Source: Acidobacteriia bacterium UBA6623 (lineage in GTDB: Bacteria > Acidobacteriota > Terriglobia > Bryobacterales > UBA6623). From it: DNA of 64,000 nucleotides. Positions within the stretch are counted from its first letter, which is position 1. Each line of letters opens with the position of its first letter. Location: positions 401-64,400 of the forward strand of contig DJHJ01000002.1 in assembly GCA_002433055.1 (NCBI GenBank), in the 5' to 3' direction. Made by a program: the position numbers and the translations under genes. The notes under the pieces are model-generated. The model ran no database searches, was not told where the DNA came from, and saw only the letters and a program-made list of their open reading frames with translations. This document shows positions 1-64,000 of the stretch, piece by piece.

Positions 1-1137
1 TGGAGCGCAGCGACACCAATTATTTGGGAAGACACGGTTCTAGTTACATCAGGGGAACAAGGGTTCGACACCGCTAGGGTGCAAAATCCACTTCAAAATA
101 GATCCGAGAAACGGGACAAGCTGCTGCTGTTGGCCATTAACCGCAAGAATGGATCTATTCTTTGGCAGCGTGAAATTGGTTCCGGCAATCGCTTCATCCG
201 CAAGCAAAATCTTGCTTCTCCTTCGCCTGTAACTGACGGCAAACATATCTGGGTGTTAACTGGGACAGGTTTTTTAACGTGCTTTGATTTTGCTGGTGAG
301 AAACTTTGGCAACGAGACATTCAGAACGACTATGGGCGTTTTGGACTCAAACATGGGTACGCGTCATCTCCTTTGCTGCACGACAACCATCTGTATATTC
401 AAGTTCTCCATGGAGAGACAACTGACGAACCTTCCTATGTGTTTGCCGTTGATAAAGCAACAGGGGAGACTTTTTGGAAAATCAACCGCTGGACAGACGC
501 ACCAGATACAGAATCGCCGGACGGTTACTCTACCCCGCTGGTGCAGAAAATCGGCGGCAAAGAACAGTTGATTGTTGTTGGCGGAGATTATGTGACTGGC
601 CATGATTTAGGCAACGGTAAGGAATTGTGGCGAATGGGGGGATTTAACCCGGGCAGGAAACACAACTACCGTACTGTAGCGTCATCGATTTTCCTTGATG
701 GCACAGTGTATACATCTAGCACTAATGGACGACCGTTTATTGCTTTTCGGCCTGGTAACGGTAGACTGGGGCCGAAAAATATATTGTGGGAAAATAATCT
801 CGGCGCTGATGTTCCATCACCAACAACCGATGGTCGACTCATCTATGTCTTAGACGACAAGGGCATTATGGTGGCTCTCGACGCAAGATCGGGAGAGGTT
901 GTTTGGGATCGGATACGAATCGAACCTGGAATTTATAGTGCCTCACCGACTCTCGCTGATGGCAAGATCTATGCCATTAGCGAAGATGGCACAACATCGG
1001 TCCTACAGACAGGTCGAGAATTCAAGGTGCTAGCAGTCAACAAGTTTGATAGCCACACATTGGCCAGCCCAGCAGCAGTCGGCAGCCAGTTATTTATACG
1101 CACTGCCGATCATCTGTATTGTCTAGCCAAACAATAG
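1..1137 (+). CDS. PQQ-like (BamB/YVTN-type) beta-propeller repeat protein; 5' end lies outside the window
   Basis: Frame 1 is open from base 1 (WSAATPIIWEDTVLVTSGEQ... precedes the GTG at 79), so the gene starts upstream. Repeated blade-like segments (GSILWQREIG, GEKLWQRDI, GETFWKINR, GKELWRMGG, GEVVWDRIR) are typical of PQQ-like propellers. Stop at 1135-1137. Confidence 0.8.
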   Translation, partial: WSAATPIIWEDTVLVTSGEQGFDTARVQNPLQNRSEKRDKLLLLAINRKNGSILWQREIGSGNRFIRKQNLASPSPVTDGKHIWVLTGTGFLTCFDFAGEKLWQRDIQNDYGRFGLKHGYASSPLLHDNHLYIQVLHGETTDEPSYVFAVDKATGETFWKINRWTDAPDTESPDGYSTPLVQKIGGKEQLIVVGGDYVTGHDLGNGKELWRMGGFNPGRKHNYRTVASSIFLDGTVYTSSTNGRPFIAFRPGNGRLGPKNILWENNLGADVPSPTTDGRLIYVLDDKGIMVALDARSGEVVWDRIRIEPGIYSASPTLADGKIYAISEDGTTSVLQTGREFKVLAVNKFDSHTLASPAAVGSQLFIRTADHLYCLAKQ

Positions 1138-1208
1138 CCGGCAGACTTGAGTCGGAAAGTACTTAGCAGCGTTCTGCTAAATTTGGACGAATTAATCACC
1201 AGGGGATA

Positions 1209-2651
1209 ATGAATTTTAACGACTTTCAGCGTATACAGACCAGGCGATACTTCTTCAAGTTTGCTGCCGGTGGTATCGAAACCATAGCTCTTGCTCATTT
1301 GCTCGGTCAAGACGGACGAACAGCACAAAAGGAATTGCCTGACGTTAACCCTCTGGCACCACGTGCGCCCCAATTTGCACCTAAAGCGAAAAATGTAATT
1401 TTTCTACTACAGGCTGGCGGACCAAGCCAGATCGACTTGTATGATCCCAAACCCGAGTTGCAAAAACGCCATGGTCAGGTTCTGCCAGAGTCAATGACGA
1501 AAGGTCGAAAATTCCCTTTTATTAGCCCCTCTGCCAAAGTACTTGGCAGCCCTCGGAAGTTCCGAAAATATGGAGAAAGCGGTGCGGACTTTTCTGATTA
1601 TATTCCTCACATGGCTTCCCGGGCAGATGATATCGCCCTAATTCGTTCGATGCACACTGAGGCCGTCAATCACCACCCTGGACAAGCCATGTTGATGAGT
1701 GGCACCACGATGTCAGGGCGGCCGACTGTAGGATCATGGGTTAGCTACGGCCTGGGGAGTGAGGCCAACGATCTCCCCGCTTTTGTGGTCCTTAATTCTG
1801 GGAGGGGTGCTAGTGCAGGTTCCACAAACTGGAGCAATGGTTTTCTGCCCTCCACCTATCAGGGTGTTAACTTCCGAGGGTATGGTGACCCAATTCTGTA
1901 CCTGAAGAACCCGCCTGGTATCAGCAATGACAGTCAGCGAGCCCGGATCGATGCAATTCGTGAACTGAATGAGAACCATTATCAGAACACGGGAGATTTA
2001 GAGATAGCTGCACGCATCCATTCCTATGAGATGGCATTTCGGATGCAAACAGCTGCCCCGGAGCTCCTGGATTTTTCGAATGAATCTCAGGCCGTTCTTG
2101 ATTCCTTTGGTGTCGGGAAAGAGCCAACCAATGCCTATGGTACAAACTGCCTGTTAGCTCGCCGCATGGTAGAACGTGGTGTTCGATTTGTGCTTCTCGT
2201 CCATGCGAGTTGGGATCAGCACGAAAACCTCGATGAAGAACTAGGCAAGCACTGTGATGCCACCGATGCTCCTGTAGGTGCATTACTTGGAGATCTTAAG
2301 CAACGTGGTTTACTCGACGAAACCATGGTGGTCTGGGGCGGTGAATTTGGACGCACTCCGTTGGGAGAATTTGAGAGGGAGTTCGACGGTGAAGCTCCCG
2401 GTCGTGACCATCACCCAGGTTGTTTCTCGATGTGGGTTGCTGGCGGTGGCATACAAGGTGGCCAAGTCATTGGACGGACTGACGACATTGGTTTCAATAT
2501 CACTGAAGACCCTGTTCACATACATGATTTGCAGGCCACAATACTCCATGCACTAGGCTTAGACCACACCCAATTGACCTACAGCTTTATGGGTAGAGAT
2601 TTCCGCCTCACTGATGTCGGTGGCAACGTCGTCAAAAAGCTGTTCTCTTGA
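1209..2651 (+). CDS. DUF1501 domain-containing (sulfatase-fold) protein, Tat-type signal
   Basis: N-terminus TRRYFFKFAAGG. Motifs LLQAGGPSQIDLYDPKP, IRSMHTEAVNHHPG, WGGEFGRTP and GRDHHP are characteristic of DUF1501. Paralogous to 19336..20805. Confidence 0.9.
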   Translation: MNFNDFQRIQTRRYFFKFAAGGIETIALAHLLGQDGRTAQKELPDVNPLAPRAPQFAPKAKNVIFLLQAGGPSQIDLYDPKPELQKRHGQVLPESMTKGRKFPFISPSAKVLGSPRKFRKYGESGADFSDYIPHMASRADDIALIRSMHTEAVNHHPGQAMLMSGTTMSGRPTVGSWVSYGLGSEANDLPAFVVLNSGRGASAGSTNWSNGFLPSTYQGVNFRGYGDPILYLKNPPGISNDSQRARIDAIRELNENHYQNTGDLEIAARIHSYEMAFRMQTAAPELLDFSNESQAVLDSFGVGKEPTNAYGTNCLLARRMVERGVRFVLLVHASWDQHENLDEELGKHCDATDAPVGALLGDLKQRGLLDETMVVWGGEFGRTPLGEFEREFDGEAPGRDHHPGCFSMWVAGGGIQGGQVIGRTDDIGFNITEDPVHIHDLQATILHALGLDHTQLTYSFMGRDFRLTDVGGNVVKKLFS

Positions 2652-2684
2652 TGAATAACCCTTAGGTGTTGACGTATCAAAACC

Positions 2685-3983
2685 TCAACAGAGATTACGA
2701 TAGACCTGTACGGTTTCTTCGGCAGTACGTCGAATATCAAAGTTTTTGAGGACAGCATTGCGTCCCTGTTGGCCTAGCGTCGATACTTGATCTCGATTCT
2801 CGAGTAATTGTTCTAGCTTAGAGACGAGATCCCCAACATCACCGGGTTTGTGCAGTAATCCTCCTCCTGTTGCCTTAATCAACTCAGGAAATATGCCAAG
2901 ATCAGGTTGAATAACTGGTGTCGCACTGGCCATAGCTTCTAGGGCATATAGTCCTTTCGAAGCCGGATATGAGACCGGGACTGACAGCACATCTAAGTTG
3001 CTCAGGAAACGGATCTTCTCAGTGCGATCAATTTCTCCTAAGTATTCAAAGTCTGCACTAAAGCCAGCATCGGATACCTTGCGGGAAATTTTTTCTAAGT
3101 ATGATCTATGATGTGGGTCAAGCCAGCCAGCTACTAATAGACGAGGTGTAGGAGATGTATCACCATGTCGTCGTCTGATCTGTACAAAAGCGTCAGCTAG
3201 CAGGTCGAGACCCTTTTCGGGGCTTACACGAGCCATGTATCCAATCCGGAATTCTTCTCGGGCATGTGTGGATCCAGGCTGAAAGCCTTTGAGTGACAAC
3301 CCTGGTGAAATAACGTTGATCTCATTCACATCTACTCCAAGACGAGGGGCCATTGCAATAGCTTGGTCACGACCCGGTGCTATAAAGGTGTCAATTGACT
3401 GCGATTTTTTGAGTAGATAGCCAAAAGCCTTTTCTCTGTAGGGTGATGGTAGATGTTCGAGGAAGTGGTGTTCGCCTTGCAATGAACAGACAACGGGTAT
3501 TCCAAGTATTTTTTTTGCAGGCGATGCCAAACCAGCAAGCATGGAGTTAGTCAGATGCAATATGTCGGGTGGGTCTATTGTCATCCAATCGATAAGTTTG
3601 GCAATTTCTTTACTCTGTTGACCATCAGAACCTTCGAGTACCGAAACAGTCAGTTCCCCGAGATCTTTGGGGTCAGTTTTAACAGCAAACTTGGCGGCCC
3701 AATTTAACAACAAGGGATGGTCAAATAGTTTATCGAGCCAGTCAGGTGTAGCTCGAAACAGGGAAAATTTTTGCTGCAGAAAGGCATTAATGCCACCGAC
3801 AAAAACACGATTTAAACTAACGTCGACTTCGTCGACCTTAATTGGCGTGTATATTGGAACCAGTCGGACGTTATGCCCAAGTTCGAGCAAAGATGCTGCT
3901 AAGGTGTTGTCCAGTAGGCAGTTTCCGCAGATCATGCCTCCGGCACCCGCAGTAATGTAGTCGATCCTCATAAAATTCAACAC
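2685..3983 (-). CDS. Glycosyltransferase, GT4/GT1-like (GT-B fold)
   Basis: C-terminal half carries GT1 motifs (RLLVAGW, EYLGEIDRTEKIRFLSNLDVLSVP, EPKGLYALEAMASATPVI). The GTG at 3983 or the ATG at 3971 (MRIDYITAG...) could be the true start. Confidence 0.8.
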   Translation of the reverse strand: MLNFMRIDYITAGAGGMICGNCLLDNTLAASLLELGHNVRLVPIYTPIKVDEVDVSLNRVFVGGINAFLQQKFSLFRATPDWLDKLFDHPLLLNWAAKFAVKTDPKDLGELTVSVLEGSDGQQSKEIAKLIDWMTIDPPDILHLTNSMLAGLASPAKKILGIPVVCSLQGEHHFLEHLPSPYREKAFGYLLKKSQSIDTFIAPGRDQAIAMAPRLGVDVNEINVISPGLSLKGFQPGSTHAREEFRIGYMARVSPEKGLDLLADAFVQIRRRHGDTSPTPRLLVAGWLDPHHRSYLEKISRKVSDAGFSADFEYLGEIDRTEKIRFLSNLDVLSVPVSYPASKGLYALEAMASATPVIQPDLGIFPELIKATGGGLLHKPGDVGDLVSKLEQLLENRDQVSTLGQQGRNAVLKNFDIRRTAEETVQVYRNLC

Positions 3984-4030
3984 TATCCAAGAATTGCTAT
4001 GTGGGGCAAGTCATTGGTTACGTGCATAGG

Positions 4031-5569
4031 TTACAGATCAGAATTCACTGCAGTTGCTTCTGGAAAGTATTTTCGCAGGGTTTCGTGTGAAGGCGCAGCA
4101 GTTATGAGAGAAACCAAGATTAAAGCCGCTGATGCCGCAACGAAGATAGTCGCAGCCGGTAGCATGTCCAAAAACAGATACGTTCGATCAGCACCATATT
4201 GGGCTTCTCGAAATAATAGAAACCAGGTGGATCCAGCGACTACCACAGAGGCAGTTGCTCCTGTAGTCGTTGCACGCCGCCAATATAGAGCGGCTATAAC
4301 AAGCGGAAACAACCCCACGAACCCACTAAAGGACCATATTCCCAAGGTGAATACGTGGCGCGGTTCAAACAGAGCAAACAAGTAAACTACAGCTATAATT
4401 GCGACGATAAACAGCCGAGTCATTAGCACCATTTTTCGATTATCAAATCTATTTTTCCCAAAATAATGTGTTACGACGTCGTTTGTAAACATTGTTCCCA
4501 AACAGAAGAATTGCGAATCAAGTGACGACATTATTGCGGCAAGAATTCCGGCTCCGAGTAATCCTCCCAGTAACGGACCAGTCAATTTCTGAATCATGGT
4601 AGCTAGTTCTGTGTTAGCAGGAGTGTCAGGGGGTACGACCAGCGAGCCATCGGATAGCATGGCCGAGGTTGCCCAAACGCCAACCAGTACACAAGGAAGC
4701 CAAACCAGTAGCGTGAAGATTGGATGAGCCACCAAGGTTAGACGGAAAGTTTTGGCCGAACGTGCTGTCAGCCAGTGTTGAAAAATGTGAGGGAACATCC
4801 CTGCAGATAGTGGGATAAGGCAATAGCTTAAAAAGTAGAGCTGAGGGACACCTTCTCCGCGAATCATCTTATTGGGATTGGTTGCAACAACAGAACGACT
4901 GGCGGCTTCAATGCCGCCTAGCGCGTGAGCAATAACTCCAAAGGTGATCAGGCATGCAGTAACGAAAATGCATGTCTGTAATGTGTTAGCCCAAACAGCT
5001 GCGCGTAAGCCACCGACGAAGATGTAGAGCAATATAACTGAACTGACAACAAACTCGCTGAGCCAAGGTGGTATTCCTCCTCCGGTCGTGGCAAAAATTA
5101 CTGGAAAAGCATTAGTGGTCAACGAATTGATGACCGCTCCAGCACCCAATAGACCGATCATCAGATATGGAATCACTAGGACAACTAAAACTGGAAATAG
5201 CAACCATCCAAGAGCGTTGCTTTCGAACCGATCACGGAAGTACTGGATTTGAGTGACGAAACCGTATTGTTTTCCAATTGCCCATAGGCGAATACCCACA
5301 AAAAAGAAGATGGCAGTATGCACCAGGCAAGATGAGGATGCGATCATTCCGTAGACTCCAATACCTATACGGAAGGATTCTCCTGTGCTGCCGACGATCG
5401 AGAAAGCTGTCATTGTTGTCCCGAAGATTGACATCAAAAACATAAAAGAACCTATAGAGCGTTCCGCTACGAAGTAGTCACTGGCAGTTCCTCTGGACCA
5501 GCGTCCAGCAAGCCATGCTAGACCGAGCAGTAGCCCCATGTAGAACGCTATGACTATGAGCTGGGTCAT
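4031..5569 (-). CDS. Sodium:solute symporter (SSS) family transporter
   Basis: 512 aa, about 13 hydrophobic spans. N-terminal pattern SDYFVAERSIG..MFLMSIFGTTMTAFSIVG is typical of the SSF family (PutP/PanF-like). Confidence 0.9.
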   Translation of the reverse strand: MTQLIVIAFYMGLLLGLAWLAGRWSRGTASDYFVAERSIGSFMFLMSIFGTTMTAFSIVGSTGESFRIGIGVYGMIASSSCLVHTAIFFFVGIRLWAIGKQYGFVTQIQYFRDRFESNALGWLLFPVLVVLVIPYLMIGLLGAGAVINSLTTNAFPVIFATTGGGIPPWLSEFVVSSVILLYIFVGGLRAAVWANTLQTCIFVTACLITFGVIAHALGGIEAASRSVVATNPNKMIRGEGVPQLYFLSYCLIPLSAGMFPHIFQHWLTARSAKTFRLTLVAHPIFTLLVWLPCVLVGVWATSAMLSDGSLVVPPDTPANTELATMIQKLTGPLLGGLLGAGILAAIMSSLDSQFFCLGTMFTNDVVTHYFGKNRFDNRKMVLMTRLFIVAIIAVVYLFALFEPRHVFTLGIWSFSGFVGLFPLVIAALYWRRATTTGATASVVVAGSTWFLLFREAQYGADRTYLFLDMLPAATIFVAASAALILVSLITAAPSHETLRKYFPEATAVNSDL

Positions 5570-5871
5570 CGGTTCAAATCCTCATGCGGCACGTTTTTTG
5601 ATTTAGAGACAATCTCGTGGTTGGCAGGCCAAGCATACCGTATGATCAAAACCCAAAAACAGGCAATTGCGATTGAATAAAAGGCGTGATAGGCTAAGCC
5701 CGCCGGAAGGAAACCGAACATAAGAGTAGCGTTTTCCCATAACCAAAAATCCTGGTGAAGAACAGCCAACAGCAGGATTCCCAGAGAGACGAGTCTTTTG
5801 TTTCGCACGGAACTTTCAGAGAGCGCGTTGAGCGCAAGAAAAACTGTAAGCGTAGCAAAATACCGATACAC
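5566..5871 (-). CDS. Small membrane protein, DUF3311-like partner of the SSS transporter
   Basis: Two-TM small protein. Its stop overlaps the symporter start (ATGA at 5566-5569). This arrangement is typical of DUF3311/SSS pairs. The start codon is uncertain. Confidence 0.6.
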   Translation of the reverse strand: MYRYFATLTVFLALNALSESSVRNKRLVSLGILLLAVLHQDFWLWENATLMFGFLPAGLAYHAFYSIAIACFWVLIIRYAWPANHEIVSKSKNVPHEDLNR

Positions 5872-6033
5872 AGTTCAGGTAAAGACAGATTTGCACCAGT
5901 CTATTTATTGCATGAGGTTGTCTGTCGATTACGTTGCGCACTCAAAAATCGAAAAAATGACGCAAGAACAGACAAGGTCCTGAGAGTAACCTCTATCGCA
6001 AGTTGCTGAGGATGACCTCAAAAGCTGGATTGT

Positions 6034-7017
6034 TTATCGGTTGTAACTTGGCGTCGAGCCTCTCAGGTGCTGCCAGATCTCATTGCATTGTTCAGTTTCT
6101 AGATCGTTAAGATGAGGCACTTCGAGAGTTTGCAGATTTTTTTTCAGCTGGTCAGAACTAGAAGCTCCGAGGATTACAACGTCAACACTTTTCTGGGAGA
6201 ATACCCAAGTGAATGCCAGTTCAATGAGACTACGCTGATTCTGTTGGGCGACGACTTTTAATTTTTCAACCGCTTGAAAGTAGTCTTCATGCCAGTACCT
6301 GTTTCGGTACATCTTGGCGGAAGCTCTACCACCTTCGAATCGGGTGTTTTCGACAGGGCTTTGTCCGTGACTATGTTTGCCCGTCAATAGTCCCCCCGCT
6401 AATGGGTTATAAGCCACAACGCCGATCTCGAACTGTTCAGTAAAGGGTAGGTATTCCTGCTCGATGCCTCGTGCCAGGAGATTATACATTGGCTGTGAAA
6501 CCCAAGGAGGCTGGTAGCCATTTTTCTCGCAAAGCCAGAGAATTTCACATAACTGCCAAGCACTATAGTTCGATGTTCCGGAATAACGAATTTTACCTTC
6601 CAATCGCAGTGATTCTAATGTTTCCAAGGTTTCTTCTATGGAAGTATCATAGTCCGGTTGGTGCAAATAATAAATGTCCAAATAGTCGGTACCTAATCGA
6701 GTAAGGCTCTCGTCGATGCTCTGTCTAATTGCTGTGCGAGAAAGGCCGCTGTAAGAGGCCTCACGATCCATTTTTCCTCTGACTTTATCGGCCAAAACTA
6801 CCTTGCTGCGTTTAGCTCCTAGGGCGGATCCTAGAATTTCTTCTGAAAGCCCTTGGTTATAAACGTTGGCAGTGTCGAAGAAATTAATGCCTGCATCCAG
6901 ACAAATATCGACTATCCTGCAAGATTCCGATTTGTCAGCTTGGGACCCGAATGTCATTGTCCCCATACAGGCCTGGGAGACGACCAAGTCCGTGTGAGGT
7001 AGCCTTATCAGTTCCAT
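6034..7017 (-). CDS. Aldo/keto reductase family oxidoreductase
   Basis: LGTMTFG, INFFDTANVY, SEEILG, DYLDIYYLHQPD and LGASSSDQLKKNL are typical AKR motifs. Confidence 0.9.
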   Translation of the reverse strand: MELIRLPHTDLVVSQACMGTMTFGSQADKSESCRIVDICLDAGINFFDTANVYNQGLSEEILGSALGAKRSKVVLADKVRGKMDREASYSGLSRTAIRQSIDESLTRLGTDYLDIYYLHQPDYDTSIEETLETLESLRLEGKIRYSGTSNYSAWQLCEILWLCEKNGYQPPWVSQPMYNLLARGIEQEYLPFTEQFEIGVVAYNPLAGGLLTGKHSHGQSPVENTRFEGGRASAKMYRNRYWHEDYFQAVEKLKVVAQQNQRSLIELAFTWVFSQKSVDVVILGASSSDQLKKNLQTLEVPHLNDLETEQCNEIWQHLRGSTPSYNR

Positions 7018-7035
7018 AGTGAGATTCTTGTTGAT

Positions 7036-7944
7036 CTATTGGTTTAGTAGGTCACTCAGGGCATTCTCTAAGTCTGGGTATCGGAAAGTGTACCCAGATT
7101 GTCGTGCGGTTGCCGGTAGTACAAGTTTGCTTGATAGGAGTTCGCTAGCGAATTCACCCATTATCAACTTTAGTGCGAATGCTGGGGTAGGCAAGAGAGC
7201 AGGTCGTGATAATGCATCACCTAGCGCACGAGCAAATTGTTTCTGGCGTACTGGAGAAGGAGCGACTGCGTTAACAGCACCGCTGTGATTATTCTTCAAT
7301 AAGTGATTCACGAGCCCAATCAAATCATCGAGGTGGATCCATGACCACCATTGTTGACCAGATCCCAATGGTCCGCCCAGCCCAAATCGAAACGGCAGTA
7401 GCATCGCCCCCAGTGCGCCACCACCGAGTCCCAGGACGATACCAATGCGTAGGCGTGATACGCTGATACCATGATCCTCAGCTTTACAGGCTTCCATTTC
7501 CCATTCTTGGCCCACATTTGCTAGGAAATCTGACCCTGGGGCAGAATCTTCAGTAAGCTTCTCATCCATCCGATCGCCGTAGTATCCTATAGCGCTTGCC
7601 GAGATTAATGTGTGAGGCCGTGAATTTAAGCTGCCGAGAGTGGCAACAAGATTGCGGGTACTCGCCACACGACTTTTGTGAATAGCTGTTTTCTTGGCTA
7701 GTGTCCAACGCCCTACGACGCTTTCACCTAGTAAATGAATTACTGCTTCTATCCCTTCAAGTGCTTCACGGGGAGCCGGTTCTGACTCAGGATTCCAGTC
7801 ATATGCTGCAGATAATTCTGAGATTTGATTCTTAGCCCTATTTGCATCGCGTGATAACGCCGTTACGCGGTTCCCCTGCAGTGCTAATGTACGACAAAGC
7901 TTTGTTCCGATAAAACCCGTTGCGCCAGTAATAAGTATGTTCAT
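7036..7944 (-). CDS. TIGR01777/YfcH-type NAD-dependent epimerase family protein (with DUF1731-like C-terminus)
   Basis: N-terminal Rossmann motif MNILITGATGFIG. Central GYYGDR, and a C-terminal YTFRYPDLENAL tail typical of the YfcH family. Confidence 0.85.
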   Translation of the reverse strand: MNILITGATGFIGTKLCRTLALQGNRVTALSRDANRAKNQISELSAAYDWNPESEPAPREALEGIEAVIHLLGESVVGRWTLAKKTAIHKSRVASTRNLVATLGSLNSRPHTLISASAIGYYGDRMDEKLTEDSAPGSDFLANVGQEWEMEACKAEDHGISVSRLRIGIVLGLGGGALGAMLLPFRFGLGGPLGSGQQWWSWIHLDDLIGLVNHLLKNNHSGAVNAVAPSPVRQKQFARALGDALSRPALLPTPAFALKLIMGEFASELLSSKLVLPATARQSGYTFRYPDLENALSDLLNQ

Positions 7945-8155
7945 TGCAACCTCCTCGGTGGCTTAGCGTTGGAATCAATCGAGGTCAACACCCAGTTGGA
8001 CCATGATATCGCTCTAGGTATGCGGAGCACCTGTGGGATAGGAATAATTGTGCATCTCAACCCAATAACGTCTAGGTTGACTCATGAATCCTGAATTATA
8101 CTGTATGTTCTACGAATCATCAGCACGCTACTTTGGATAATGCAAGAGACTTAAC

Positions 8156-9052
8156 GTGAATTCTGAAAATCACATGGAACGCTGGAAATATTTTATCGGT
8201 TGGGGTGCGGCTATAGCTATGGCTACGTTATGGCTTGTTGCTGGCATTTGGAAACTGGCCAATCTATCCGATTTTCAGCTAAAAATGACTCAGTTATTGG
8301 TGCCGGTCGCGTGGAGTTTGCCCGCTACATTTGCTTTAGCAGTTGCCGAAACGTTTACTGGTTTACTGCTTCTACGACCGACTTGGCGTCGTTGGGGTGG
8401 CCATATATCTACGACACTTCTAATCGTTTTTATGGTTTATGTGGGAATCAATTATGAGGCACTTCGTGGGGCCGATTGCAGTTGCTTTCCTTGGATTGAG
8501 AGAGCTGTAGGTCCAGGATTTTTTATTGGGGACGGTGTTATGTTACTGGTGAGTGTCGTTGCAACTTTCTGGGCACCTCGATCCTCTCAGTTACGGTCAT
8601 CGTTGGTTTTGTTAGGCGGGATTGTGATTCTGGCTATAGTTTCTCTGATTTGGGACCAGGCGATCGTAACTCAAGAATACGATGTCCCTGAGACGATACA
8701 GATTGATTCAGGAGAACTCAGCCTGCGTGAGGGTCAAATCTTCGTTTACTTCTTCAATCCTACATGTCTTCATTGTTTGGATGCCGGTATAACGATGGCT
8801 GAGTTTACCTGGAAGGCGATTTTTGTTGGGGTGCCGACACAAGATTTTGATTTTGCGTCTGGTTTTGTTGATGACACTGGCCTAAGGAACGTTAGACTTT
8901 CACCTGACCTAGATTTACTGAAGACAAAATTTCCATTTGAAGATGTTCCTTATGGAGTAGCTATTCAGAATGGGCAAGTCGTCGAGAAGATGCGTTTCTT
9001 CGAGAAGCCAGAACTTGAGGAGCGACTTAGACAAGTCGAATTTATTGAGTGA
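8156..9052 (+). CDS. MauE/DoxX-type membrane protein fused to a thioredoxin-like CxxC domain
   Basis: Four to five TM helices with the MauE-like GADCSCFPW motif (Cys codons within 8477-8485). C-terminal soluble domain has FFNPTCLHC (CxxC at 8765-8776). Confidence 0.65.
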   Translation: MNSENHMERWKYFIGWGAAIAMATLWLVAGIWKLANLSDFQLKMTQLLVPVAWSLPATFALAVAETFTGLLLLRPTWRRWGGHISTTLLIVFMVYVGINYEALRGADCSCFPWIERAVGPGFFIGDGVMLLVSVVATFWAPRSSQLRSSLVLLGGIVILAIVSLIWDQAIVTQEYDVPETIQIDSGELSLREGQIFVYFFNPTCLHCLDAGITMAEFTWKAIFVGVPTQDFDFASGFVDDTGLRNVRLSPDLDLLKTKFPFEDVPYGVAIQNGQVVEKMRFFEKPELEERLRQVEFIE

Positions 9053-9162
9053 AGATCGACCTGTTGTTAAAAAATTTAGGGTTTGTTGATTGGGATAGAG
9101 TAGACGTGGGGAGCTGTGGCTAATAATTCAAAATCCATTTGTAGGACGTGTAAGGGGGAAGT

Positions 9163-9942
9163 GTGAGTAAAGTAATTTCTGATCTTTTCAATCTTTCTGG
9201 CAAGGTAGCACTTATTACTGGAGGCGGGCGTGGTTTGGGTAAAGCCATGGCGCGAGGTTTTGCAGAAGCTGGCGCAGATATTTTCATTGCTTCTCGTACG
9301 AGTAGTGAATTAGAAATAGCTGCTGAAGAAATTGCTAGCGGGCTCGATGTAAGAGTTAACTGGATGTCAGTTGATATGACTGACCGAGGTCAGGTTGAGC
9401 ATTTGGCGCGAGAATCTGTTGCCCAACTTGGCAAAGTCGATATTCTTGTTAACAACGCGGGCTCAAATATTCCAGCTGCTATCGACCAAATTGTTGATGA
9501 AGAATGGGATCAAATGGTCGAGTTGAATCTTTCCGGATGCATGCGGTTGATGCGCGCATTGATTCCAGCTATGAAAGAACGAAATTGGGGCCGAGTGATC
9601 AATATTTCGTCAATTCTTGGTCTTGCTGGCAAAGAAACACGAGATGTTTATTGCGCCACCAAGGCAGCTCTCATTGGTTTGACAGAAGCGGCCGCTCTCG
9701 ATGTTGGGCCATCAAATGTGACTGTGAATGCGATTGCCCCAGGGCCGTTTTTGACCGAATTGCCGGGCAACCTTTTGACGGACGAACAAAAGAAATTCTT
9801 TGCCAAGAGGACCGCTCTAGGTAGATGGGGACATCCTGAGGAATTGGTGGGGCCGGCGTTAATGATGGCTAGTGAAGCCGGAAGTTTCGTAACTGGTACG
9901 TGTGTAACTGTTGATGGCGGTGTGCTGGCACGATGCATTTAG
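9163..9942 (+). CDS. SDR family oxidoreductase (FabG/gluconate 5-dehydrogenase-like)
   Basis: TGGGRGLG cofactor motif, NNAG, and catalytic S...YCATK. Confidence 0.9.
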   Translation: MSKVISDLFNLSGKVALITGGGRGLGKAMARGFAEAGADIFIASRTSSELEIAAEEIASGLDVRVNWMSVDMTDRGQVEHLARESVAQLGKVDILVNNAGSNIPAAIDQIVDEEWDQMVELNLSGCMRLMRALIPAMKERNWGRVINISSILGLAGKETRDVYCATKAALIGLTEAAALDVGPSNVTVNAIAPGPFLTELPGNLLTDEQKKFFAKRTALGRWGHPEELVGPALMMASEAGSFVTGTCVTVDGGVLARCI

Positions 9943-9972
9943 GAATTTGCAAAAATTCTAAGAGGTTGATTC

Positions 9973-10980
9973 CTATTCGGTCAGTTTGACTATTTGTTTA
10001 CCAATATTTCCTCCTTTCAACATTTCGATGAATGCTCTAGGGGCATTTTCGATACCGCGAGAGACTGTTTCTCGGTAATGTAGTTTTCCTTCTGCGATCC
10101 ACTTAGTCATATTGGATAAGGCTTCTTGATAACGATCCGCATAGGCGAATACTAGGAATCCCTGTATTTTTGCTTGTTTTGTAATTAGGTGCCAGAGAAA
10201 TCTGGGCCCCATTTCGGTTTGTTCCAAGTTGTACTGGGAAATTTGCCCGCATACTGATACACGTCCTCCAGTGTTAAGCAATGGGATAATGGAGTCCGTG
10301 ATCGCACCACCGACATTATCAAAATAACAATCGACACCATCGGGGCAAAGTTTGCGAATACTCCTGCTGTAACTGTCTGTGGTGTTGTAGTTAAATGCAG
10401 CATCGAAGCCCAAATCTTCGACGACGTGCTGCACTTTCTGGTCGGTTCCAGCGATACCAATTGAGCGACACCCTTTGATTTTTGCAATTTGTCCTACTAC
10501 GGACCCAACGGCGCCAGCAGCACCGGAGACAACTACGGTTTCCCCTGGTTGAGGGCTGCAGATATCCAGCAGGCCAAAGTAAGCTGTTATGCCTGGCATA
10601 CCCAAGATACCTACGGCGGTTGAAAGTCGTGTATTGGTGGGTATTTTTGTAAGCTGGGATCCGTTCGCGACTGCATATTCTTGCCATCCTAGATTTCCAA
10701 CGACAGCTTCACCTTCAGAAAAATCTGGATGTTGTGATGTCACCACACGACCCGCTACGCCTCCCACCATCACGTCACCGATCTGGACTGGAGGCGCATA
10801 CGATTTCCGGTCTCGCAACCTTCCGCGCATATAGGGATCCACGGAGAGGTATTCTCCCCTAATCAGGCATTCGTCATTACTGGGCGATTTTAAGGGACGT
10901 TCCACTAACTCAAAATCGGATTCTCGTGGAAGCCCCACTGGTCTGGAAACAAGTCGAACTTGACGATTGACTCTTTTCAT
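9973..10980 (-). CDS. NADP-dependent oxidoreductase, MDR superfamily (YncB/CurA/PTGR1-like enone reductase)
   Basis: GETVVVSGAAGAVGSVVGQIAK nucleotide-binding motif and a C-terminal GKQIVKL tail. Confidence 0.9.
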   Translation of the reverse strand: MKRVNRQVRLVSRPVGLPRESDFELVERPLKSPSNDECLIRGEYLSVDPYMRGRLRDRKSYAPPVQIGDVMVGGVAGRVVTSQHPDFSEGEAVVGNLGWQEYAVANGSQLTKIPTNTRLSTAVGILGMPGITAYFGLLDICSPQPGETVVVSGAAGAVGSVVGQIAKIKGCRSIGIAGTDQKVQHVVEDLGFDAAFNYNTTDSYSRSIRKLCPDGVDCYFDNVGGAITDSIIPLLNTGGRVSVCGQISQYNLEQTEMGPRFLWHLITKQAKIQGFLVFAYADRYQEALSNMTKWIAEGKLHYRETVSRGIENAPRAFIEMLKGGNIGKQIVKLTE

Positions 10981-11061
10981 ATGGGGCCTCCAATTGAGAT
11001 CAGCTCAAACGACGGTAACTTTCACACGAGCATACCAACCGATTGTCACTGTAAGGATAAG

Positions 11062-11151
11062 TGGTGCGCAAGAGAGGACTTGAACCTCCACGGGGTTTAA
11101 AGCCCCACTAGGACCTGAACCTAGCGCGTCTGCCAATTCCGCCACTTGCGC
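11062..11151 (-). tRNA. tRNA-Leu (anticodon CAG), CCA encoded
   Basis: The reverse complement folds as a cloverleaf. Acceptor is GCGCAAG/CTTGCGC; anticodon arm is CTAGG-TTCAGGT-CCTAG. It has a long variable arm (GGGG-CTTTAAA-CCCC), a T-arm GGAGG-TTCAAGT-CCTCT, and terminal ACCA. Confidence 0.95.
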
Positions 11152-11389
11152 GTGATTGTGAGGGGTGGGTATCGCCCGCAGCAACTATATTGCCAATCGA
11201 GACAGTGACCTGTCAATCATGGAGTTGTTATCGAAAGTTGCTTTTATCGGTGGTTGTAATGGTCGTAATCTAATGCGATTGAACTTCCTTTAACCACGAT
11301 TACACCTGTTTAAACTGCTGGCGGTTTGTAGGGGCTATCGGATAGGATAAGGCAGTTCAGAGCAGGACATTTAGGAAAGGACAATAGCA

Positions 11390-12028
11390 ATGCAAGTTTC
11401 TCGTTTGTCTCGGCGCCGTTTTATGGCAACAAGCGGTGTGGTGGGAGTATGCACTTTTGGATGCTCCGGAGCTTCACAGGAGGAGTTTGTATCTATTTTC
11501 AACGGCAAAGATCTTAGTGGCTGGGAGGGGGATCAGACGCTTTGGGTTGTTGAGGAGGGTATGCTGATCGGACGTTCTCCGGGACTTCAACATAACAATT
11601 TTTTAGCAACTAAGAAGACCTACAGAAATTTTATTCTTCGGTTTAAGATTCACTTGGTCAACAATGACGGCAATAGTGGTGTCCAGATCCGCAGTGAACG
11701 TAAAAAAGGATCAACTGAAATGATTGGTTATCAGGCCGATGTAGGTCCGACATGGTGGGGCAGTCTTTACGACGAGTCTCGACGTGGTGTCGTTTTGGCT
11801 CAAGCCACTCCCGAACTAATCGACAGAACTCTAAGACTCGATGCCTGGAACGATTACGAGGTGTATGCCAACGAGGAACACATTCGCCTCTCAATAAATG
11901 GTGAAACAACTGCGGACTACCATGAGCAAGATGATTCAATTGCACGTGTCGGAGTGATCGCAACCCAAATTCACTCGGGGCCGCCACTAGAAGTTCGATT
12001 CAGGAATATCCGTATACGAGAGTTATAG
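11390..12028 (+). CDS. DUF1080 (3-keto-disaccharide hydrolase-like, LamG fold) exported protein
   Basis: Tat-like SRRRFMATSG. FNGKDLSGWEG, NSGVQIRS, EVRFRNIRIREL are hallmark DUF1080 motifs. Confidence 0.85.
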   Translation: MQVSRLSRRRFMATSGVVGVCTFGCSGASQEEFVSIFNGKDLSGWEGDQTLWVVEEGMLIGRSPGLQHNNFLATKKTYRNFILRFKIHLVNNDGNSGVQIRSERKKGSTEMIGYQADVGPTWWGSLYDESRRGVVLAQATPELIDRTLRLDAWNDYEVYANEEHIRLSINGETTADYHEQDDSIARVGVIATQIHSGPPLEVRFRNIRIREL

Positions 12029-12266
12029 GAAGGGTTTTCAAGTACTGCCTGTGGGTGATTCGAAATTCAAACACCAGTTTTGAATAAACCCAACTGCTTC
12101 GAGAGCGATTTTCTGAGAGGCAACCACGGGTTAGGTTTCCACTTTATTTTGATCTGACTCTAGTGAGCCCTCTGTTATACTCGGGTGCGACCGTACACTT
12201 GGGCGTTTTTAATTCTAAATAGACCCACTACCCAGTCTATGGTGACCAGAGTGGAGAAACAGTGGT

Positions 12267-14510
12267 ATGGAGCGGAAACATAGGCCAATTCCACTAGTGC
12301 TATCGGGCACCCTATTAGCAATATTTGTCTTTCTTGCCTTCTGGCAGACTTCCTTGGATTTTGGAGAATTCGGCCCAAGTGGACCAACTACGACAGTCGT
12401 TCTCTGGGCGATCTCAACCTTAATAGTGTTAGGTGTCATCGTCCTAGGTTTTGTTGTGTTTCGGATGCTGTTGCGGCTGTATTTCGAACGTCGCGGGAAT
12501 AGATTGGGCTCGCACATTAAGACCAAACTAGTACTTGGAGCATTTGCACTTTCGATCATACCTGTCCTATGTCTTGCCTGGTTCTCATTCGTAGTGTTAA
12601 ATCGTACGCTTGATAAGTGGTTTAGTCAGCCGACAATCCAGATCCAAAAAAGCTCTGAAGAATTAGTCCGTCAGTTTCAAGCGATGATGCTTGAGAAGAC
12701 AGAAAACGATGTTGCATGGATTGCTTCGTTGTCTGAAATTGAGGAATTGACAAGGGATGTCAGAGAGGAAGCAAGTGCAGAGACAGTTTCTCAACTCGAA
12801 CGACTCGCCAATGTTACGCAAGTGCACTACATTGGGATACTTCTCAGTAATAAGACGAGAATATGGACCGAATTCCGCACGCAGGGGGTGGTCGAGGGAT
12901 TAGAGAAGTGGAGCCACTCATTTGAATTAAAGAGTGCAGGCAGTGCGCATTCGTTTTTGAAAGATGGTCGCATTGTGGCTAGTGCGCCGATTGGACATCC
13001 GGGCCAGGGGCACGTGGTAGTGGCATGGAAAGTTCCTAACGACCTTATTGCACGTAGCACAGAGATTGAAAAACAAGTGCAACACTATGCTATGTTGCAA
13101 CGCGACCATCGACAGTATAGATATCTATACTTTGGTATTTTGGCGTTGGTTGCTACTTTTGTGCTGTTTGTTGCCACTTGGCTCGCGCTCTTTCTCTCCA
13201 AGCAGATCATTGTTCCTATTGAGGCATTGGTTGAAGCTACAGGTGAGCTTTCTAGCGGTCATCTTGACTACCGTGTCAAAACTCGTGCAAGTGATGAACT
13301 AGGAGCGTTGGTTGAGTCATTTAACCACATGACTCAACAGCTTGAATCTCATCGTCGCAAATTAGAACAAAGCAATCTAGATTTGGAACAAGTGAACGTC
13401 GAACTGGATGCACGCAGAGGTTTCATTAATGCGATTCTTGAAAGCATAACCCCCGGTGTGATCTCGGTTTCTGATGACGGATCGATCCAGAAAATTAACT
13501 CTAGCCTGGATGCGATTTTCCCTCGAGAGAAAACTGAAAAGGCGCAACAATTAGAGGATTTATTTTCACCGGAAGAACACATCGAGTTGCGTCATATGAT
13601 GAAGCGCGCTCGTCGTACCGGTTTAGCCAACCGGGAATTTATTTTCGAAAATAGTGGCAGGATTCTTCATGTGTCACTTACTGTTTCTGCTCTCGAAAAA
13701 GAAGTTGCCGACCCCAAAGCCCCACATGGTTTTGTGATTGTCCTCGAAGATACTACTGAGCTGCTACGGGCACAAAAATCTGAGGCATGGACAGAAGTAG
13801 CGCAACGAGTGGCACACGAGATCAAGAACCCTCTGACGCCAATTGCTCTTTCGGCTGAGCGCATGAGCCGGTTGGTAGACCGTTTTGGGACTACTCAGGA
13901 CCCAGTACGCCTCAAGGAACTCAGAGAGAGCCTTGACAAATGCACTTCGATCATAGTGCGGGAGGTTGCGACACTAGGAACGCTAATTAATGAATTCGCA
14001 CAATTTGCAAGATTACCTACTGCTCAACCTTGTGAAACTGATCTCAATACAGTTGTGGAAGAAGCACTGGATGTTTTTGAAGGGCGATTAGAAGGTGTGA
14101 GCATTGAGAAAAACTTAGGTGATAATCTTCCAGCGGTGTTGATTGATGCAGAACAGTTTAAACGCGCATTGGTAAACTTGATCGACAATGCTGCCGCTGC
14201 GGTCGATGAGTCTCTGGTGCGCGAAATATTGATCCAAACTACGACCGATTTTGATGCGGACCACGTTCAGGTTGTTGTGGCTGATTCAGGGCACGGTATT
14301 TCTCCTGAAGACAAGGAGAAACTGTTTTTGCCGTACTTTTCGACCAAACGTAGAGGAACTGGGTTGGGCTTAGCGATTGTAAATCGTATTTTGAGTGAGC
14401 ATCGAGCCGGTATTCGTGTTGAGGATCGTAGTCCCACCGGCAGCCGCTTCGTAATTGAGGTGCCGACAGCGATGAGTCGTATCGAGACTACCGCAGGATC
14501 GAGAACGTAA
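12267..14510 (+). CDS. NtrY-like sensor histidine kinase (TM-HAMP-PAS-HisKA-HATPase)
   Basis: N-terminal multi-TM region. HAMP region (PIEALVEATGELSSGHLDYRV), H-box AHEIKNPLTPI, N-box LIDNA, and G-boxes DSGHGI and GTGLGLAIV. Confidence 0.85.
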   Translation: MERKHRPIPLVLSGTLLAIFVFLAFWQTSLDFGEFGPSGPTTTVVLWAISTLIVLGVIVLGFVVFRMLLRLYFERRGNRLGSHIKTKLVLGAFALSIIPVLCLAWFSFVVLNRTLDKWFSQPTIQIQKSSEELVRQFQAMMLEKTENDVAWIASLSEIEELTRDVREEASAETVSQLERLANVTQVHYIGILLSNKTRIWTEFRTQGVVEGLEKWSHSFELKSAGSAHSFLKDGRIVASAPIGHPGQGHVVVAWKVPNDLIARSTEIEKQVQHYAMLQRDHRQYRYLYFGILALVATFVLFVATWLALFLSKQIIVPIEALVEATGELSSGHLDYRVKTRASDELGALVESFNHMTQQLESHRRKLEQSNLDLEQVNVELDARRGFINAILESITPGVISVSDDGSIQKINSSLDAIFPREKTEKAQQLEDLFSPEEHIELRHMMKRARRTGLANREFIFENSGRILHVSLTVSALEKEVADPKAPHGFVIVLEDTTELLRAQKSEAWTEVAQRVAHEIKNPLTPIALSAERMSRLVDRFGTTQDPVRLKELRESLDKCTSIIVREVATLGTLINEFAQFARLPTAQPCETDLNTVVEEALDVFEGRLEGVSIEKNLGDNLPAVLIDAEQFKRALVNLIDNAAAAVDESLVREILIQTTTDFDADHVQVVVADSGHGISPEDKEKLFLPYFSTKRRGTGLGLAIVNRILSEHRAGIRVEDRSPTGSRFVIEVPTAMSRIETTAGSRT

Positions 14511-15874
14511 TGCGGAAACGTATTCTGGTAGTTGACGACGAGGTTGGCATCTGTGAGTCGTTAGTTGGCATTCTCGAGGACGAGGGCTATGAAGTTGATT
14601 CTGTAGAAAACGGTGAGGACTGCATGAGCCATCTACAGAGCAAAAACTATTCGGTTGTGTTGCTCGATATCTGGTTACCCTCAATTGATGGCCTTGAAAC
14701 GCTGGACCGGATATCAAATCTTGATGAGTCACAACGCCCAGTGGTTGTGATGATTTCCGGACATGGCACAATTGAAACCGCTGTTAAAGCGACCAAACTG
14801 GGGGCTCTTGATTTTCTTGAGAAGCCCTTGTCGTTAGAAAAGGTAACGGTAACTGTAAAAAGAGCTCTTGAGCACCGTCGTTTACTGGCAGAGAATACAA
14901 ATTTACGTGCACAATTACCCTCGTACTACGACATTATCGGTGAGAGTGTTCAAATCAAGGCTCTACGACAACAGCTGGCCTTGATGGCGCCAACCAATGG
15001 GCGGATACTTATTTTTGGAGAGAGTGGTGTCGGTAAAGAGTTGGTAGCAAGAGCATTACACGCGGAGAGTTTACGCTCCGATGGTGCGTTTATCGAAGTC
15101 AATTGTGCTGCTATCCCAGAAGAGTTGATTGAAAGTGAGCTATTCGGACATCGTCAGGGGTCTTTCGCTGGGGCACATGAAGATAAGACAGGTAAGTTCC
15201 AAAAAGCTGACGGTGGAACGTTATTTCTTGACGAAGTAGGAGATATGAGCCTTAAGACGCAGGCCAAGGTGCTACGCGTGCTTGAGGAACAGCGTTTTGA
15301 ACCACTCGGTTTAGCCAAAACCATTCAGGTCGATACGCGTGTTATCGCAGCCACGAACAAGGATCTTGAAAAAGAAATCAGACACGGTAATTTTCGTGAG
15401 GATCTGTTTTATCGGCTGAATGTGATTCCCTTTCAGGTGCCTCCGTTGCGTGAGCGAACCGAAGATATACCTCTTCTCGCAGAGCATTTTCTTGACGAAT
15501 TTTGTGCGACCTATGGACGTCAAACACGTCAACTGACTTCAGAAGCAAGCGAAGCGTTGAGTATTCGAAGTTGGCCTGGCAATGTTCGTGAACTGCGCAA
15601 CTTGATGGAGCGTGTTGTTATTATGACCACGAGGTTGGAGGTTGGCGTTGCTGAGCTCGGCCTTTCAAACGAAAAACAATCTAAGACCGGAGGAATGGCG
15701 CGTGAACGCTTTACTAGCCTGGAAGAAGCTCGTAAGGCATATGAACGGGACTATGTGATGCGTACTCTTCAGGAACTTGATGGCAATATGTCTCGTACCG
15801 CTGAAGCATTAGGGCTCGAACGCAGCCACTTATATCGTAAAATGAAGGCGCTTGGTATTAATATTGATTTTTGA
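14510..15874 (+). CDS. Sigma-54-type (NtrC/NtrX family) response regulator: REC, AAA+ and Fis-type HTH
   Basis: TAATG overlap with the kinase gene. Receiver VLLDIWLP, Walker A GESGVGKE, ESELFGH, Walker B LFLDEV, and a C-terminal HTH (MSRTAEALGLERSHLYRKMK). Confidence 0.9.
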   Translation: MRKRILVVDDEVGICESLVGILEDEGYEVDSVENGEDCMSHLQSKNYSVVLLDIWLPSIDGLETLDRISNLDESQRPVVVMISGHGTIETAVKATKLGALDFLEKPLSLEKVTVTVKRALEHRRLLAENTNLRAQLPSYYDIIGESVQIKALRQQLALMAPTNGRILIFGESGVGKELVARALHAESLRSDGAFIEVNCAAIPEELIESELFGHRQGSFAGAHEDKTGKFQKADGGTLFLDEVGDMSLKTQAKVLRVLEEQRFEPLGLAKTIQVDTRVIAATNKDLEKEIRHGNFREDLFYRLNVIPFQVPPLRERTEDIPLLAEHFLDEFCATYGRQTRQLTSEASEALSIRSWPGNVRELRNLMERVVIMTTRLEVGVAELGLSNEKQSKTGGMARERFTSLEEARKAYERDYVMRTLQELDGNMSRTAEALGLERSHLYRKMKALGINIDF

Positions 15875-16077
15875 TTGAAGGACTCTTTCGTGCCTTTTTC
15901 ACTAACGATCTAAACATAACGGTAGCCTCTTTTCTGTTTAGCTTCAAACAGTTAGAATAGGTAAGGCTTACTTCCAAAAAGTGTCAAGGTGGTTTTAAGG
16001 ACATCGCAAAACCGTTACAGGGCGCTGTGTTTAGTGGTGGTGTCAAATTGTAGATTCGCTCAGAGGTATTTACTGAT

Positions 16078-19000
16078 ATGATTCTTGTTGCGCTTCTGGT
16101 GATTTTGTCGGTTCTACCGGTTTCCTTGGTTTCTGAAACAGTTAATTTTCAACGTGACGTTAGGCCGATCCTCTCTGACAAATGTTTTCATTGTCATGGT
16201 CCTGATAAGGCAAGCCGTATGGCCGGATTACGTATGGATGTTCGCGAGAGTATGTTCGCCTCGCGAAAAAACGGTGCGGTGGTTGTGGTTGGCAAACCTG
16301 AAGAGAGTTTACTCTACAAACGTATTACTCATCCAAATGAAGGGCTACGTATGCCACCGACGTATTCAGCAAAGGAATTGACTGAAGATCAAATTGACAT
16401 ATTCAAACGCTGGATCGAGCAGGGTGCGTCCTGGAACCAGCACTGGTCTTTCAATCCCTTGATCCGACCTTCTGAGCCACATGTCAAGAACTCAGCGTGG
16501 GTGCGTAACCCAATTGATAGTTTCGTGCTTGCGCGATTAGAGAGACAGGGTCTCCCGCCAACTCCAGAGGTGGATCGCCGCACTCTAGGGCGAAGAGCTG
16601 CGCTCGATTTAACTGGTCTTCCTCCTGGGCCTGATGCATTGGAAGCATTTGTCAATGACTCTTCGGATACGGCATATGAGGATTATATCGACCGCTTATT
16701 ACAATCTGAACACTGGGGAGAACATCGTGGACGTTATTGGCTCGATGCAGCTCGATATGGCGACACACATGGTATGCATGTCGACAACTACCGTGAAATG
16801 TGGCCTTATCGTGATTGGGTAATCCAAGCGTTCAATCAAAATATGCCCTTTGATCAGTTCACTATCGAGCAGATTGCTGGTGATCTTTTGCCAAATCCAA
16901 CCCTTGATCAGCTAGTTGCCACTGGGTTTCATCGCTGTAATGTGACGACGAGTGAAGCAGGTATCATCGAAGAAGAGTACGAAGCAATTTACGCGAAGGA
17001 CCGAGCGGATACGACAGGATTGGTTTGGTTGGGTCTGACTGTTGGATGTGCAACTTGTCACGATCACAAATTTGACCCGATTTCCCAAAAAGACTTTTAT
17101 TCTTTGACGGCGTTTTTCCGCAATACCACACAGTACGTGATGGATGGTAATGTCTCTGATTCTCCTCCTATTGTGGTGGTTCCTCAAAGAGAAGATCGTC
17201 GAAAACTACAGATCTTGAAGAAACGAATAAGTAGTTTGGATAAAAGTATTGATCTTTTTTCAGACTCATCGAAAAGGAGATTTGAGTCGTGGTTGAAAAC
17301 TGGAGAGTATCGTTCTATCTCTTCACCACTTGGTGCTGATGTAGAAATTTTTAGATTGTTCACCGACGATGAACCTTATGCAGTGATCCGAGGCAAAAAG
17401 TCGAGAGTCACATTGAGCAAAGGTGTCAAGATTGGTCAAGGTCCTGACCCAAACCGAAAGGCAATACATTTCGTTGGAGAGGCCTCAACAGAATTGCCAA
17501 ATCTTTCACTCGATACCAAGAGGCCATTTTCCTTCGCTATCGAGTTTTTCATGCCAAAAGAGGAGGACCGTTTCGTAATAGCAAGCCAAGTTGATCCTGA
17601 AGATAACAACAGGGGTTGGGCTTTGACGGTCAGTGCTTTTCTTGCCCGTCTCCCAGGCTTTCATCTTTATGGTGACAATGGCAAGACTGTAGAGGTTTTC
17701 TCAGATCATTTGCAGCAGCTCCAAATGGGAAGTTGGAACCATATTACTATTACCTACGATGGAAGTGGAGAGCGGGCCGGTCTCGATCTTTTCATGAATG
17801 GTCAGTCATTACCTACACAGGGTAGTGAATACTTCGAAAAGATTGAAGGATCGATACTGAATAACGGGCCGTTTCTCTTGGGAAAAGTTATCCAAGAATC
17901 AGCAGATTTGGATGGGGTTTATGAATCCATCTTCTTCCCCGGAGGAGCTATTTCTGATTTCCGAATTTTTAACCGTGCTGTTAATTTGGAGGAGGCACAG
18001 ATTGTTTCTAGCTGGCCCATAATTCGAGAAGCAAGAGGCAAAACTCCAGATTTATTCAGTCCAAATCAAAGGGAAGCACTGCGATTGTATTACCTCAATT
18101 TGCAGAGCAAAAAGTATCGTAGGCTCTTGGCTAAACGACTAGAAGCACTCGACGAGTACCGCGAGATTCGTCGACGCGGAGGTGTGACGCATGTGATGCA
18201 GGAAGTTTCTGGACAGATGCCGGAAGCGTATGTGTTGAATCGTGGGATGTATGACCAAAAGAAAGATTTAGTGCCTGCCACTACACCTGCTGCCTTGCCG
18301 CCTATGCCTATGTCAGCACCAAAAAACCGAATGGGGTTGGCGCGTTGGTTGGTCGGCGATACCAACCCATTGACTTCGCGAGTGATAGTTAATCGTTTCT
18401 GGCAGGAAGTGTTTGGAACAGGCATTGTCAGGACAAGTGGAGATTTTGGTTCGCAGGGTGAGCCACCTTCACACCCAAATCTACTTGATTGGCTCGCGGT
18501 AGAATTTCGTGATAGAGCGTGGGATGTTAAACAGTTGTTCCGTTTAATCCTAACCTCGGCTACCTATCGACAGTCAGCAGTTGTGACACCTCAAAAACTT
18601 GAGAAAGACTTTGACAATCGATTACTTTCACGTGGGCCTCGATTTCGCATGGATGCTGAATTGATACGGGACTATGCTCTTGCTGCGAGCGGCCTTTTGA
18701 GCCGTAGGGTTGGTGGCCCTAGTGTGAAGCCCTATCAACCAGCAGGTGTCTGGGAAACGGTCGCCATGCCGGGCAGTACTACCGGTAAATACGAGCAGGA
18801 TGAAGGTGATAACTTGTATCGCCGTAGTATGTATACACTCTGGAAGCGATCTGCCCCGCCGGCTTCGATGGACATTTTTAATGCACCTACTCGTGAGCAC
18901 TGCACTGTTCAACGTGAGCGAACCAATACACCACTGCAAGCTTTGGTGACTCTAAATGACCCTCAATTTATTGAATCAGCTCGTTTTTTAGCTCAGAAGG

Positions 19001-19272
19001 CTATTGAGGCTGTAGGTGGTGACTTAGATGAACGTCTCGACTACATAACGACTCGTGTGTTGGGGCGTGTATTGGAAAGTAGTGAACGTGAGATTGCTAA
19101 GAGTACCTATGGCAAGTTCTTTAGTTACTACAAGGCCAACGGCAGTGAAGCTTTACGATTGATTCAGGTGGGGGAATCCATACCTATGGAGCTGTCACGA
19201 CCAGTCCAATCTGCAGCTCTTACCATGATGGCCAATCAATTGTTAAACTTGGACGAAGTGCTGAACAAGTAG
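16078..19272 (+). CDS. PSCyt/DUF1549/DUF1553 protein (planctomycete cytochrome c domain plus LamG-like insert)
   Basis: N-terminal heme-binding CFHCHG. DUF1549-like IDSFVLARLE and AAR(Y)GDTHG. CATCHDHKFDP motif, a central LamG-like region, and a DUF1553-like C-terminus. Confidence 0.9.
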   Translation: MILVALLVILSVLPVSLVSETVNFQRDVRPILSDKCFHCHGPDKASRMAGLRMDVRESMFASRKNGAVVVVGKPEESLLYKRITHPNEGLRMPPTYSAKELTEDQIDIFKRWIEQGASWNQHWSFNPLIRPSEPHVKNSAWVRNPIDSFVLARLERQGLPPTPEVDRRTLGRRAALDLTGLPPGPDALEAFVNDSSDTAYEDYIDRLLQSEHWGEHRGRYWLDAARYGDTHGMHVDNYREMWPYRDWVIQAFNQNMPFDQFTIEQIAGDLLPNPTLDQLVATGFHRCNVTTSEAGIIEEEYEAIYAKDRADTTGLVWLGLTVGCATCHDHKFDPISQKDFYSLTAFFRNTTQYVMDGNVSDSPPIVVVPQREDRRKLQILKKRISSLDKSIDLFSDSSKRRFESWLKTGEYRSISSPLGADVEIFRLFTDDEPYAVIRGKKSRVTLSKGVKIGQGPDPNRKAIHFVGEASTELPNLSLDTKRPFSFAIEFFMPKEEDRFVIASQVDPEDNNRGWALTVSAFLARLPGFHLYGDNGKTVEVFSDHLQQLQMGSWNHITITYDGSGERAGLDLFMNGQSLPTQGSEYFEKIEGSILNNGPFLLGKVIQESADLDGVYESIFFPGGAISDFRIFNRAVNLEEAQIVSSWPIIREARGKTPDLFSPNQREALRLYYLNLQSKKYRRLLAKRLEALDEYREIRRRGGVTHVMQEVSGQMPEAYVLNRGMYDQKKDLVPATTPAALPPMPMSAPKNRMGLARWLVGDTNPLTSRVIVNRFWQEVFGTGIVRTSGDFGSQGEPPSHPNLLDWLAVEFRDRAWDVKQLFRLILTSATYRQSAVVTPQKLEKDFDNRLLSRGPRFRMDAELIRDYALAASGLLSRRVGGPSVKPYQPAGVWETVAMPGSTTGKYEQDEGDNLYRRSMYTLWKRSAPPASMDIFNAPTREHCTVQRERTNTPLQALVTLNDPQFIESARFLAQKAIEAVGGDLDERLDYITTRVLGRVLESSEREIAKSTYGKFFSYYKANGSEALRLIQVGESIPMELSRPVQSAALTMMANQLLNLDEVLNK

Positions 19273-19335
19273 TCAATTTTAGATACAATTGATCCGACGG
19301 ACTGAATAGAAACGGAATCTAGGCGGAGAGTTATC

Positions 19336-20805
19336 ATGCACCCATCTGATCAGGCAGTTCTTGCAGAAACCCGCAGACAGTTTTTTGCCCGAGGAGCAAG
19401 AGGGATAGGCGGCATAGCACTTGCGAGCATGCTGGCCGAGAATGGTTTAGGTGATTCGCAAATAGGGGTGACCTCCTCTGACAGTCTTCCAGGTTTACCG
19501 CATTTTGCTCCAAAAGCCAAACGATGTATCTATTTGCATGCGATGGGAGCTCCGCCGCAGATGGATCTTCTTGATCACAAGCCGAAGATGAAGGATTGGT
19601 ACGACAAGGATCTGCCCGCTTCAATTCGTCAAGGTCAGCGTTTGACTACTATGACGTCAGGTCAGTCGAGATTTCCGATAGCTCCATCTGTTTTCAAGTT
19701 CAAGCAGCATGGACAGAGTGGTGCCTGGATTTCAGAACTGCTGCCAAATGTGGCAAAAATGGCTGATGACATTGCGATCATCAGATCGATGCATACTGAG
19801 GCCATTAACCACGAACCAGCGATTACGTTTATCCAAACAGGTCGCCAGGTAGCAGGACGTCCCTGTATTGGTTCCTGGCTTGCTTATGGCCTCGGAAGCA
19901 TGAATAATGACCTTCCGACATTCGCTGTCATGAATGCTGAACGTAGTCACCCGAAGGCGGGAGTACAGGCCATATCAGCACGGTTGTGGAGCGCGGGTTT
20001 TCTTTCGGCCAAGTATGCGGGGGTCGGATTACGTGGTGGAACTAATCCTGTACTGTACATTCAGAACCCAGATGGAGTTTCGAGCGAAGTGCGTCGCACG
20101 ATGCTGGATGGACTTAGTGAGCTCAATCGGCTACAGCACGCAAAAATTGGCGATCCCGAAACCTTGGCTCGCATAGAACAGTTTGAAATGGCGTTTAGGA
20201 TGCAATCGTCGGTTCCCGAGATGAGCGATCTTGCGAGTGAGCCCGAAAGCACTTTCAAGCGTTGGGGCGAAGAAGCGAAGCAACCCGGCAAATTCCAGAA
20301 CGCCGCTTTAATGGCACGTCGACTAATCGAGCGAGGCACACGCTTCGTACAGATATATCATCGTGGCTGGGATGTGCATTCATTTGCACCTGAAGTTCTA
20401 CCCGCTCAAGCTAGAGATGTTGACCAAGCGAGTTACGCGCTCATACAGGACCTTAAGGAGCGTGGTTTGTTTGAAGACACACTCGTTATTTGGGGTGGTG
20501 AATTTGGCCGCACGATTTACTCCCAGGGGAAATTGACTCCTACTGATTACGGCCGTGATCATCATCCGAGATGTTACAGCTTGTGGATGGCTGGTGGTGG
20601 TGTTAAGGGAGGTGTTGTACATGGAGAGACAGACGACTTTTCTTACAACATCGTCAAGGACCCAGTTCATATCCGTGATTTTCAAGCAACGATACTACAC
20701 CTATTTGGGATTGACCACGAACGGTTTACTCACAAGCACCAGGGTCTGGATGCCAAATTAACAGGCGTTGAGCCTGCGCATGTTGTCAAAGAGATACTGG
20801 CTTGA
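19336..20805 (+). CDS. DUF1501 domain-containing protein, canonical partner of the DUF1553 protein
   Basis: TRRQFFARGARGIGG Tat-like signal. IRSMHTEAINHEPA, WGGEFGRT and GRDHHP motifs. Confidence 0.9.
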   Translation: MHPSDQAVLAETRRQFFARGARGIGGIALASMLAENGLGDSQIGVTSSDSLPGLPHFAPKAKRCIYLHAMGAPPQMDLLDHKPKMKDWYDKDLPASIRQGQRLTTMTSGQSRFPIAPSVFKFKQHGQSGAWISELLPNVAKMADDIAIIRSMHTEAINHEPAITFIQTGRQVAGRPCIGSWLAYGLGSMNNDLPTFAVMNAERSHPKAGVQAISARLWSAGFLSAKYAGVGLRGGTNPVLYIQNPDGVSSEVRRTMLDGLSELNRLQHAKIGDPETLARIEQFEMAFRMQSSVPEMSDLASEPESTFKRWGEEAKQPGKFQNAALMARRLIERGTRFVQIYHRGWDVHSFAPEVLPAQARDVDQASYALIQDLKERGLFEDTLVIWGGEFGRTIYSQGKLTPTDYGRDHHPRCYSLWMAGGGVKGGVVHGETDDFSYNIVKDPVHIRDFQATILHLFGIDHERFTHKHQGLDAKLTGVEPAHVVKEILA

Positions 20806-20819
20806 TCAGTGACGTAAAT

Positions 20820-22499
20820 TCATAACTCACCGCGTTTGAGTCGCTCGACAAGGTGTTCGCTTGCACGCCAGGCGACGGCCATAAAGGTCAGGGTGGGGTT
20901 CTGACAGGACGAGCTGGGGAAGCCGGCACCATCCACAACCAGTAGATTGTCAATGTCGTGAGCTTGATTGTAGCCGTTTAAGACACTTGTTCTAGGGTTC
21001 TGTCCCATGCGGGCTGTTCCCATTTCGTGAGCTACATTGCCGGGCTCAGCCAGTTTATCGTTAACGTGTAGGATCTCTGCACCAGCATGGTCCACTAGTT
21101 CGAAGACGTCCTCCATCGCCTGCTTGGCCATCTTGAAATCATTGTCAGTGCGTGCGTAGTTGATGCGTAATACTGGAATCCCCCAAGCATCCACAACATT
21201 TTTGTCTATTTCTACAAAGCTGTCATGATTTGGTAGAGCTTCACCACGCGGATAAACACGAATGATAGCCGGATGGAAATCTTTAACCCTACGTTTGTAA
21301 CCGGCACCAAACCCTTCGATTTTATTCGCATGACCGGGATAGATTTGAGCACCACCCTTCACCATGATTCCGTAACCACGAAGGAAGTCTGGATGGGGTT
21401 TCTCGTTGGCGAGGTTATGCCACCGCGGAATGTAGGAACCGTTGGATTTGCCATCTTCGTTAAGGATCGCCCCACCGGTCAATTCTGGTAAAGTCGCCCA
21501 AACCGTACCTGGTTCCGTGTGATCCATCAGGTAGTGGCCAAGCACACCACTGCTATTTGCTAGTCCAGTTGAAAAGTGTCTAGACGTAGAATTGAGCATA
21601 ATGCGGGTTGATTCCAATGTCGAACCAGCAAGAACAACAACCTTTGCGAAGGCTTCTTTGTAGCTTTTCGTTAAACGGTTGAAATATCCGACACCAGTTG
21701 CACGAGCCTCATCATTGACCATAACGTGACGCACTACAGCGTCGGTTTGGAGTGTCAAATTTCCAGTCGCCATGGCATCTGGAAGAGTGACGGCAGGAGT
21801 TGTAAAAAATGCATCAATGTCGCATCCAGAACCGCAACTTCCACAGCAATGACAGGCTGGTCTGCCACGGTGCGGACGGCTAAGCTGGGCAATTCGTAAA
21901 GCCGTTAAACGGCGGCCCATCTTGATTGCTGCTTTGCTCATTAAATGTTCGTAACAGTTGTAGGCGAAGGCTGGCTGAAACTTACCATCGGGGATTTGGG
22001 GCAAATTTTCATAGAATCCCTGAACGCCGATGTAATCCTCGACTTTGTCGTAATAAGGCTCAAGCTCTTCGTAGCCAAAAGGCCAATCGATTCCCTGACC
22101 ATCGATTGAAGCTGGTTTGAAGTCGTAGTCAGCAAAACGTAGAGACTGGCGACCCCAATGAAGGGTACGTCCGCCTAAGATGCGTGACCGATATTGCCAG
22201 TCAAAGGGGTTATTTGGAGGTGTTATATAAGGGTTTTCACTTAATTCAGCGTACCAACCCTTAACCGGAGTGTTTTCTCTAGCCGCTCTTGCACCGTCTT
22301 TCCTGATTTTGCTGGGGCTACCACGCCCACGGAAAGGGAAATCGTATGGGAACGAATGAGTTAAGTAATCGGAACGACTGATTGATGGACCTGCTTCCAG
22401 CAACAAGGTGTCGAGTCCACACTCGGTGAGAACTTTTGCTGCTATGCCACCACTTGCTCCACTGCCGACGATCAGTACGTCGTAGGTTTTTCTACTCAC
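20820..22499 (-). CDS. GMC family FAD-dependent oxidoreductase (gluconate 2-dehydrogenase flavoprotein-like large subunit)
   Basis: N-terminal DVLIVGSGASGG FAD motif. C-terminal GTARMG and DGAGFPSS. Cys-rich ACHCCGSCGSGC motif at 21822-21854. Confidence 0.9.
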   Translation of the reverse strand: MSRKTYDVLIVGSGASGGIAAKVLTECGLDTLLLEAGPSISRSDYLTHSFPYDFPFRGRGSPSKIRKDGARAARENTPVKGWYAELSENPYITPPNNPFDWQYRSRILGGRTLHWGRQSLRFADYDFKPASIDGQGIDWPFGYEELEPYYDKVEDYIGVQGFYENLPQIPDGKFQPAFAYNCYEHLMSKAAIKMGRRLTALRIAQLSRPHRGRPACHCCGSCGSGCDIDAFFTTPAVTLPDAMATGNLTLQTDAVVRHVMVNDEARATGVGYFNRLTKSYKEAFAKVVVLAGSTLESTRIMLNSTSRHFSTGLANSSGVLGHYLMDHTEPGTVWATLPELTGGAILNEDGKSNGSYIPRWHNLANEKPHPDFLRGYGIMVKGGAQIYPGHANKIEGFGAGYKRRVKDFHPAIIRVYPRGEALPNHDSFVEIDKNVVDAWGIPVLRINYARTDNDFKMAKQAMEDVFELVDHAGAEILHVNDKLAEPGNVAHEMGTARMGQNPRTSVLNGYNQAHDIDNLLVVDGAGFPSSSCQNPTLTFMAVAWRASEHLVERLKRGEL

Positions 22500-23154
22500 T
22501 TTCCACCCCCTGTGTGTTTTTCTGGGATGTCAAGTTTTGATGCTCCGGATGCGTACAACCGTTCCATTTGGGAACTGGTGTTTTCCCCTTGTACTCAAGT
22601 TCTTGGTGAATGCCAATTTGTGACGTGTAATAGGCAAATACGGTTCTCTCCTTGATGTCCAAAAAGAAGAGATGTTCAAGGTTGTGTCCGTCTTTCGAAG
22701 GTTTGGATATTTCCGTTAAAAGCTCAGTCTGTTGTGCCTCAGTTGCTTCGAGAAACCCTGCGTCGAAAAGGTCTCTGCTTCGTTCTTCAAGCCAAGCCAG
22801 ACCTTCGAGAAAGCCTCTCTGAACTTTTTCGGTTTCGTCACTAAGGACAAGATCAATGTGACGGTTCACCTGAGCGGTTTTTGCCCCGGGAGTATCTGTC
22901 TCCGGCAAAATTAGTTCTGCAATAGCCGTGACGATTTTGTCTTGCTGTTTGGTGAAAAAATGTGGCACCCAGCCATCGACAGGCACAGGTGTGACCACGC
23001 GAGAGTGAGCCAATTGGGACAAAGGGAAAAATGTTGAGGTCCCGGCCGCAAGCACTTTAATCGCTTCACGGCGATCAACCGTGGATCTGGAGTTCCCTTC
23101 ATCTTTAGAGGCTGAGGGAAACGAGGAATTTTTGGGCATTGTGCACCGTTCCAC
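22492..23154 (-). CDS. Gluconate 2-dehydrogenase subunit 3-like small subunit (Tat signal carrier)
   Basis: 8-bp overlap with the GMC gene. DRREAIKVLAAG Tat-like motif. Size and position match the small subunit that accompanies GMC large subunits. Confidence 0.75.
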   Translation of the reverse strand: MERCTMPKNSSFPSASKDEGNSRSTVDRREAIKVLAAGTSTFFPLSQLAHSRVVTPVPVDGWVPHFFTKQQDKIVTAIAELILPETDTPGAKTAQVNRHIDLVLSDETEKVQRGFLEGLAWLEERSRDLFDAGFLEATEAQQTELLTEISKPSKDGHNLEHLFFLDIKERTVFAYYTSQIGIHQELEYKGKTPVPKWNGCTHPEHQNLTSQKNTQGVESE

Positions 23155-23343
23155 TAATACTCTAAGAGTAGCTCAGGTAATCTCAAGCTGGTTAGTAAAA
23201 GGGCTAATTTATTAGAACAGTCAAAACATGAATTTACCGCGCAACCACAGGTGGTGTTCTAGCGATTTTGCACGTGATAAATCAACTGTGTTTTGTGCGC
23301 AGAGCCTTGTGAATGGGCAATCATTCTTGACGATGAGATCGAA

Positions 23344-24042
23344 TTACAGTTCAGCTAATTCGGTAAGGTTGAGTTTTCCTGTGTAGATTGCCATTCCCAG
23401 TGCGGCGTGTATATTCAAGTGTTGTAGGTGGCGGATATCATCGAGTGTTGTGATGCCGCCAGCAGCCGTGATTTCGTGTGAGGTAGCTCCTCGGAGCTTT
23501 CGAAACCAATCCAAGTCCGTACCCTCCAGCATACCTTCCTTGTCTACGTAGGTGCACATAAACCCCTCACAGTAAGGCTCTATTTCTCGAATAACGTTTT
23601 CGGCTGAAAATGCTGTGATCTCCTGCCATCCTTTTACGACGATTTTACCGTTTCTAGAATCTAACGCCGGGAGAATTTTCTGTGGACCGATTGCAGCTGC
23701 TAGTTTGCTAAGAAACTCGTGATTTACGCCTGATGATGAAAACGTTGCTGTTCCAACTATTACCTTTGTTGCTCCTGATTCGATTAGTGTCTTTGCCCGA
23801 TCCACAGAACGAACACCACCGCCAACACGTACCGTTGCGTGTGCACTCAACTTTCGCACTATCGAGTCATTTGAGCCCTTGCCCATTGCTTGGTCTAGAT
23901 CGACCACTTGGATTTCTGGGAATGCTGCGAATTTTTCGAGCATTACAAGAGGTTCATCTGCCTCGAGCGCTTTTTTTTGTCCTTGGATGAGCTGCACTAC
24001 CTTCCCACCCATCAAATCAATACAAGGTATGACCATAAACAC
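23344..24042 (-). CDS. hisA: HisA-type (ProFAR isomerase) TIM-barrel protein
   Basis: IPCIDLMGGKVVQLIQG, VVDLDQAMGKG, VGGGVRS, GATKVIVGT, and TAAGGITTLDD. Confidence 0.8.
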   Translation of the reverse strand: MFMVIPCIDLMGGKVVQLIQGQKKALEADEPLVMLEKFAAFPEIQVVDLDQAMGKGSNDSIVRKLSAHATVRVGGGVRSVDRAKTLIESGATKVIVGTATFSSSGVNHEFLSKLAAAIGPQKILPALDSRNGKIVVKGWQEITAFSAENVIREIEPYCEGFMCTYVDKEGMLEGTDLDWFRKLRGATSHEITAAGGITTLDDIRHLQHLNIHAALGMAIYTGKLNLTELAEL

Positions 24043-24175
24043 CTGATTCTAGCGAGTCTAAAAGACCATTTTAAAGCTACTGATGAAATCAACTAAAGTT
24101 TATATAGAGTGACCCTAAGAACACTTGAGCCCTTCCTCCAAACGAGCATCCGCAGTTTCCGAGTGATTTTTAATC

Positions 24176-26059
24176 TTAGTACAGCGCAAAAACCACAAGT
24201 TTCGCCATGTAGTTCTCGTTGTATTTGTTGCCACCACCAGCTGCGATGGCAACATATTGCTTACCGTTTGTGGGCCCCAAGTAGGTAATCGGAGTAGCGT
24301 GTCCACTAGCGGGTAAACGAGTCTCCCATAGGGTTTTGCCGGTGTCTTTGTCGAATGCGCGAAAATGGCGGTCGTTGGTTGCAGCGATGAAAACTAGTCC
24401 ACCCGAGGTGACGATTGGGCCTCCAAGGTTAGGTGTTCCTGTTTTGGCGATACCTCGAGCAGTCAGTTCTTCAAATTCTCCTAAAATTATGCGCCAGCGA
24501 AATTCACCTTGATCCATATTGATGGCGGTAAGGTGTCCCCAGGGAGGGGTTTGGCAAGGGTATTGATTTGAGTCCCACAACCGACCGTACTTGGTTCCAC
24601 GTGCTCGATAAGGAAGCAATGAATCCGAAGGGCGTTTCACCATGCGCAGTAGCCCACCGACATCCATGGAGTTGATATAGAGTGTGTTTGTCAGAGGATC
24701 GAAAGCACCCCCGCCCCAATTAGCCCCGCCATTCGTTCCGGGAAACAGGACAGTTGGCCGCTCGCCTATCGGACGAAACAGAGGACCTTCTACGTATGCA
24801 TCTTCCAGTAAGGCAAGACATTCGGCACGCGATTCTGGTGTGACATTGGTGATTTCTTCGCGAGTCATCGATTGCCGTACGAACGGTGGTGGTTTTACTG
24901 GGAAAGGTTGAGTAGGCCAATATTCCTCTCCTGGAATATCACCGATGGGAACCGGACGTTCTTCTACTTCGAACAATGGTTTCCCATTGAGACGGTCAAG
25001 CAAAAACACGAAACCAGTTTTGGTGATTACGGCAACAGCGGAGGTTTCTCGTCCATTGTGATCGACCGAAATCAACAGTGGCTGGGAGGGTAAATCCCAA
25101 TCCCACAGATCGTGGTGAATTGTTTGAAAATGCCACTTTCGTTGTCCAGTCTTGCAATCCAATGCTACGACACTATCACTAAATAGATTTTTTCCAGGGC
25201 GGTCGCCACCATAAAAATCATAAGCAGGAGAGGTGAGTGGTAAAAAAACCAGCTCGTTTTCCTCGTCCACACTCATGATCGACCAGGCGTTGGTACCCCC
25301 TCTATCCTTCCAGGAGTTTTTCCCCCAAGTATCGTGACCGAACTCACCAGGATGAGGCACTGTATTGAATCGCCAGCGTTGTTCACCGGTGCGAACATCA
25401 AGGCCACGAATGTCTCCACTAGGTCCTTGTGGGTTACTGTCGGTTACGCGTCCACCGGCAATGATCACATCACCGCAGATTGCGACTGGTGAAGTCATTC
25501 CGTATCCTCCTTCTGTAAACTTTCCGGATACACCAGTGCTCAAGTCAACGATTCCGTTGGTGCCGAAATCAAGGTCAAGTTCACCGTTGAGAGTATCAAT
25601 CGAATGAAGTCTTCCAGACTGGTCTCCCAGGAAAATACGATTTGCTTCGTTATTGCTCCAATATGCTGCGCCACGGCTTATGGATAGACTGAAACGATTG
25701 TTCCGCCCGGATGTTTTTGGATCGTAACTCCACAAAGCTTCTCCAGTTTCAGAATTGAGTGCGAAAAGACGATTAAACGGCGTAGTTAGATACAGTACGC
25801 CATTAATCATTAGAGGAGTTGATTCATGTGCTGACCGAGGGGGTAAACCAGGTTCACTACCATCACTTGCGTCACCAGTGTCATAGATCCATGCTACTTT
25901 TAGACGGTGAACATTCTCCTTATTGATCTGATCGAGTGCGGCGTATTTTTTTCCACCCGGATCTCCTCCCCAGTAGGGCCATTGTTGAGAATTCAAGGGC
26001 GCAAGAAAAGTTACTAGGATCACCGACAAGGTCAAAAATAAATGTCGAATTTGTGTCAT
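24176..26059 (-). CDS. PQQ-dependent dehydrogenase, glucose/quinate/shikimate family, soluble exported form
   Basis: Signal peptide followed by WPYWGGDPGGKKYAALDQINKENVHRLKVAW, a hallmark quinoprotein N-terminus. Eight-bladed-propeller-sized protein with W-rich repeats. Confidence 0.85.
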   Translation of the reverse strand: MTQIRHLFLTLSVILVTFLAPLNSQQWPYWGGDPGGKKYAALDQINKENVHRLKVAWIYDTGDASDGSEPGLPPRSAHESTPLMINGVLYLTTPFNRLFALNSETGEALWSYDPKTSGRNNRFSLSISRGAAYWSNNEANRIFLGDQSGRLHSIDTLNGELDLDFGTNGIVDLSTGVSGKFTEGGYGMTSPVAICGDVIIAGGRVTDSNPQGPSGDIRGLDVRTGEQRWRFNTVPHPGEFGHDTWGKNSWKDRGGTNAWSIMSVDEENELVFLPLTSPAYDFYGGDRPGKNLFSDSVVALDCKTGQRKWHFQTIHHDLWDWDLPSQPLLISVDHNGRETSAVAVITKTGFVFLLDRLNGKPLFEVEERPVPIGDIPGEEYWPTQPFPVKPPPFVRQSMTREEITNVTPESRAECLALLEDAYVEGPLFRPIGERPTVLFPGTNGGANWGGGAFDPLTNTLYINSMDVGGLLRMVKRPSDSLLPYRARGTKYGRLWDSNQYPCQTPPWGHLTAINMDQGEFRWRIILGEFEELTARGIAKTGTPNLGGPIVTSGGLVFIAATNDRHFRAFDKDTGKTLWETRLPASGHATPITYLGPTNGKQYVAIAAGGGNKYNENYMAKLVVFALY

Positions 26060-26115
26060 AGGTGGTGTTTTATCCCTTGTGTTGACCGTAGTTGCAATAT
26101 ACGAATGTGAGCAAA

Positions 26116-27330
26116 CTACGTGTGTCGGTATGTTTCGACTTGGTGCATTACACGGAGACTATTTCCGCCGAGGATCTTTCTGAGGTCGTCATCTGAGAAC
26201 CCACGTTCGGAAAGTCCCGCAACAAGATTTCCAATCTTAGAGATGTCTTCCATTCCTTCCGGAAGTTGACCTTGCACTCCATCGAAGTCGGATCCCATTC
26301 CAACATGGTCAATACCAGCCACTTCAGTGGCGTGTTCGAAGTGATCCAGTAGTCGGCTAAACGGTACGCGTCCAATACGTTTCACCCGCGCATGGTTGAT
26401 TTGGTGTGTTTCCAGAGCAAGTCGCTTTTTGTTATCTCTAAAACGGTTACGAATCTCTACGTATTTTCTGTCTAGGTCTGCAAGTGTGCTTGCTCGGTGA
26501 GTATATTCATCGTCAAGGAAAGCATTGTAGTAGTTGATGTGAACTACGCCACCATTGACGGCTAAGGCTTGTAGCATTTCATCGGTCATATTGCGATTAT
26601 GTGATGCTAATGCACGGCACGAAGAGTGAGAAGCGATGATGGGTGTTTTCGATGTTTGAATGGTGTCAAAAAAAGTTTTGTCAGAAACGTGTGAGATATC
26701 GACCATCATCCCCAATCGGTTCATTTCGATTACGACATCTTTACCAAAATCAGTAAGGCCGTTCAATCCACCTGAGGAGTCAGCCCAACCTGTCGACGCG
26801 CTGTGGGTCAGTGTTAAATATCGAACTCCCAGACGATGGAAGTTGCGCAATACCGAAAGACTCGAATCTATCATGTGACCACCTTCAACACCCATAAGGA
26901 TTGCAATTTTTCCAGCCTGTTTTGCATCTGCAATTTCGCCAGACGAGGTTGCCAAGATGAGATCTTTAGGGTGACGGTGCACTTCCTCAATAACGACATC
27001 TATAATTTCGAGAGCTTTTTTGACTGCTTCGAGAGGTGTTTTATTAGTTGCTCCGGTGTAGATTGAAAAAAAGACACCGGTTATGCCTCCTTGACGCATG
27101 CGTGGGATGTCCAGCTCTCCAGTGGTATGCAATTTACTAAGATCAAGCTTTTCTTCCACGAGACGAATCGGTGTATCGCAATGGAAATCAAGGACAATTG
27201 AACGATCCAGTATGTCCTTACTGGACGGTAGAGACATATATTCATCGGTCAAGTTGGATTTCTCGGGTTGTGAACAGGATGCTAGTCCAGCGCCGGCTAC
27301 GATCTTGGTCCACTTACGCCGAGTTAACAT
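26116..27330 (-). CDS. Membrane dipeptidase (peptidase family M19)
   Basis: VLDFHCDTP, GVEGGH, GVRYLTLTH, DISHVS, ASHSS and GMGSDFDG match M19 metal-ligand motifs. Confidence 0.85.
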   Translation of the reverse strand: MLTRRKWTKIVAGAGLASCSQPEKSNLTDEYMSLPSSKDILDRSIVLDFHCDTPIRLVEEKLDLSKLHTTGELDIPRMRQGGITGVFFSIYTGATNKTPLEAVKKALEIIDVVIEEVHRHPKDLILATSSGEIADAKQAGKIAILMGVEGGHMIDSSLSVLRNFHRLGVRYLTLTHSASTGWADSSGGLNGLTDFGKDVVIEMNRLGMMVDISHVSDKTFFDTIQTSKTPIIASHSSCRALASHNRNMTDEMLQALAVNGGVVHINYYNAFLDDEYTHRASTLADLDRKYVEIRNRFRDNKKRLALETHQINHARVKRIGRVPFSRLLDHFEHATEVAGIDHVGMGSDFDGVQGQLPEGMEDISKIGNLVAGLSERGFSDDDLRKILGGNSLRVMHQVETYRHT

Positions 27331-27459
27331 AGTTTCCCAATATTAAGTTAATCACACTCACCAATCGAGGATTGTGCACGCATTCCCATTCACTCCGTTC
27401 AATAAGAAACGCGACGGTGCTGGTCTTCGAGGTATCAGTGTTGTTTTATACATAGGAGT

Positions 27460-30400
27460 TTAGTGCAGGGAGAGCACTACCATTACCGTTTCACCACTGA
27501 TCTCTATTTCACGATAGTTTTCTTGATTCGAGTCAATTTTCTCTATATTGAGCGTCGTACATAGTGTCTCTTCCATGAAATGTTTGCGACGAATTTCGAG
27601 AACGCTCTTGATTCTCTGTGAGGCTTCTATCGACAACTTAATGCGGCTCGTGTATTCGACATTAAGCTCTTTACGTAGGTCTTGTATGCGTCGAAGCAAC
27701 TCACGGTAGAGGCCTTCTTGCAGTAATTCTTCTGTCAGATTGGTGTTAAGAACCACGACTGATTGCTGATCACCGGCAGCAGCATAGTCTTCAGTGGACT
27801 CAACCAGCACCTCTACATCTTCTGCGTTGAGTGTGATGGTTTCATCACCAATTTCCATCTCGATCTTTCCGGTGGAGAGCAAATCGTGTCTTAGTTGGGA
27901 TGCGTCGACGTTTTGGAACGCTTTTTTTGCTATAGGCATCTTTTTGCCAAGTCTTGGTCCGAGTCGTCGGAAATTGGGTCGCACCGCATAGCGTACGTGC
28001 CCTTCGTCACTTCCCACGAAAGTTACTTCCTGTACGTTGAGTTCTTCTGCTATCAGATCGCGATAATTTTCAAGAGCCGCACGGTATGATTCATCAGATA
28101 AGACAATTTCTGCCAGTGAAAGAGGTTGTCGCACCTTCAATTTGTGATCAGTCCGGACTCGTAATCCAAGAGAGACGATACTTCTTACGAACGCCATCTC
28201 ATCTGAAAGTTTGTGGTCAATCGCGGCTTCATCGGGGACAGAAAAATCACATAGATGCACACTTTCGGGTTGTTGATTGCCAAATGGTTTACGTACGAGG
28301 TTCTGATAGATCTCTTCGGCTAAAAACGGGACAAAGGGTGCCACCAAATTCGTGACTGTTGTGAGAGCTTGGTAGAGTGTGGCGTAGGCATCCTGTTTGT
28401 CGATGTCTTGTTCACTTTTCCAATAACGCCTGCGACTTCGCCGCAGGTACCAATTTGATAGTGCATCGACGAAACTTGAAAGTTCCTCGGCGGCTTCGTA
28501 CACCGAGTAGTTGTCCATTAGAGACTTCACCTTGCTGTTAACCAATGCAGTTTCCGAGAGAATCCAACGATCTAACAGAGTTCTCTTTTTCAAGGGTTGT
28601 CCAGTTGTAGTAACAGGATCGAAACTGTCAATATTGGCATAGATTGTGAAAAACGAATAAACGTTGCGAAGTTTAAGTGGTAGTTCTTTTTGGAGCATTC
28701 GTACGTTACTGAGTGAATGTCGAGTTGGTGACCACGGTGGGTTGGCGGCAAAGAAGAACCAGCGAAACGCATCAGCTCCTGGGGCAGATCCGTGCGTGCT
28801 TTCGAGGGTCAATTTTTGATTGGCAGGAAGGCGTGTGACGTCATTTGGCTGTACATTTAAACCCGATGGTGTAGAACTTAAGGCGAGGTCACTACAGTTT
28901 TTCGTTGAAATGACAGCCACCCGTCGTGGTAGTTTTTTTGCTTGCTGCACTGTGAAGGATTTAGAGCGACCATCGAGCGAACCCGTTGAAAGTTTCATAA
29001 CGGTCCCCGGGGTGGCATCAAGAGCTTGGACTTCTTCACGACAAAGTAACACTTCATCCTCTTTTACTGGCATCCCGGCTTTTTCGGAGCTAACCACCGC
29101 AAATTCGTTGATCACACGGTCGAAAATTACTTCAGGAGGCGTGTAGTTACCTTTTGATTTGGACTCCTTCTTGCCCGTTGGATCGGTGACGTGACCGAGC
29201 ACAATGCAGGTGCGAAAGGGGTGAGGGTAATCTCGTTCTTCCGTGAACCCACAGCGCTGCTGAGTCTTCTTGTCAAATACAAGTGTTGAAATCATCAACT
29301 GTGAATAAAACCAACCTCGTGTTTGATCAATTGCCTCAGTAATGAAATCTGCTGGAAAAGAGTCTTCGAATTCTTTGCCCCCTTTGTGGGGATATCCGAA
29401 TTGTGCGAACGGCATACAGCCTGAGTCAAACCAACAGTCAATCACTTCGGGGATGCGTCTGTAAACACCAGGCTCATTAGGTTCTACCCAGGTAACCTCA
29501 TCTATCCAAGGTTTGTGGACCATAAGATGATCCGAAAGATCCGGATTGTCCTGTTGTTCTTTCTTGAAATGGAGAAATGCTTCGGGGTTTTTGGATTCAA
29601 TTTCTTTTACCGAAGAAGGTGCTTGCATGTTGCCAGTTTCATCGTTGATCCAGATGTTGAGTGGCGTTCCCCAATAGCGTTCACGTGATAACGCCCAGTC
29701 AACATTATTGGTCAAAAAATCACCGAACCGTCCGGTGCCGATGTGTTCAGGTAACCATTTTGCACTTTCGTTGTTGGCGATGGCATCTCTGATGTGTTCA
29801 GTCGTACGGACGAACCACGCGGGACGTGCATACTGAATTAGCGGATCATTGTCAGCTCGCCAGCAAAAGGGATAGTCGTGGCGATAGTTCTCGCGGTGTA
29901 GGAGAACACCTTCCTCCTTAAGTTTAGCTATGATCAACCGGTCGGCATCTTTGACGAAAACACCCTCCAGGTCAGGAGTTTCGTTGGTGAACTTACCGTC
30001 TGGCCCGACAGGGCACAGTAGAGGGATTTTTTGTCCATCCACGAATGAGTTTCGCGTCTTTAGAAATAATTCATAATCTACTTCACCAAACGCTGGGGCT
30101 TCGTGAACCAGTCCGGTACCCTGGTCAAGTTCGACAAAATCGCCTGATAATACTGTCCATAGAGCATTAATCGAGTCTCCAGCTTTCGATTTTACTAGTA
30201 AATCACAGTACCGTTTTGTGTAGTAGTCGAGAGGTGGGCGATACCGGCGACCTACTAGATCTATCCCTTTTATCTCTTTTTCGATAGGTAATTCACGGCC
30301 GAGCTTCTCAGCTATCGTCTCGCGTAAATCAGCAGCAAGAATAATTGAGTGAGCATCATCGCGGACCTGGACATAATCGTAGTCTTCTTTCACTGCGACG

Positions 30401-31116
30401 TATTGATTGGCGGGCAGTGTCCATGGAGTTGTTGTCCAGATTAATAGATGAGTTCCTGGTTCATCTTCGAGTTCCAATGCCACATAGACGGAAGGATCTT
30501 CTACCTCCTTGTATCCAAGACCAACCTCACCTGCCGAAAGTGCAGTACCGCCTTGCGGCCACCACCATACGATCTTGTGCCCTTGGTATAGCAAATCTTT
30601 GTGGAACAATTCCGAGAGTGCCCACCAGACACTTTCGACGTAGCTCTTGTGGTAGGTGACGTAGGCATCTTCGAGATCGACCCAAAAGCCGACTCGGTTG
30701 GTCATTTTTTCCCACTGCTCGGTGTAACGAAATACTGATTGCATACATTTCAGAATGAATTTCTTAACACCGTACTCTTCGATTGCTTCCTTACCGTGAA
30801 TGCCAAGTTCTTTTTCAACCTCAACTTCAACTGGAAGGCCGTGAGTATCCCATCCGGCTTTGCGTGGAACGTAAAAGCCGCACATTGTGCGGTAGCGCAG
30901 AAAAATATCTTTAATGACACGAGTAAGTACGTGTCCATTGTGTGGAAGCCCGTTTGCAGTGGGTGGCCCTTCGTAAAAAATGAACTTAGGACAGCCTTCA
31001 CGATTTCGAAGACTCTTTTCAAAAATTTCGTGCTCCACCCAAAACTTCCCGATTGATGCTTCTAGCTCGGGAAAATCGACGATTGGTTTCGCTTTATCAA
31101 ATTTAGATACACTCAT
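27460..31116 (-). CDS. ileS: Isoleucine--tRNA ligase, type 2 (eukaryote/archaeal-like), unusually long
   Basis: HIGH-type motif PHNGH, CP1 editing region (TTTPWTLPAN), KMSKS-type KESKSKGN, and GADAFRW. Confidence 0.97.
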   Translation of the reverse strand: MSVSKFDKAKPIVDFPELEASIGKFWVEHEIFEKSLRNREGCPKFIFYEGPPTANGLPHNGHVLTRVIKDIFLRYRTMCGFYVPRKAGWDTHGLPVEVEVEKELGIHGKEAIEEYGVKKFILKCMQSVFRYTEQWEKMTNRVGFWVDLEDAYVTYHKSYVESVWWALSELFHKDLLYQGHKIVWWWPQGGTALSAGEVGLGYKEVEDPSVYVALELEDEPGTHLLIWTTTPWTLPANQYVAVKEDYDYVQVRDDAHSIILAADLRETIAEKLGRELPIEKEIKGIDLVGRRYRPPLDYYTKRYCDLLVKSKAGDSINALWTVLSGDFVELDQGTGLVHEAPAFGEVDYELFLKTRNSFVDGQKIPLLCPVGPDGKFTNETPDLEGVFVKDADRLIIAKLKEEGVLLHRENYRHDYPFCWRADNDPLIQYARPAWFVRTTEHIRDAIANNESAKWLPEHIGTGRFGDFLTNNVDWALSRERYWGTPLNIWINDETGNMQAPSSVKEIESKNPEAFLHFKKEQQDNPDLSDHLMVHKPWIDEVTWVEPNEPGVYRRIPEVIDCWFDSGCMPFAQFGYPHKGGKEFEDSFPADFITEAIDQTRGWFYSQLMISTLVFDKKTQQRCGFTEERDYPHPFRTCIVLGHVTDPTGKKESKSKGNYTPPEVIFDRVINEFAVVSSEKAGMPVKEDEVLLCREEVQALDATPGTVMKLSTGSLDGRSKSFTVQQAKKLPRRVAVISTKNCSDLALSSTPSGLNVQPNDVTRLPANQKLTLESTHGSAPGADAFRWFFFAANPPWSPTRHSLSNVRMLQKELPLKLRNVYSFFTIYANIDSFDPVTTTGQPLKKRTLLDRWILSETALVNSKVKSLMDNYSVYEAAEELSSFVDALSNWYLRRSRRRYWKSEQDIDKQDAYATLYQALTTVTNLVAPFVPFLAEEIYQNLVRKPFGNQQPESVHLCDFSVPDEAAIDHKLSDEMAFVRSIVSLGLRVRTDHKLKVRQPLSLAEIVLSDESYRAALENYRDLIAEELNVQEVTFVGSDEGHVRYAVRPNFRRLGPRLGKKMPIAKKAFQNVDASQLRHDLLSTGKIEMEIGDETITLNAEDVEVLVESTEDYAAAGDQQSVVVLNTNLTEELLQEGLYRELLRRIQDLRKELNVEYTSRIKLSIEASQRIKSVLEIRRKHFMEETLCTTLNIEKIDSNQENYREIEISGETVMVVLSLH

Positions 31117-31171
31117 GAGTTCAAAGATATACTTTTGATTTTAGGGCTTTTTTTCGTGATGTGAAAAATAT

Positions 31172-32425
31172 ATGCAATGTAGATGTTATCTTCCTTATCT
31201 TCTGTTCTTGTGGTTGACGCTGACAGTGCTTCATCCTGCTGATAGTCGGGCTGAAGAGGTACTTTGGTTTGACAGCTACGACGAAGCTGTTGATGAGGCC
31301 AAACGGACTGGCAAACCAATTTTTTTGGAATTCAGATGTGAACCTTGAAGAGCTGGGCGCGAATTCGACGCACAGGTTGTGCTGTCATCGCTTCAGACTC
31401 ACCGCGGTCGACTTATGAGTGAGTACGTCTGTGTGCGTATTACTCGGATGGACGATGTCGATATAGGTTTGTTTGATTACGACAGGTATAACACGCTCTA
31501 TTTTTTCCTACTTAATGCCGAAGAACACATCTACATGCGTTACGGGGGGCGCGATTCTTCTTCGCCGAACAAATATCTCAACCTAGATAGTCTCGAATTG
31601 GCTCTTGAGCAAGGACTTGCAATCCATAGACGTTACCTTAGTGGTGATTGGTTGCCTTCCCAGCGCCCAAAACAGCTTTTGCCGGAAGAGATACCTGCAT
31701 TAGTCGAACAGACAACTGCAAGAGGTAGATGTGTGGAGTGTCATTTAATTGGAGATCTTCAGAATGTCCAGCGGGAAAGAGATGGAGTGCTGGATAAACT
31801 CTCCCAGATGTTTCGATCTCCAGACATAAAGCGACTGGGTATTGAGCTCGACATTCCAAAAGGATTGGTTGTGCAAGTATCTCGGGGAGCAGCTAGTGTA
31901 GCTGGCTTGTTAAGTGGCGATCGCATTGTTGAGTTTGAAGGAGTACCTGTGTGGACCTTCGGAGATTTGCAGTACGCGTATGACAAAGTTGACCGAAGAG
32001 CTAATCAGGTTCAACTGACAATTCAGCGTGCGATGCAACACATTGATATCAGCATTACTTTACCTGTACGTTGGTGGTGGACCGATTTAACCTACCGACA
32101 ATTGACTGTAGACCCAAGATCTTATTTCAAGTCAAGCCCCCTGACACCAGAGCGAAAGAAGACATTGGGCCTAGATTCACTCGGTTTTGCAGGAGAGGTA
32201 ACAAATATTGACTCAGTCGCTCAGTTGCTAAGCCTGCATACGTTGTCGATAGGGGACATTGTATTTGCGGTTAATGGTATTGGTCGTGATAAAGTTGCTA
32301 ACACGCCAGAGTTATTTATTCAGTTGCATACCAGAGCAGGGGACACGCTGACACTAGGAGTAATTCGTAAAGGGGTGCGTATGTTGATGACATTGAAAAC
32401 GGCTAGGATGAGCTATAGGAAATGA
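31172..32425 (+). CDS. Candidate selenoprotein: exported thioredoxin-fold (Thioredoxin_7-like) protein with a C-E-P-U motif and two PDZ-like domains; TGA 31346-31348 read as Sec
   Basis: The frame of the 31379 ORF is open upstream to ATG 31172 apart from one TGA. The upstream part reads MQCRCYLPYLLFLWLTLTVLHPADSRA (signal peptide), then EEVLWFDSYDEAVDEAKRTGKPIFLEFRCEP-TGA-RAGREFD. This puts the TGA exactly at the second Cys position of a CxxC thioredoxin motif. A SECIS-like hairpin follows. Downstream are PDZ-like segments (GLLSGDRIVEFEGVPV; SIGDIVFAVNG). Confidence 0.7.
31367..31386 (+). promoter_or_regulatory. SECIS-like hairpin downstream of the in-frame UGA
   Basis: GACGCAC-AGGUU-GUGC(U)GUC gives 7 bp with a bulged U (31383) and an apical loop AGGUU containing GGU. 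It starts 18 nt after the UGA. UGAAG (31346-31350) can also pair with CUUCA (31391-31395) to close a longer element. Confidence 0.5.
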
Positions 32426-33075
32426 CTCGAGTACCAGTATCGCTTGGATCGTTTAACCGATGCGTAGTTGCGATTTTTCAAAACACAGCTAAATGTCGAC
32501 GTCCTCTGCTGCAGGTGAGTATCGCCTATATTTTTCTTGTAGCTTCCCCATACGTTTACGCTTCGGGTTGGAGTGATTCGGTCGAGGTATTGTGGAACTA
32601 TCAGCCGGTAGTTACTTATAGAGCAAAGTTTGATGGGTCATTCCTTATCGTCGAAGTACACCATCAGCCTGGATGGCACACATATGCAATGGATAATCGG
32701 CTTCGAGCTAGAGAAAAGCTAGCTGGGCGAAACTCCTTGGGAATAGATACCCCGACAACCATCGCGGTAAGCGATGAATTAGAGATGTCTGGCGTGTGGT
32801 ACCAATCTCCACCAAACGACTACTCGAAACCAAAATTACGTTGGTTCACTTGGGGGTTTGAAGGGTATGCAGTGTTTGCATCTGCTGTGAAAAAAATTGG
32901 CGCAGGATCTGTCACGGTTGAGGTCCACGGACAGGCGTGTGATGAAAATAGTTGTCGCAATATAGAACTTGACTTGCTGGTGCCTCTAGACAGAACAGAA
33001 GGCATGTTCAGCGAGAAGTTCAGCCTAGAAAAATTAACTAAAGTTCGGCAGGGTAATAGCATTCAAGACAGATAG
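32422..33075 (+). CDS. DsbD-alpha-like (DsbC/DsbD N-terminal domain family) exported thiol:disulfide protein
   Basis: ATGA overlap with the upstream gene. Signal peptide (IAYIFLVASPYVYA). GWHTYA motif and C-terminal GQACDENSC Cys pair resemble the DsbD N-terminal immunoglobulin-like domain. Confidence 0.65.
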   Translation: MTRVPVSLGSFNRCVVAIFQNTAKCRRPLLQVSIAYIFLVASPYVYASGWSDSVEVLWNYQPVVTYRAKFDGSFLIVEVHHQPGWHTYAMDNRLRAREKLAGRNSLGIDTPTTIAVSDELEMSGVWYQSPPNDYSKPKLRWFTWGFEGYAVFASAVKKIGAGSVTVEVHGQACDENSCRNIELDLLVPLDRTEGMFSEKFSLEKLTKVRQGNSIQDR

Positions 33076-33196
33076 AACTTTTTTTATCAATATGGACTCT
33101 GTACCTACGTGATTTGAATCATCCGTTGTTTGTGTCCGTGCTTTTTGAACGATGCTGTTCGTTGACCCAACTGCCATATTCTGAGAAGATCCTCTC

Positions 33197-33937
33197 ATGT
33201 GGACTTCAAGTGCCTCGCCCGCTATTTTATCGATAGTGATCTCTCTGGGTAGCTGCCTATCCACTCCAGTGAGCCAGGCTGCCACGGATCTTCCAATTAC
33301 GCAAGCGAAGCAGCTTTCACAAGCTAATGAAACAAGACGAAATCGTCAGATTGCTCCGGTGATGAGTGCTGTCCATGCTGATTGGTTGACACGACCGGAA
33401 CGAGATGCTGAAGAACAGCCGGATCGTTTGATAGAGGCTCTTAGTATTTCGGAGGGTGCAACGGTCGTAGATCTTGGAGCCGGAGTGGGGTATTTTACCT
33501 GGCGGTTGGCCAAGCAAGTAGGTTCGCGAGGACGTGTTCTAGCAGTTGATATACAACAGAGAATGATCGACCTTCTGGAGCGCAATTTGTCTGAAAAAGG
33601 GATCCATAATGTTGAAGCGATTCTGGCAAGCGAGGACAACCCTGGTTTACCTGTAGGGGAAGTCGATCTTGTGTTGATGGTTGATGTTTACCATGAACTC
33701 CAACAGCCGGAAAAAACCATTAAGCACGTAAGGCAATCTTTAAAACCGGATGGAAGACTCGTATTGGTAGAGTATCGCAAGGAAGACCCCACGATCCCTA
33801 TTCATCCACTTCACAAAATGACTGTTGAGCAAGCCCGTTTCGAACTCGGACTAATGAATTTCCAACTCACTGACTTGTTGGACTTTTTGCCTCGTCAGCA
33901 TATTCTTATTTTCAAAGATGCGGCTCAGTATCAGTAA
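33197..33937 (+). CDS. Class I SAM-dependent methyltransferase with N-terminal signal/lipoprotein-like peptide
   Basis: VVDLGAGVGYFT SAM motif I, VLAVDI, LKPDGRLVLVEY, and an N-terminal hydrophobic leader ILSIVISLGSC. Confidence 0.85.
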   Translation: MWTSSASPAILSIVISLGSCLSTPVSQAATDLPITQAKQLSQANETRRNRQIAPVMSAVHADWLTRPERDAEEQPDRLIEALSISEGATVVDLGAGVGYFTWRLAKQVGSRGRVLAVDIQQRMIDLLERNLSEKGIHNVEAILASEDNPGLPVGEVDLVLMVDVYHELQQPEKTIKHVRQSLKPDGRLVLVEYRKEDPTIPIHPLHKMTVEQARFELGLMNFQLTDLLDFLPRQHILIFKDAAQYQ

Positions 33938-34029
33938 CTTAATGACAATTTACTGTACTAGATTTAGAGTCTGACGATACGGATTCCGGTAGCTATATTA
34001 CTTAACCAGTGAGTGGAAATTATGTGTGT

Positions 34030-34845
34030 CTAATCTTGAGTTGGTTGAGGTAAGGGTGTGAGGTCTGCGTGGGTGAATTTTAACACCCAGCGAACAGCCT
34101 CTAGCCATATTTTTTGAATGCTTGGATTGTCCCAAACTTCACGACGATGCCCCAACAAGTTGACAAATACACGCCCTGTACCCCACTGGCGTGCCCAGGC
34201 TATCGCAAAGTCACGATCGGAGCGTCGGACGTTTTTAGCATTCAGGTCGATCGATGTGGTATCTAGGCTCATCAGAACTCGCTTATCGCTACGCGAATAG
34301 TGGTCAAGCTGATATATCTCGTCAGTAATTTCAAATATTGGCGGCAAGTGTTTCGTTATTGGAAAGGTGCGATCCTCTACCCGGATGCGAACTTTTTGAT
34401 GCCACGGGTGGCTATCAAAAGCACCACCGACCATTTCAATGTATTCGGGCCAACTTGCACGAAAACTATCCGTAGCACTGTGGGTGCCAAGAAACCCTTT
34501 ACCATCCTCTTTAATGAATGACATAATGTCCGTCTTTTGCTGTTCGGTTAGAAGTAAATCGCCTTGTGAGAAAAACATTATGGCATCGAAATAGTTGAGG
34601 TTTTTTTTGTTAGACCCTAGCTTTTCTTTGGTGAGAAGTTCTAAATCTGTGTGGAAACGAACATCGAACAGACCACTTTCTTTGCCGATCTTTTCCATCG
34701 TGTACATTGCATGTGATACGGAATCATGAGCCCAGTCTACACTGGCACCCAGGAAGAGAATATGTTTTTTTTCTTTAGTTTCGTTTGCCCAGGCAGCTTC
34801 CACTGATAGGGTCAGTAGTATAACGATATAAAGTGATTTCAACAT
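34030..34845 (-). CDS. ThuA domain-containing protein (exported)
   Basis: Start chosen at ATG 34845 (MLKSLYIVILLTLSVEAAWA signal peptide), because the longer ORF would overlap dnaJ. FDAIMFFSQGDL, GKGFLGTHSATD and GHRREVWDNP are ThuA-like. Confidence 0.8.
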   Translation of the reverse strand: MLKSLYIVILLTLSVEAAWANETKEKKHILFLGASVDWAHDSVSHAMYTMEKIGKESGLFDVRFHTDLELLTKEKLGSNKKNLNYFDAIMFFSQGDLLLTEQQKTDIMSFIKEDGKGFLGTHSATDSFRASWPEYIEMVGGAFDSHPWHQKVRIRVEDRTFPITKHLPPIFEITDEIYQLDHYSRSDKRVLMSLDTTSIDLNAKNVRRSDRDFAIAWARQWGTGRVFVNLLGHRREVWDNPSIQKIWLEAVRWVLKFTHADLTPLPQPTQD

Positions 34846-34939
34846 AAAACCGGGCCTCCAGAGCTGCAGAGTAGCACGTGCTTCGTACCAATAGAAGGGC
34901 AGTAGCAATGATGTCAAAGTGGGGTTATTACATGAAACT

Positions 34940-36052
34940 CTATCCACCAAAAAAATCTTTAACTTTTTCGAATACACCCTTTTCCACTGGATTGTTGTCG
35001 ACGGGAAGATCTTCTAGTAATTGTTCAAACAGTTTACGTTGTGTTTTTGTTAATTTTTGAGGGGTTGAGACTTTTGTATGTATGATCAAATCTCCTCGCC
35101 GACCACTGCGTAGGTCGGCGATTCCCTGATGACGTATGCGGAACTTAGTGCCGGTTTGTGTCCCAGCCGGAATTCGAAGCCCCGCCGTTCCTTCCAGTGT
35201 TGGCACATCAATTTCTGTCCCTAAAGAAGCTTGAGCAAAATTAATCGGGACCTGGCAGTGTAAGTCGTTCTCTGAACGTTCGAATATCGAGTGTTCTCGT
35301 ACATGTAGAACTACGTAGAGGTCACCGGGGCTAGCCCCTTCGGCACCACTTTCTCCTTCGCCGTTGAGCCTGAGTCTAGTGCCTGTGTCAACACCCGCTG
35401 GCACATTAACTTTCAGGGTTCGTTGCTTCTGAACTGTGCCTTCGCCTCTGCAACCGGAGCAAGGATTTTCTATGATACGACCGGTTCCTCGGCAACTTGA
35501 ACACGGGCGACTGACAGAGAAAAATCCTTGTTGAAACTGAACCTGGCCATGTCCGCCACATTGACCACACACAGTTGGGCCACTACCCTTTGCTGACCCA
35601 CTACCGTTACATTCATCGCAGCGTTCCATCCGTGGGAAACGGATTTCTGTATTCAAACCGAAAGCCGCATCTTTGAAGTCGACTTCTAGATCATATTGGA
35701 GATCTGAGCCACGGCGGGAACGCCCGCGTCGTCCTTGACCAAATAGGTCTCCAAAACCGAAGAAATCTCCAAATATGTCACCGAAGTCACTGAAATCGGA
35801 AGGATTGAATCCACCTGAGCCTGCGCCTGAAAGCCCCTGATGTCCAAAGCGATCGTACCTGTTCCTCTTGTCATTGTCACTTAGAACACTATAAGCTTCC
35901 GCTGCTGCTTTGAATTTCTCTTCTGCTGTTGCATCACCAGGATTACGATCGGGATGATGCTGCATTGCCATTTTACGGTAAGCACTTTTTATATCTTGAT
36001 CGCTCGCGTTGCGGTCAACGCCAAGAAGCTCGTAATAGTCTTGCTTTTCCAC
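34940..36052 (-). CDS. dnaJ: Molecular chaperone DnaJ
   Basis: J-domain DYYELLGV...HPDRN, a G/F-rich linker, and four CxxCxGxG zinc-finger repeats ([32 protein letters not shown]). Confidence 0.97.
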
Positions 36053-36145
36053 TGCTATTCCTAACTTACTGATTCGTTCTGGCCAAACTCTCTACACTTT
36101 TAAAACCAGGTGAGAGTAGTGTGAAAACCTGATTGATCATCGTTG

Positions 36146-36877
36146 TCAGTCTTTTACCGCAACCTTGACAAGTGCGGCACGTAATAGACGGTCTTTGAAT
36201 AAGTAACCCTTCTGAAATACTTCTAAAATATCTTGATCGTGTTCGTCGTTTTCTGTGGGTGCTTTATCCACCGCGTGATGCAGATGAGGGTTGAATTTAG
36301 TGTTTTTGACGGGGACTTCTTTTAGGCCGGCACGTTTAAAGACTTCAGCAATCCTCTCATGAATCATCTCCAACCCTTGATGTAGTTGAGGGTCGATATC
36401 AGGTGTTTCAAGCGCACGTTCAAAATCGTCTACGATCGGCAACAAAGACTCAATTGTCTCCATGGCAGCATATTGCAATAAAGCCGATTTTTCTTTGGCT
36501 AGACGTTTACGAACATTCTCAAAATCTGCTTGTGTTCTCTGAAACCTTTCAAGTAATTCTGAGTTTTCACTCCGCAGATTCTCTATTGTGGTTGCTAGCT
36601 GCTCAGTGGTAACGGTAGCTACTGCGTCGGGACCGTTTTTTTTGTGCTTAGATCCTGTAAATTTTTTTTGAGATATTTTTTCCTCTGCTTCCAGTTTTTC
36701 ATTTGGAGAGTCACTGGGAGCGCTAGTCTCATTTAAGCTCGACCTATGGTCTCGATCTCCACCGTTTTCGATGGGTCGCAAAACTTCTGGACTGGAAGGC
36801 TCTTGCTCTCTTTGATTTGGCGAAGCTGTGTCCTTTTGCGGAAGGTTCGTCTGACCCTTTGTCTTTTTAGATTTCAC
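36146..36877 (-). CDS. grpE: Nucleotide exchange factor GrpE with extended low-complexity N-terminus
   Basis: RTQADFENVRKR and PHLHHAV..., with a C-terminal GYLFKDRLLRAALVKV. GTG start. Confidence 0.9.
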   Translation of the reverse strand: MKSKKTKGQTNLPQKDTASPNQREQEPSSPEVLRPIENGGDRDHRSSLNETSAPSDSPNEKLEAEEKISQKKFTGSKHKKNGPDAVATVTTEQLATTIENLRSENSELLERFQRTQADFENVRKRLAKEKSALLQYAAMETIESLLPIVDDFERALETPDIDPQLHQGLEMIHERIAEVFKRAGLKEVPVKNTKFNPHLHHAVDKAPTENDEHDQDILEVFQKGYLFKDRLLRAALVKVAVKD

Positions 36878-37069
36878 GTTTCCTCGGTATGCCCTGGGAG
36901 CAATGAGGTCTCCCTCAGTTAGTCAACAGTTCATTATTCAAGGTTGAATCACTAAGCTGGGAACCTAAAAAAGAACTTTGGCCACTTAACTTGTATGTTA
37001 ACAGAAGGTTTTTACTGTTTTGCTGAGTCGTTTTGTATTTCACTCGCCAAAGCGAATCGTTTGAATATG

Positions 37070-38029
37070 TCATAGTTCTGTTACTCGGCAAGCCTGCAGT
37101 AGTGCTCCATGTGCAGGTGAACGGCGTGGCATGAGGATTCTATTCGGTTTATCACAGATTGTCGCCACTTGTGCGTGAAACGCATCGAGAACAAATGTAG
37201 AACTAAAAACACCACCCGAGTAGTAGATCGAGACTGTTTCATCAGGTGTGAACAATTGTTGCCTGACTCCCTGAGCGAGATGAGCTAATGACAGACCTGC
37301 GCTGGCGAGGATTCTCTTTGCAACCGTGTCACCTGTCTTCGCTAAGCGATCTACTAGTAATGCAAATGATGCGATGGCATCTCTTGGCAGTTGTTCAGCG
37401 TAGAGCCGATGTAGTAGGTCATTCACCGTCGAGGAATTAGCATCTTTAAGAAGTGCTTTCCGTAAGCTAGTTTTTGGTCCCCAACCCTCTTCTGTTTTAA
37501 GTGCTGATCGCATCGCTTGTCGGGCGATGTCGAAGGCTCCACCCTCATCACCAAACGCATAGCCCCAACCTCCTGCTCGCGCTGTTTGGTGGGCACCGTT
37601 TTCTCCCCAGGCAATTGAGCCAGTGCCAGCGATCACAACGATTCCGGGTGACAATTCCCCAGCTCCCCATAATGCGATCTGCGCATCGGTGACGATTTTC
37701 AAGTGCTCAGCATTAATGCAGCGGGAAATAATTTCATGGACTTTTTCTGTATCGCCACTGATGCCACAACAGGCGGCTGTAAAATCAGTTGTTCGTTCTA
37801 GTTGCGCACCTTCAAGTGCTTGTGAAAGGGCATCTTTAATGGATGTTTCAGTTTTTTTGAGAGTATTATCTGAACCGCCATAATTTGTAGGTCCACTCAG
37901 TCCAGTTCCTAGAACTGTGCCTTCTTCGTTGCCGATGAGAATGGTGGTGTGTGACTGCCCTCCATCGAGACCCAAGTAAAAGCGATCTTGCGGTGACGAT
38001 GGATTAGGTGAGAGTTGCGGTTTAATCAT
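37070..38029 (-). CDS. BadF/BadG/BcrA/BcrD-type ATPase, N-acetylglucosamine kinase-like
   Basis: LGLDGGQSHT phosphate-1 motif, IAGTGSIAWG, and GGWGYAFGDEGGA are typical of the GlcNAc kinase / BadF family. Confidence 0.8.
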   Translation of the reverse strand: MIKPQLSPNPSSPQDRFYLGLDGGQSHTTILIGNEEGTVLGTGLSGPTNYGGSDNTLKKTETSIKDALSQALEGAQLERTTDFTAACCGISGDTEKVHEIISRCINAEHLKIVTDAQIALWGAGELSPGIVVIAGTGSIAWGENGAHQTARAGGWGYAFGDEGGAFDIARQAMRSALKTEEGWGPKTSLRKALLKDANSSTVNDLLHRLYAEQLPRDAIASFALLVDRLAKTGDTVAKRILASAGLSLAHLAQGVRQQLFTPDETVSIYYSGGVFSSTFVLDAFHAQVATICDKPNRILMPRRSPAHGALLQACRVTEL

Positions 38030-38631
38030 GGATTAGATGCTTTTCGCCGGCAATACGAGAAAATAAGCTGCCACTCGATCAGTTGAATTTCGACGAGTAA
38101 TTTTTCATTTTCTCTAGACATATTTTCTTTGACCAATTCGCATTGATCGACGAACCAAAAAGGATCCCATTCCGATTTAGTTTCTATTTCTGATGACAAT
38201 TGTTTTGCTGAAGTGCTACTTATTTCTTCAAGTCGACTGAGTGCGGTTTCGCGAAGCGTTAAAAAAAGATCGTGGCGGCCGGTCTGACGAAACCAATACT
38301 TGGAATTAGGAAAGTCGCATTCTTGACGATGCATGATGCCATGCAGAAGGCTTCCCGTCGACGAATTAATGGACTGGGAAATGGTATGGGATTCGTCAAT
38401 TGCGGAAAAGTACAGTAAGAAAACACTACGAAAACAGCCAGAAAATTCTTTAGAGGTAATAGAACTACCCAGTAGTTCCTCTGTCGATGAAGTGCGGAGA
38501 CGATTCAACCCTTCACCAACCAATGGTGCAATCGGTGCTAATGGCAGTAACCGTTTTCCTGCCTCAGCGGTCATAAGAATTTCCTGAGTTGTGTTGCAAT
38601 AACTCTTCAAGTCGAACATGCGTACCTCCAC
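38026..38631 (-). CDS. Conserved hypothetical protein (HGIMHRQExDFxNSKYWFRQ motif), translationally coupled to the kinase
   Basis: ATGA overlap with 37070..38029. No recognisable catalytic family. The coding call rests on ORF length, the coupling and the conserved-looking motif. Confidence 0.5.
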   Translation of the reverse strand: MEVRMFDLKSYCNTTQEILMTAEAGKRLLPLAPIAPLVGEGLNRLRTSSTEELLGSSITSKEFSGCFRSVFLLYFSAIDESHTISQSINSSTGSLLHGIMHRQECDFPNSKYWFRQTGRHDLFLTLRETALSRLEEISSTSAKQLSSEIETKSEWDPFWFVDQCELVKENMSRENEKLLVEIQLIEWQLIFSYCRRKASNP

Positions 38632-38669
38632 GGCAAGACGTCAACAAGCCTTAGTTAAACCCGGAGACC

Positions 38670-39707
38670 TTAGGCAGGCAACAGGTAGCTTATCACCATA
38701 TATATTCCGTAGGAAGCCAAAAGTACAAACCCGAAGGGCCTTTTCATGTAGTCACCTGAGATAAAAATACCCACTCGAAAGGTCAGTAAGATGAATAGCA
38801 TCGCAGGAAACAACACGCGGAAAAAATGCCCCCCTGCTTGTAGTCCATCAGCTGTTACTGCAGCCGATGCCCCAGCCACGAAAAGAACATTGAGGATATC
38901 TGCACCGACTATGTTTCCGACGGCTAGTTCGCCGTGGCCTCGTCTTGCGGCCGTCACGGCTGTGACAAGCTCCGGCAGTGATGTTCCAAAAGCTACCAGT
39001 GTCGCCGCGATAATGCTTTCCGGAATCTCGATTCGAGTGGCAGCTTCTTTTATTGCAGGGATCAAAACTTGAGCTGAAAGTACGACTAACGCTATTGCTC
39101 CTGAAAGCTTAAGGACCACTACGACAATCGGAGCTGACGGCTCGGCCTCTTTTTGGTCGGTTTTTGATGCGGGTGTCATTCCGCTTCGTGCCCAACGTAT
39201 TGAGACCCACATATAAGTCGCTAAAGCGACGAGGAAAACAACACCGACAACTTGTGGCAGTTGTCCGCCATTCACAAATACTAGATCAATTCTGGTCCAG
39301 GGAAGACATCCGATTACCAGGGCTGTTGCCGTCCCGATTTGGATCCAGCCCTGTCGGTTGACGATTGCACGATCAAGTCGTAACGGAGCTATGATACACG
39401 CCAGACCTAAGATTAACCCGGTATCGCAGATGATTGACCCTACTGCGTTGCCCAATGCTAGGCCTGGGCTGCCCTGCAGGGCAGCAAAGACGGACACTGC
39501 CGCTTCAGGTGCAGTCGTACCCAAACTGACAACTGTTGCACCGATCACAATAGTGGGGATGCCGGAACGTTCCGACAGAGTTACAGCTTCATCTACTAAC
39601 CAGTCCGCTGCTTTGCCTAGAATCAAGAGGCCTGCAGCTATCAAAAGTGTCAACGGGCCACCGTGGAGATTGGAAATAATGTGGTGCAGCGTTTCTTCCA
39701 TGGTCAA
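38670..39707 (-). CDS. Ca2+/Na+ antiporter (CaCA family, YrbG-like)
   Basis: Two alpha-repeat signatures (GATVVSLGTTAPEAAVS and LVAFGTSLPELVTAV) and about 10 TM spans. Confidence 0.85.
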   Translation of the reverse strand: MTMEETLHHIISNLHGGPLTLLIAAGLLILGKAADWLVDEAVTLSERSGIPTIVIGATVVSLGTTAPEAAVSVFAALQGSPGLALGNAVGSIICDTGLILGLACIIAPLRLDRAIVNRQGWIQIGTATALVIGCLPWTRIDLVFVNGGQLPQVVGVVFLVALATYMWVSIRWARSGMTPASKTDQKEAEPSAPIVVVVLKLSGAIALVVLSAQVLIPAIKEAATRIEIPESIIAATLVAFGTSLPELVTAVTAARRGHGELAVGNIVGADILNVLFVAGASAAVTADGLQAGGHFFRVLFPAMLFILLTFRVGIFISGDYMKRPFGFVLLASYGIYMVISYLLPA

Positions 39708-39764
39708 AAGATCAAATTCTAGATTGGAGCTCCAGTTCGTAAATTCAAGACTGTCTATGCGAAA

Positions 39765-40781
39765 TTATATCTCGCCTTGAGGCACGTCCTTGCTTGTGGT
39801 CTCTCGGTTGCCAATTAGTGCAATCATTTGAGTCAGTAAGAAGCCACCCACTATCAAACCTACTGATCCGGCGAACTGTCCACCATTCGGCGTGAATCGT
39901 TGTACGGGAAAATCTCCTGGGTCGAGAGCTGTGATCGATGCAGATGTCATTACTTGTCCTTTGATTACATCTCCTGGGTCAGGTGTAACACTGTGTTGGA
40001 AAGGCCATAATCCTACAACAGCACCAATCAGAAAACCAAGCAGTACTCCTAAAGTTTGTTTTTTGAAATACTCTAGAAAAAACTTGAGCAGGTTGCTTAT
40101 CACCACTAAGCCGAGTGCTACTCCCATAGCGACAGGCAGAAAAATATGTGATGCCTCAAGTAGGTAGCCCCATTGCGGTCCATCAGCGTCCGTCAGAGCC
40201 TTCCGTGTTTCATCGATGGTTTCTAAAATTGTTAGGTATTGCCCCAAAATTAGTAGGACATATCCTCCAGAGATACCAGGTAGGACCATCGCTGATGCTC
40301 CTCCGAGGCCTGCTAGAAAAAGCATCAAGTAAGGAAGGCTGTCCGTAACTGGTTCAGTTGTGCTCGGCTGTAAGAAGACCAATAGAATCGTGAGTGTCAG
40401 GCCCCCAATGCAACCACATACTGTCGTTGCAGTGATCGGTCGCATTAATCTCCATATGACGGGCACTCCTCCTAAAGTCAGCCCCACGAACAAACTAAAC
40501 ATCACCCAACGGTGATCGATTACCAGTTCTCTTACAATTCCGGCACCAGTAATAATTGCTATGGTTGCGGCCCCACCAATGGTTGCAAGTGTCGACAGTG
40601 TTCGCAGTCGAAAACGAAAGGTTGTTACCTCAGCAATTCCTTCAATAAACCGTGGATATACTCCTACTGCTAGCAACATTGTTCCACCTGAGATACCTGG
40701 CACTAAGTTGGCCAGGCCCATCAGTAGACCACCTAGAATTTCTCGTAATGTTTGCGTCCTGTTAACTATCACTTTGCGCAT
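39765..40781 (-). CDS. DUF368 family membrane protein (putative undecaprenyl-phosphate translocase type)
   Basis: Duplicated PGISGG motif (VPGISGGTMLL and LPGISGGYVLL), polytopic membrane protein. Confidence 0.85.
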   Translation of the reverse strand: MRKVIVNRTQTLREILGGLLMGLANLVPGISGGTMLLAVGVYPRFIEGIAEVTTFRFRLRTLSTLATIGGAATIAIITGAGIVRELVIDHRWVMFSLFVGLTLGGVPVIWRLMRPITATTVCGCIGGLTLTILLVFLQPSTTEPVTDSLPYLMLFLAGLGGASAMVLPGISGGYVLLILGQYLTILETIDETRKALTDADGPQWGYLLEASHIFLPVAMGVALGLVVISNLLKFFLEYFKKQTLGVLLGFLIGAVVGLWPFQHSVTPDPGDVIKGQVMTSASITALDPGDFPVQRFTPNGGQFAGSVGLIVGGFLLTQMIALIGNRETTSKDVPQGEI

Positions 40782-40875
40782 GGTGAAACTCTGTTGTCGG
40801 GACCAATGTTGTCTACAGTTGTCGGAACTGCAAGAGTGTGGGACACTACCTCTGCAGTAAGCCCCTCAATCTAGC

Positions 40876-42000
40876 ATGGACTACCAAGCACTGTCGCCCG
40901 TCACGGGTCATTCAGTCGTCATTAGTGTTGTCGACGGTCGAATTAGCACAATAGTTCCGTCAGCGTGTGACTCGGATGATGGACTTTGGGTTGCACCTGG
41001 GTTCGTAGATCTACAAGTCAATGGTTTTGCTGGTGTGGACTATAACTCCCCTGAAACTTCGATTGACAAAATAGGTTGTTCGATCGATGCTCAACGCACA
41101 ACTGGCGTGACTCGTCTTTATCCCACTATTATCACTGGCTCGAATACTAATATTCGAAAAGCATTAACTAATCTTGCTCGAGCAAAACATGAACTGAGTA
41201 ACGGTACATCAATTGCAGGCCTGCATTTGGAAGGCCCATGGATCTCGCCGCATGATGGTCCTCGAGGTGCGCATCCGATCGAACATGTACGAGCAGCATC
41301 AATTGCGGAATTTGAGGATTTTCAGGGCTCAGCAGAAGGTCAAATTCGACTTGTAACTATCGCGCCTGAAGTCGAAGGTGCACTTGCTCTGATCGAGTAT
41401 TTGAGTGATCAGGGTGTTGTTGTGTCACTTGGGCATACTGGTGCCAATGCGGAAGAAATTCATGCTGCTGTGGATGCTGGCGCAACCATGAGTACACATC
41501 TTGGTAACGCCTCATATTCGATGACGAGACATAATGCAAACCATATCATCGAACAGATGGCTTGTGACCAACTTTACGCGGGGTTTATCGTGGATGGTAT
41601 CCACTTGCCTCCATCTTTCGTTAAAGTTGCTATTCGTGCGAAGACGCCTGAGAAATCGATCCTTGTGACTGATGCTGTGGCACCGGCCGGTTGTAACCCT
41701 GGTTCCTATCGATTGGGTCATCTTGAAGTGCAGCTGAGTGACGATGGCAGCGTGCGGTTGGTCGAGTCGGGTCGATTGGCTGGTTCGGCATTACGTATGG
41801 ATTATGCACTAAACAACCTCATGAGGTTCAGTGGTTTGTCGTTGGCGAGATCCTTGGCAACAGCAACCGTTAACCCGGCTCGCGCCATAGGTCTTGAAGG
41901 TCGCCAAGGGTTTCTGATACCCGGTGAATTGGCTGATTTGGTCCTGTTTCAATACAATTCGGAAACACTAGAGATCAAAATTATTGAATCAGTTGTCTGA
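40876..42000 (+). CDS. nagA: N-acetylglucosamine-6-phosphate deacetylase
   Basis: PGFVDLQVNGFAGVDY, GLHLEGPW, SLGHT, THLGNA and TDAVAP motifs. Confidence 0.9.
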   Translation: MDYQALSPVTGHSVVISVVDGRISTIVPSACDSDDGLWVAPGFVDLQVNGFAGVDYNSPETSIDKIGCSIDAQRTTGVTRLYPTIITGSNTNIRKALTNLARAKHELSNGTSIAGLHLEGPWISPHDGPRGAHPIEHVRAASIAEFEDFQGSAEGQIRLVTIAPEVEGALALIEYLSDQGVVVSLGHTGANAEEIHAAVDAGATMSTHLGNASYSMTRHNANHIIEQMACDQLYAGFIVDGIHLPPSFVKVAIRAKTPEKSILVTDAVAPAGCNPGSYRLGHLEVQLSDDGSVRLVESGRLAGSALRMDYALNNLMRFSGLSLARSLATATVNPARAIGLEGRQGFLIPGELADLVLFQYNSETLEIKIIESVV

Positions 42001-42108
42001 CTTCTATATCTGCCCAGCGCTTGTGACACGGTCAGCCTTATCTGTTTTTCGGCACTGCGCCTTTGAGGTCGGCTTAGATCAAGCTATGCCGTCGAATTTG
42101 AAACTTAA

Positions 42109-42984
42109 CTAGACATCGCAAATTGCTGCTGCCTTTCGGAGTGATGCTACAGGGTCGCGAATGGGAATAAACTCCTGTGCCAGGTAGCCGTCGAATCCCA
42201 ATTCCACGATGGATTTGCAGATTGCCCTGTAATTGAGTTCCTGCGTTTCATCAATTTCGTTACGGCCTGGATTTCCTCCGGTATGGAAATGCCCTATATA
42301 TTCGATATTGTTACGGATGGTGCGAATGACGTCACCTTCCATGATTTGCATGTGGTAGATGTCGTAGAGCAGTTTTACGCGCGACGATTTCACTCGCTTC
42401 ATAATTTCAACGCCCCAAGATGTCTTGTCGCAATGGTAGTCGGGATGATCAATTTTACTGTTCAATAGTTCAAGCAAAATTGTGACACCTTCATCTTCAG
42501 CCTGAGTCTTTACCTTGTTGAGTAGTAGAGTTGAGTTGTCCCACGCTCTCTCGTCGCTAATGTTATGACGGTTGCCTGAGAAACAGATTAGGTTCGCAAC
42601 ACCATGTTTTTTGGCTAAAGGCAGCAAACGTCTGAAGTTTTTTTCCATAGCGGCATGGTTTGTTACATCGTTGAGGCCATTAGAGATTCCGTTGATTCCT
42701 GAGCCGACAGCACAGGTTAAGCCATACTTTTTCACTACGGGCCATTCATCTTCTGTCAGTAGTTCAACCGATTTAAGACCGATTGCAGAAGCATTTCGTG
42801 CTAGCTCGTCTAGTGACATTTCAACAAAAGGTTTGTCGTAACACCATCTGCAGACCGATTGCTTGAGGCGGCCTTTTGAGACAGTTTTTTTCTGATTTTC
42901 CTTGGCATTTGCTACGTTCAGTGCTGCTACGCCGATACCGGTGATGACTGAACGTCTTTTAATTGTTGAGGATGTCTTCCACAT
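42109..42984 (-). CDS. Xylose isomerase-like TIM-barrel protein (hydroxypyruvate isomerase-like), Tat signal
   Basis: KRRSVITGIGVAAL Tat-like leader. LLELLN, DIYHMQIMEGD and IGHFHTGG are metal-ligand motifs of the AP-endonuclease-2/Hyi TIM-barrel family. Confidence 0.8.
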   Translation of the reverse strand: MWKTSSTIKRRSVITGIGVAALNVANAKENQKKTVSKGRLKQSVCRWCYDKPFVEMSLDELARNASAIGLKSVELLTEDEWPVVKKYGLTCAVGSGINGISNGLNDVTNHAAMEKNFRRLLPLAKKHGVANLICFSGNRHNISDERAWDNSTLLLNKVKTQAEDEGVTILLELLNSKIDHPDYHCDKTSWGVEIMKRVKSSRVKLLYDIYHMQIMEGDVIRTIRNNIEYIGHFHTGGNPGRNEIDETQELNYRAICKSIVELGFDGYLAQEFIPIRDPVASLRKAAAICDV

Positions 42985-43250
42985 GATTGTTTATGGTTCT
43001 TGTTGAGAATCAATCGGATTGTATCACTCTCTCACTTGCTGACCCTGCTTCCGCTGTCTTGCCTGATATCGTTATAGTTCAGGAGTAGATGTGGATGCTA
43101 TGTATATGGTGCCGTGTTTTATGTGCTGGAACTGTTCAAGGCTACACTTATTATTATTGACGTAGCGCATGATATCTATTTGTTAACTTCTGTTTAACGT
43201 GTAAACGTTTACGATGTCTGTATAAAATTAGATACTTCAGGACCTTCAAA

Positions 43251-44039
43251 ATGTCAAAAGAATTGCAGTCAAAAGTCGCTTTGGTAACAGGTGCGAGTCG
43301 CGGTATTGGGCGGGCAATCGCCGACCTATTGGCACGCGATGGGTGTGATTGCATTGTTGTAGCTCGTACGGAGAAAATGTTGCACGAGGTTGCCCAGCAT
43401 ATCACCACTCAAAGTGGTCGTCGGGTGGAGGTTTGTGTGCAGGATCTGAGCACTCAAAAGGGCTGCACTGCTCTGTATGACCAGACCATGCAACAATTCG
43501 GCACATTGGACATTCTAGTTAACAATGCAGGAGCTACTCAAGGGGGGTCGTTTCTAGAGCAAGATGACGTGTTGTGGGAAGAAGGGTTTGCGTTGAAATT
43601 TTATGCTTGTGTCCGCCTGTGCAGACTTTTTTGGCCACAACTTCAGAAGAATCGTGGGACGGTGGTGAACGTTGTCGGTACGTTCGCCCGCACGCCGGAT
43701 CCTGATTTTATGATTGGTGGTGCAGTCAATGCTGCCATGGCAAATTTCACAAAAGCATTATCTCGACTAGGTTTACGGGACGATATAAGTGTCAATGCAG
43801 TTTATCCTGGCCTGACAGAGACTAACCGTGTTGAAGAGATATTTTCTATGCAGGCAAAGATGAGAGGTGTTTCAGAGGATCAAATCAGGAAAGACATTTT
43901 ACAGACGGAAGGCATCCACCGATTGGGTCGACCCACTGATGTTGCTGAGCTAGTTGCGTTTCTTTGTTCTCCCTCTGCGAGGCATATTCAAGGTACGGCC
44001 ATTGCGGTTGATGGGGGCGCCACGATGTCCCTCTATTAA
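43251..44039 (+). CDS. SDR family oxidoreductase
   Basis: TGASRGIG and NNAG. C-terminal IAVDGG. Confidence 0.9.
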   Translation: MSKELQSKVALVTGASRGIGRAIADLLARDGCDCIVVARTEKMLHEVAQHITTQSGRRVEVCVQDLSTQKGCTALYDQTMQQFGTLDILVNNAGATQGGSFLEQDDVLWEEGFALKFYACVRLCRLFWPQLQKNRGTVVNVVGTFARTPDPDFMIGGAVNAAMANFTKALSRLGLRDDISVNAVYPGLTETNRVEEIFSMQAKMRGVSEDQIRKDILQTEGIHRLGRPTDVAELVAFLCSPSARHIQGTAIAVDGGATMSLY

Positions 44040-44128
44040 CTACTGGAAGCAGCGATCGGATTTCGTGTCTAAATACGAGTGTGTTGTCCGGCAAGACAAA
44101 ATCATTTTTCGATGGATGGCAATTCTGC

Positions 44129-44554
44129 TTACATTTGGTAAAGCATCCAATAGACCACAATACCGGTGACTGAGACGTAGAGCCATAGTGGAAAAGTCCA
44201 GCGTGCGATTTTCCGGTGCTTGTCAAATTTTTCTTTCAACGCATTTGAGAGTGTAATTAGCGCTAGGGGAAGTATAACGGCAGCTAGTACAACATGAGTG
44301 ATTAGGATTGTGAAATAAATGGTCCTAATCCAACCTTCTTTGGTGAAAGATACGGAGCCAACATGGTAATGGTAGACAAGGTAGCTCGTAAGGAATAGAC
44401 ATGAAATGGAGAATGCGCCCAACATGCAGAGTCGATGAGGTTTGATCTCACCGCGCCGAATGAACCAGTATCCAACGCTAAGCAGTACTGCACTGGCCGC
44501 GTTCAAAGTTGCGTTAATTGCTGGTAAGTTCTGAACGCTGATGATCTCTAACAT
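44129..44554 (-). CDS. DUF420 family membrane protein
   Basis: 141 aa, four TM helices. LPAINATLNA...H(R)(L)CM...H..L pattern typical of DUF420. Confidence 0.7.
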   Translation of the reverse strand: MLEIISVQNLPAINATLNAASAVLLSVGYWFIRRGEIKPHRLCMLGAFSISCLFLTSYLVYHYHVGSVSFTKEGWIRTIYFTILITHVVLAAVILPLALITLSNALKEKFDKHRKIARWTFPLWLYVSVTGIVVYWMLYQM

Positions 44555-44589
44555 GGTTGATCTTTTCTATGGCAGTTTATAGGCAGCAT

Positions 44590-45453
44590 TTAGGAGAGAT
44601 GTCTGGCCGATGGGCGACTCACCTGATAAAAAGCCGCGCTAAGAGTTATGACTGCAAAAGTAGCTAATACGGCAATACACGACAGTACCAACGAGTAGTC
44701 AGCTGAGCCTGTACTCGAAAAGAGACTCCGCAATGCTCTCACTCCGTAACTTAATGGGTTTATCTTCATTGCCCATTGCATCCATTCTGCAGCTCCGGCG
44801 GTTGGGAAAATTGCTCCCGAAAGGATCCACAGGGGCATAAGAACCAAATTCATGATAGCGTGGAATCCCTGAACCGAATTCAACCACCAAGCAAAAAAGA
44901 AACTTAAGCCTGTTAAACCCAACATCATCCCAACAATCACTACTAGGATCGCTGGCAGTTTTGCAGGGTCAAACGCCAACCCCAGGAATGGAGCAGGGAT
45001 CAGAAATATAACCCCCTGCGTTAAACCAATTGTTGTCGCCCCAAGCACCTTGCCTAGCACCAATACAGGCCGCGGAACTGGTGCTGCCAATACCGACAGT
45101 AGAAATCCTTCCCGTCGGTCTTCAATGATTGAAATATTGGAAAAGATGGCGGTAAATAGAACGACCATCGTGATCATGCCCGGAAAAAAAAATTCCAAAG
45201 CCCCTGCTTCAATGTCAGCTCGAAAAGAACGAGCAAATCCCGACCCTAGTAACAACCAGAAAATAAAGGGTGTTGCTAGGCTGCCCACGACTCTACTTCG
45301 TTGTCGGTAGAATGCCCTGATTTCACGGAACCATAGCGAGCCAACCGACAACCACAAACAAGAATGGGCGTTGGTTGAGTTGACATGTGATGAGTTTTCG
45401 TCACATGGTCGCTTTTCTGAAGAAGCTGTCAAGGTGGATTCAGATTCAACCAT
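44590..45453 (-). CDS. ABC-2 type transporter permease
   Basis: Six TM helices. FREIRAFYRQRSR N-terminal motif, and a position immediately downstream of the ATPase gene. Confidence 0.8.
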   Translation of the reverse strand: MVESESTLTASSEKRPCDENSSHVNSTNAHSCLWLSVGSLWFREIRAFYRQRSRVVGSLATPFIFWLLLGSGFARSFRADIEAGALEFFFPGMITMVVLFTAIFSNISIIEDRREGFLLSVLAAPVPRPVLVLGKVLGATTIGLTQGVIFLIPAPFLGLAFDPAKLPAILVVIVGMMLGLTGLSFFFAWWLNSVQGFHAIMNLVLMPLWILSGAIFPTAGAAEWMQWAMKINPLSYGVRALRSLFSSTGSADYSLVLSCIAVLATFAVITLSAAFYQVSRPSARHLS

Positions 45454-45538
45454 AAATTTCTGTTAGGAAAAGTCTTGTGCTAGGATCGCTCGCATACCGA
45501 TCAACACCTTAATTATATCGACGATCCTAGTGTCAGGG

Positions 45539-46495
45539 CTATCCAGACTCGTCGTCTGTGAAGCTTCGCCCGGTTGTGCGAATGAAAACGTCCTCTAAAG
45601 TCGGTTTTGAGACTGTCACTGACTGGATTTGTTCTTGAGGGTTTTCCATTAGGCGAGCAATAAGCTGTGAGCCTTGTGGGTGTTCAAAACGAACCGACCC
45701 ATCGACAATTTGGGGTTGGACCCCAAGCCGGTCAGATAATTCCTTTACTATTGCCTCGGGGTTTTCTCCAACCAGTGAAACCGTTTCACCTCCTATACGG
45801 TTTTTCAACTCAACTGGTGTCCCAACCGCAACCAATGTTCCTCGGTCAAGCACCCCCAAACTGCAACATTTGTCCGCTTCTTCCAGTAAATGGGTCGTCA
45901 GCAATATGGTCACATTGTCGTGATCTCTTAGCGTACGGAGATGTTCCCAGAATTGAAGGCGTGCTGCCGGATCCAATCCTGTGCTTGGTTCGTCCAAAAG
46001 AAGCAGCTTTGGTGCGTGTAAAAGACCTTTGGCTAATTCCACTCTTTGCCGCAAACCACCAGAAAGTGTATCTACAACATCATTCTTTCGATCTGCAAGA
46101 TCAAGACGATCAAATAGTGCGTCAATTCGTGAGCGAAGATCAGCACCTCGCAAACCATAGAGATGTCCTTGGTGTTCAAGGTTCTCAGTCGCAGTTAAGT
46201 GTCGGTCAAGACTTTGTCCTTGAAATACAACACCGATGTTGCGACGCACTGAAATTGGCTGTGCTCGAACATCCGCCCCGAAAACGGCTGCCGTGCCTTT
46301 CTCTGGAGGAAGCAGAGTTGACAGAATTCTGAAAAGAGTGGTCTTGCCGCCACCGTTAGGGCCTAGTAGGCCAAATATGTCACTACGGTCAACTTCGAAG
46401 CTTACATCACGCAGAGCTGAGTTGTTGTTGTAGGAGAACCCTAGGCTTTGGACAGAGACTGCCGGTGTGTTCGACATGTTTTCGCACGATAGCAT
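45539..46495 (-). CDS. ABC transporter ATP-binding protein (DrrA/ABC-2 exporter type)
   Basis: Walker A GPNGGGKTT, signature LSGGLRQR, Walker B LLLLDEPSTGLD, H-loop TTHLLEE. ATG 46477 is an alternative start. Confidence 0.95.
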   Translation of the reverse strand: MLSCENMSNTPAVSVQSLGFSYNNNSALRDVSFEVDRSDIFGLLGPNGGGKTTLFRILSTLLPPEKGTAAVFGADVRAQPISVRRNIGVVFQGQSLDRHLTATENLEHQGHLYGLRGADLRSRIDALFDRLDLADRKNDVVDTLSGGLRQRVELAKGLLHAPKLLLLDEPSTGLDPAARLQFWEHLRTLRDHDNVTILLTTHLLEEADKCCSLGVLDRGTLVAVGTPVELKNRIGGETVSLVGENPEAIVKELSDRLGVQPQIVDGSVRFEHPQGSQLIARLMENPQEQIQSVTVSKPTLEDVFIRTTGRSFTDDESG

Positions 46496-46629
46496 AGGGC
46501 CGCATTGTTAATCCGCTTTTGTTGTGGCCTTTGCTGTCGGTTTCTAGGCTATTTTGTTTCCTGAGACGAAAGAATTTGTTGCGAGCTGCTATGTTCCTTG
46601 GCCTCTATGTATCTGCAAAATCTAACTTG

Positions 46630-47712
46630 TCAAGCGATATGTGCACCCTGAGCCTCAACGTAGACGGCGTAGAGTGATTGGCTGCCAGTCATGAATAGGC
46701 GATTACGTTTTCTGCCGCCGAAGCAAACATTGGAACACATCTCTGGTAATCGAATTTGTCCGATGCGAGTTCCGTCGGGTGCAAAAATGTGAACGCCGTC
46801 ATAACCGTCACCAACCCATCCAGCACTAGACCAGATGTTGCCATCCACATCGGCTCTTATGCCATCAGCCTGACCTATTCCAACACCCTCCAACTCCATT
46901 GAAACGAAGCGCTTTCCATTCTGAAGAAGTTTTTCGTTTACTACATCCCAGATTTTGATCTCTTTTGACGCCTCGGGGTAATGGGAAGAACCGGTATCTG
47001 CAATGTAGAGTTTTTTGTAATCAGGCGAAAAGCATAGCCCATTCGGTTTATAAATGTCGTCGGTGACCATTGTCATGTTGCCGGAGTTAGCGTCAATACG
47101 ATAGACAGCTTCCTTGATTTCAAGCGGTCCTTTATTGCCTTCGTAATGCATCAGACTGCCATATCCGGGATCGGTAAACCAGACATCCCCACTTGGGTGG
47201 ACCACGGCGTCGTTTGGAGCATTCAATCGCTTGCCTTGCCAGGTTTCAGCTAATACGGTGATGGTTCCATCGTACTCGTAACGCACTACCCTCCGATTTC
47301 CGTGTTCACAGGAAATTTGTCGTCCCTGATAGTCAAAAGTATTTCCATTGCTATTTCCTGCAGGATTTCGAAAGATGCTGACGTGGTTGTCTTCTTCTAA
47401 CCATCGGTATTGCACATCATTGGGAATATCGCTCCATACCAGATAACGGCCAACTCCATTCCAGGCTGGACCCTCTGCCCATAAGGTTCCTGTATGTAAA
47501 CGCTGGATAGGGGTATTGCCTAACTTGTATTGCGCAAAACGCTTATCCAAGACAACAATATCGGGATCAGGGTAACGGATCGGATTTTTGCCGCTCCAGT
47601 CACGTTTGGATACAGAGGCTTCAAGTACAGAGGCAGCTCCGAAGGCCAAACCTTTCAACCAGGTTCGACGGTCAAGATAGCGACGTGGTGTATTTTGGTC
47701 AGCTACGGTCAT
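46630..47712 (-). CDS. SMP-30/gluconolactonase/LRE family protein, exported
   Basis: DRRTWLKGLAFGAAS leader. AEGPAWN, NDAVVHPSGDVWFTDP, PNGLCFSPD and DGIRADVDGNIW are six-bladed lactonase motifs. Confidence 0.85.
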   Translation of the reverse strand: MTVADQNTPRRYLDRRTWLKGLAFGAASVLEASVSKRDWSGKNPIRYPDPDIVVLDKRFAQYKLGNTPIQRLHTGTLWAEGPAWNGVGRYLVWSDIPNDVQYRWLEEDNHVSIFRNPAGNSNGNTFDYQGRQISCEHGNRRVVRYEYDGTITVLAETWQGKRLNAPNDAVVHPSGDVWFTDPGYGSLMHYEGNKGPLEIKEAVYRIDANSGNMTMVTDDIYKPNGLCFSPDYKKLYIADTGSSHYPEASKEIKIWDVVNEKLLQNGKRFVSMELEGVGIGQADGIRADVDGNIWSSAGWVGDGYDGVHIFAPDGTRIGQIRLPEMCSNVCFGGRKRNRLFMTGSQSLYAVYVEAQGAHIA

Positions 47713-48170
47713 AGATTGAGTTCCTCCTGATTACAAAACGAAGATAAACCAACATCGTACTTCATCGAGCAATGAGAGGAAACGTCAAGCGAGATTCAAG
47801 TGTGGTTGGATAGCTAATGTAGCCAAATCGAACGACACTAAGACCAAAAGAGCAATAGGGTGTGAACTACAGAGTATTTCTTTGTGGTATATCTCGCCAT
47901 GCACAATATATATGTAGGTTCGATCGCCTGGTGAATAAAACCGTAGAGTTGAAGTCGACAATCCTAAACATCTACTTGGGAGCTTGTCAAAATGTTACAC
48001 TGGAGTTCCTTCTAGAGCTACCAGGAAATTGCAGCGATAGTGAACCTCACTCAGGTGATAGGACTAGTCGGAAACCCTACTTACTCTAGTGCTGCGTCCG
48101 GATGCTTTCCTTTACTAGTTCGATTGCACGTTTCGAATGGGCTGGATCATCAGTCCAGGAGAGGACACTC

Positions 48171-48872
48171 ATGAAATTTGGTGTTGTGCTATTCCCCGGA
48201 TCGAATTGTGATCATGATGCCTATTATGCAGTGCAAGCCAACCTCGGTGAAGATGCGGCACTCATCTGGCATGAATCCGAAGATCTTTCGGGACTGGATG
48301 CAGTTTTACTGCCAGGAGGTTTTTCCTATGGGGATTATCTTCGGCCAGGAGCAATAGCACGTTTTTCTCCAGTGGTGACAGCCGTAAAGAAATTCGCCAG
48401 ATCTGGTGGCCTAGTAATCGGAATCTGTAACGGTTTTCAGGTCCTCGTTGAGAGCGGTTTGTTGCCTGGAGCATTGATCCGCAATCGCAACTTACGTTTT
48501 GTTTGCAAAACAGTTCACATAAAGGTTGTCACTAGTGACTCACCGTTCACGAATGCATCGAAAACAAATCAACCTCTTGCGATTCCTATTGCGCATGGTG
48601 ATGGATGCTACTACGCAGACAAGATGACACTACGGCAATTAGAAAACGAGGACCGAGTTGCCTTCCGTTACTGTGACACAGTCAATCGTGTGGTTGAGGA
48701 GGCTAACCCCAATGGTTCGCTAGACAATATAGCTGGCATTTTAAACGAGGAGCGCAATGTGCTGGGGATGATGCCCCATCCGGAGCGCGCGTCAGATTCC
48801 GCTATGGGGTCGACTGATGGTCTTGTAGTATTTCAATCCATGAAAGCCACTTTGATGGGTACTGCCCGCTAA
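48171..48872 (+). CDS. purQ: Phosphoribosylformylglycinamidine synthase subunit PurQ (glutaminase)
   Basis: Start taken at ATG 48171, which is preceded by [24 protein letters not shown], catalytic GICNGFQ and MPHPER. Confidence 0.95.
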
Positions 48873-48882
48873 CCAATAAGCG

Positions 48883-51138
48883 ATGTCCACACTGACTACC
48901 GACCTTATCACTAAACACGGGCTTACTATGGACGAGTACGACCGTATACTAGACCGTTTGGGCCGCGAGCCAACCTTGACCGAGTTGGGGATTATCAGTG
49001 TAATGTGGAGTGAGCACTGTTCCTACAAGAGTTCCCGCCTGCATTTAAAAAAACTACCTACAGAGGGAGAAAGTGTGCTTGTAGGGCCGGGAGAAAATGC
49101 TGGCATTATCGACATCGGTGATGGCTGGGCAGTGGCTTTCAAAATAGAATCTCACAACCATCCTAGCTTTATTGAGCCATTTCAAGGCGCTGCTACGGGA
49201 GTTGGTGGCATTTTGCGTGATATTTTCACAATGGGTGCACGGCCAATAGCAGTGATGGACTCACTGCGTTTTGGAATGCTAGATGATTCCAAAACTGGTA
49301 TACGTAACCGCCACATTGTCAGAGGTGTTGTGAGTGGTATCAGCCACTATGGTAATTGTTTCGGCGTACCAACAGTGGGTGGAGAATGTATTTTCGAATC
49401 TGGTTATGGCGGCAATCCCCTTGTTAATGCCTTTGCTCTGGGTATCTTTCGCAAAGACAAGATTTTTTTTGGCCAAGCCTCAGGTTCTGGCAATCCGGTG
49501 ATATACGTTGGTGCGAAAACAGGCAAGGATGGTATTCACGGTGCTTCGATGGCTTCCAGTGAATTTGACGAACAGTCCGAAGAGAAACGCCCCAACGTAC
49601 AAGTGGGAGATCCGTTCCTGGAAAAATTACTTTTAGAAGCTTGTCTCGAGGCTATGCAAACCGGTGCGATTGAGGGCATTCAAGATATGGGAGCAGCAGG
49701 GTTGACGTGCTCTACCTGCGAAATGGGCGGACGCGGGGGCAGTGGTATAGAGATTGACCTTAAGTATGTTCCACAACGTGAAGTTGGTATGACGCCTTAC
49801 GAGATCATGCTTTCCGAATCGCAAGAACGTATGTTGATTGTTGCCAAGCGAGGTCGAGAGAAGGAAGTGTACGATGTGTTTCGTAAATGGGGGTTGGATG
49901 CTGCGGAGATCGGTGTAGTTACTGGAGACGGTTTGCTTCGCGTTAAAGATCGTGGAGAAGTGGTGGCAGAAGTGCCAAACTCTCTACTCACAGATGACGC
50001 ACCACTTTATGACCGCCCCTTCTCGCAGCCTCCTCGGGTGGCTCCATTGGACGGACCGGAGATTGATTTATCTAAAAACACTGCACTTGGCGATAGTCTT
50101 GTAACGTTGCTCGGGTCTCCCGATATTTGCTCGAAGCAGTGGATTTTCGAACAGTATGACCACATGGTGAGAACAAATACGACATCAGGACCTGGCGGAG
50201 ATGCAGCAGTAATTCGCATTAAAGAAGCAGATGTTTCGTTGGCGATGTCATTAGACGGCAATGGGCGATTTTGTGTACTTGACCCGCGAGAAGGAGCAAA
50301 ATTAGCTGTTGCAGAGTGCTGCCGAAACCTTGCGGTGGTCGGTGCACAGCCGATAGCTGCTACAAATTGTCTCAATTTTGGCAACCCAGAAAGGCCGGAG
50401 ATTATGGCTCAGCTGGTTGAGGCGATTGAGGGAATGGCAGAAGCCTGCATACATTTCGAAACTCCAATTACGGGTGGCAACGTAAGTCTTTACAATGAAA
50501 CTCTCGGCGATGGAATCTACCCCACGCCCGTCGTAGGCATAGTCGGTCTGGTGCGCAACCAAGATAAGCCTATGGGTATTCATTTTCGACAAGCAGGACG
50601 TAAACTAGTTCTTTTAGGAGGGCTTTTGCCTAATGCGACCGGCAGGAAAGCACAGGCCGAACGGCGTTTTGGAAGTTCGCAATACGCGAAAATGGTTGTA
50701 GGTGGTCTTTGGGGTTTGCCTCCCAAGCTTGATATGGACTATGAGAAGCGTGTACACGAGGCTTCACGTCGAATTGTAAATACAGGGTTAACAGAATCGG
50801 CCCACGATCTCAGCGATGGTGGATTGGCGGTGGCTGCAGCTAAGTCGTCGTTCGGTTTGTCAGGAGTCGGAGCCTCTATAGAACTTCAGTCTGAGTTGCC
50901 GGTGCACCACTTGCTTTACTATGAAGCTCCATCGCGGATATTGCTGTCCGTAGTAGAAGAAGCTTTAGGTGACGTCTTAAGTATTGCTAACGACTGCGGT
51001 GTTGAAGCTCCCGTAATTGGCAAAACAATCGAGGAGCGATTAACTTTCACTGTGAATCGGGAGAAGCTCTTTGATCGCTCTGTGGATGCGTTATATGAAC
51101 ACTGGACCAATTCACTTGAAAGGAGTCTCGCAACGTGA
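48883..51138 (+). CDS. purL: Phosphoribosylformylglycinamidine synthase subunit PurL
   Basis: [16 protein letters not shown] and GNPLVNAF, with duplicated AIR-synthase-like domains. Confidence 0.97.
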
Positions 51139-52568
51139 TGAAAACGACGAATGTGTCGGACCATTTTCATGAAGAGTGCGGTGTTTTTGGTATATACGGT
51201 CATCCTGAGGCAGCTAATCTGGCCTATCTGGGACTTTACGCTCTACAACACAGAGGACAGGAGAGTGCTGGTATATGTTCAACCGATGGCGAAAGATTGC
51301 ATTGCCGAAAGGATATGGGTCTTGTGGCAGAAATCTTCACCGAATCAGTTCTCAGCGAACTACGTGGTGCAAATGCAATCGGTCATACAAGATATTCCAC
51401 AGCTGGGCAGAGTGCTCGTCTCAACGCACAACCTTTTCTTGTGGAGTGCAGTAAAGGGCAAATTGCTGTTGCGCATAACGGCAACTTGACCAACGCCATA
51501 GATATTCGGCGTGACCTCGAGATGTCTGGCTCAATCTTTCAAGCCAACAGTGATACCGAAGTCATAGTTCATCTAATAGCACGTTCGCAAGAGGACAATC
51601 TCGAGCACGCTCTACGGGAATCCCTGTTGCGTATGGAAGGGGCCTACTCTTTGGCGGTGCTTTCCAAGGAAGGATTGATTGTTGCACGGGATCCGTATGG
51701 TTTTCGACCGATGGCATTCGGGCAGATAGAACACAACGGTCATACGGCATATGTTTTCGCTTCAGAAACGTGCGCCTTCGACCTGATCGGGGCAACATAT
51801 ATCGACGACGTCCAACCGGGAGAAATGATCACCATAACTGATAGTGGTGAGTTACACAGAAAACGTTTTGCACCAGTTCAAGATCGTCATCATTGCGTAT
51901 TTGAGCACGTCTATTTCGCACGACCTGACTCAGTTGTTTTTGGCCGTTCTGTGCAAAAGTCGCGCGAATTACTTGGCAGACTACTTGCACGCGAAGCTCC
52001 CGTCGAAGCAGACATCGTTGTGCCTCTGCCAGACTCTGGTGTAGATGCAGCAATTGGATATGCTGCTGAATCAGGGTTGCCTTATCGTATGGGATTGATC
52101 CGCAATCACTATGTCGGGCGTACATTCATCGAACCAAAACAGTCAATCCGAGATTTTGGTGTAAAGCTTAAACTAAATCCGGTTCGTGGTGTTATTGAGG
52201 GTAAGCGTGTGATTTTAGTGGACGACTCATTGGTCCGTGGAACAACGAGCCAAAAAATCGTTCGCATTGTTCGGCAGGCAGGCGCCAAAGAAGTCCATCT
52301 TCGTATTTCCTGTCCGCCAACCATTTCTCCCTGTTATTACGGTGTTGATACCCCGGACAAGAACGAGTTGATTGCAGCGAACCATTCAATCGATAGAATT
52401 CGAGATCATACAGAGGCAGACTCTTTAGCGTATCTTTCTCTTGAAGGTTTAAAACAAGCTGTACAAGACGTGCAAGGTGAATACTGTTATGCCTGTTATA
52501 CAGGGCAATACCCAACAGACTTAGTTGGCATTGAGCAACTATTGGCGGACTCGCGTGAAAAGAAATAG
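51135..52568 (+). CDS. purF: Amidophosphoribosyltransferase (propeptide plus Fe-S type)
   Basis: [10 protein letters not shown] (Ntn Cys after a short propeptide), [13 protein letters not shown] PRTase motif, and C-terminal Cys residues ([10 protein letters not shown]). Overlaps the purL stop; ATG 51138 is an alternative start. Confidence 0.97.
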
Positions 52569-52593
52569 TTCTGTTGTGGAAGTGTAGAGTATC

Positions 52594-53514
52594 TTAGTTG
52601 TTTTTTGGTGAGGGTGGTGTATTGTTCTCCAGTTCTGCACGATTGCGAATTGCTTCGACCACAAATTGGGCTTGTTGCGCAATGCCGGTTGACATGCCAT
52701 TTGGAGGACGGAAGAATCGGCGAACAGTAGCTATGTCAGCAGTGGTTCCAATCAGGTAGAGCCCTCTCAATGCCTCAAAAACGTGTGTTTCCTCAGGGCT
52801 GAGACTCATTACCGGAGTACCTACACTGATTGTGGCCCCGTCTTCTAGTAAGCGTTCCTTAACGGTCCCAGGAACCGGTGACCGGATTTCTAATTCTTCA
52901 TCAGTTTCCTTCGACTCCACTCGTGCTAGTAAGGTTCCCACATCGACAATATTGCCTTCGACCAGGCGATTGACCAATACACCTTGATGGGGGCTCACTA
53001 CTGCGTAATCTTGCAGCATAGAGAGCACCTCGTCGTGACCAGAGTCATCCCCGAACCGGATCAGAGATAGGGCCGCGTTACGCCTCACGAGTGGATCTAC
53101 ATCTGTAAGCATTTTCTGCAGTGTGCCGTGAAACAGTTGTTCGGTGTTGTCTTGCCCCATTACCCATGCCACATTTACGCGCAGTTGAGCCAATGGATGG
53201 TCTGCGAGAGCGACAATTGAGGGGTACCAGTGTGCCACAGTGCGATCACCTTGATTGATCCGATCAGAAATCTGTGACAGGGCATGCTGAGCGCGGCGTG
53301 GCTTTTCTTTATCAGCTAGGTATTCACTGATTTCAGACTTTGTGAGCTGTCGCCCAAACCATGTTTCTCTCCAAAACAGGAACATCATCAATATGATCAG
53401 TGCTGATAGTGCTGAAACCATGATCGTCGCTTTTCGAGAGACCATCTGGTTGGGTGTTGATTGTGGAATATCCGACATTCGAATAAACAGTATACCGAGC
53501 GATCTTAAAAACAA
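52594..53514 (-). CDS. Membrane-anchored HEAT-repeat protein with a lipoyl/biotinyl-like barrel-sandwich segment
   Basis: One TM (IMVSALSALIILMMFLFW). HEAT-like DPLVRRNAALSLIRFGD. Segment 52795..53001 resembles a lipoyl-type hybrid barrel (VDVGTLLARVESK...IRSPVPGTV...VGTPVMSL). The start codon is uncertain. Confidence 0.5.
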   Translation of the reverse strand: MFLRSLGILFIRMSDIPQSTPNQMVSRKATIMVSALSALIILMMFLFWRETWFGRQLTKSEISEYLADKEKPRRAQHALSQISDRINQGDRTVAHWYPSIVALADHPLAQLRVNVAWVMGQDNTEQLFHGTLQKMLTDVDPLVRRNAALSLIRFGDDSGHDEVLSMLQDYAVVSPHQGVLVNRLVEGNIVDVGTLLARVESKETDEELEIRSPVPGTVKERLLEDGATISVGTPVMSLSPEETHVFEALRGLYLIGTTADIATVRRFFRPPNGMSTGIAQQAQFVVEAIRNRAELENNTPPSPKNN

Positions 53515-53595
53515 CAGGAGTGAATTTCAGAAAGACACCACTATCAAAAACATAAGTTTAAGTCACACCCCCCCCTAGAAAGCTATAATTGCAGC

Positions 53596-54249
53596 TTGCG
53601 AAACGGTATCTTCATCAGCCTTGAGGGGATTGACGGCAGTGGCAAGACAACGCAACTGGAGCGTCTCCGGCTAAATCTGGTTAAAAGCGGCCATTCAGTA
53701 GTCGTCGCACAAGAGCCAGGGGGAACGCGATTAGGTCGTCGCATTAGAGAAATTCTTCTTGATGCTGCCAATCAAGATTTACGTCCAATTTCCGAATTGC
53801 TTCTATATTTTGCCTCGCGCTCTCAAAATATTGACGAAGTTATTATCCCCGCGCTTGAGACTTGCAAAGTTGTTATTTCAGATCGTTTTACGGATGCTAC
53901 TCTTGCGTACCAAGGCCACGGACGGAATCTAGGGATTGAGACAGTACGGACAATCGAACGCATTGCTTGCAGGGGCATCCAGCCCGATCTGACTCTTCTA
54001 TTAGATATTGACCCAAAAATTGGTGTGCAACGGGCCTTGGCACGAAACGAGACTGCAACACAAGATGAGAGCCGTATGGAACGAGAAGACCATGAGTTTT
54101 TCTGCAGAGTCCGTGATGGCTACCTAGAACTTGCGGCACAGGAGCCCAACCGCATCAAAATCGTTGATGCCCGCAAGCCGGTTGATGAACTCGAGACGGA
54201 AATCTTCGCAACCGTCGAAGCTCTGTTCTCAACCTTCGATGCTGAGTAG
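53596..54249 (+). CDS. tmk: dTMP kinase
   Basis: TTG start. FISLEGIDGSGKTTQ P-loop, EPGGT, DRF..ATLAYQG, and LLLDIDP. Confidence 0.93.
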   Translation: MRNGIFISLEGIDGSGKTTQLERLRLNLVKSGHSVVVAQEPGGTRLGRRIREILLDAANQDLRPISELLLYFASRSQNIDEVIIPALETCKVVISDRFTDATLAYQGHGRNLGIETVRTIERIACRGIQPDLTLLLDIDPKIGVQRALARNETATQDESRMEREDHEFFCRVRDGYLELAAQEPNRIKIVDARKPVDELETEIFATVEALFSTFDAE

Positions 54250-54289
54250 CGCAATACCAGAACTGCCGGTGGCAATTTCCCCTGTTAGT

Positions 54290-54410
54290 TTTTAGTTGTA
54301 GATATGATTTTCAGTTGCAACTATTTATATTTTCTTGTCTGTGACAACTACAGCGAAAAAACTGCCTAAAAAATGCAACTTTTTTTAATATATGACTTTG
54401 AGTTGCAAAA
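54290..54410. promoter_or_regulatory. Cluster of AGTTGCA half-sites, including a perfect 10-bp palindrome; putative operator region upstream of the TonB-dependent receptor
   Basis: AGTTGCAACT at 54313-54322. TGCAACT (54374-54380) and AGTTGCA (54401-54407) form an inverted repeat with a 20-nt spacer. Related TAGTTGT (54293-54299) and ACAACTA (54344-54350) are also inverted. Confidence 0.3.
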
Positions 54411-54820
54411 TAAAGTTAACATGAATATAAATTACCACTATCTCGTGGTGGCCAATTTTTCTGATGTGATGTGATTATTCGCTATTTTACCGTCAGTAAG
54501 ATTGCAGTTAGCCTTTAAAGCTGTGAACAGCAGCCCACTTTTGACAGTATAAATTTTACTTAAATAAAACATATTAAAGAACTTATAATAAATAAATGTA
54601 TTTTTTAAGTGTGTGTGTGGTGTCCGCATCTTTTTCTAGGACAAGGGGTATTTAGTCTAAACTATGATCCAAGAAGCAGGTATTTATTGGTGTAAATTGG
54701 TATTAGGAGATGTGGCTTAAGAAAAACTTTTATTTTTCTTTTGACATTCAGTTTCAAAAAATGGTAAAACTAAATTTCGATTTCATTTTAAGCGGTTCTT
54801 ATTCTGTAATTTTTATTCAA

Positions 54821-57235
54821 ATGTTATTCAATATCACAACAAAAATATTTTTTTTAGCCCTGATGTTTCTAAATGTTAACGTCTTTGTGTCGCCAGTTTT
54901 GGCATCTCAACAGGATGGAGTTGAGGGATCGCTTAGCGGTTCCTTGGTGGGGCCTGACAACTTAGCTATTGCAGGTGCTCTGATCGAAGTGGTGGAAACG
55001 TCCGATAAAACTTGGACAGATGGTGTAGGGCGGTTCCATTTCCCCAAAATCTCTTCCGGATCCTACACAGTACGGGTTGTCGCAGATAACTTCGAATCAG
55101 TTGAAACGTCAGTGACTGTTAATGGTGTCACCGAAATACCCTTGGAAATTACTGAAATTCAACGGCGAGTTGCTTCAGTTGAGGTTGTGGGGGAAGCGGC
55201 ACAGACCATAGCCGAAATTCCAGGATCAGTATTCCTGATTACACAGGACGAATTGGAAAATTCTCATCCTGTAGATGCTAACGAGGTTTTGCGAAGAGTG
55301 CCAGGACTAGTACCGAGGGTCGATTCTGGTCCAGTCGGATTACGTTTGAACGTCGGCATACGTGGTCTCAATCCAGACCGTAGTCGTAAGACATTGATGC
55401 TCGAAGATGGCATACCGGTGGCATTGGCTCCTTATGGAGAGCCGGAGATGTACTATTCACCGTCAATTGATCGCATGAGTCGAGTAGAGGTTCTCAAGGG
55501 TAGCGGTCAGATTATTCACGGACCTCAAAGCGTAGGGGGAGTTATAAACTTCGTCACACCGGAGCCTCCGTCCAAATTTCATGGCGATATCGATGTGAAA
55601 GCGGGTGAATATGGAACGCGATTTGCAAATGGTTCTATTGGTGGCAGCAATCGAGACCAGACCATGGGCTGGTATACCAGCTATCTACACAAGCAGGGAG
55701 ATGGCTGGCGCAAGTTCTATTTTGATGTCGATACCATCAACACAAAATTGACTTTAAAACCTTGGGATGGGCACACTTTTTCGTTCAAGGGAGGGATTTA
55801 TAACGAAAGATCCAATGCTACCTATCTGGGTATCACCACTCCCATGTACCAGACAGATTACACTCAAAACGCCGTACCAGGGGATACCTTAGCGGTCGAT
55901 CGTCGGTCTGGGTCGGTTTCGCATACATACGCTATTGATTCGAACACTGTGTGGAATACGTCAGCTTACGCTTATTCGACAAGACGGTATTGGGGCCGTA
56001 CAGATTTTGACCGATCTGACAAAGGTAAGGACTACATAGGGATTTTTGGAGATCCATCGGTTTCGGGTGGTGCGATCTTTCTGAGAGATTCTGCTGGTAA
56101 TCGCAACCGTGATTTTGATGTGTTTGGTTTTCAGACTGGTGTGCAAAAACACCACGAACTTGGCAAGTTGGACATAGGTATTCGCTACCTCTATGAACAG
56201 GCCAACGACAAGCGTGTGAACGGTGTTGGATGGCGGGCACGTACAGGAGAAATACGCGACGATGAAGATCGTTTCGGAAGAGCTTTTGCTGCTCACGCAC
56301 AGCATCAATTTAAGATCGGAGATCGGATTCTCTTTACTCCAGGGGTGCGGCTTGAACGTTATGAGCAGATACGCCATATCCGACGAACCCGTGTAAAAGA
56401 TGCGGATGGTAACAAAATACCAACGAATGTCGACCGCAGAAAAGATAACCTCATGACGGCTGTGATTCCGGGGTTATCGTTAGCGGTGAAAGCTGCTCCC
56501 GGTGTTACATTGTTCACGGGTGTCCATCGTGGATGGGCGCCACCACGCACCAAGAAAGCAATTACTAGTAGTGGAGTGAACTTAGAGTTGGATGCTGAAA
56601 AGTCTTGGAATTATGAAGCGGGTATTAGACTTGGCCAAACCAGAGCCATTCAAGCAGAACTGGCTTACTTTAGGCTAGATTTTTCGAATCAGATTATCAC
56701 CGCAGCAGAGTCGGGCGGTGCGACCACTACGCTCGTTAATGCTGGCGCCTCAATGCATGAGGGTTTGGAGGCGAATGTACGTCTCAACTGGAACGAATTA
56801 GCAAATATTTCGGGGTGGTCGATATTCAGTGAACTCAGGTTCATGCACTTAGCGACTGCAGAGTTTAGAGATAACCTACTTTATGGTGGCAACAGACTAC
56901 CGTACGCTCCTGAAAATTCTTTCGGATTGGTAGTCGGCATCCGACAATATGATGGGTTTGGATTCCAATTAGACACCAACCGAGTGGGAGATCGTTTCGG
57001 TGATAACAACATGACTATAGCGGCCTCAGGTGATGGCACCGTAGGTCTCTTGCCTGCCTACGGAGTAGTTAATTTTTCAGTTGACTACACGGTTCGTCAG
57101 GAGAGATACACTTTCCGACCCTATTTCACAGTTAAGAACTTACTCGATGCTAAGTACATTGCTTCGCGCGCACCTCAGGGGATCTATCCCGGTCACGCTA
57201 GAGCAGCTATTGCTGGCATAAAGTTTAGTTTCTAA
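54821..57235 (+). CDS. TonB-dependent receptor with N-terminal carboxypeptidase-regulatory-like domain
   Basis: Start taken at ATG 54821 (signal peptide MLFNITTKIFFLALMFLNVNVFVSPVLA). CarbopepD_reg-like GSYTVRVVADNF. Plug-domain motifs (LRRVPGL, IRGL, DGIPV), beta-barrel, and a terminal aromatic (KFSF). Confidence 0.9.
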   Translation: MLFNITTKIFFLALMFLNVNVFVSPVLASQQDGVEGSLSGSLVGPDNLAIAGALIEVVETSDKTWTDGVGRFHFPKISSGSYTVRVVADNFESVETSVTVNGVTEIPLEITEIQRRVASVEVVGEAAQTIAEIPGSVFLITQDELENSHPVDANEVLRRVPGLVPRVDSGPVGLRLNVGIRGLNPDRSRKTLMLEDGIPVALAPYGEPEMYYSPSIDRMSRVEVLKGSGQIIHGPQSVGGVINFVTPEPPSKFHGDIDVKAGEYGTRFANGSIGGSNRDQTMGWYTSYLHKQGDGWRKFYFDVDTINTKLTLKPWDGHTFSFKGGIYNERSNATYLGITTPMYQTDYTQNAVPGDTLAVDRRSGSVSHTYAIDSNTVWNTSAYAYSTRRYWGRTDFDRSDKGKDYIGIFGDPSVSGGAIFLRDSAGNRNRDFDVFGFQTGVQKHHELGKLDIGIRYLYEQANDKRVNGVGWRARTGEIRDDEDRFGRAFAAHAQHQFKIGDRILFTPGVRLERYEQIRHIRRTRVKDADGNKIPTNVDRRKDNLMTAVIPGLSLAVKAAPGVTLFTGVHRGWAPPRTKKAITSSGVNLELDAEKSWNYEAGIRLGQTRAIQAELAYFRLDFSNQIITAAESGGATTTLVNAGASMHEGLEANVRLNWNELANISGWSIFSELRFMHLATAEFRDNLLYGGNRLPYAPENSFGLVVGIRQYDGFGFQLDTNRVGDRFGDNNMTIAASGDGTVGLLPAYGVVNFSVDYTVRQERYTFRPYFTVKNLLDAKYIASRAPQGIYPGHARAAIAGIKFSF

Positions 57236-57360
57236 CTAGTTTCCCCCCGTAGCGAAAGGCACCTGTGGCGGTTTCCCCACCGTCCACGGGTGTCTATCCC
57301 CGGTACTAGTGTCCATTACGACGCGGCCGGATTGCCCTTCGTTATTGAATATAGGCATTT

Positions 57361-58548
57361 CTAGATGGGCTCTGAAGAAGCTTGGAAAAGTTGATCTGTT
57401 TGCAGCTTTTCAAGACCAGAGACAAGAACTTCGGTTGGTGTGATCAGACTCAACACCAAGTAGTCACCAAAAGGAAAGTCATAAAAACTACCAGGGTGAA
57501 CAAAGACATTGTAGTTTTCGAGTAAATGTAGCGCATATGACTCATCGTCCAATACTGAAGGAATGCGTAAGACACCGTACCACCCACCTTCCGTTCGAAG
57601 ACGAGAGCACAGGCAATCTTCAGTGAAAACAGAATCAAGAAGTTCACAGTTGGTCTGGATGCGATTTAAGATTTCCGGGCGAATGGCATCTCCTTGTTCA
57701 ATTAGGAATGGAGCTGTGCTCTGTACTGAAGCACCCACAGATAGATATGTATCTGCGATGATCTCAAGCCGCGATAGTGATTCGGAAAGTAATGTCTGTG
57801 GACCATTTGCAGCAATCCAGCCAAGTTTTACTTGAGGAAGAGCCGCGGTTTTCGAAAGCCCATTCAGGGTGAATGTTAGACAGTCGGTTACGGTTACACC
57901 ACTTGGTGCTCGTGACGAGTCGTCACTCCAAGAAAAATCGAAAAAAACCTCGTCTATTACCAAGGCTAGGTTGCGCCGACGACAGAGATCGACCACTTCT
58001 TCCAGCTCATCAGTTTTGAGAAAACTGCCAGTGGGGTTGTTCGGGCTGACAATTACCAGTACACGACTTCGTTTAGTGAGGACGCGTTTTAGTGCATCGA
58101 TATTAAGTCGCCAAATGCCGTCATACAAGAGTGGGTAACGAACTAAGCGCACGTCATGCAGGTCTACTAGGAATTCCAGAAGTGGATAACCAGGAGCAGC
58201 TGTAACAACTTCATCTCCAGGGTCTGTCAGAAGCTGGAACAAGTGTGAATAGGCATTACTGGTTCCAGGAGTTAGAACAATATGTTTGGGGGATACAGTG
58301 AACCCCCGTTTGCTGTAGTAAGAGGAAACTGCATTACGCGCATGTAGTGTACCTAATGCTGAGGGCTCATAAGGTGTGGTTATCGGGTCGATCCATGCTG
58401 ACTGTGTTGTCTCTGAGTAGTTGAATTCACACAGAGTCGGATTCGACATGGTGAGATCGATGACGGGAAAACCACGAGCCTGTAGACTCTGCAGGGCCAC
58501 TGTCAGCCGGTTGGGTAATCTATTCCAGGCAGTTCGACTCGAAAACAT
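57361..58548 (-). CDS. Pyridoxal-phosphate-dependent aminotransferase, class I/II
   Basis: SPNNPTG motif, the LSK lysine region (TLNGLSKTAALPQVKLGW), and overall length. Confidence 0.85.
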   Translation of the reverse strand: MFSSRTAWNRLPNRLTVALQSLQARGFPVIDLTMSNPTLCEFNYSETTQSAWIDPITTPYEPSALGTLHARNAVSSYYSKRGFTVSPKHIVLTPGTSNAYSHLFQLLTDPGDEVVTAAPGYPLLEFLVDLHDVRLVRYPLLYDGIWRLNIDALKRVLTKRSRVLVIVSPNNPTGSFLKTDELEEVVDLCRRRNLALVIDEVFFDFSWSDDSSRAPSGVTVTDCLTFTLNGLSKTAALPQVKLGWIAANGPQTLLSESLSRLEIIADTYLSVGASVQSTAPFLIEQGDAIRPEILNRIQTNCELLDSVFTEDCLCSRLRTEGGWYGVLRIPSVLDDESYALHLLENYNVFVHPGSFYDFPFGDYLVLSLITPTEVLVSGLEKLQTDQLFQASSEPI

Positions 58549-58657
58549 GCACTCTCAATTTCGTTGTGGAAGAAGGTTCAATATGTTTGTTTTGTAGGTA
58601 GTGTCATCGACAGTTTCGATTACGTATGCAAACCTAGATAACCTAACAGACCAGGAT

Positions 58658-61600
58658 TTACCAAGTATCTATGCAGGAACGCTTCTTTCCTTTGCGAGGC
58701 TCTGTCGGTGGTATTGCGGTAAGAGCATTCATAATCCAACGTCTTGATTCCGCTGGGTCTATTACTTCGTCGATTTCGAAATAACTTGCCGTACTGAGTG
58801 CTCCGCCTTTTTCGTACATTTCTGCGACCAATTTGTCGTACAAGGCTTTGCGTTCTTCAGGATCCGTGAGTGCAGCCAATTCTTTACGGTACCCCAATTT
58901 AACGGCACCTTCGAGGCCCATGCCACCGAACTCGCCGGTTGGCCAAGAGACCACAAAAAATGGGGCTTTGAAACCACCACCCGCCATGGCTTGTGATCCC
59001 AGACCATAGGCCTTCCGCAATACGATCGTAAAGAATGGCACAGTAACGCTTGAAGCTGTGACATACATTCGGCATGCATGACGCACCAAGGCTGTCTTCT
59101 CTACTTCGGGTCCGACCATGTTGCCCGGTGTGTCGCATAACATCAAGATCGGAATATCGAAGGCATCGCACAGTTGCATAAATCGAGTTGCTTTGTCGGC
59201 AGCATCTGCATCTATAGCTCCTCCAAGATGTTTTGGATTGCTAGCAATAACACCGACAGATCGTCCTTCGATACGCGTCAATGCAGTCACAACTCCAATG
59301 CCGAAGTGCTGTCTGATTTCTAAAACCGAATCCTTGTCCGCTAGAGTTTGAATGACTTCTCGGATGTCGTAAACACGTAACCGATTTTCGGGAACTATAT
59401 TTCGCAGCAGGCGCTGATCGGAACACTCCCACTCTTTGAGAGAACCTTGGAAGTAAGAAAGGTATTTCTTGGCTACCTGCACTGCTTCAATCTCATCGGT
59501 AACTGGAATATCTACTACTCCATTTGGTACTTGAACCTCCATTGGTCCGACCTCTTCCGGAGTAAAAACACCCAGCCCTCCTCCTTCGATCATCGCTGGA
59601 CCACCCATGCCAATATTCGAACCTTTAGTGGCAATGATGACATCACAACAACCAAGGACCACAGCGTTGCCAGCAAAACATCGTCCAGTTGTAATGCCAA
59701 TCATCGGTACGAGACCACTCAATTTTGCCCACAGATGGAATGTGGGCACATCGAGTCCAGCGGGAGTTGACCATTCAGTGTCACCAGGACGACCACCACC
59801 ACCTTCGGCAAAAAAGATTACAGGGAGCTGCCATTTTTCTGCTAGTGAAAACATCCGATCTTTCTTGTAATGGTTTTTGAACCCCTGTGTACCAGCCATG
59901 ACCGTATAGTCGTAGGACATTACGATGCAGCGAGCTTTGTCATGGCCAAACTGTTCCCCGTTTACACGACCAAATCCTGCCACCATGCCATCTGCGGGTG
60001 TGTTTTTAATTAAATCGTCCAGGGCGCGCCTATTACGTTGAGCCGCAATGACTAGAGGTCCGTATTCAACAAAGGAATCGGAGTCACATAAATCATCAAT
60101 ATTTTCACGCGTTGTTCGGTGATTGGTTTTACGTCGTTTGGCAACTGCTTCGGGGCGCGCAGAATCTAATACCGTCTCATGGCGGTGAATATTTTCTGCC
60201 AAGTCAGAACGAATATGGCTGAGATCTTGGTGGTCTGCGTCTTTGTCTGTTGGCACGTTTACTTCTCCTTTTTCGATGAAAACTAACGGCCGGTCTTCAT
60301 AGACGGAATCACCGACAGAAACATTAACTTGCTGCACGGTGCCACCAAGGTGGGCTGCAACAACATGTTCCATTTTCATCGATTCCATGATCAATAATCC
60401 TTGGCCCTTGTGGACTACATCACCTACATCAACTGTGACTTCGACAACTGTCCCTTGCATCGGTGATAAGACCGCTGCGATCGTCTCAGTTTCTTTCATC
60501 GTATCGAGTGAAGGAGTGGAAGGTTGCGTCACGGTACTGCCGTTGCTTGATTGTCCATAATCAAGCACTGCAAGTGGATCTAATGTGTCGACTTGAGCAC
60601 CGGCGGTTTCAGTCCTAGAAGCTGGTTTTTGAGTACCAGTAGTGAGTGTGTTCTTTGCAATGCCCGTGGTTAAATCCGCAATATGATCCTCGATGAAGCG
60701 TGTATACCAGGTTCCATTTTGAAACTTCGGGTGCCCAATCAAGTTTTGCAAGAATGGCAAATTTGTCTCTACACCTTCGATTTTACAGTCACTAAGTGCT
60801 TGTTTGGCTCGTTGTAGCGTTTCATCAAATCCACCCAGTGTTTCGTGAACAATAAGCTTTGCAAGGAGGGAATCATAGCGTGGGTTCGTGCTGTATCCGA
60901 CATAACCATACGTATCAGTACGGACACCTTCGTTGTCTGGTAGGGTGAACGTCGTTAGTGTTCCGCCCGAGTACCGTGCAGTGCCGTCGAGGTCCATTCT
61001 TTCCATGTTGACCCTCATTTGTATGGCGTAACCACGAAGTTCTACGGGTGAGGAAATTCTCAATTTTGATAATGAACTACCGCCGGCTAAAAGAATTTGT
61101 AGTTGTACTAAGTCAACACCGGTGACCTCTTCGGTGACAGTGTGCTCAACCTGTAGCCGTGCATTTGCTTCGATGAAAGAAAAGGCTTGCTCATCTGGTG
61201 CATCTTGGTTTCGATCGACGAGAAATTCAAAAGTCCCCAGGTTTTTATAGCGAGCCTCCTTGGCCAACTTGACCGCAGCATTACAGAGCATTTCACGCAA
61301 CTGCTTATTGAGTCCAGGTGCTGGTGCAATTTCCACTAGCTTCTGATGGCGTCTCTGGATGCTACATTCGCGTTCACCTAGATGAATGACTTTCCCAGAA
61401 TTATCTCCAACAACCTGTACTTCAATATGTCTTGCGTCCGTAACAAGTTGCTCGACATAGAGGTCCCCATTACCAAACGCCTGTTCGGCTTCGGAGCGGC
61501 TGCGTTCGTAGGCAGTTTCTATTTCGTCAGCGCAAGTTACCACACGCATCCCTCGGCCACCACCGCCAGTAAGCGCTTTGATCATCATTGCCCCGTTTGC

Positions 61601-62050
61601 AACCGAATGAAAAAACTCACGGGCTTCCTCGAGACTTGTTGCTCTAGAAGTACCTGGCAATACAGGAACAAGACAGCTCTCGGCTAATGCACGGGCGCGT
61701 GCTTTGTCTCCAAATAATTCTAAAGTTTCTGGTCGAGGTCCAATAAACGTAATATTTTCTTCGGAGCAGCGTCTTGCGAAAGTGCCGTTTTCACTCAGGA
61801 ATCCATAACCGGGATGGATTGCGTCACATTCGTTATCCCGAGCAACGGCTATAAGTTGTTCAATGTCGAGGTAGGCTCTTGCACCTCGTCCTTGGAGGAT
61901 AATTGCATGATCAGCCTTATGGGTATGCAATGAAGTTGCATCGTCTTCAGGGGACACAGTTACAGTTCGGATACCCAAATCACCGGCTGCACGCAGGATC
62001 CGAACTGCTATTTCACCGCGGTTTGCGACGAGAAGACTTTTTACGCCCAT
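58658..62050 (-). CDS. Single-chain biotin-dependent acyl-CoA carboxylase (biotin carboxylase, BCCP and carboxyltransferase fused)
   Basis: N-terminal BC (LLVANRGEIAVRI, GGGGRGMR, ATP-grasp). BCCP with IMESMKMEH (biotinyl-Lys codon 60374-60376). The C-terminal ~520 aa is a crotonase-fold CT domain (GGGRPGD, GGAID..., AYGLG). Confidence 0.9.
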   Translation of the reverse strand: MGVKSLLVANRGEIAVRILRAAGDLGIRTVTVSPEDDATSLHTHKADHAIILQGRGARAYLDIEQLIAVARDNECDAIHPGYGFLSENGTFARRCSEENITFIGPRPETLELFGDKARARALAESCLVPVLPGTSRATSLEEAREFFHSVANGAMMIKALTGGGGRGMRVVTCADEIETAYERSRSEAEQAFGNGDLYVEQLVTDARHIEVQVVGDNSGKVIHLGERECSIQRRHQKLVEIAPAPGLNKQLREMLCNAAVKLAKEARYKNLGTFEFLVDRNQDAPDEQAFSFIEANARLQVEHTVTEEVTGVDLVQLQILLAGGSSLSKLRISSPVELRGYAIQMRVNMERMDLDGTARYSGGTLTTFTLPDNEGVRTDTYGYVGYSTNPRYDSLLAKLIVHETLGGFDETLQRAKQALSDCKIEGVETNLPFLQNLIGHPKFQNGTWYTRFIEDHIADLTTGIAKNTLTTGTQKPASRTETAGAQVDTLDPLAVLDYGQSSNGSTVTQPSTPSLDTMKETETIAAVLSPMQGTVVEVTVDVGDVVHKGQGLLIMESMKMEHVVAAHLGGTVQQVNVSVGDSVYEDRPLVFIEKGEVNVPTDKDADHQDLSHIRSDLAENIHRHETVLDSARPEAVAKRRKTNHRTTRENIDDLCDSDSFVEYGPLVIAAQRNRRALDDLIKNTPADGMVAGFGRVNGEQFGHDKARCIVMSYDYTVMAGTQGFKNHYKKDRMFSLAEKWQLPVIFFAEGGGGRPGDTEWSTPAGLDVPTFHLWAKLSGLVPMIGITTGRCFAGNAVVLGCCDVIIATKGSNIGMGGPAMIEGGGLGVFTPEEVGPMEVQVPNGVVDIPVTDEIEAVQVAKKYLSYFQGSLKEWECSDQRLLRNIVPENRLRVYDIREVIQTLADKDSVLEIRQHFGIGVVTALTRIEGRSVGVIASNPKHLGGAIDADAADKATRFMQLCDAFDIPILMLCDTPGNMVGPEVEKTALVRHACRMYVTASSVTVPFFTIVLRKAYGLGSQAMAGGGFKAPFFVVSWPTGEFGGMGLEGAVKLGYRKELAALTDPEERKALYDKLVAEMYEKGGALSTASYFEIDEVIDPAESRRWIMNALTAIPPTEPRKGKKRSCIDTW

Positions 62051-62178
62051 AAAGGCAATCTTAGCGTGCTGGCGTCATAATATGAATATTTCAAACGAGA
62101 GATGTACAGAAACAAGGAAACGGAAATACCACTGGAGCCGTCCTTGGATGAATATGGCACTGTTTCCATTATTCTGAG

Positions 62179-63009
62179 ATGAACTCAATGCAAAAAACAC
62201 TTTCGACGATTGCTCCAATCATCCTTTTGGCCGTTACCTTGTCCGGATGTGCACCTGCGCCGCTCGGTAGGAACTATTGGAATCAGGCCCACCGTCAGTT
62301 TGAACAAGGTGACTATGCCGACACGCTTGCTTATTTGAACGACATACTCTCGCGCGATACAGACTATGACAATCGTGCGTCAGGTTGGAAAGTTGTGATT
62401 TTGGGAGCGATGACTCGTGCTGCTGTCGAATGGGAGGAAGCTTGCGGCGAGGGAGTGTATTTTGTTCCTCAGTGGGAATCGAAAAGCTATCGAATCTGTA
62501 TTGAACAGTATCGCCGACAGACAAAAACGCGTCTCTTAGCATTGCTCGATGCGATAAAAGAATTTGAACAGGTCACTCAAGATTTCAAAATAGTCAAATT
62601 AGCCTTTCCTCTCCCGGCCGCTAGTGTAGTGGCGTCACCTATCCTGCGCCGCATAAAAGTTGGCAATATGCCGCCAAGCGACGACATTTTAGATGCGGCA
62701 GCTGCTAGGACGCTCGATCGTCATTTCATCCTTCAATCTCTAGATGTTGTTGGCGTCAAAGACTCCGATGTTTTGAGAAGTCGCTTCACCTCACTTCCGG
62801 TGCAGACCACAAAAACACAGTTCCTTCTCGGTGTTGCACGAACGCTGGAGCAAGCATCTTCTGTTTTCGAAGCCGGCCGGCTTAATGACAACGTCCGTCG
62901 AAAATTAGTCCTTAAGCGAGCTCGCGAGTGTCTACGCCTAGCTCTTGAAGACGACAATGAGGCTGTGAAAAATGCAGCACGGGCTTTGGCACGTAAAACG
63001 CGTGGGTAA
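62179..63009 (+). CDS. Hypothetical lipoprotein
   Basis: Lipobox LSGC at residues 21-24 after a hydrophobic leader. Helical/TPR-like composition with no family recognised. Confidence 0.5.
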   Translation: MNSMQKTLSTIAPIILLAVTLSGCAPAPLGRNYWNQAHRQFEQGDYADTLAYLNDILSRDTDYDNRASGWKVVILGAMTRAAVEWEEACGEGVYFVPQWESKSYRICIEQYRRQTKTRLLALLDAIKEFEQVTQDFKIVKLAFPLPAASVVASPILRRIKVGNMPPSDDILDAAAARTLDRHFILQSLDVVGVKDSDVLRSRFTSLPVQTTKTQFLLGVARTLEQASSVFEAGRLNDNVRRKLVLKRARECLRLALEDDNEAVKNAARALARKTRG

Positions 63010-63135
63010 ACAGCACTTAAAACATTAGAGGATAGCTTCTAGAATCAATGATATTGAGAAGTGAGTTGATATAATGACATCTCGTCGAGTAGAGGAGTGC
63101 GTGTAGCTTCTCTTATAGACGGACTTTTTCCTGCC

Positions 63136-63211
63136 GGGCGCGTAGCTCAATTGGCAGAGCAAGTGACTCTTAATCACTAGGTTGAAGGTTCGATTCCTTC
63201 CGCGCTCACCA
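63136..63211 (+). tRNA. tRNA-Lys (anticodon CTT), CCA encoded
   Basis: 76 nt. Acceptor GGGCGCG/CGCGCTC, D-arm GCTC-AATTGGCA-GAGC, anticodon arm AGTGA-CTCTTAA-TCACT, T-arm GAAGG-TTCGATT-CCTTC, and ACCA end. Confidence 0.95.
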
Positions 63212-63220
63212 TCACTTTTC

Positions 63221-64000
63221 TTACAAGCTGAGAGGTTCAAGAGGTAATGGGCCCGTGGAGTCCTTTCCGAGTGATTCGACAGAGATGCCCATGCTGTCTA
63301 ATAGGGTCAGATGGAGATTTGTCAGAGGCGTATCTTTTGGGTATCCAATGTGACGTCCGCCAGTACCGACGCCACCTCCGGCAAGTAGGATTGGTAAGTT
63401 GTAAGAACCATGGGAATTGCCATCCGACATGCCGGCACCATAGATGATCATTGAGTTGTCAAGTAAGGTTGAATCACCGTCGGGAGTCGAAGACAACTTT
63501 TTGACAAAAGCTGTGAATAGCTCTACATGGTATCGATTGATTCTTCGTAGTTTCTCAAGTTTTACAGGATCTTTCTGGTGGTGCGAGATTGGATGATGGG
63601 CGTCAGGTACACCGATCTCGGGGTAAGTGCGGCCTGTAATCTCTCGTCCCATCATGAAGGTAGCTACACGGGTTAAGTCTGTTTCATACGCAAGCGCGAG
63701 TAGATCAAACATTAGTTTGGCGTGTGCACCGAACGTATTCGGGATACCTGCTGGTTGGTCTACGACAGATAGGGTTCGTCCGTCTTGTTTTTCGGCGATT
63801 TGAATGCGCCGTTCGATGCTACGGACAGCTTCAAGATACTGATCCAATTTGACTCGATCATTTGCGCCAAGTCGCCGTGATAAGTCTTTTGCTCGTTCCA
63901 TAATCGAATCGAGCAAGCTCGCATCTCTCGCGAGCCGCACTTGGCGAATTTGTGGGCTTGTGCTGCCACTGTCACCAAAAAGTCGCTCAAAGACCACACG
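63221..64000 (-). CDS. DUF1552 domain-containing protein; C-terminal part only, the gene continues beyond the window end
   Basis: The ORF runs off the right edge. Motifs DAHHPISHH, YGAGMSDGNSH and HLTLL are typical of the DUF1552 family that co-occurs with DUF1501/DUF1553-type genes. Confidence 0.75.
   Translation of the reverse strand, partial: RVVFERLFGDSGSTSPQIRQVRLARDASLLDSIMERAKDLSRRLGANDRVKLDQYLEAVRSIERRIQIAEKQDGRTLSVVDQPAGIPNTFGAHAKLMFDLLALAYETDLTRVATFMMGREITGRTYPEIGVPDAHHPISHHQKDPVKLEKLRRINRYHVELFTAFVKKLSSTPDGDSTLLDNSMIIYGAGMSDGNSHGSYNLPILLAGGGVGTGGRHIGYPKDTPLTNLHLTLLDSMGISVESLGKDSTGPLPLEPLSL

What the first reader, a model, noticed from the sequence alone, without database searches (positions are those of the whole stretch)
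31172..32425. Probable unannotated selenoprotein: exported thioredoxin-fold/PDZ protein with a CxxU (C-E-P-U) active site
The ORF track starts this gene at GTG 31379, in the middle of a thioredoxin fold. The same frame is open upstream through one TGA (31346-31348) back to ATG 31172. The added 58 codons give a plausible Sec-type signal peptide (MQCRCYLPYLLFLWLTLTVLHPADSRA). They also give the classic start of a Thioredoxin_7-type domain (WFDSYDEAVDEAKRTGKPIFLEF-R-C-E-P-TGA). The TGA therefore sits exactly where the second Cys of W/R-C-x-P-C would be. The text after the TGA continues the expected fold (...EYVCVRITRMDD...TLYFFLLNAEEHIYMRYGG). A signal peptide plus half a redox motif makes no sense as a separate 58-aa peptide. 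The downstream ORF alone lacks both an export signal and a redox centre. Standard gene callers would truncate this gene.
Basis: partly seen in the sequence, partly recalled or inferred. Interest (0 to 1): 0.85.

Follow-up and report, generated by a model that had tools for sequence, protein, structure and literature searches.

The report
Known Trx7/PDZ selenoprotein gene, truncated by callers
The protein belongs to a selenoprotein family that is already curated (NCBIfam NF041199, first reported in 2008), so this is a correct call and not a discovery.

Summary
ATG 31172 to stop 32425 is one reading frame interrupted only by TGA 31346-31348. That TGA is the fourth position of a C-E-P-TGA motif in a Thioredoxin_7 domain.

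The selenocysteine reading is strongly supported:
- 81 of 81 homologous loci, nearly all labelled Bryobacterales or other Acidobacteriota, carry TGA in that column.
- The 27 codons upstream evolve like coding sequence.
- More distant full-length homologues have Cys there (C-x-P-C).
- An 18-nt block starting 18 nt downstream of the TGA (GACGCACAGGTTGTGCTG) is almost invariant even at synonymous sites. It forms a hairpin that meets the published bacterial SECIS model.

The read-through product scores 389.9 bits (cut-off 300) on NCBIfam NF041199, "Trx7/PDZ domain-containing (seleno)protein". Reviews from 2022 and 2026 list this family and trace it to Zhang and Gladyshev 2008. It is therefore already known.

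Three things go beyond the finding:
- A partner gene resembling the N-terminal domain of DsbD (32422-33075) lies directly downstream in 80 of 81 loci and is fused to the protein in Verrucomicrobiales.
- A CxxCH motif is invariant across the family.
- No third gene is conserved next to the pair.

The Sec machinery could not be tested. Nothing of it lies in the window, and the rest of the genome was not available.

The parts
31172..32425 (+). Complete coding sequence of the Trx7/PDZ selenoprotein (417 residues, Sec at position 59), read through TGA 31346-31348
   Evidence: Searches show the frame. NF041199 scores 389.9 bits against a cut-off of 300 over residues 32-409. Searches show conservation on both sides of the TGA in 81 loci.
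31172..31252 (+). Probable Sec-type signal peptide (MQCRCYLPYLLFLWLTLTVLHPADSRA). The cleavage site is approximate.
   Evidence: Read directly from the sequence. Relatives have equivalent hydrophobic N-termini at the same place: L001 MPARPSLVAFFMLYAALAAARPAAAQG and L082. No signal-peptide predictor was run, so this is inferred.
31265..31582 (+). Thioredoxin_7-type (cDsbD-like) thioredoxin-fold domain
   Evidence: Pfam PF13899 matches residues 32-90. In the AlphaFold model of the Cys homologue P0123 the thioredoxin domain is residues 37-143. Foldseek matches it to 3f9u, an exported cytochrome c biogenesis-related C-terminal domain, and to AGR2. The extent in the window was mapped by alignment offset and is inferred.
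31337..31348 (+). Redox motif C56-E-P-U59 (TGT GAA CCT TGA)
   Evidence: The first Cys is invariant in 81 of 81 loci. The motif reads C-[EAS]-[PARS]-TGA in all loci.
31346..31348 (+). Selenocysteine codon (in-frame TGA)
   Evidence: TGA in 81 of 81 loci. It aligns with Cys in distant full-length homologues. TGA is also an ordinary stop for 13 of 46 long ORFs in the window, so UGA is not reassigned genome-wide.
31350..31400 (+). Extended stem-loop predicted for this window's mRNA, with the SECIS core at its centre
   Evidence: RNAfold of UGA plus 54 nt gives -20.9 kcal/mol. The same fold appears. The lower stems are not conserved among relatives.
31367..31386 (+). Conserved SECIS core hairpin: GAC-GCACA-GGU-UGUGC-(U)-GUC. 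It overlaps codons D66 A67 Q68 V69 V70 L71.
   Evidence: The block is nearly invariant at nucleotide level in 79 distinct sequences. Codon entropy at these six codons is 0.10, 0, 0, 0.59, 0 and 0.26 bits. The mean for 122 other conserved degenerate codons is 1.32 bits, and none of those is below 0.15. RNAalifold recovers the hairpin. 95.4% of cells are paired, against 16-51% when the partners are slid. It meets the bSECIS criteria quoted in PMC13188914.
31379..31381 (+). GTG used as a false start by the mechanical ORF list. It lies in the 3' arm of the SECIS hairpin.
31730..31744 (+). Invariant C187-V-E-C190-H191 (CxxCH) motif in the helical linker between the thioredoxin and PDZ domains. Its role is unknown: a haem-c-like site or a second redox or metal site.
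   Evidence: One search gives the coordinates. C196, E198, C199 and H200 are invariant in the 44-sequence alignment A2. CxxCH is also kept in the 25-30% identical Cys forms.
31868..32062 (+). PDZ domain 1
   Evidence: Pfam PDZ_2 matches residues 233-297, E 3.1e-10.
32126..32398 (+). PDZ domain 2 (approximate extent)
   Evidence: P0121 and P0123 each show two PDZ stretches. Foldseek matches the P0123 model to the PDZ tandems of DegP, DegQ and RseP. The extent was mapped to the window by alignment offset and is inferred.
32422..33075 (+). Partner gene (217 aa), start overlapping the selenoprotein stop (ATGA). It encodes an exported nDsbD-like domain with an invariant C173-x4-C178 (nt 32938-32955).
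   Evidence: It lies directly downstream in 80 of 81 loci. It is the only other universally syntenic gene. It is fused to the C-terminus of Verrucomicrobiales Cys forms (BLASTP 35% identity, E 3e-35). Pfam DsbD_N is hit by 40 of 60 orthologues, but the window copy reaches only E 0.034. Foldseek matches the fused domain to the N. meningitidis DsbD N-terminal domain 6dps, TM 0.66-0.69.

Best explanation
Window 31172-32425 is a single gene for an exported selenoprotein of the known Trx7/PDZ family (NCBIfam NF041199).

UGA 31346-31348 is read as selenocysteine. The conserved hairpin GCACA-GGU-UGUGC (31367-31386), whose apical loop begins 25-26 nt after the UGA, would recruit SelB carrying Sec-tRNA(Sec) to the ribosome. 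That is the standard bacterial SECIS mechanism. Its use here is inferred from sequence and has not been shown.

The mature periplasmic protein has three parts: a cDsbD-like thioredoxin fold with a C56-x-x-U59 redox centre, a helical linker with an invariant CxxCH motif, and a PDZ tandem.

The most likely function is a thiol/selenol-disulfide oxidoreductase. It would work with the co-transcribed nDsbD-like partner (32422-33075, C-x4-C), much as the two periplasmic domains of DsbD pass electrons from one to the other. The PDZ tandem would bind substrate or partner peptides.

What is shown: one reading frame, a conserved TGA, a Sec/Cys pair, a conserved RNA hairpin, family membership, and partner linkage and fusion. 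What is inferred: actual Sec insertion, periplasmic location, the redox relay, its direction and its substrates.
For: Frame and motif:
- One frame with a single TGA.
- NF041199 scores 389.9 bits against a cut-off of 300. The Cys forms P0123, P0180 and P0212 also pass.
- TGA in 81 of 81 loci.

Coding conservation:
- Upstream codons behave as coding sequence. For example A43 and R55 are 100% conserved but use 4 and 6 different codons.
- The closest relative, L082, has the same ATG and TGA, with mostly third-position differences.
- Cys occupies the TGA column in distant full-length homologues.

Hairpin:
- Synonymous-site invariance is confined to the 18-nt block.
- The hairpin is recovered by RNAalifold and is 95.4% paired.
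- MFE is at or below -7.5 kcal/mol in 78 of 79 sequences and -20.9 in the window.
- These values fit the bSECIS rules: 3-9 nt loop, G in the first two loop positions followed by G or U, 16-37 nt spacing, MFE at or below -7.5 (PMC13188914).

Context:
- TGA is a normal stop elsewhere in the window.
- The family is listed as a CxxU selenoprotein in PMC13188914 and PMC9312934, with its origin in PMC2398784.
- Acidobacteria are known to have selenoproteins (PMC1794560).

Relay model:
- Partner linkage in 80 of 81 loci and fusion in Verrucomicrobiales.
- DsbD_N hits in 40 of 60 orthologues.
- The AlphaFold model of the fused form has pLDDT 90.1 and pTM 0.86. Foldseek matches it to a cDsbD-like thioredoxin domain (3f9u), to nDsbD (6dps) and to the DegP/RseP PDZ tandems.
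Against: - No tRNA-Sec, selA, selB or selD lies in the window or in the roughly 0.9 Mb of related loci. The decoding machinery of this genome is therefore unverified.
- The hairpin shows no compensatory changes. It is simply invariant, with only three one-sided, pair-preserving changes. The support comes from conservation and not from covariation.
- The hairpin is part of the minimum-energy fold in only 55 of 79 sequences.
- The window's own Thioredoxin_7 match (24.7 bits) and DsbD_N match (14.6 bits) are below the Pfam thresholds.
- No membrane electron donor of the CcdA or DsbD-beta type is conserved next to the pair.
- No experimental data exist for any member of the family.
Confidence: 0.9

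Rival explanations
1. The TGA is read through by a mechanism that does not involve selenocysteine. One candidate is an opal-suppressor tRNA of the allo-tRNA type reported in Acidobacteria. Another is near-cognate insertion of Trp or Cys. Position 59 would then not be Sec.
For: tRNAs with unusual cloverleaf structures that may act as nonsense suppressors have been reported from Acidobacteria (PMC5389517). No Sec machinery could be shown for this genome.
Against: A strictly conserved hairpin at SECIS distance, with the G-G/U loop signature, is what SelB-dependent decoding requires. General suppression does not explain it. The TGA sits exactly at the redox Cys column of a CxxC motif, the classical Sec/Cys pair. 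TGA ends 13 of 46 long ORFs in the window, so an efficient general suppressor would be costly. NCBI curators and two reviews treat the family as a selenoprotein.
Confidence: 0.05
2. The TGA is a true stop. The locus would encode a 58-aa exported peptide plus a separately initiated 336-348-aa PDZ protein, or it would be a decaying pseudogene.
For: Standard gene callers annotate it this way in every database copy seen. ATG or GTG codons exist downstream of the TGA (31379, 31418). In many relatives an ATG directly follows the TGA.
Against: TGA in 81 of 81 species-level genomes, with the frame kept and both flanks under purifying, coding-type selection, is incompatible with a pseudogene. The two pieces form one thioredoxin fold that matches Thioredoxin_7 and NF041199 across the TGA. 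The downstream piece would lack both a signal peptide and a redox centre. Cys-containing homologues are single full-length proteins.
Confidence: 0.03
3. The TGA is a sequencing or assembly error for TGC or TGT in this window, and the protein is an ordinary CxxC thioredoxin-fold protein.
For: A single base change would convert Cys to TGA. Cys forms of the family exist.
Against: The same TGA is present in 81 independent assemblies, including the 90% identical L082. It is always accompanied by the conserved hairpin.
Confidence: 0.01

Closest known systems
NCBIfam NF041199, 'Trx7/PDZ domain-containing (seleno)protein'. Reviews list it as 'Trx7/PDZ domain-containing protein, CxxU' and 'PDZ domain-containing protein (pfam13899), CxxU'. 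It was reported from the GOS metagenome in 2008 as 'putative secreted serine protease MucD'.
   Same: The match covers the full length and exceeds the equivalog cut-off (389.9 against 300 bits). The architecture is the same: signal peptide, Thioredoxin_7 domain with CxxU, then PDZ domains. The Sec position is the same. GenBank homologues carry this exact product name.
   Different: Nothing essential differs. This copy comes from a lower-G+C (47%) lineage apparently related to marine Solibacterales/Bryobacterales. The equation of the 2008 'MucD' family with NF041199 rests on the citations in the review tables and on PMC9402790, not on a sequence comparison made here.
DsbD, the periplasmic thiol-disulfide reductase: nDsbD immunoglobulin-like domain, tDsbD membrane domain and cDsbD thioredoxin-like domain
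   Same: A cDsbD-like thioredoxin domain with a CxxC/U motif is paired with an nDsbD-like domain bearing a Cys pair. Pfam DsbD_N is hit by 40 of 60 partner orthologues. Foldseek matches the model to 6dps and 3f9u. The two are encoded as neighbours or as one fused chain.
   Different: No membrane (beta/CcdA-like) domain is encoded in or next to the module. The domain order in the fused forms is thioredoxin, PDZ, PDZ, nDsbD, which differs from n-t-c. There is an added PDZ tandem and a CxxCH linker. Sec replaces the second Cys. The partner Cys spacing is C-x4-C. Sequence similarity to DsbD is weak.
Consensus bacterial SECIS element (bSECISearch model; prototype E. coli fdhF)
   Same: The hairpin lies in the coding region just 3' of the UGA. 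[quoted passage not shown] Spacing is 25-26 nt, within the 16-37 nt range. MFE is -20.9 kcal/mol. A bulged U lies below the upper stem.
   Different: The upper stem is short at 5 bp. Its sequence is family-specific and unrelated to fdhF. No Rfam family matches it. SelB binding is untested.
Other thioredoxin-like periplasmic selenoproteins curated by NCBI: the VPGUxxT families (NF041382, NF041383) and the rhodanese/DsbD fusion-like TsoB (NF045694)
   Same: There is weak N-terminal similarity around the start of the thioredoxin fold (E 2.5e-4 to 0.09). All are exported thioredoxin-fold proteins with Sec in the redox motif.
   Different: The scores are far below the cut-offs (20.5 against 350, 11.9 against 805). 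The motif and domain architecture differ.
MamP, the magnetochrome protein (PDZ plus CxxCH haem domains)
   Same: Both combine a PDZ domain with CxxCH in a periplasmic protein. There are weak PDZ-level matches: NF040965 at 27 bits and PDB 4jj0 at E 1.7e-4.
   Different: The matches cover only the PDZ domain. Here a single CxxCH lies upstream of the PDZ domains, whereas MamP has two downstream of its PDZ domain. No haem evidence exists for this family.

Membership tests
NCBIfam NF041199 Trx7/PDZ domain-containing (seleno)protein | Full-length HMM score above the curated equivalog cut-off (300 bits) | tested here: met
   389.9 bits, E 1.2e-116, residues 32-409 against profile positions 3-389 of 390, with U replaced by C.
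NCBIfam NF041199 Trx7/PDZ domain-containing (seleno)protein | N-terminal Thioredoxin_7-type domain with a CxxC/CxxU motif | tested here: met
   PF13899 matches residues 32-90 across the TGA. At E 2.5e-5 and 24.7 bits it is slightly under the gathering score of 27. C-E-P-TGA is at residues 56-59. The motif is conserved in 81 loci.
NCBIfam NF041199 Trx7/PDZ domain-containing (seleno)protein | C-terminal PDZ domain(s) | tested here: met
   PDZ_2 matches residues 233-297 at E 3.1e-10. A PDZ tandem is seen in the homologue model.
Bacterial selenoprotein gene | An in-frame UGA that aligns with Cys in homologues (Sec/Cys pair) and with UGA in orthologues | tested here: met
   TGA in 81 of 81 loci. 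Cys in P0123, P0180, P0189, P0190, P0212, P0218, P0233, P0248 and P0255.
Bacterial selenoprotein gene | A bSECIS stem-loop downstream of the UGA: 3-9 nt loop, at least 4 bp upper stem, G in the first two loop positions, 16-37 nt spacing, MFE at or below -7.5 kcal/mol | tested here: met
   Criteria taken from PMC13188914. The hairpin is GCACA-GGU-UGUGC, 25-26 nt after the UGA, with MFE -20.9 kcal/mol in the window. 78 of 79 sequences are at or below -7.5. Synonymous sites in the block are frozen. No dedicated bSECIS program was available.
Bacterial selenoprotein gene | Covariation support for the SECIS helix | tested here: inconclusive
   No pair changes on both sides because the helix is invariant. 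There are 3 one-sided changes, all pair-preserving.
Bacterial selenoprotein gene | The genome encodes selA, selB, selC (tRNA-Sec) and selD | not testable with these tools
   None was found among the 46 ORFs of at least 150 aa or the tRNAs of the window, nor in the flanks of 81 loci. At phylum level, Acidobacteria are known to have selenoproteins (PMC1794560).
Bacterial selenoprotein gene | Selenium shown in the protein (75Se labelling or mass spectrometry) | not testable with these tools
   This needs an experiment. No such data turned up for this family in the literature searched.
DsbD-type periplasmic electron relay | A thioredoxin-like (cDsbD-type) domain with a redox CxxC | tested here: met
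   Foldseek matches the P0123 model to 3f9u, TM(target) 0.60-0.61, E 2.6e-5. There is a weak NCBIfam DsbD match for P0180 over DsbD residues 422-516.
DsbD-type periplasmic electron relay | An nDsbD immunoglobulin-like domain with an active-site Cys pair | tested here: inconclusive
   40 of 60 partner orthologues hit PF11412 at E 0.01 or better (best 8.5e-6). The window copy reaches only E 0.034 at 14.6 bits, below the cut-off of 25. Foldseek matches the fused domain to 6dps, TM 0.66-0.69. C173 and C178 are invariant. A profile search of PDB sequences found nothing.
DsbD-type periplasmic electron relay | A membrane domain (tDsbD/CcdA) linked to the two periplasmic domains | tested here: not met
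   Only the two genes are conserved in the neighbourhood of 81 loci. No transmembrane thiol-transfer protein lies next to the pair in the window. One could be encoded elsewhere in the genome.
c-type cytochrome / magnetochrome | A CxxCH haem-attachment motif | tested here: met
   C187-V-E-C190-H191 is invariant across the family.
c-type cytochrome / magnetochrome | A cytochrome fold, or covalent haem demonstrated | tested here: inconclusive
   No cytochrome appears among the top 50 Foldseek hits or the PDB sequence hits. The MamP similarity is limited to the PDZ domain. Showing haem needs an experiment.

The most novel reading that the evidence does not exclude
The Trx7/PDZ selenoprotein and its always-adjacent nDsbD-like partner would form a split, selenium-dependent, DsbD-type periplasmic redox relay. 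The invariant CxxCH would be a third functional centre, either a covalent haem c or a second redox or metal site. The PDZ tandem would select substrates. In some lineages the partner may itself be a selenoprotein: L016 has TGA at a Cys column. None of this (partner, fusion, CxxCH) appears in the literature I could search, which only lists the family.
Probability: 0.25. Interest if true: 0.5.

Novelty: already known. Interest (0 to 1): 0.28.

Why it matters
For annotation: the gene should be called as one 417-residue selenoprotein (31172-32425, Sec59). It should not be called as a 336-348-residue 'PDZ/hypothetical/serine protease Do' fragment. All 120 best database homologues show this truncation, so the family is systematically mis-called in metagenomes.

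For biology: the family is widespread in Bryobacterales and has no known function. The tight two-gene module with an nDsbD-like partner, the fusion in Verrucomicrobiales and the invariant CxxCH give a concrete, testable hypothesis of a periplasmic selenol/thiol relay. As a selenoprotein discovery, however, the finding adds nothing new.

Tried and rejected
- Exact look-up of the window ORF in public assemblies found no record.
I used the post-TGA part and the Cys homologue P0123 instead.
- A search for tRNA-Sec found none in the window or in 81 loci scanned with ARAGORN.
- A search for selA, selB and selD among all 46 window ORFs of at least 150 aa found none. The AIRS-domain protein at 48883-51138 carries an FGAR amidotransferase (PurL-type) linker domain, so I took it for PurL rather than SelD.
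- A scan for other in-frame TGA candidates in the window found none credible. The Cys-TGA at 2685-2687(-) ends a complete GT1 glycosyltransferase and was judged an ordinary stop.
- There is no covariation in the SECIS helix because it is invariant.
- The hairpin matches no Rfam family.
- A search for a third conserved gene, for example a CcdA-type membrane donor, found none.
- A profile search of PDB sequences with the partner alignment gave no hit.
- Literature searches for 'Solibacter usitatus' with 'selenoprotein' and for 'Trx7' returned nothing useful.
- The promoter and terminator scan gave counts no higher than shuffled sequence.
- Model coordinates are not exposed, so Cys-Cys distances in the P0123 model could not be measured.
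Full report
**1. The observation**

ATG 31172 opens a frame that runs 58 codons to TGA 31346-31348. The same frame continues for 358 more codons to the stop at 32423-32425. The mechanical ORF list splits this into 31172..31348 and GTG 31379..32425.

The frame opens at 31160, just after an in-frame TGA at 31157-31159, so 31172 is the first ATG. The product reads MQCRCYLPYLLFLWLTLTVLHPADSRA / EEVLWFDSYDEAVDEAKRTGKPIFLEFR-C-E-P-[TGA]-RAGREFDAQVVLSS...

With Cys placed at the TGA, Pfam finds Thioredoxin_7 over residues 32-90, so the match spans the TGA (E 2.5e-5, 24.7 bits, slightly under the gathering score). It also finds PDZ_2 over residues 233-297.

**2. Is the TGA read through?**

A search with the read-through product returned 1179 homologues. 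All 120 best ones are N-terminally truncated at 325-359 aa. Many begin 'MAGRVFDAQVVLS', which is an ATG immediately after the TGA column. This is the signature of a whole family being cut by gene callers.

I fetched 80 loci from species-representative genomes plus one long metagenome contig. Most are labelled Bryobacterales, Bryobacteraceae, Solibacteraceae or Terriglobia, and a few are labelled Acidimicrobiia. In 81 of 81 loci the column is TGA, within C-[E/A/S]-[P/A/R/S]-TGA.

The 27 codons upstream behave as coding sequence. W32, Y36, A43, R55 and C56 are 100% conserved while using 1-6 synonymous codons. For example, A43 uses 4 codons (entropy 1.79 bits) and R55 uses 6.

The closest relative is L082, 90% identical in DNA and fully syntenic. 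It has the same ATG, signal peptide and TGA, and its differences lie mostly at third codon positions.

In the window TGA is also an ordinary stop, ending 13 of 46 long ORFs. The recoding is therefore site-specific and not a change of genetic code.

**3. Sec/Cys pair**

An exhaustive search of 1.8 billion cluster representatives with the post-TGA part found more distant, full-length relatives. These carry Cys at the TGA column:
- P0123: FRCVPCVNGREFDAKV (45% identical)
- P0180, P0190, P0233, P0248, P0255: FRCVPC
- P0189: LRCVPC
- P0212: FRCDPC
- P0218: IRCEQC

Two others, P0176 and P0194, have lost the motif. The Cys forms P0123, P0180 and P0212 pass the same NCBIfam model.

**4. SECIS element**

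In the alignment of 79 distinct sequences around the TGA, the block GACGCACAGGTTGTGCTG (window 31367-31384) is nearly invariant, while neighbouring codons vary freely.

I quantified this with codon entropy among sequences sharing the majority amino acid. At D66, A67, Q68, V69, V70 and L71 it is 0.10, 0, 0, 0.59, 0 and 0.26 bits. For 122 other conserved, degenerate codons of the gene the mean is 1.32 bits, and none is below 0.15. Selection is therefore acting on the RNA itself, not only on the protein.

RNAalifold recovers the hairpin GCAC-AGGUU-GUGC. With the A-U closing pair and the lower GAC/GUC stem (bulged U), 95.4% of cells are paired. When the partners are slid, only 16-51% are paired.

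There are no compensatory changes. The only changes are three one-sided ones, all pair-preserving (two G-C to G-U, one C-G to U-G). The support therefore comes from conservation and not from covariation.

The hairpin meets the published bacterial SECIS constraints (PMC13188914):
- a loop of 3-9 nt (here GGU, or AGGUU);
- G in the first two loop positions followed by G or U;
- 16-37 nt between the UGA and the loop (here 25-26);
- MFE at or below -7.5 kcal/mol. The window gives -20.9, and 78 of 79 sequences pass.

The GTG at 31379, which the ORF list uses as a start, lies in the 3' arm of this hairpin.

**5. What it is**

The read-through product scores 389.9 bits (cut-off 300, equivalog) on NCBIfam NF041199 'Trx7/PDZ domain-containing (seleno)protein', over residues 32-409. 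GenBank homologues annotated by PGAP carry this very name.

[quoted passage not shown] A 2022 review lists it as 'PDZ domain-containing protein, pfam13899, CxxU' (PMC9312934). The 2026 review cites Zhang and Gladyshev 2008 (PMC2398784). That paper reported a CxxU 'putative secreted serine protease MucD' family with 2 Sec and 12 Cys sequences and noted only that a thiol-related redox function is implied.

**6. Surroundings and likely mechanism**

The next gene (32422-33075, 217 aa) overlaps the stop codon (ATGA). It is found directly downstream in 80 of 81 loci, and the one exception is a 1.5-kb contig that ends too early. No other gene is conserved around the pair.

In Verrucomicrobiales the Cys forms are 580-617 aa long and carry this protein fused to their C-terminus. 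The window partner aligns with P0123 residues 441-603 at 35% identity, E 3e-35.

The partner family has invariant H86, D91, W126, Q171, C173 and C178 (C-x4-C). Forty of 60 orthologues hit Pfam DsbD_N at E 0.01 or better, although the window copy reaches only E 0.034.

An AlphaFold model of the fused P0123 is confident (pLDDT 90.1, pTM 0.86). Foldseek matches its parts as follows:
- the PDZ tandem to those of DegP, DegQ and RseP;
- the thioredoxin domain to 3f9u (an exported cytochrome-c-biogenesis-related C-terminal domain) and to AGR2;
- the fused C-terminal domain to the N-terminal domain of Neisseria DsbD (6dps, TM 0.66-0.69).

The module thus resembles the two periplasmic domains of DsbD, encoded separately or fused, with Sec in the thioredoxin-like centre. 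I infer a periplasmic selenol/thiol-disulfide relay between C56/U59 and partner C173/C178, with the PDZ tandem binding substrate or partner peptides.

This is inference. No membrane electron donor is linked to the pair, and I could not measure distances in the model because coordinates are not exposed.

A further unexplained feature is an invariant CxxCH motif: window C187-V-E-C190-H191, nt 31730-31744. It lies in the helical linker and is kept even in homologues only 25-30% identical. It is the consensus haem-c attachment motif, and the window encodes a protein with a PSCyt1 'Planctomycete cytochrome C' domain. No cytochrome fold was detected, however.

**7. What could not be settled**

No tRNA-Sec, selA, selB or selD is present in the window or in the flanks of the related loci. 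The rest of the genome is not available to me. Acidobacteria as a phylum have selenoproteins (PMC1794560).

Non-Sec read-through, for example by the suppressor-like allo-tRNAs described from Acidobacteria (PMC5389517), cannot be formally excluded. It does not explain the conserved SECIS-type hairpin or the exact Sec/Cys correspondence.

**8. Verdict**

Novelty is 'already known': this is a further member of NF041199.

The practical value is correct annotation. The modest new leads are the obligatory nDsbD-like partner, its fusion in Verrucomicrobiales, the invariant CxxCH, and a possible second Sec in the partner gene of one relative (L016 1447-1449).

Noticed in passing
window 32422-33075 (+): The 217-aa downstream gene overlaps the selenoprotein stop codon. 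It is syntenic in 80 of 81 loci, is fused to the protein in Verrucomicrobiales Cys forms, and looks like a divergent DsbD N-terminal domain with an invariant C-x4-C. Neither Pfam nor NCBIfam names the window copy.
   Followed up: yes
L016 1447-1449: The partner gene of one Terriglobia MAG has an in-frame TGA exactly at a column that is Cys (TGC/TGT) in 33 of 61 orthologues (KR[C/U]VSYRA). The 60 nt starting at that TGA fold at -27.8 kcal/mol, with a G-first loop 26 nt after the TGA. It may be a second selenoprotein or an error. This is a single case.
   Followed up: partly
window 31730-31744 (+): A CxxCH motif (C187-V-E-C190-H191) is invariant across the whole Trx7/PDZ family, including the distant Cys forms. 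It is a haem-c-type motif of unknown role and is not mentioned in the literature found.
   Followed up: partly
window 31345 (+); alignment A1 column 9: The base immediately 5' of the Sec TGA is T in 78 of 79 sequences, although the codon itself varies (CCT, GCT, CGT, TCT). This may be a context requirement for recoding.
   Followed up: no
window 2685-2687 (-): The TGA stop of a GT1 glycosyltransferase (2685-3983) is preceded by Cys (..NLC-TGA-GFD..) and followed by 41 open codons. I judged it an ordinary stop because the GT1 domain is complete. Homologues were not checked.
   Followed up: partly
window 8156-9052 (+): A 298-aa protein has a MauE domain (PF07291) at residues 14-137 only. The C-terminal half, about 160 aa, is unassigned.
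   Followed up: no
window 58658-62050 (-): A 1130-aa single-chain protein combines biotin carboxylase, a biotinyl (BCCP) domain and a carboxyltransferase domain. It appears to be a fused acyl-CoA carboxylase.
   Followed up: no
window 16078-20805 (+), 1209-2651 (+), 63221-63997 (-): A PSCyt1/PSCyt2/PSD1 protein (1064 aa) is followed by a DUF1501 protein. There is a second DUF1501 gene and a DUF1552 gene at the window edge. These are the paired families typical of Planctomycetes and Solibacter-type genomes. The PSCyt1 domain is named 'Planctomycete cytochrome C' in Pfam.
   Followed up: no
window 27460-31116 (-): An unusually long isoleucyl/class-I tRNA synthetase (1218 aa) with a C-terminal DUF5915 is transcribed divergently. 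Only 55 bp separate it from the selenoprotein start. The intergenic sequence is conserved in L082.
   Followed up: no
L082 (ena:ERZ27247711:k141_225704) and protein cluster of P0001: The closest relatives are about 90% identical in DNA and have the same gene order: PQQ dehydrogenase, M19 dipeptidase, IleRS, selenoprotein, partner, methyltransferase, ThuA. They are deposited as a truncated 'hypothetical protein [Solibacterales bacterium]' (MBH00361.1, Tara). This suggests a marine Solibacterales/Bryobacterales origin for the 47% G+C window.
   Followed up: partly
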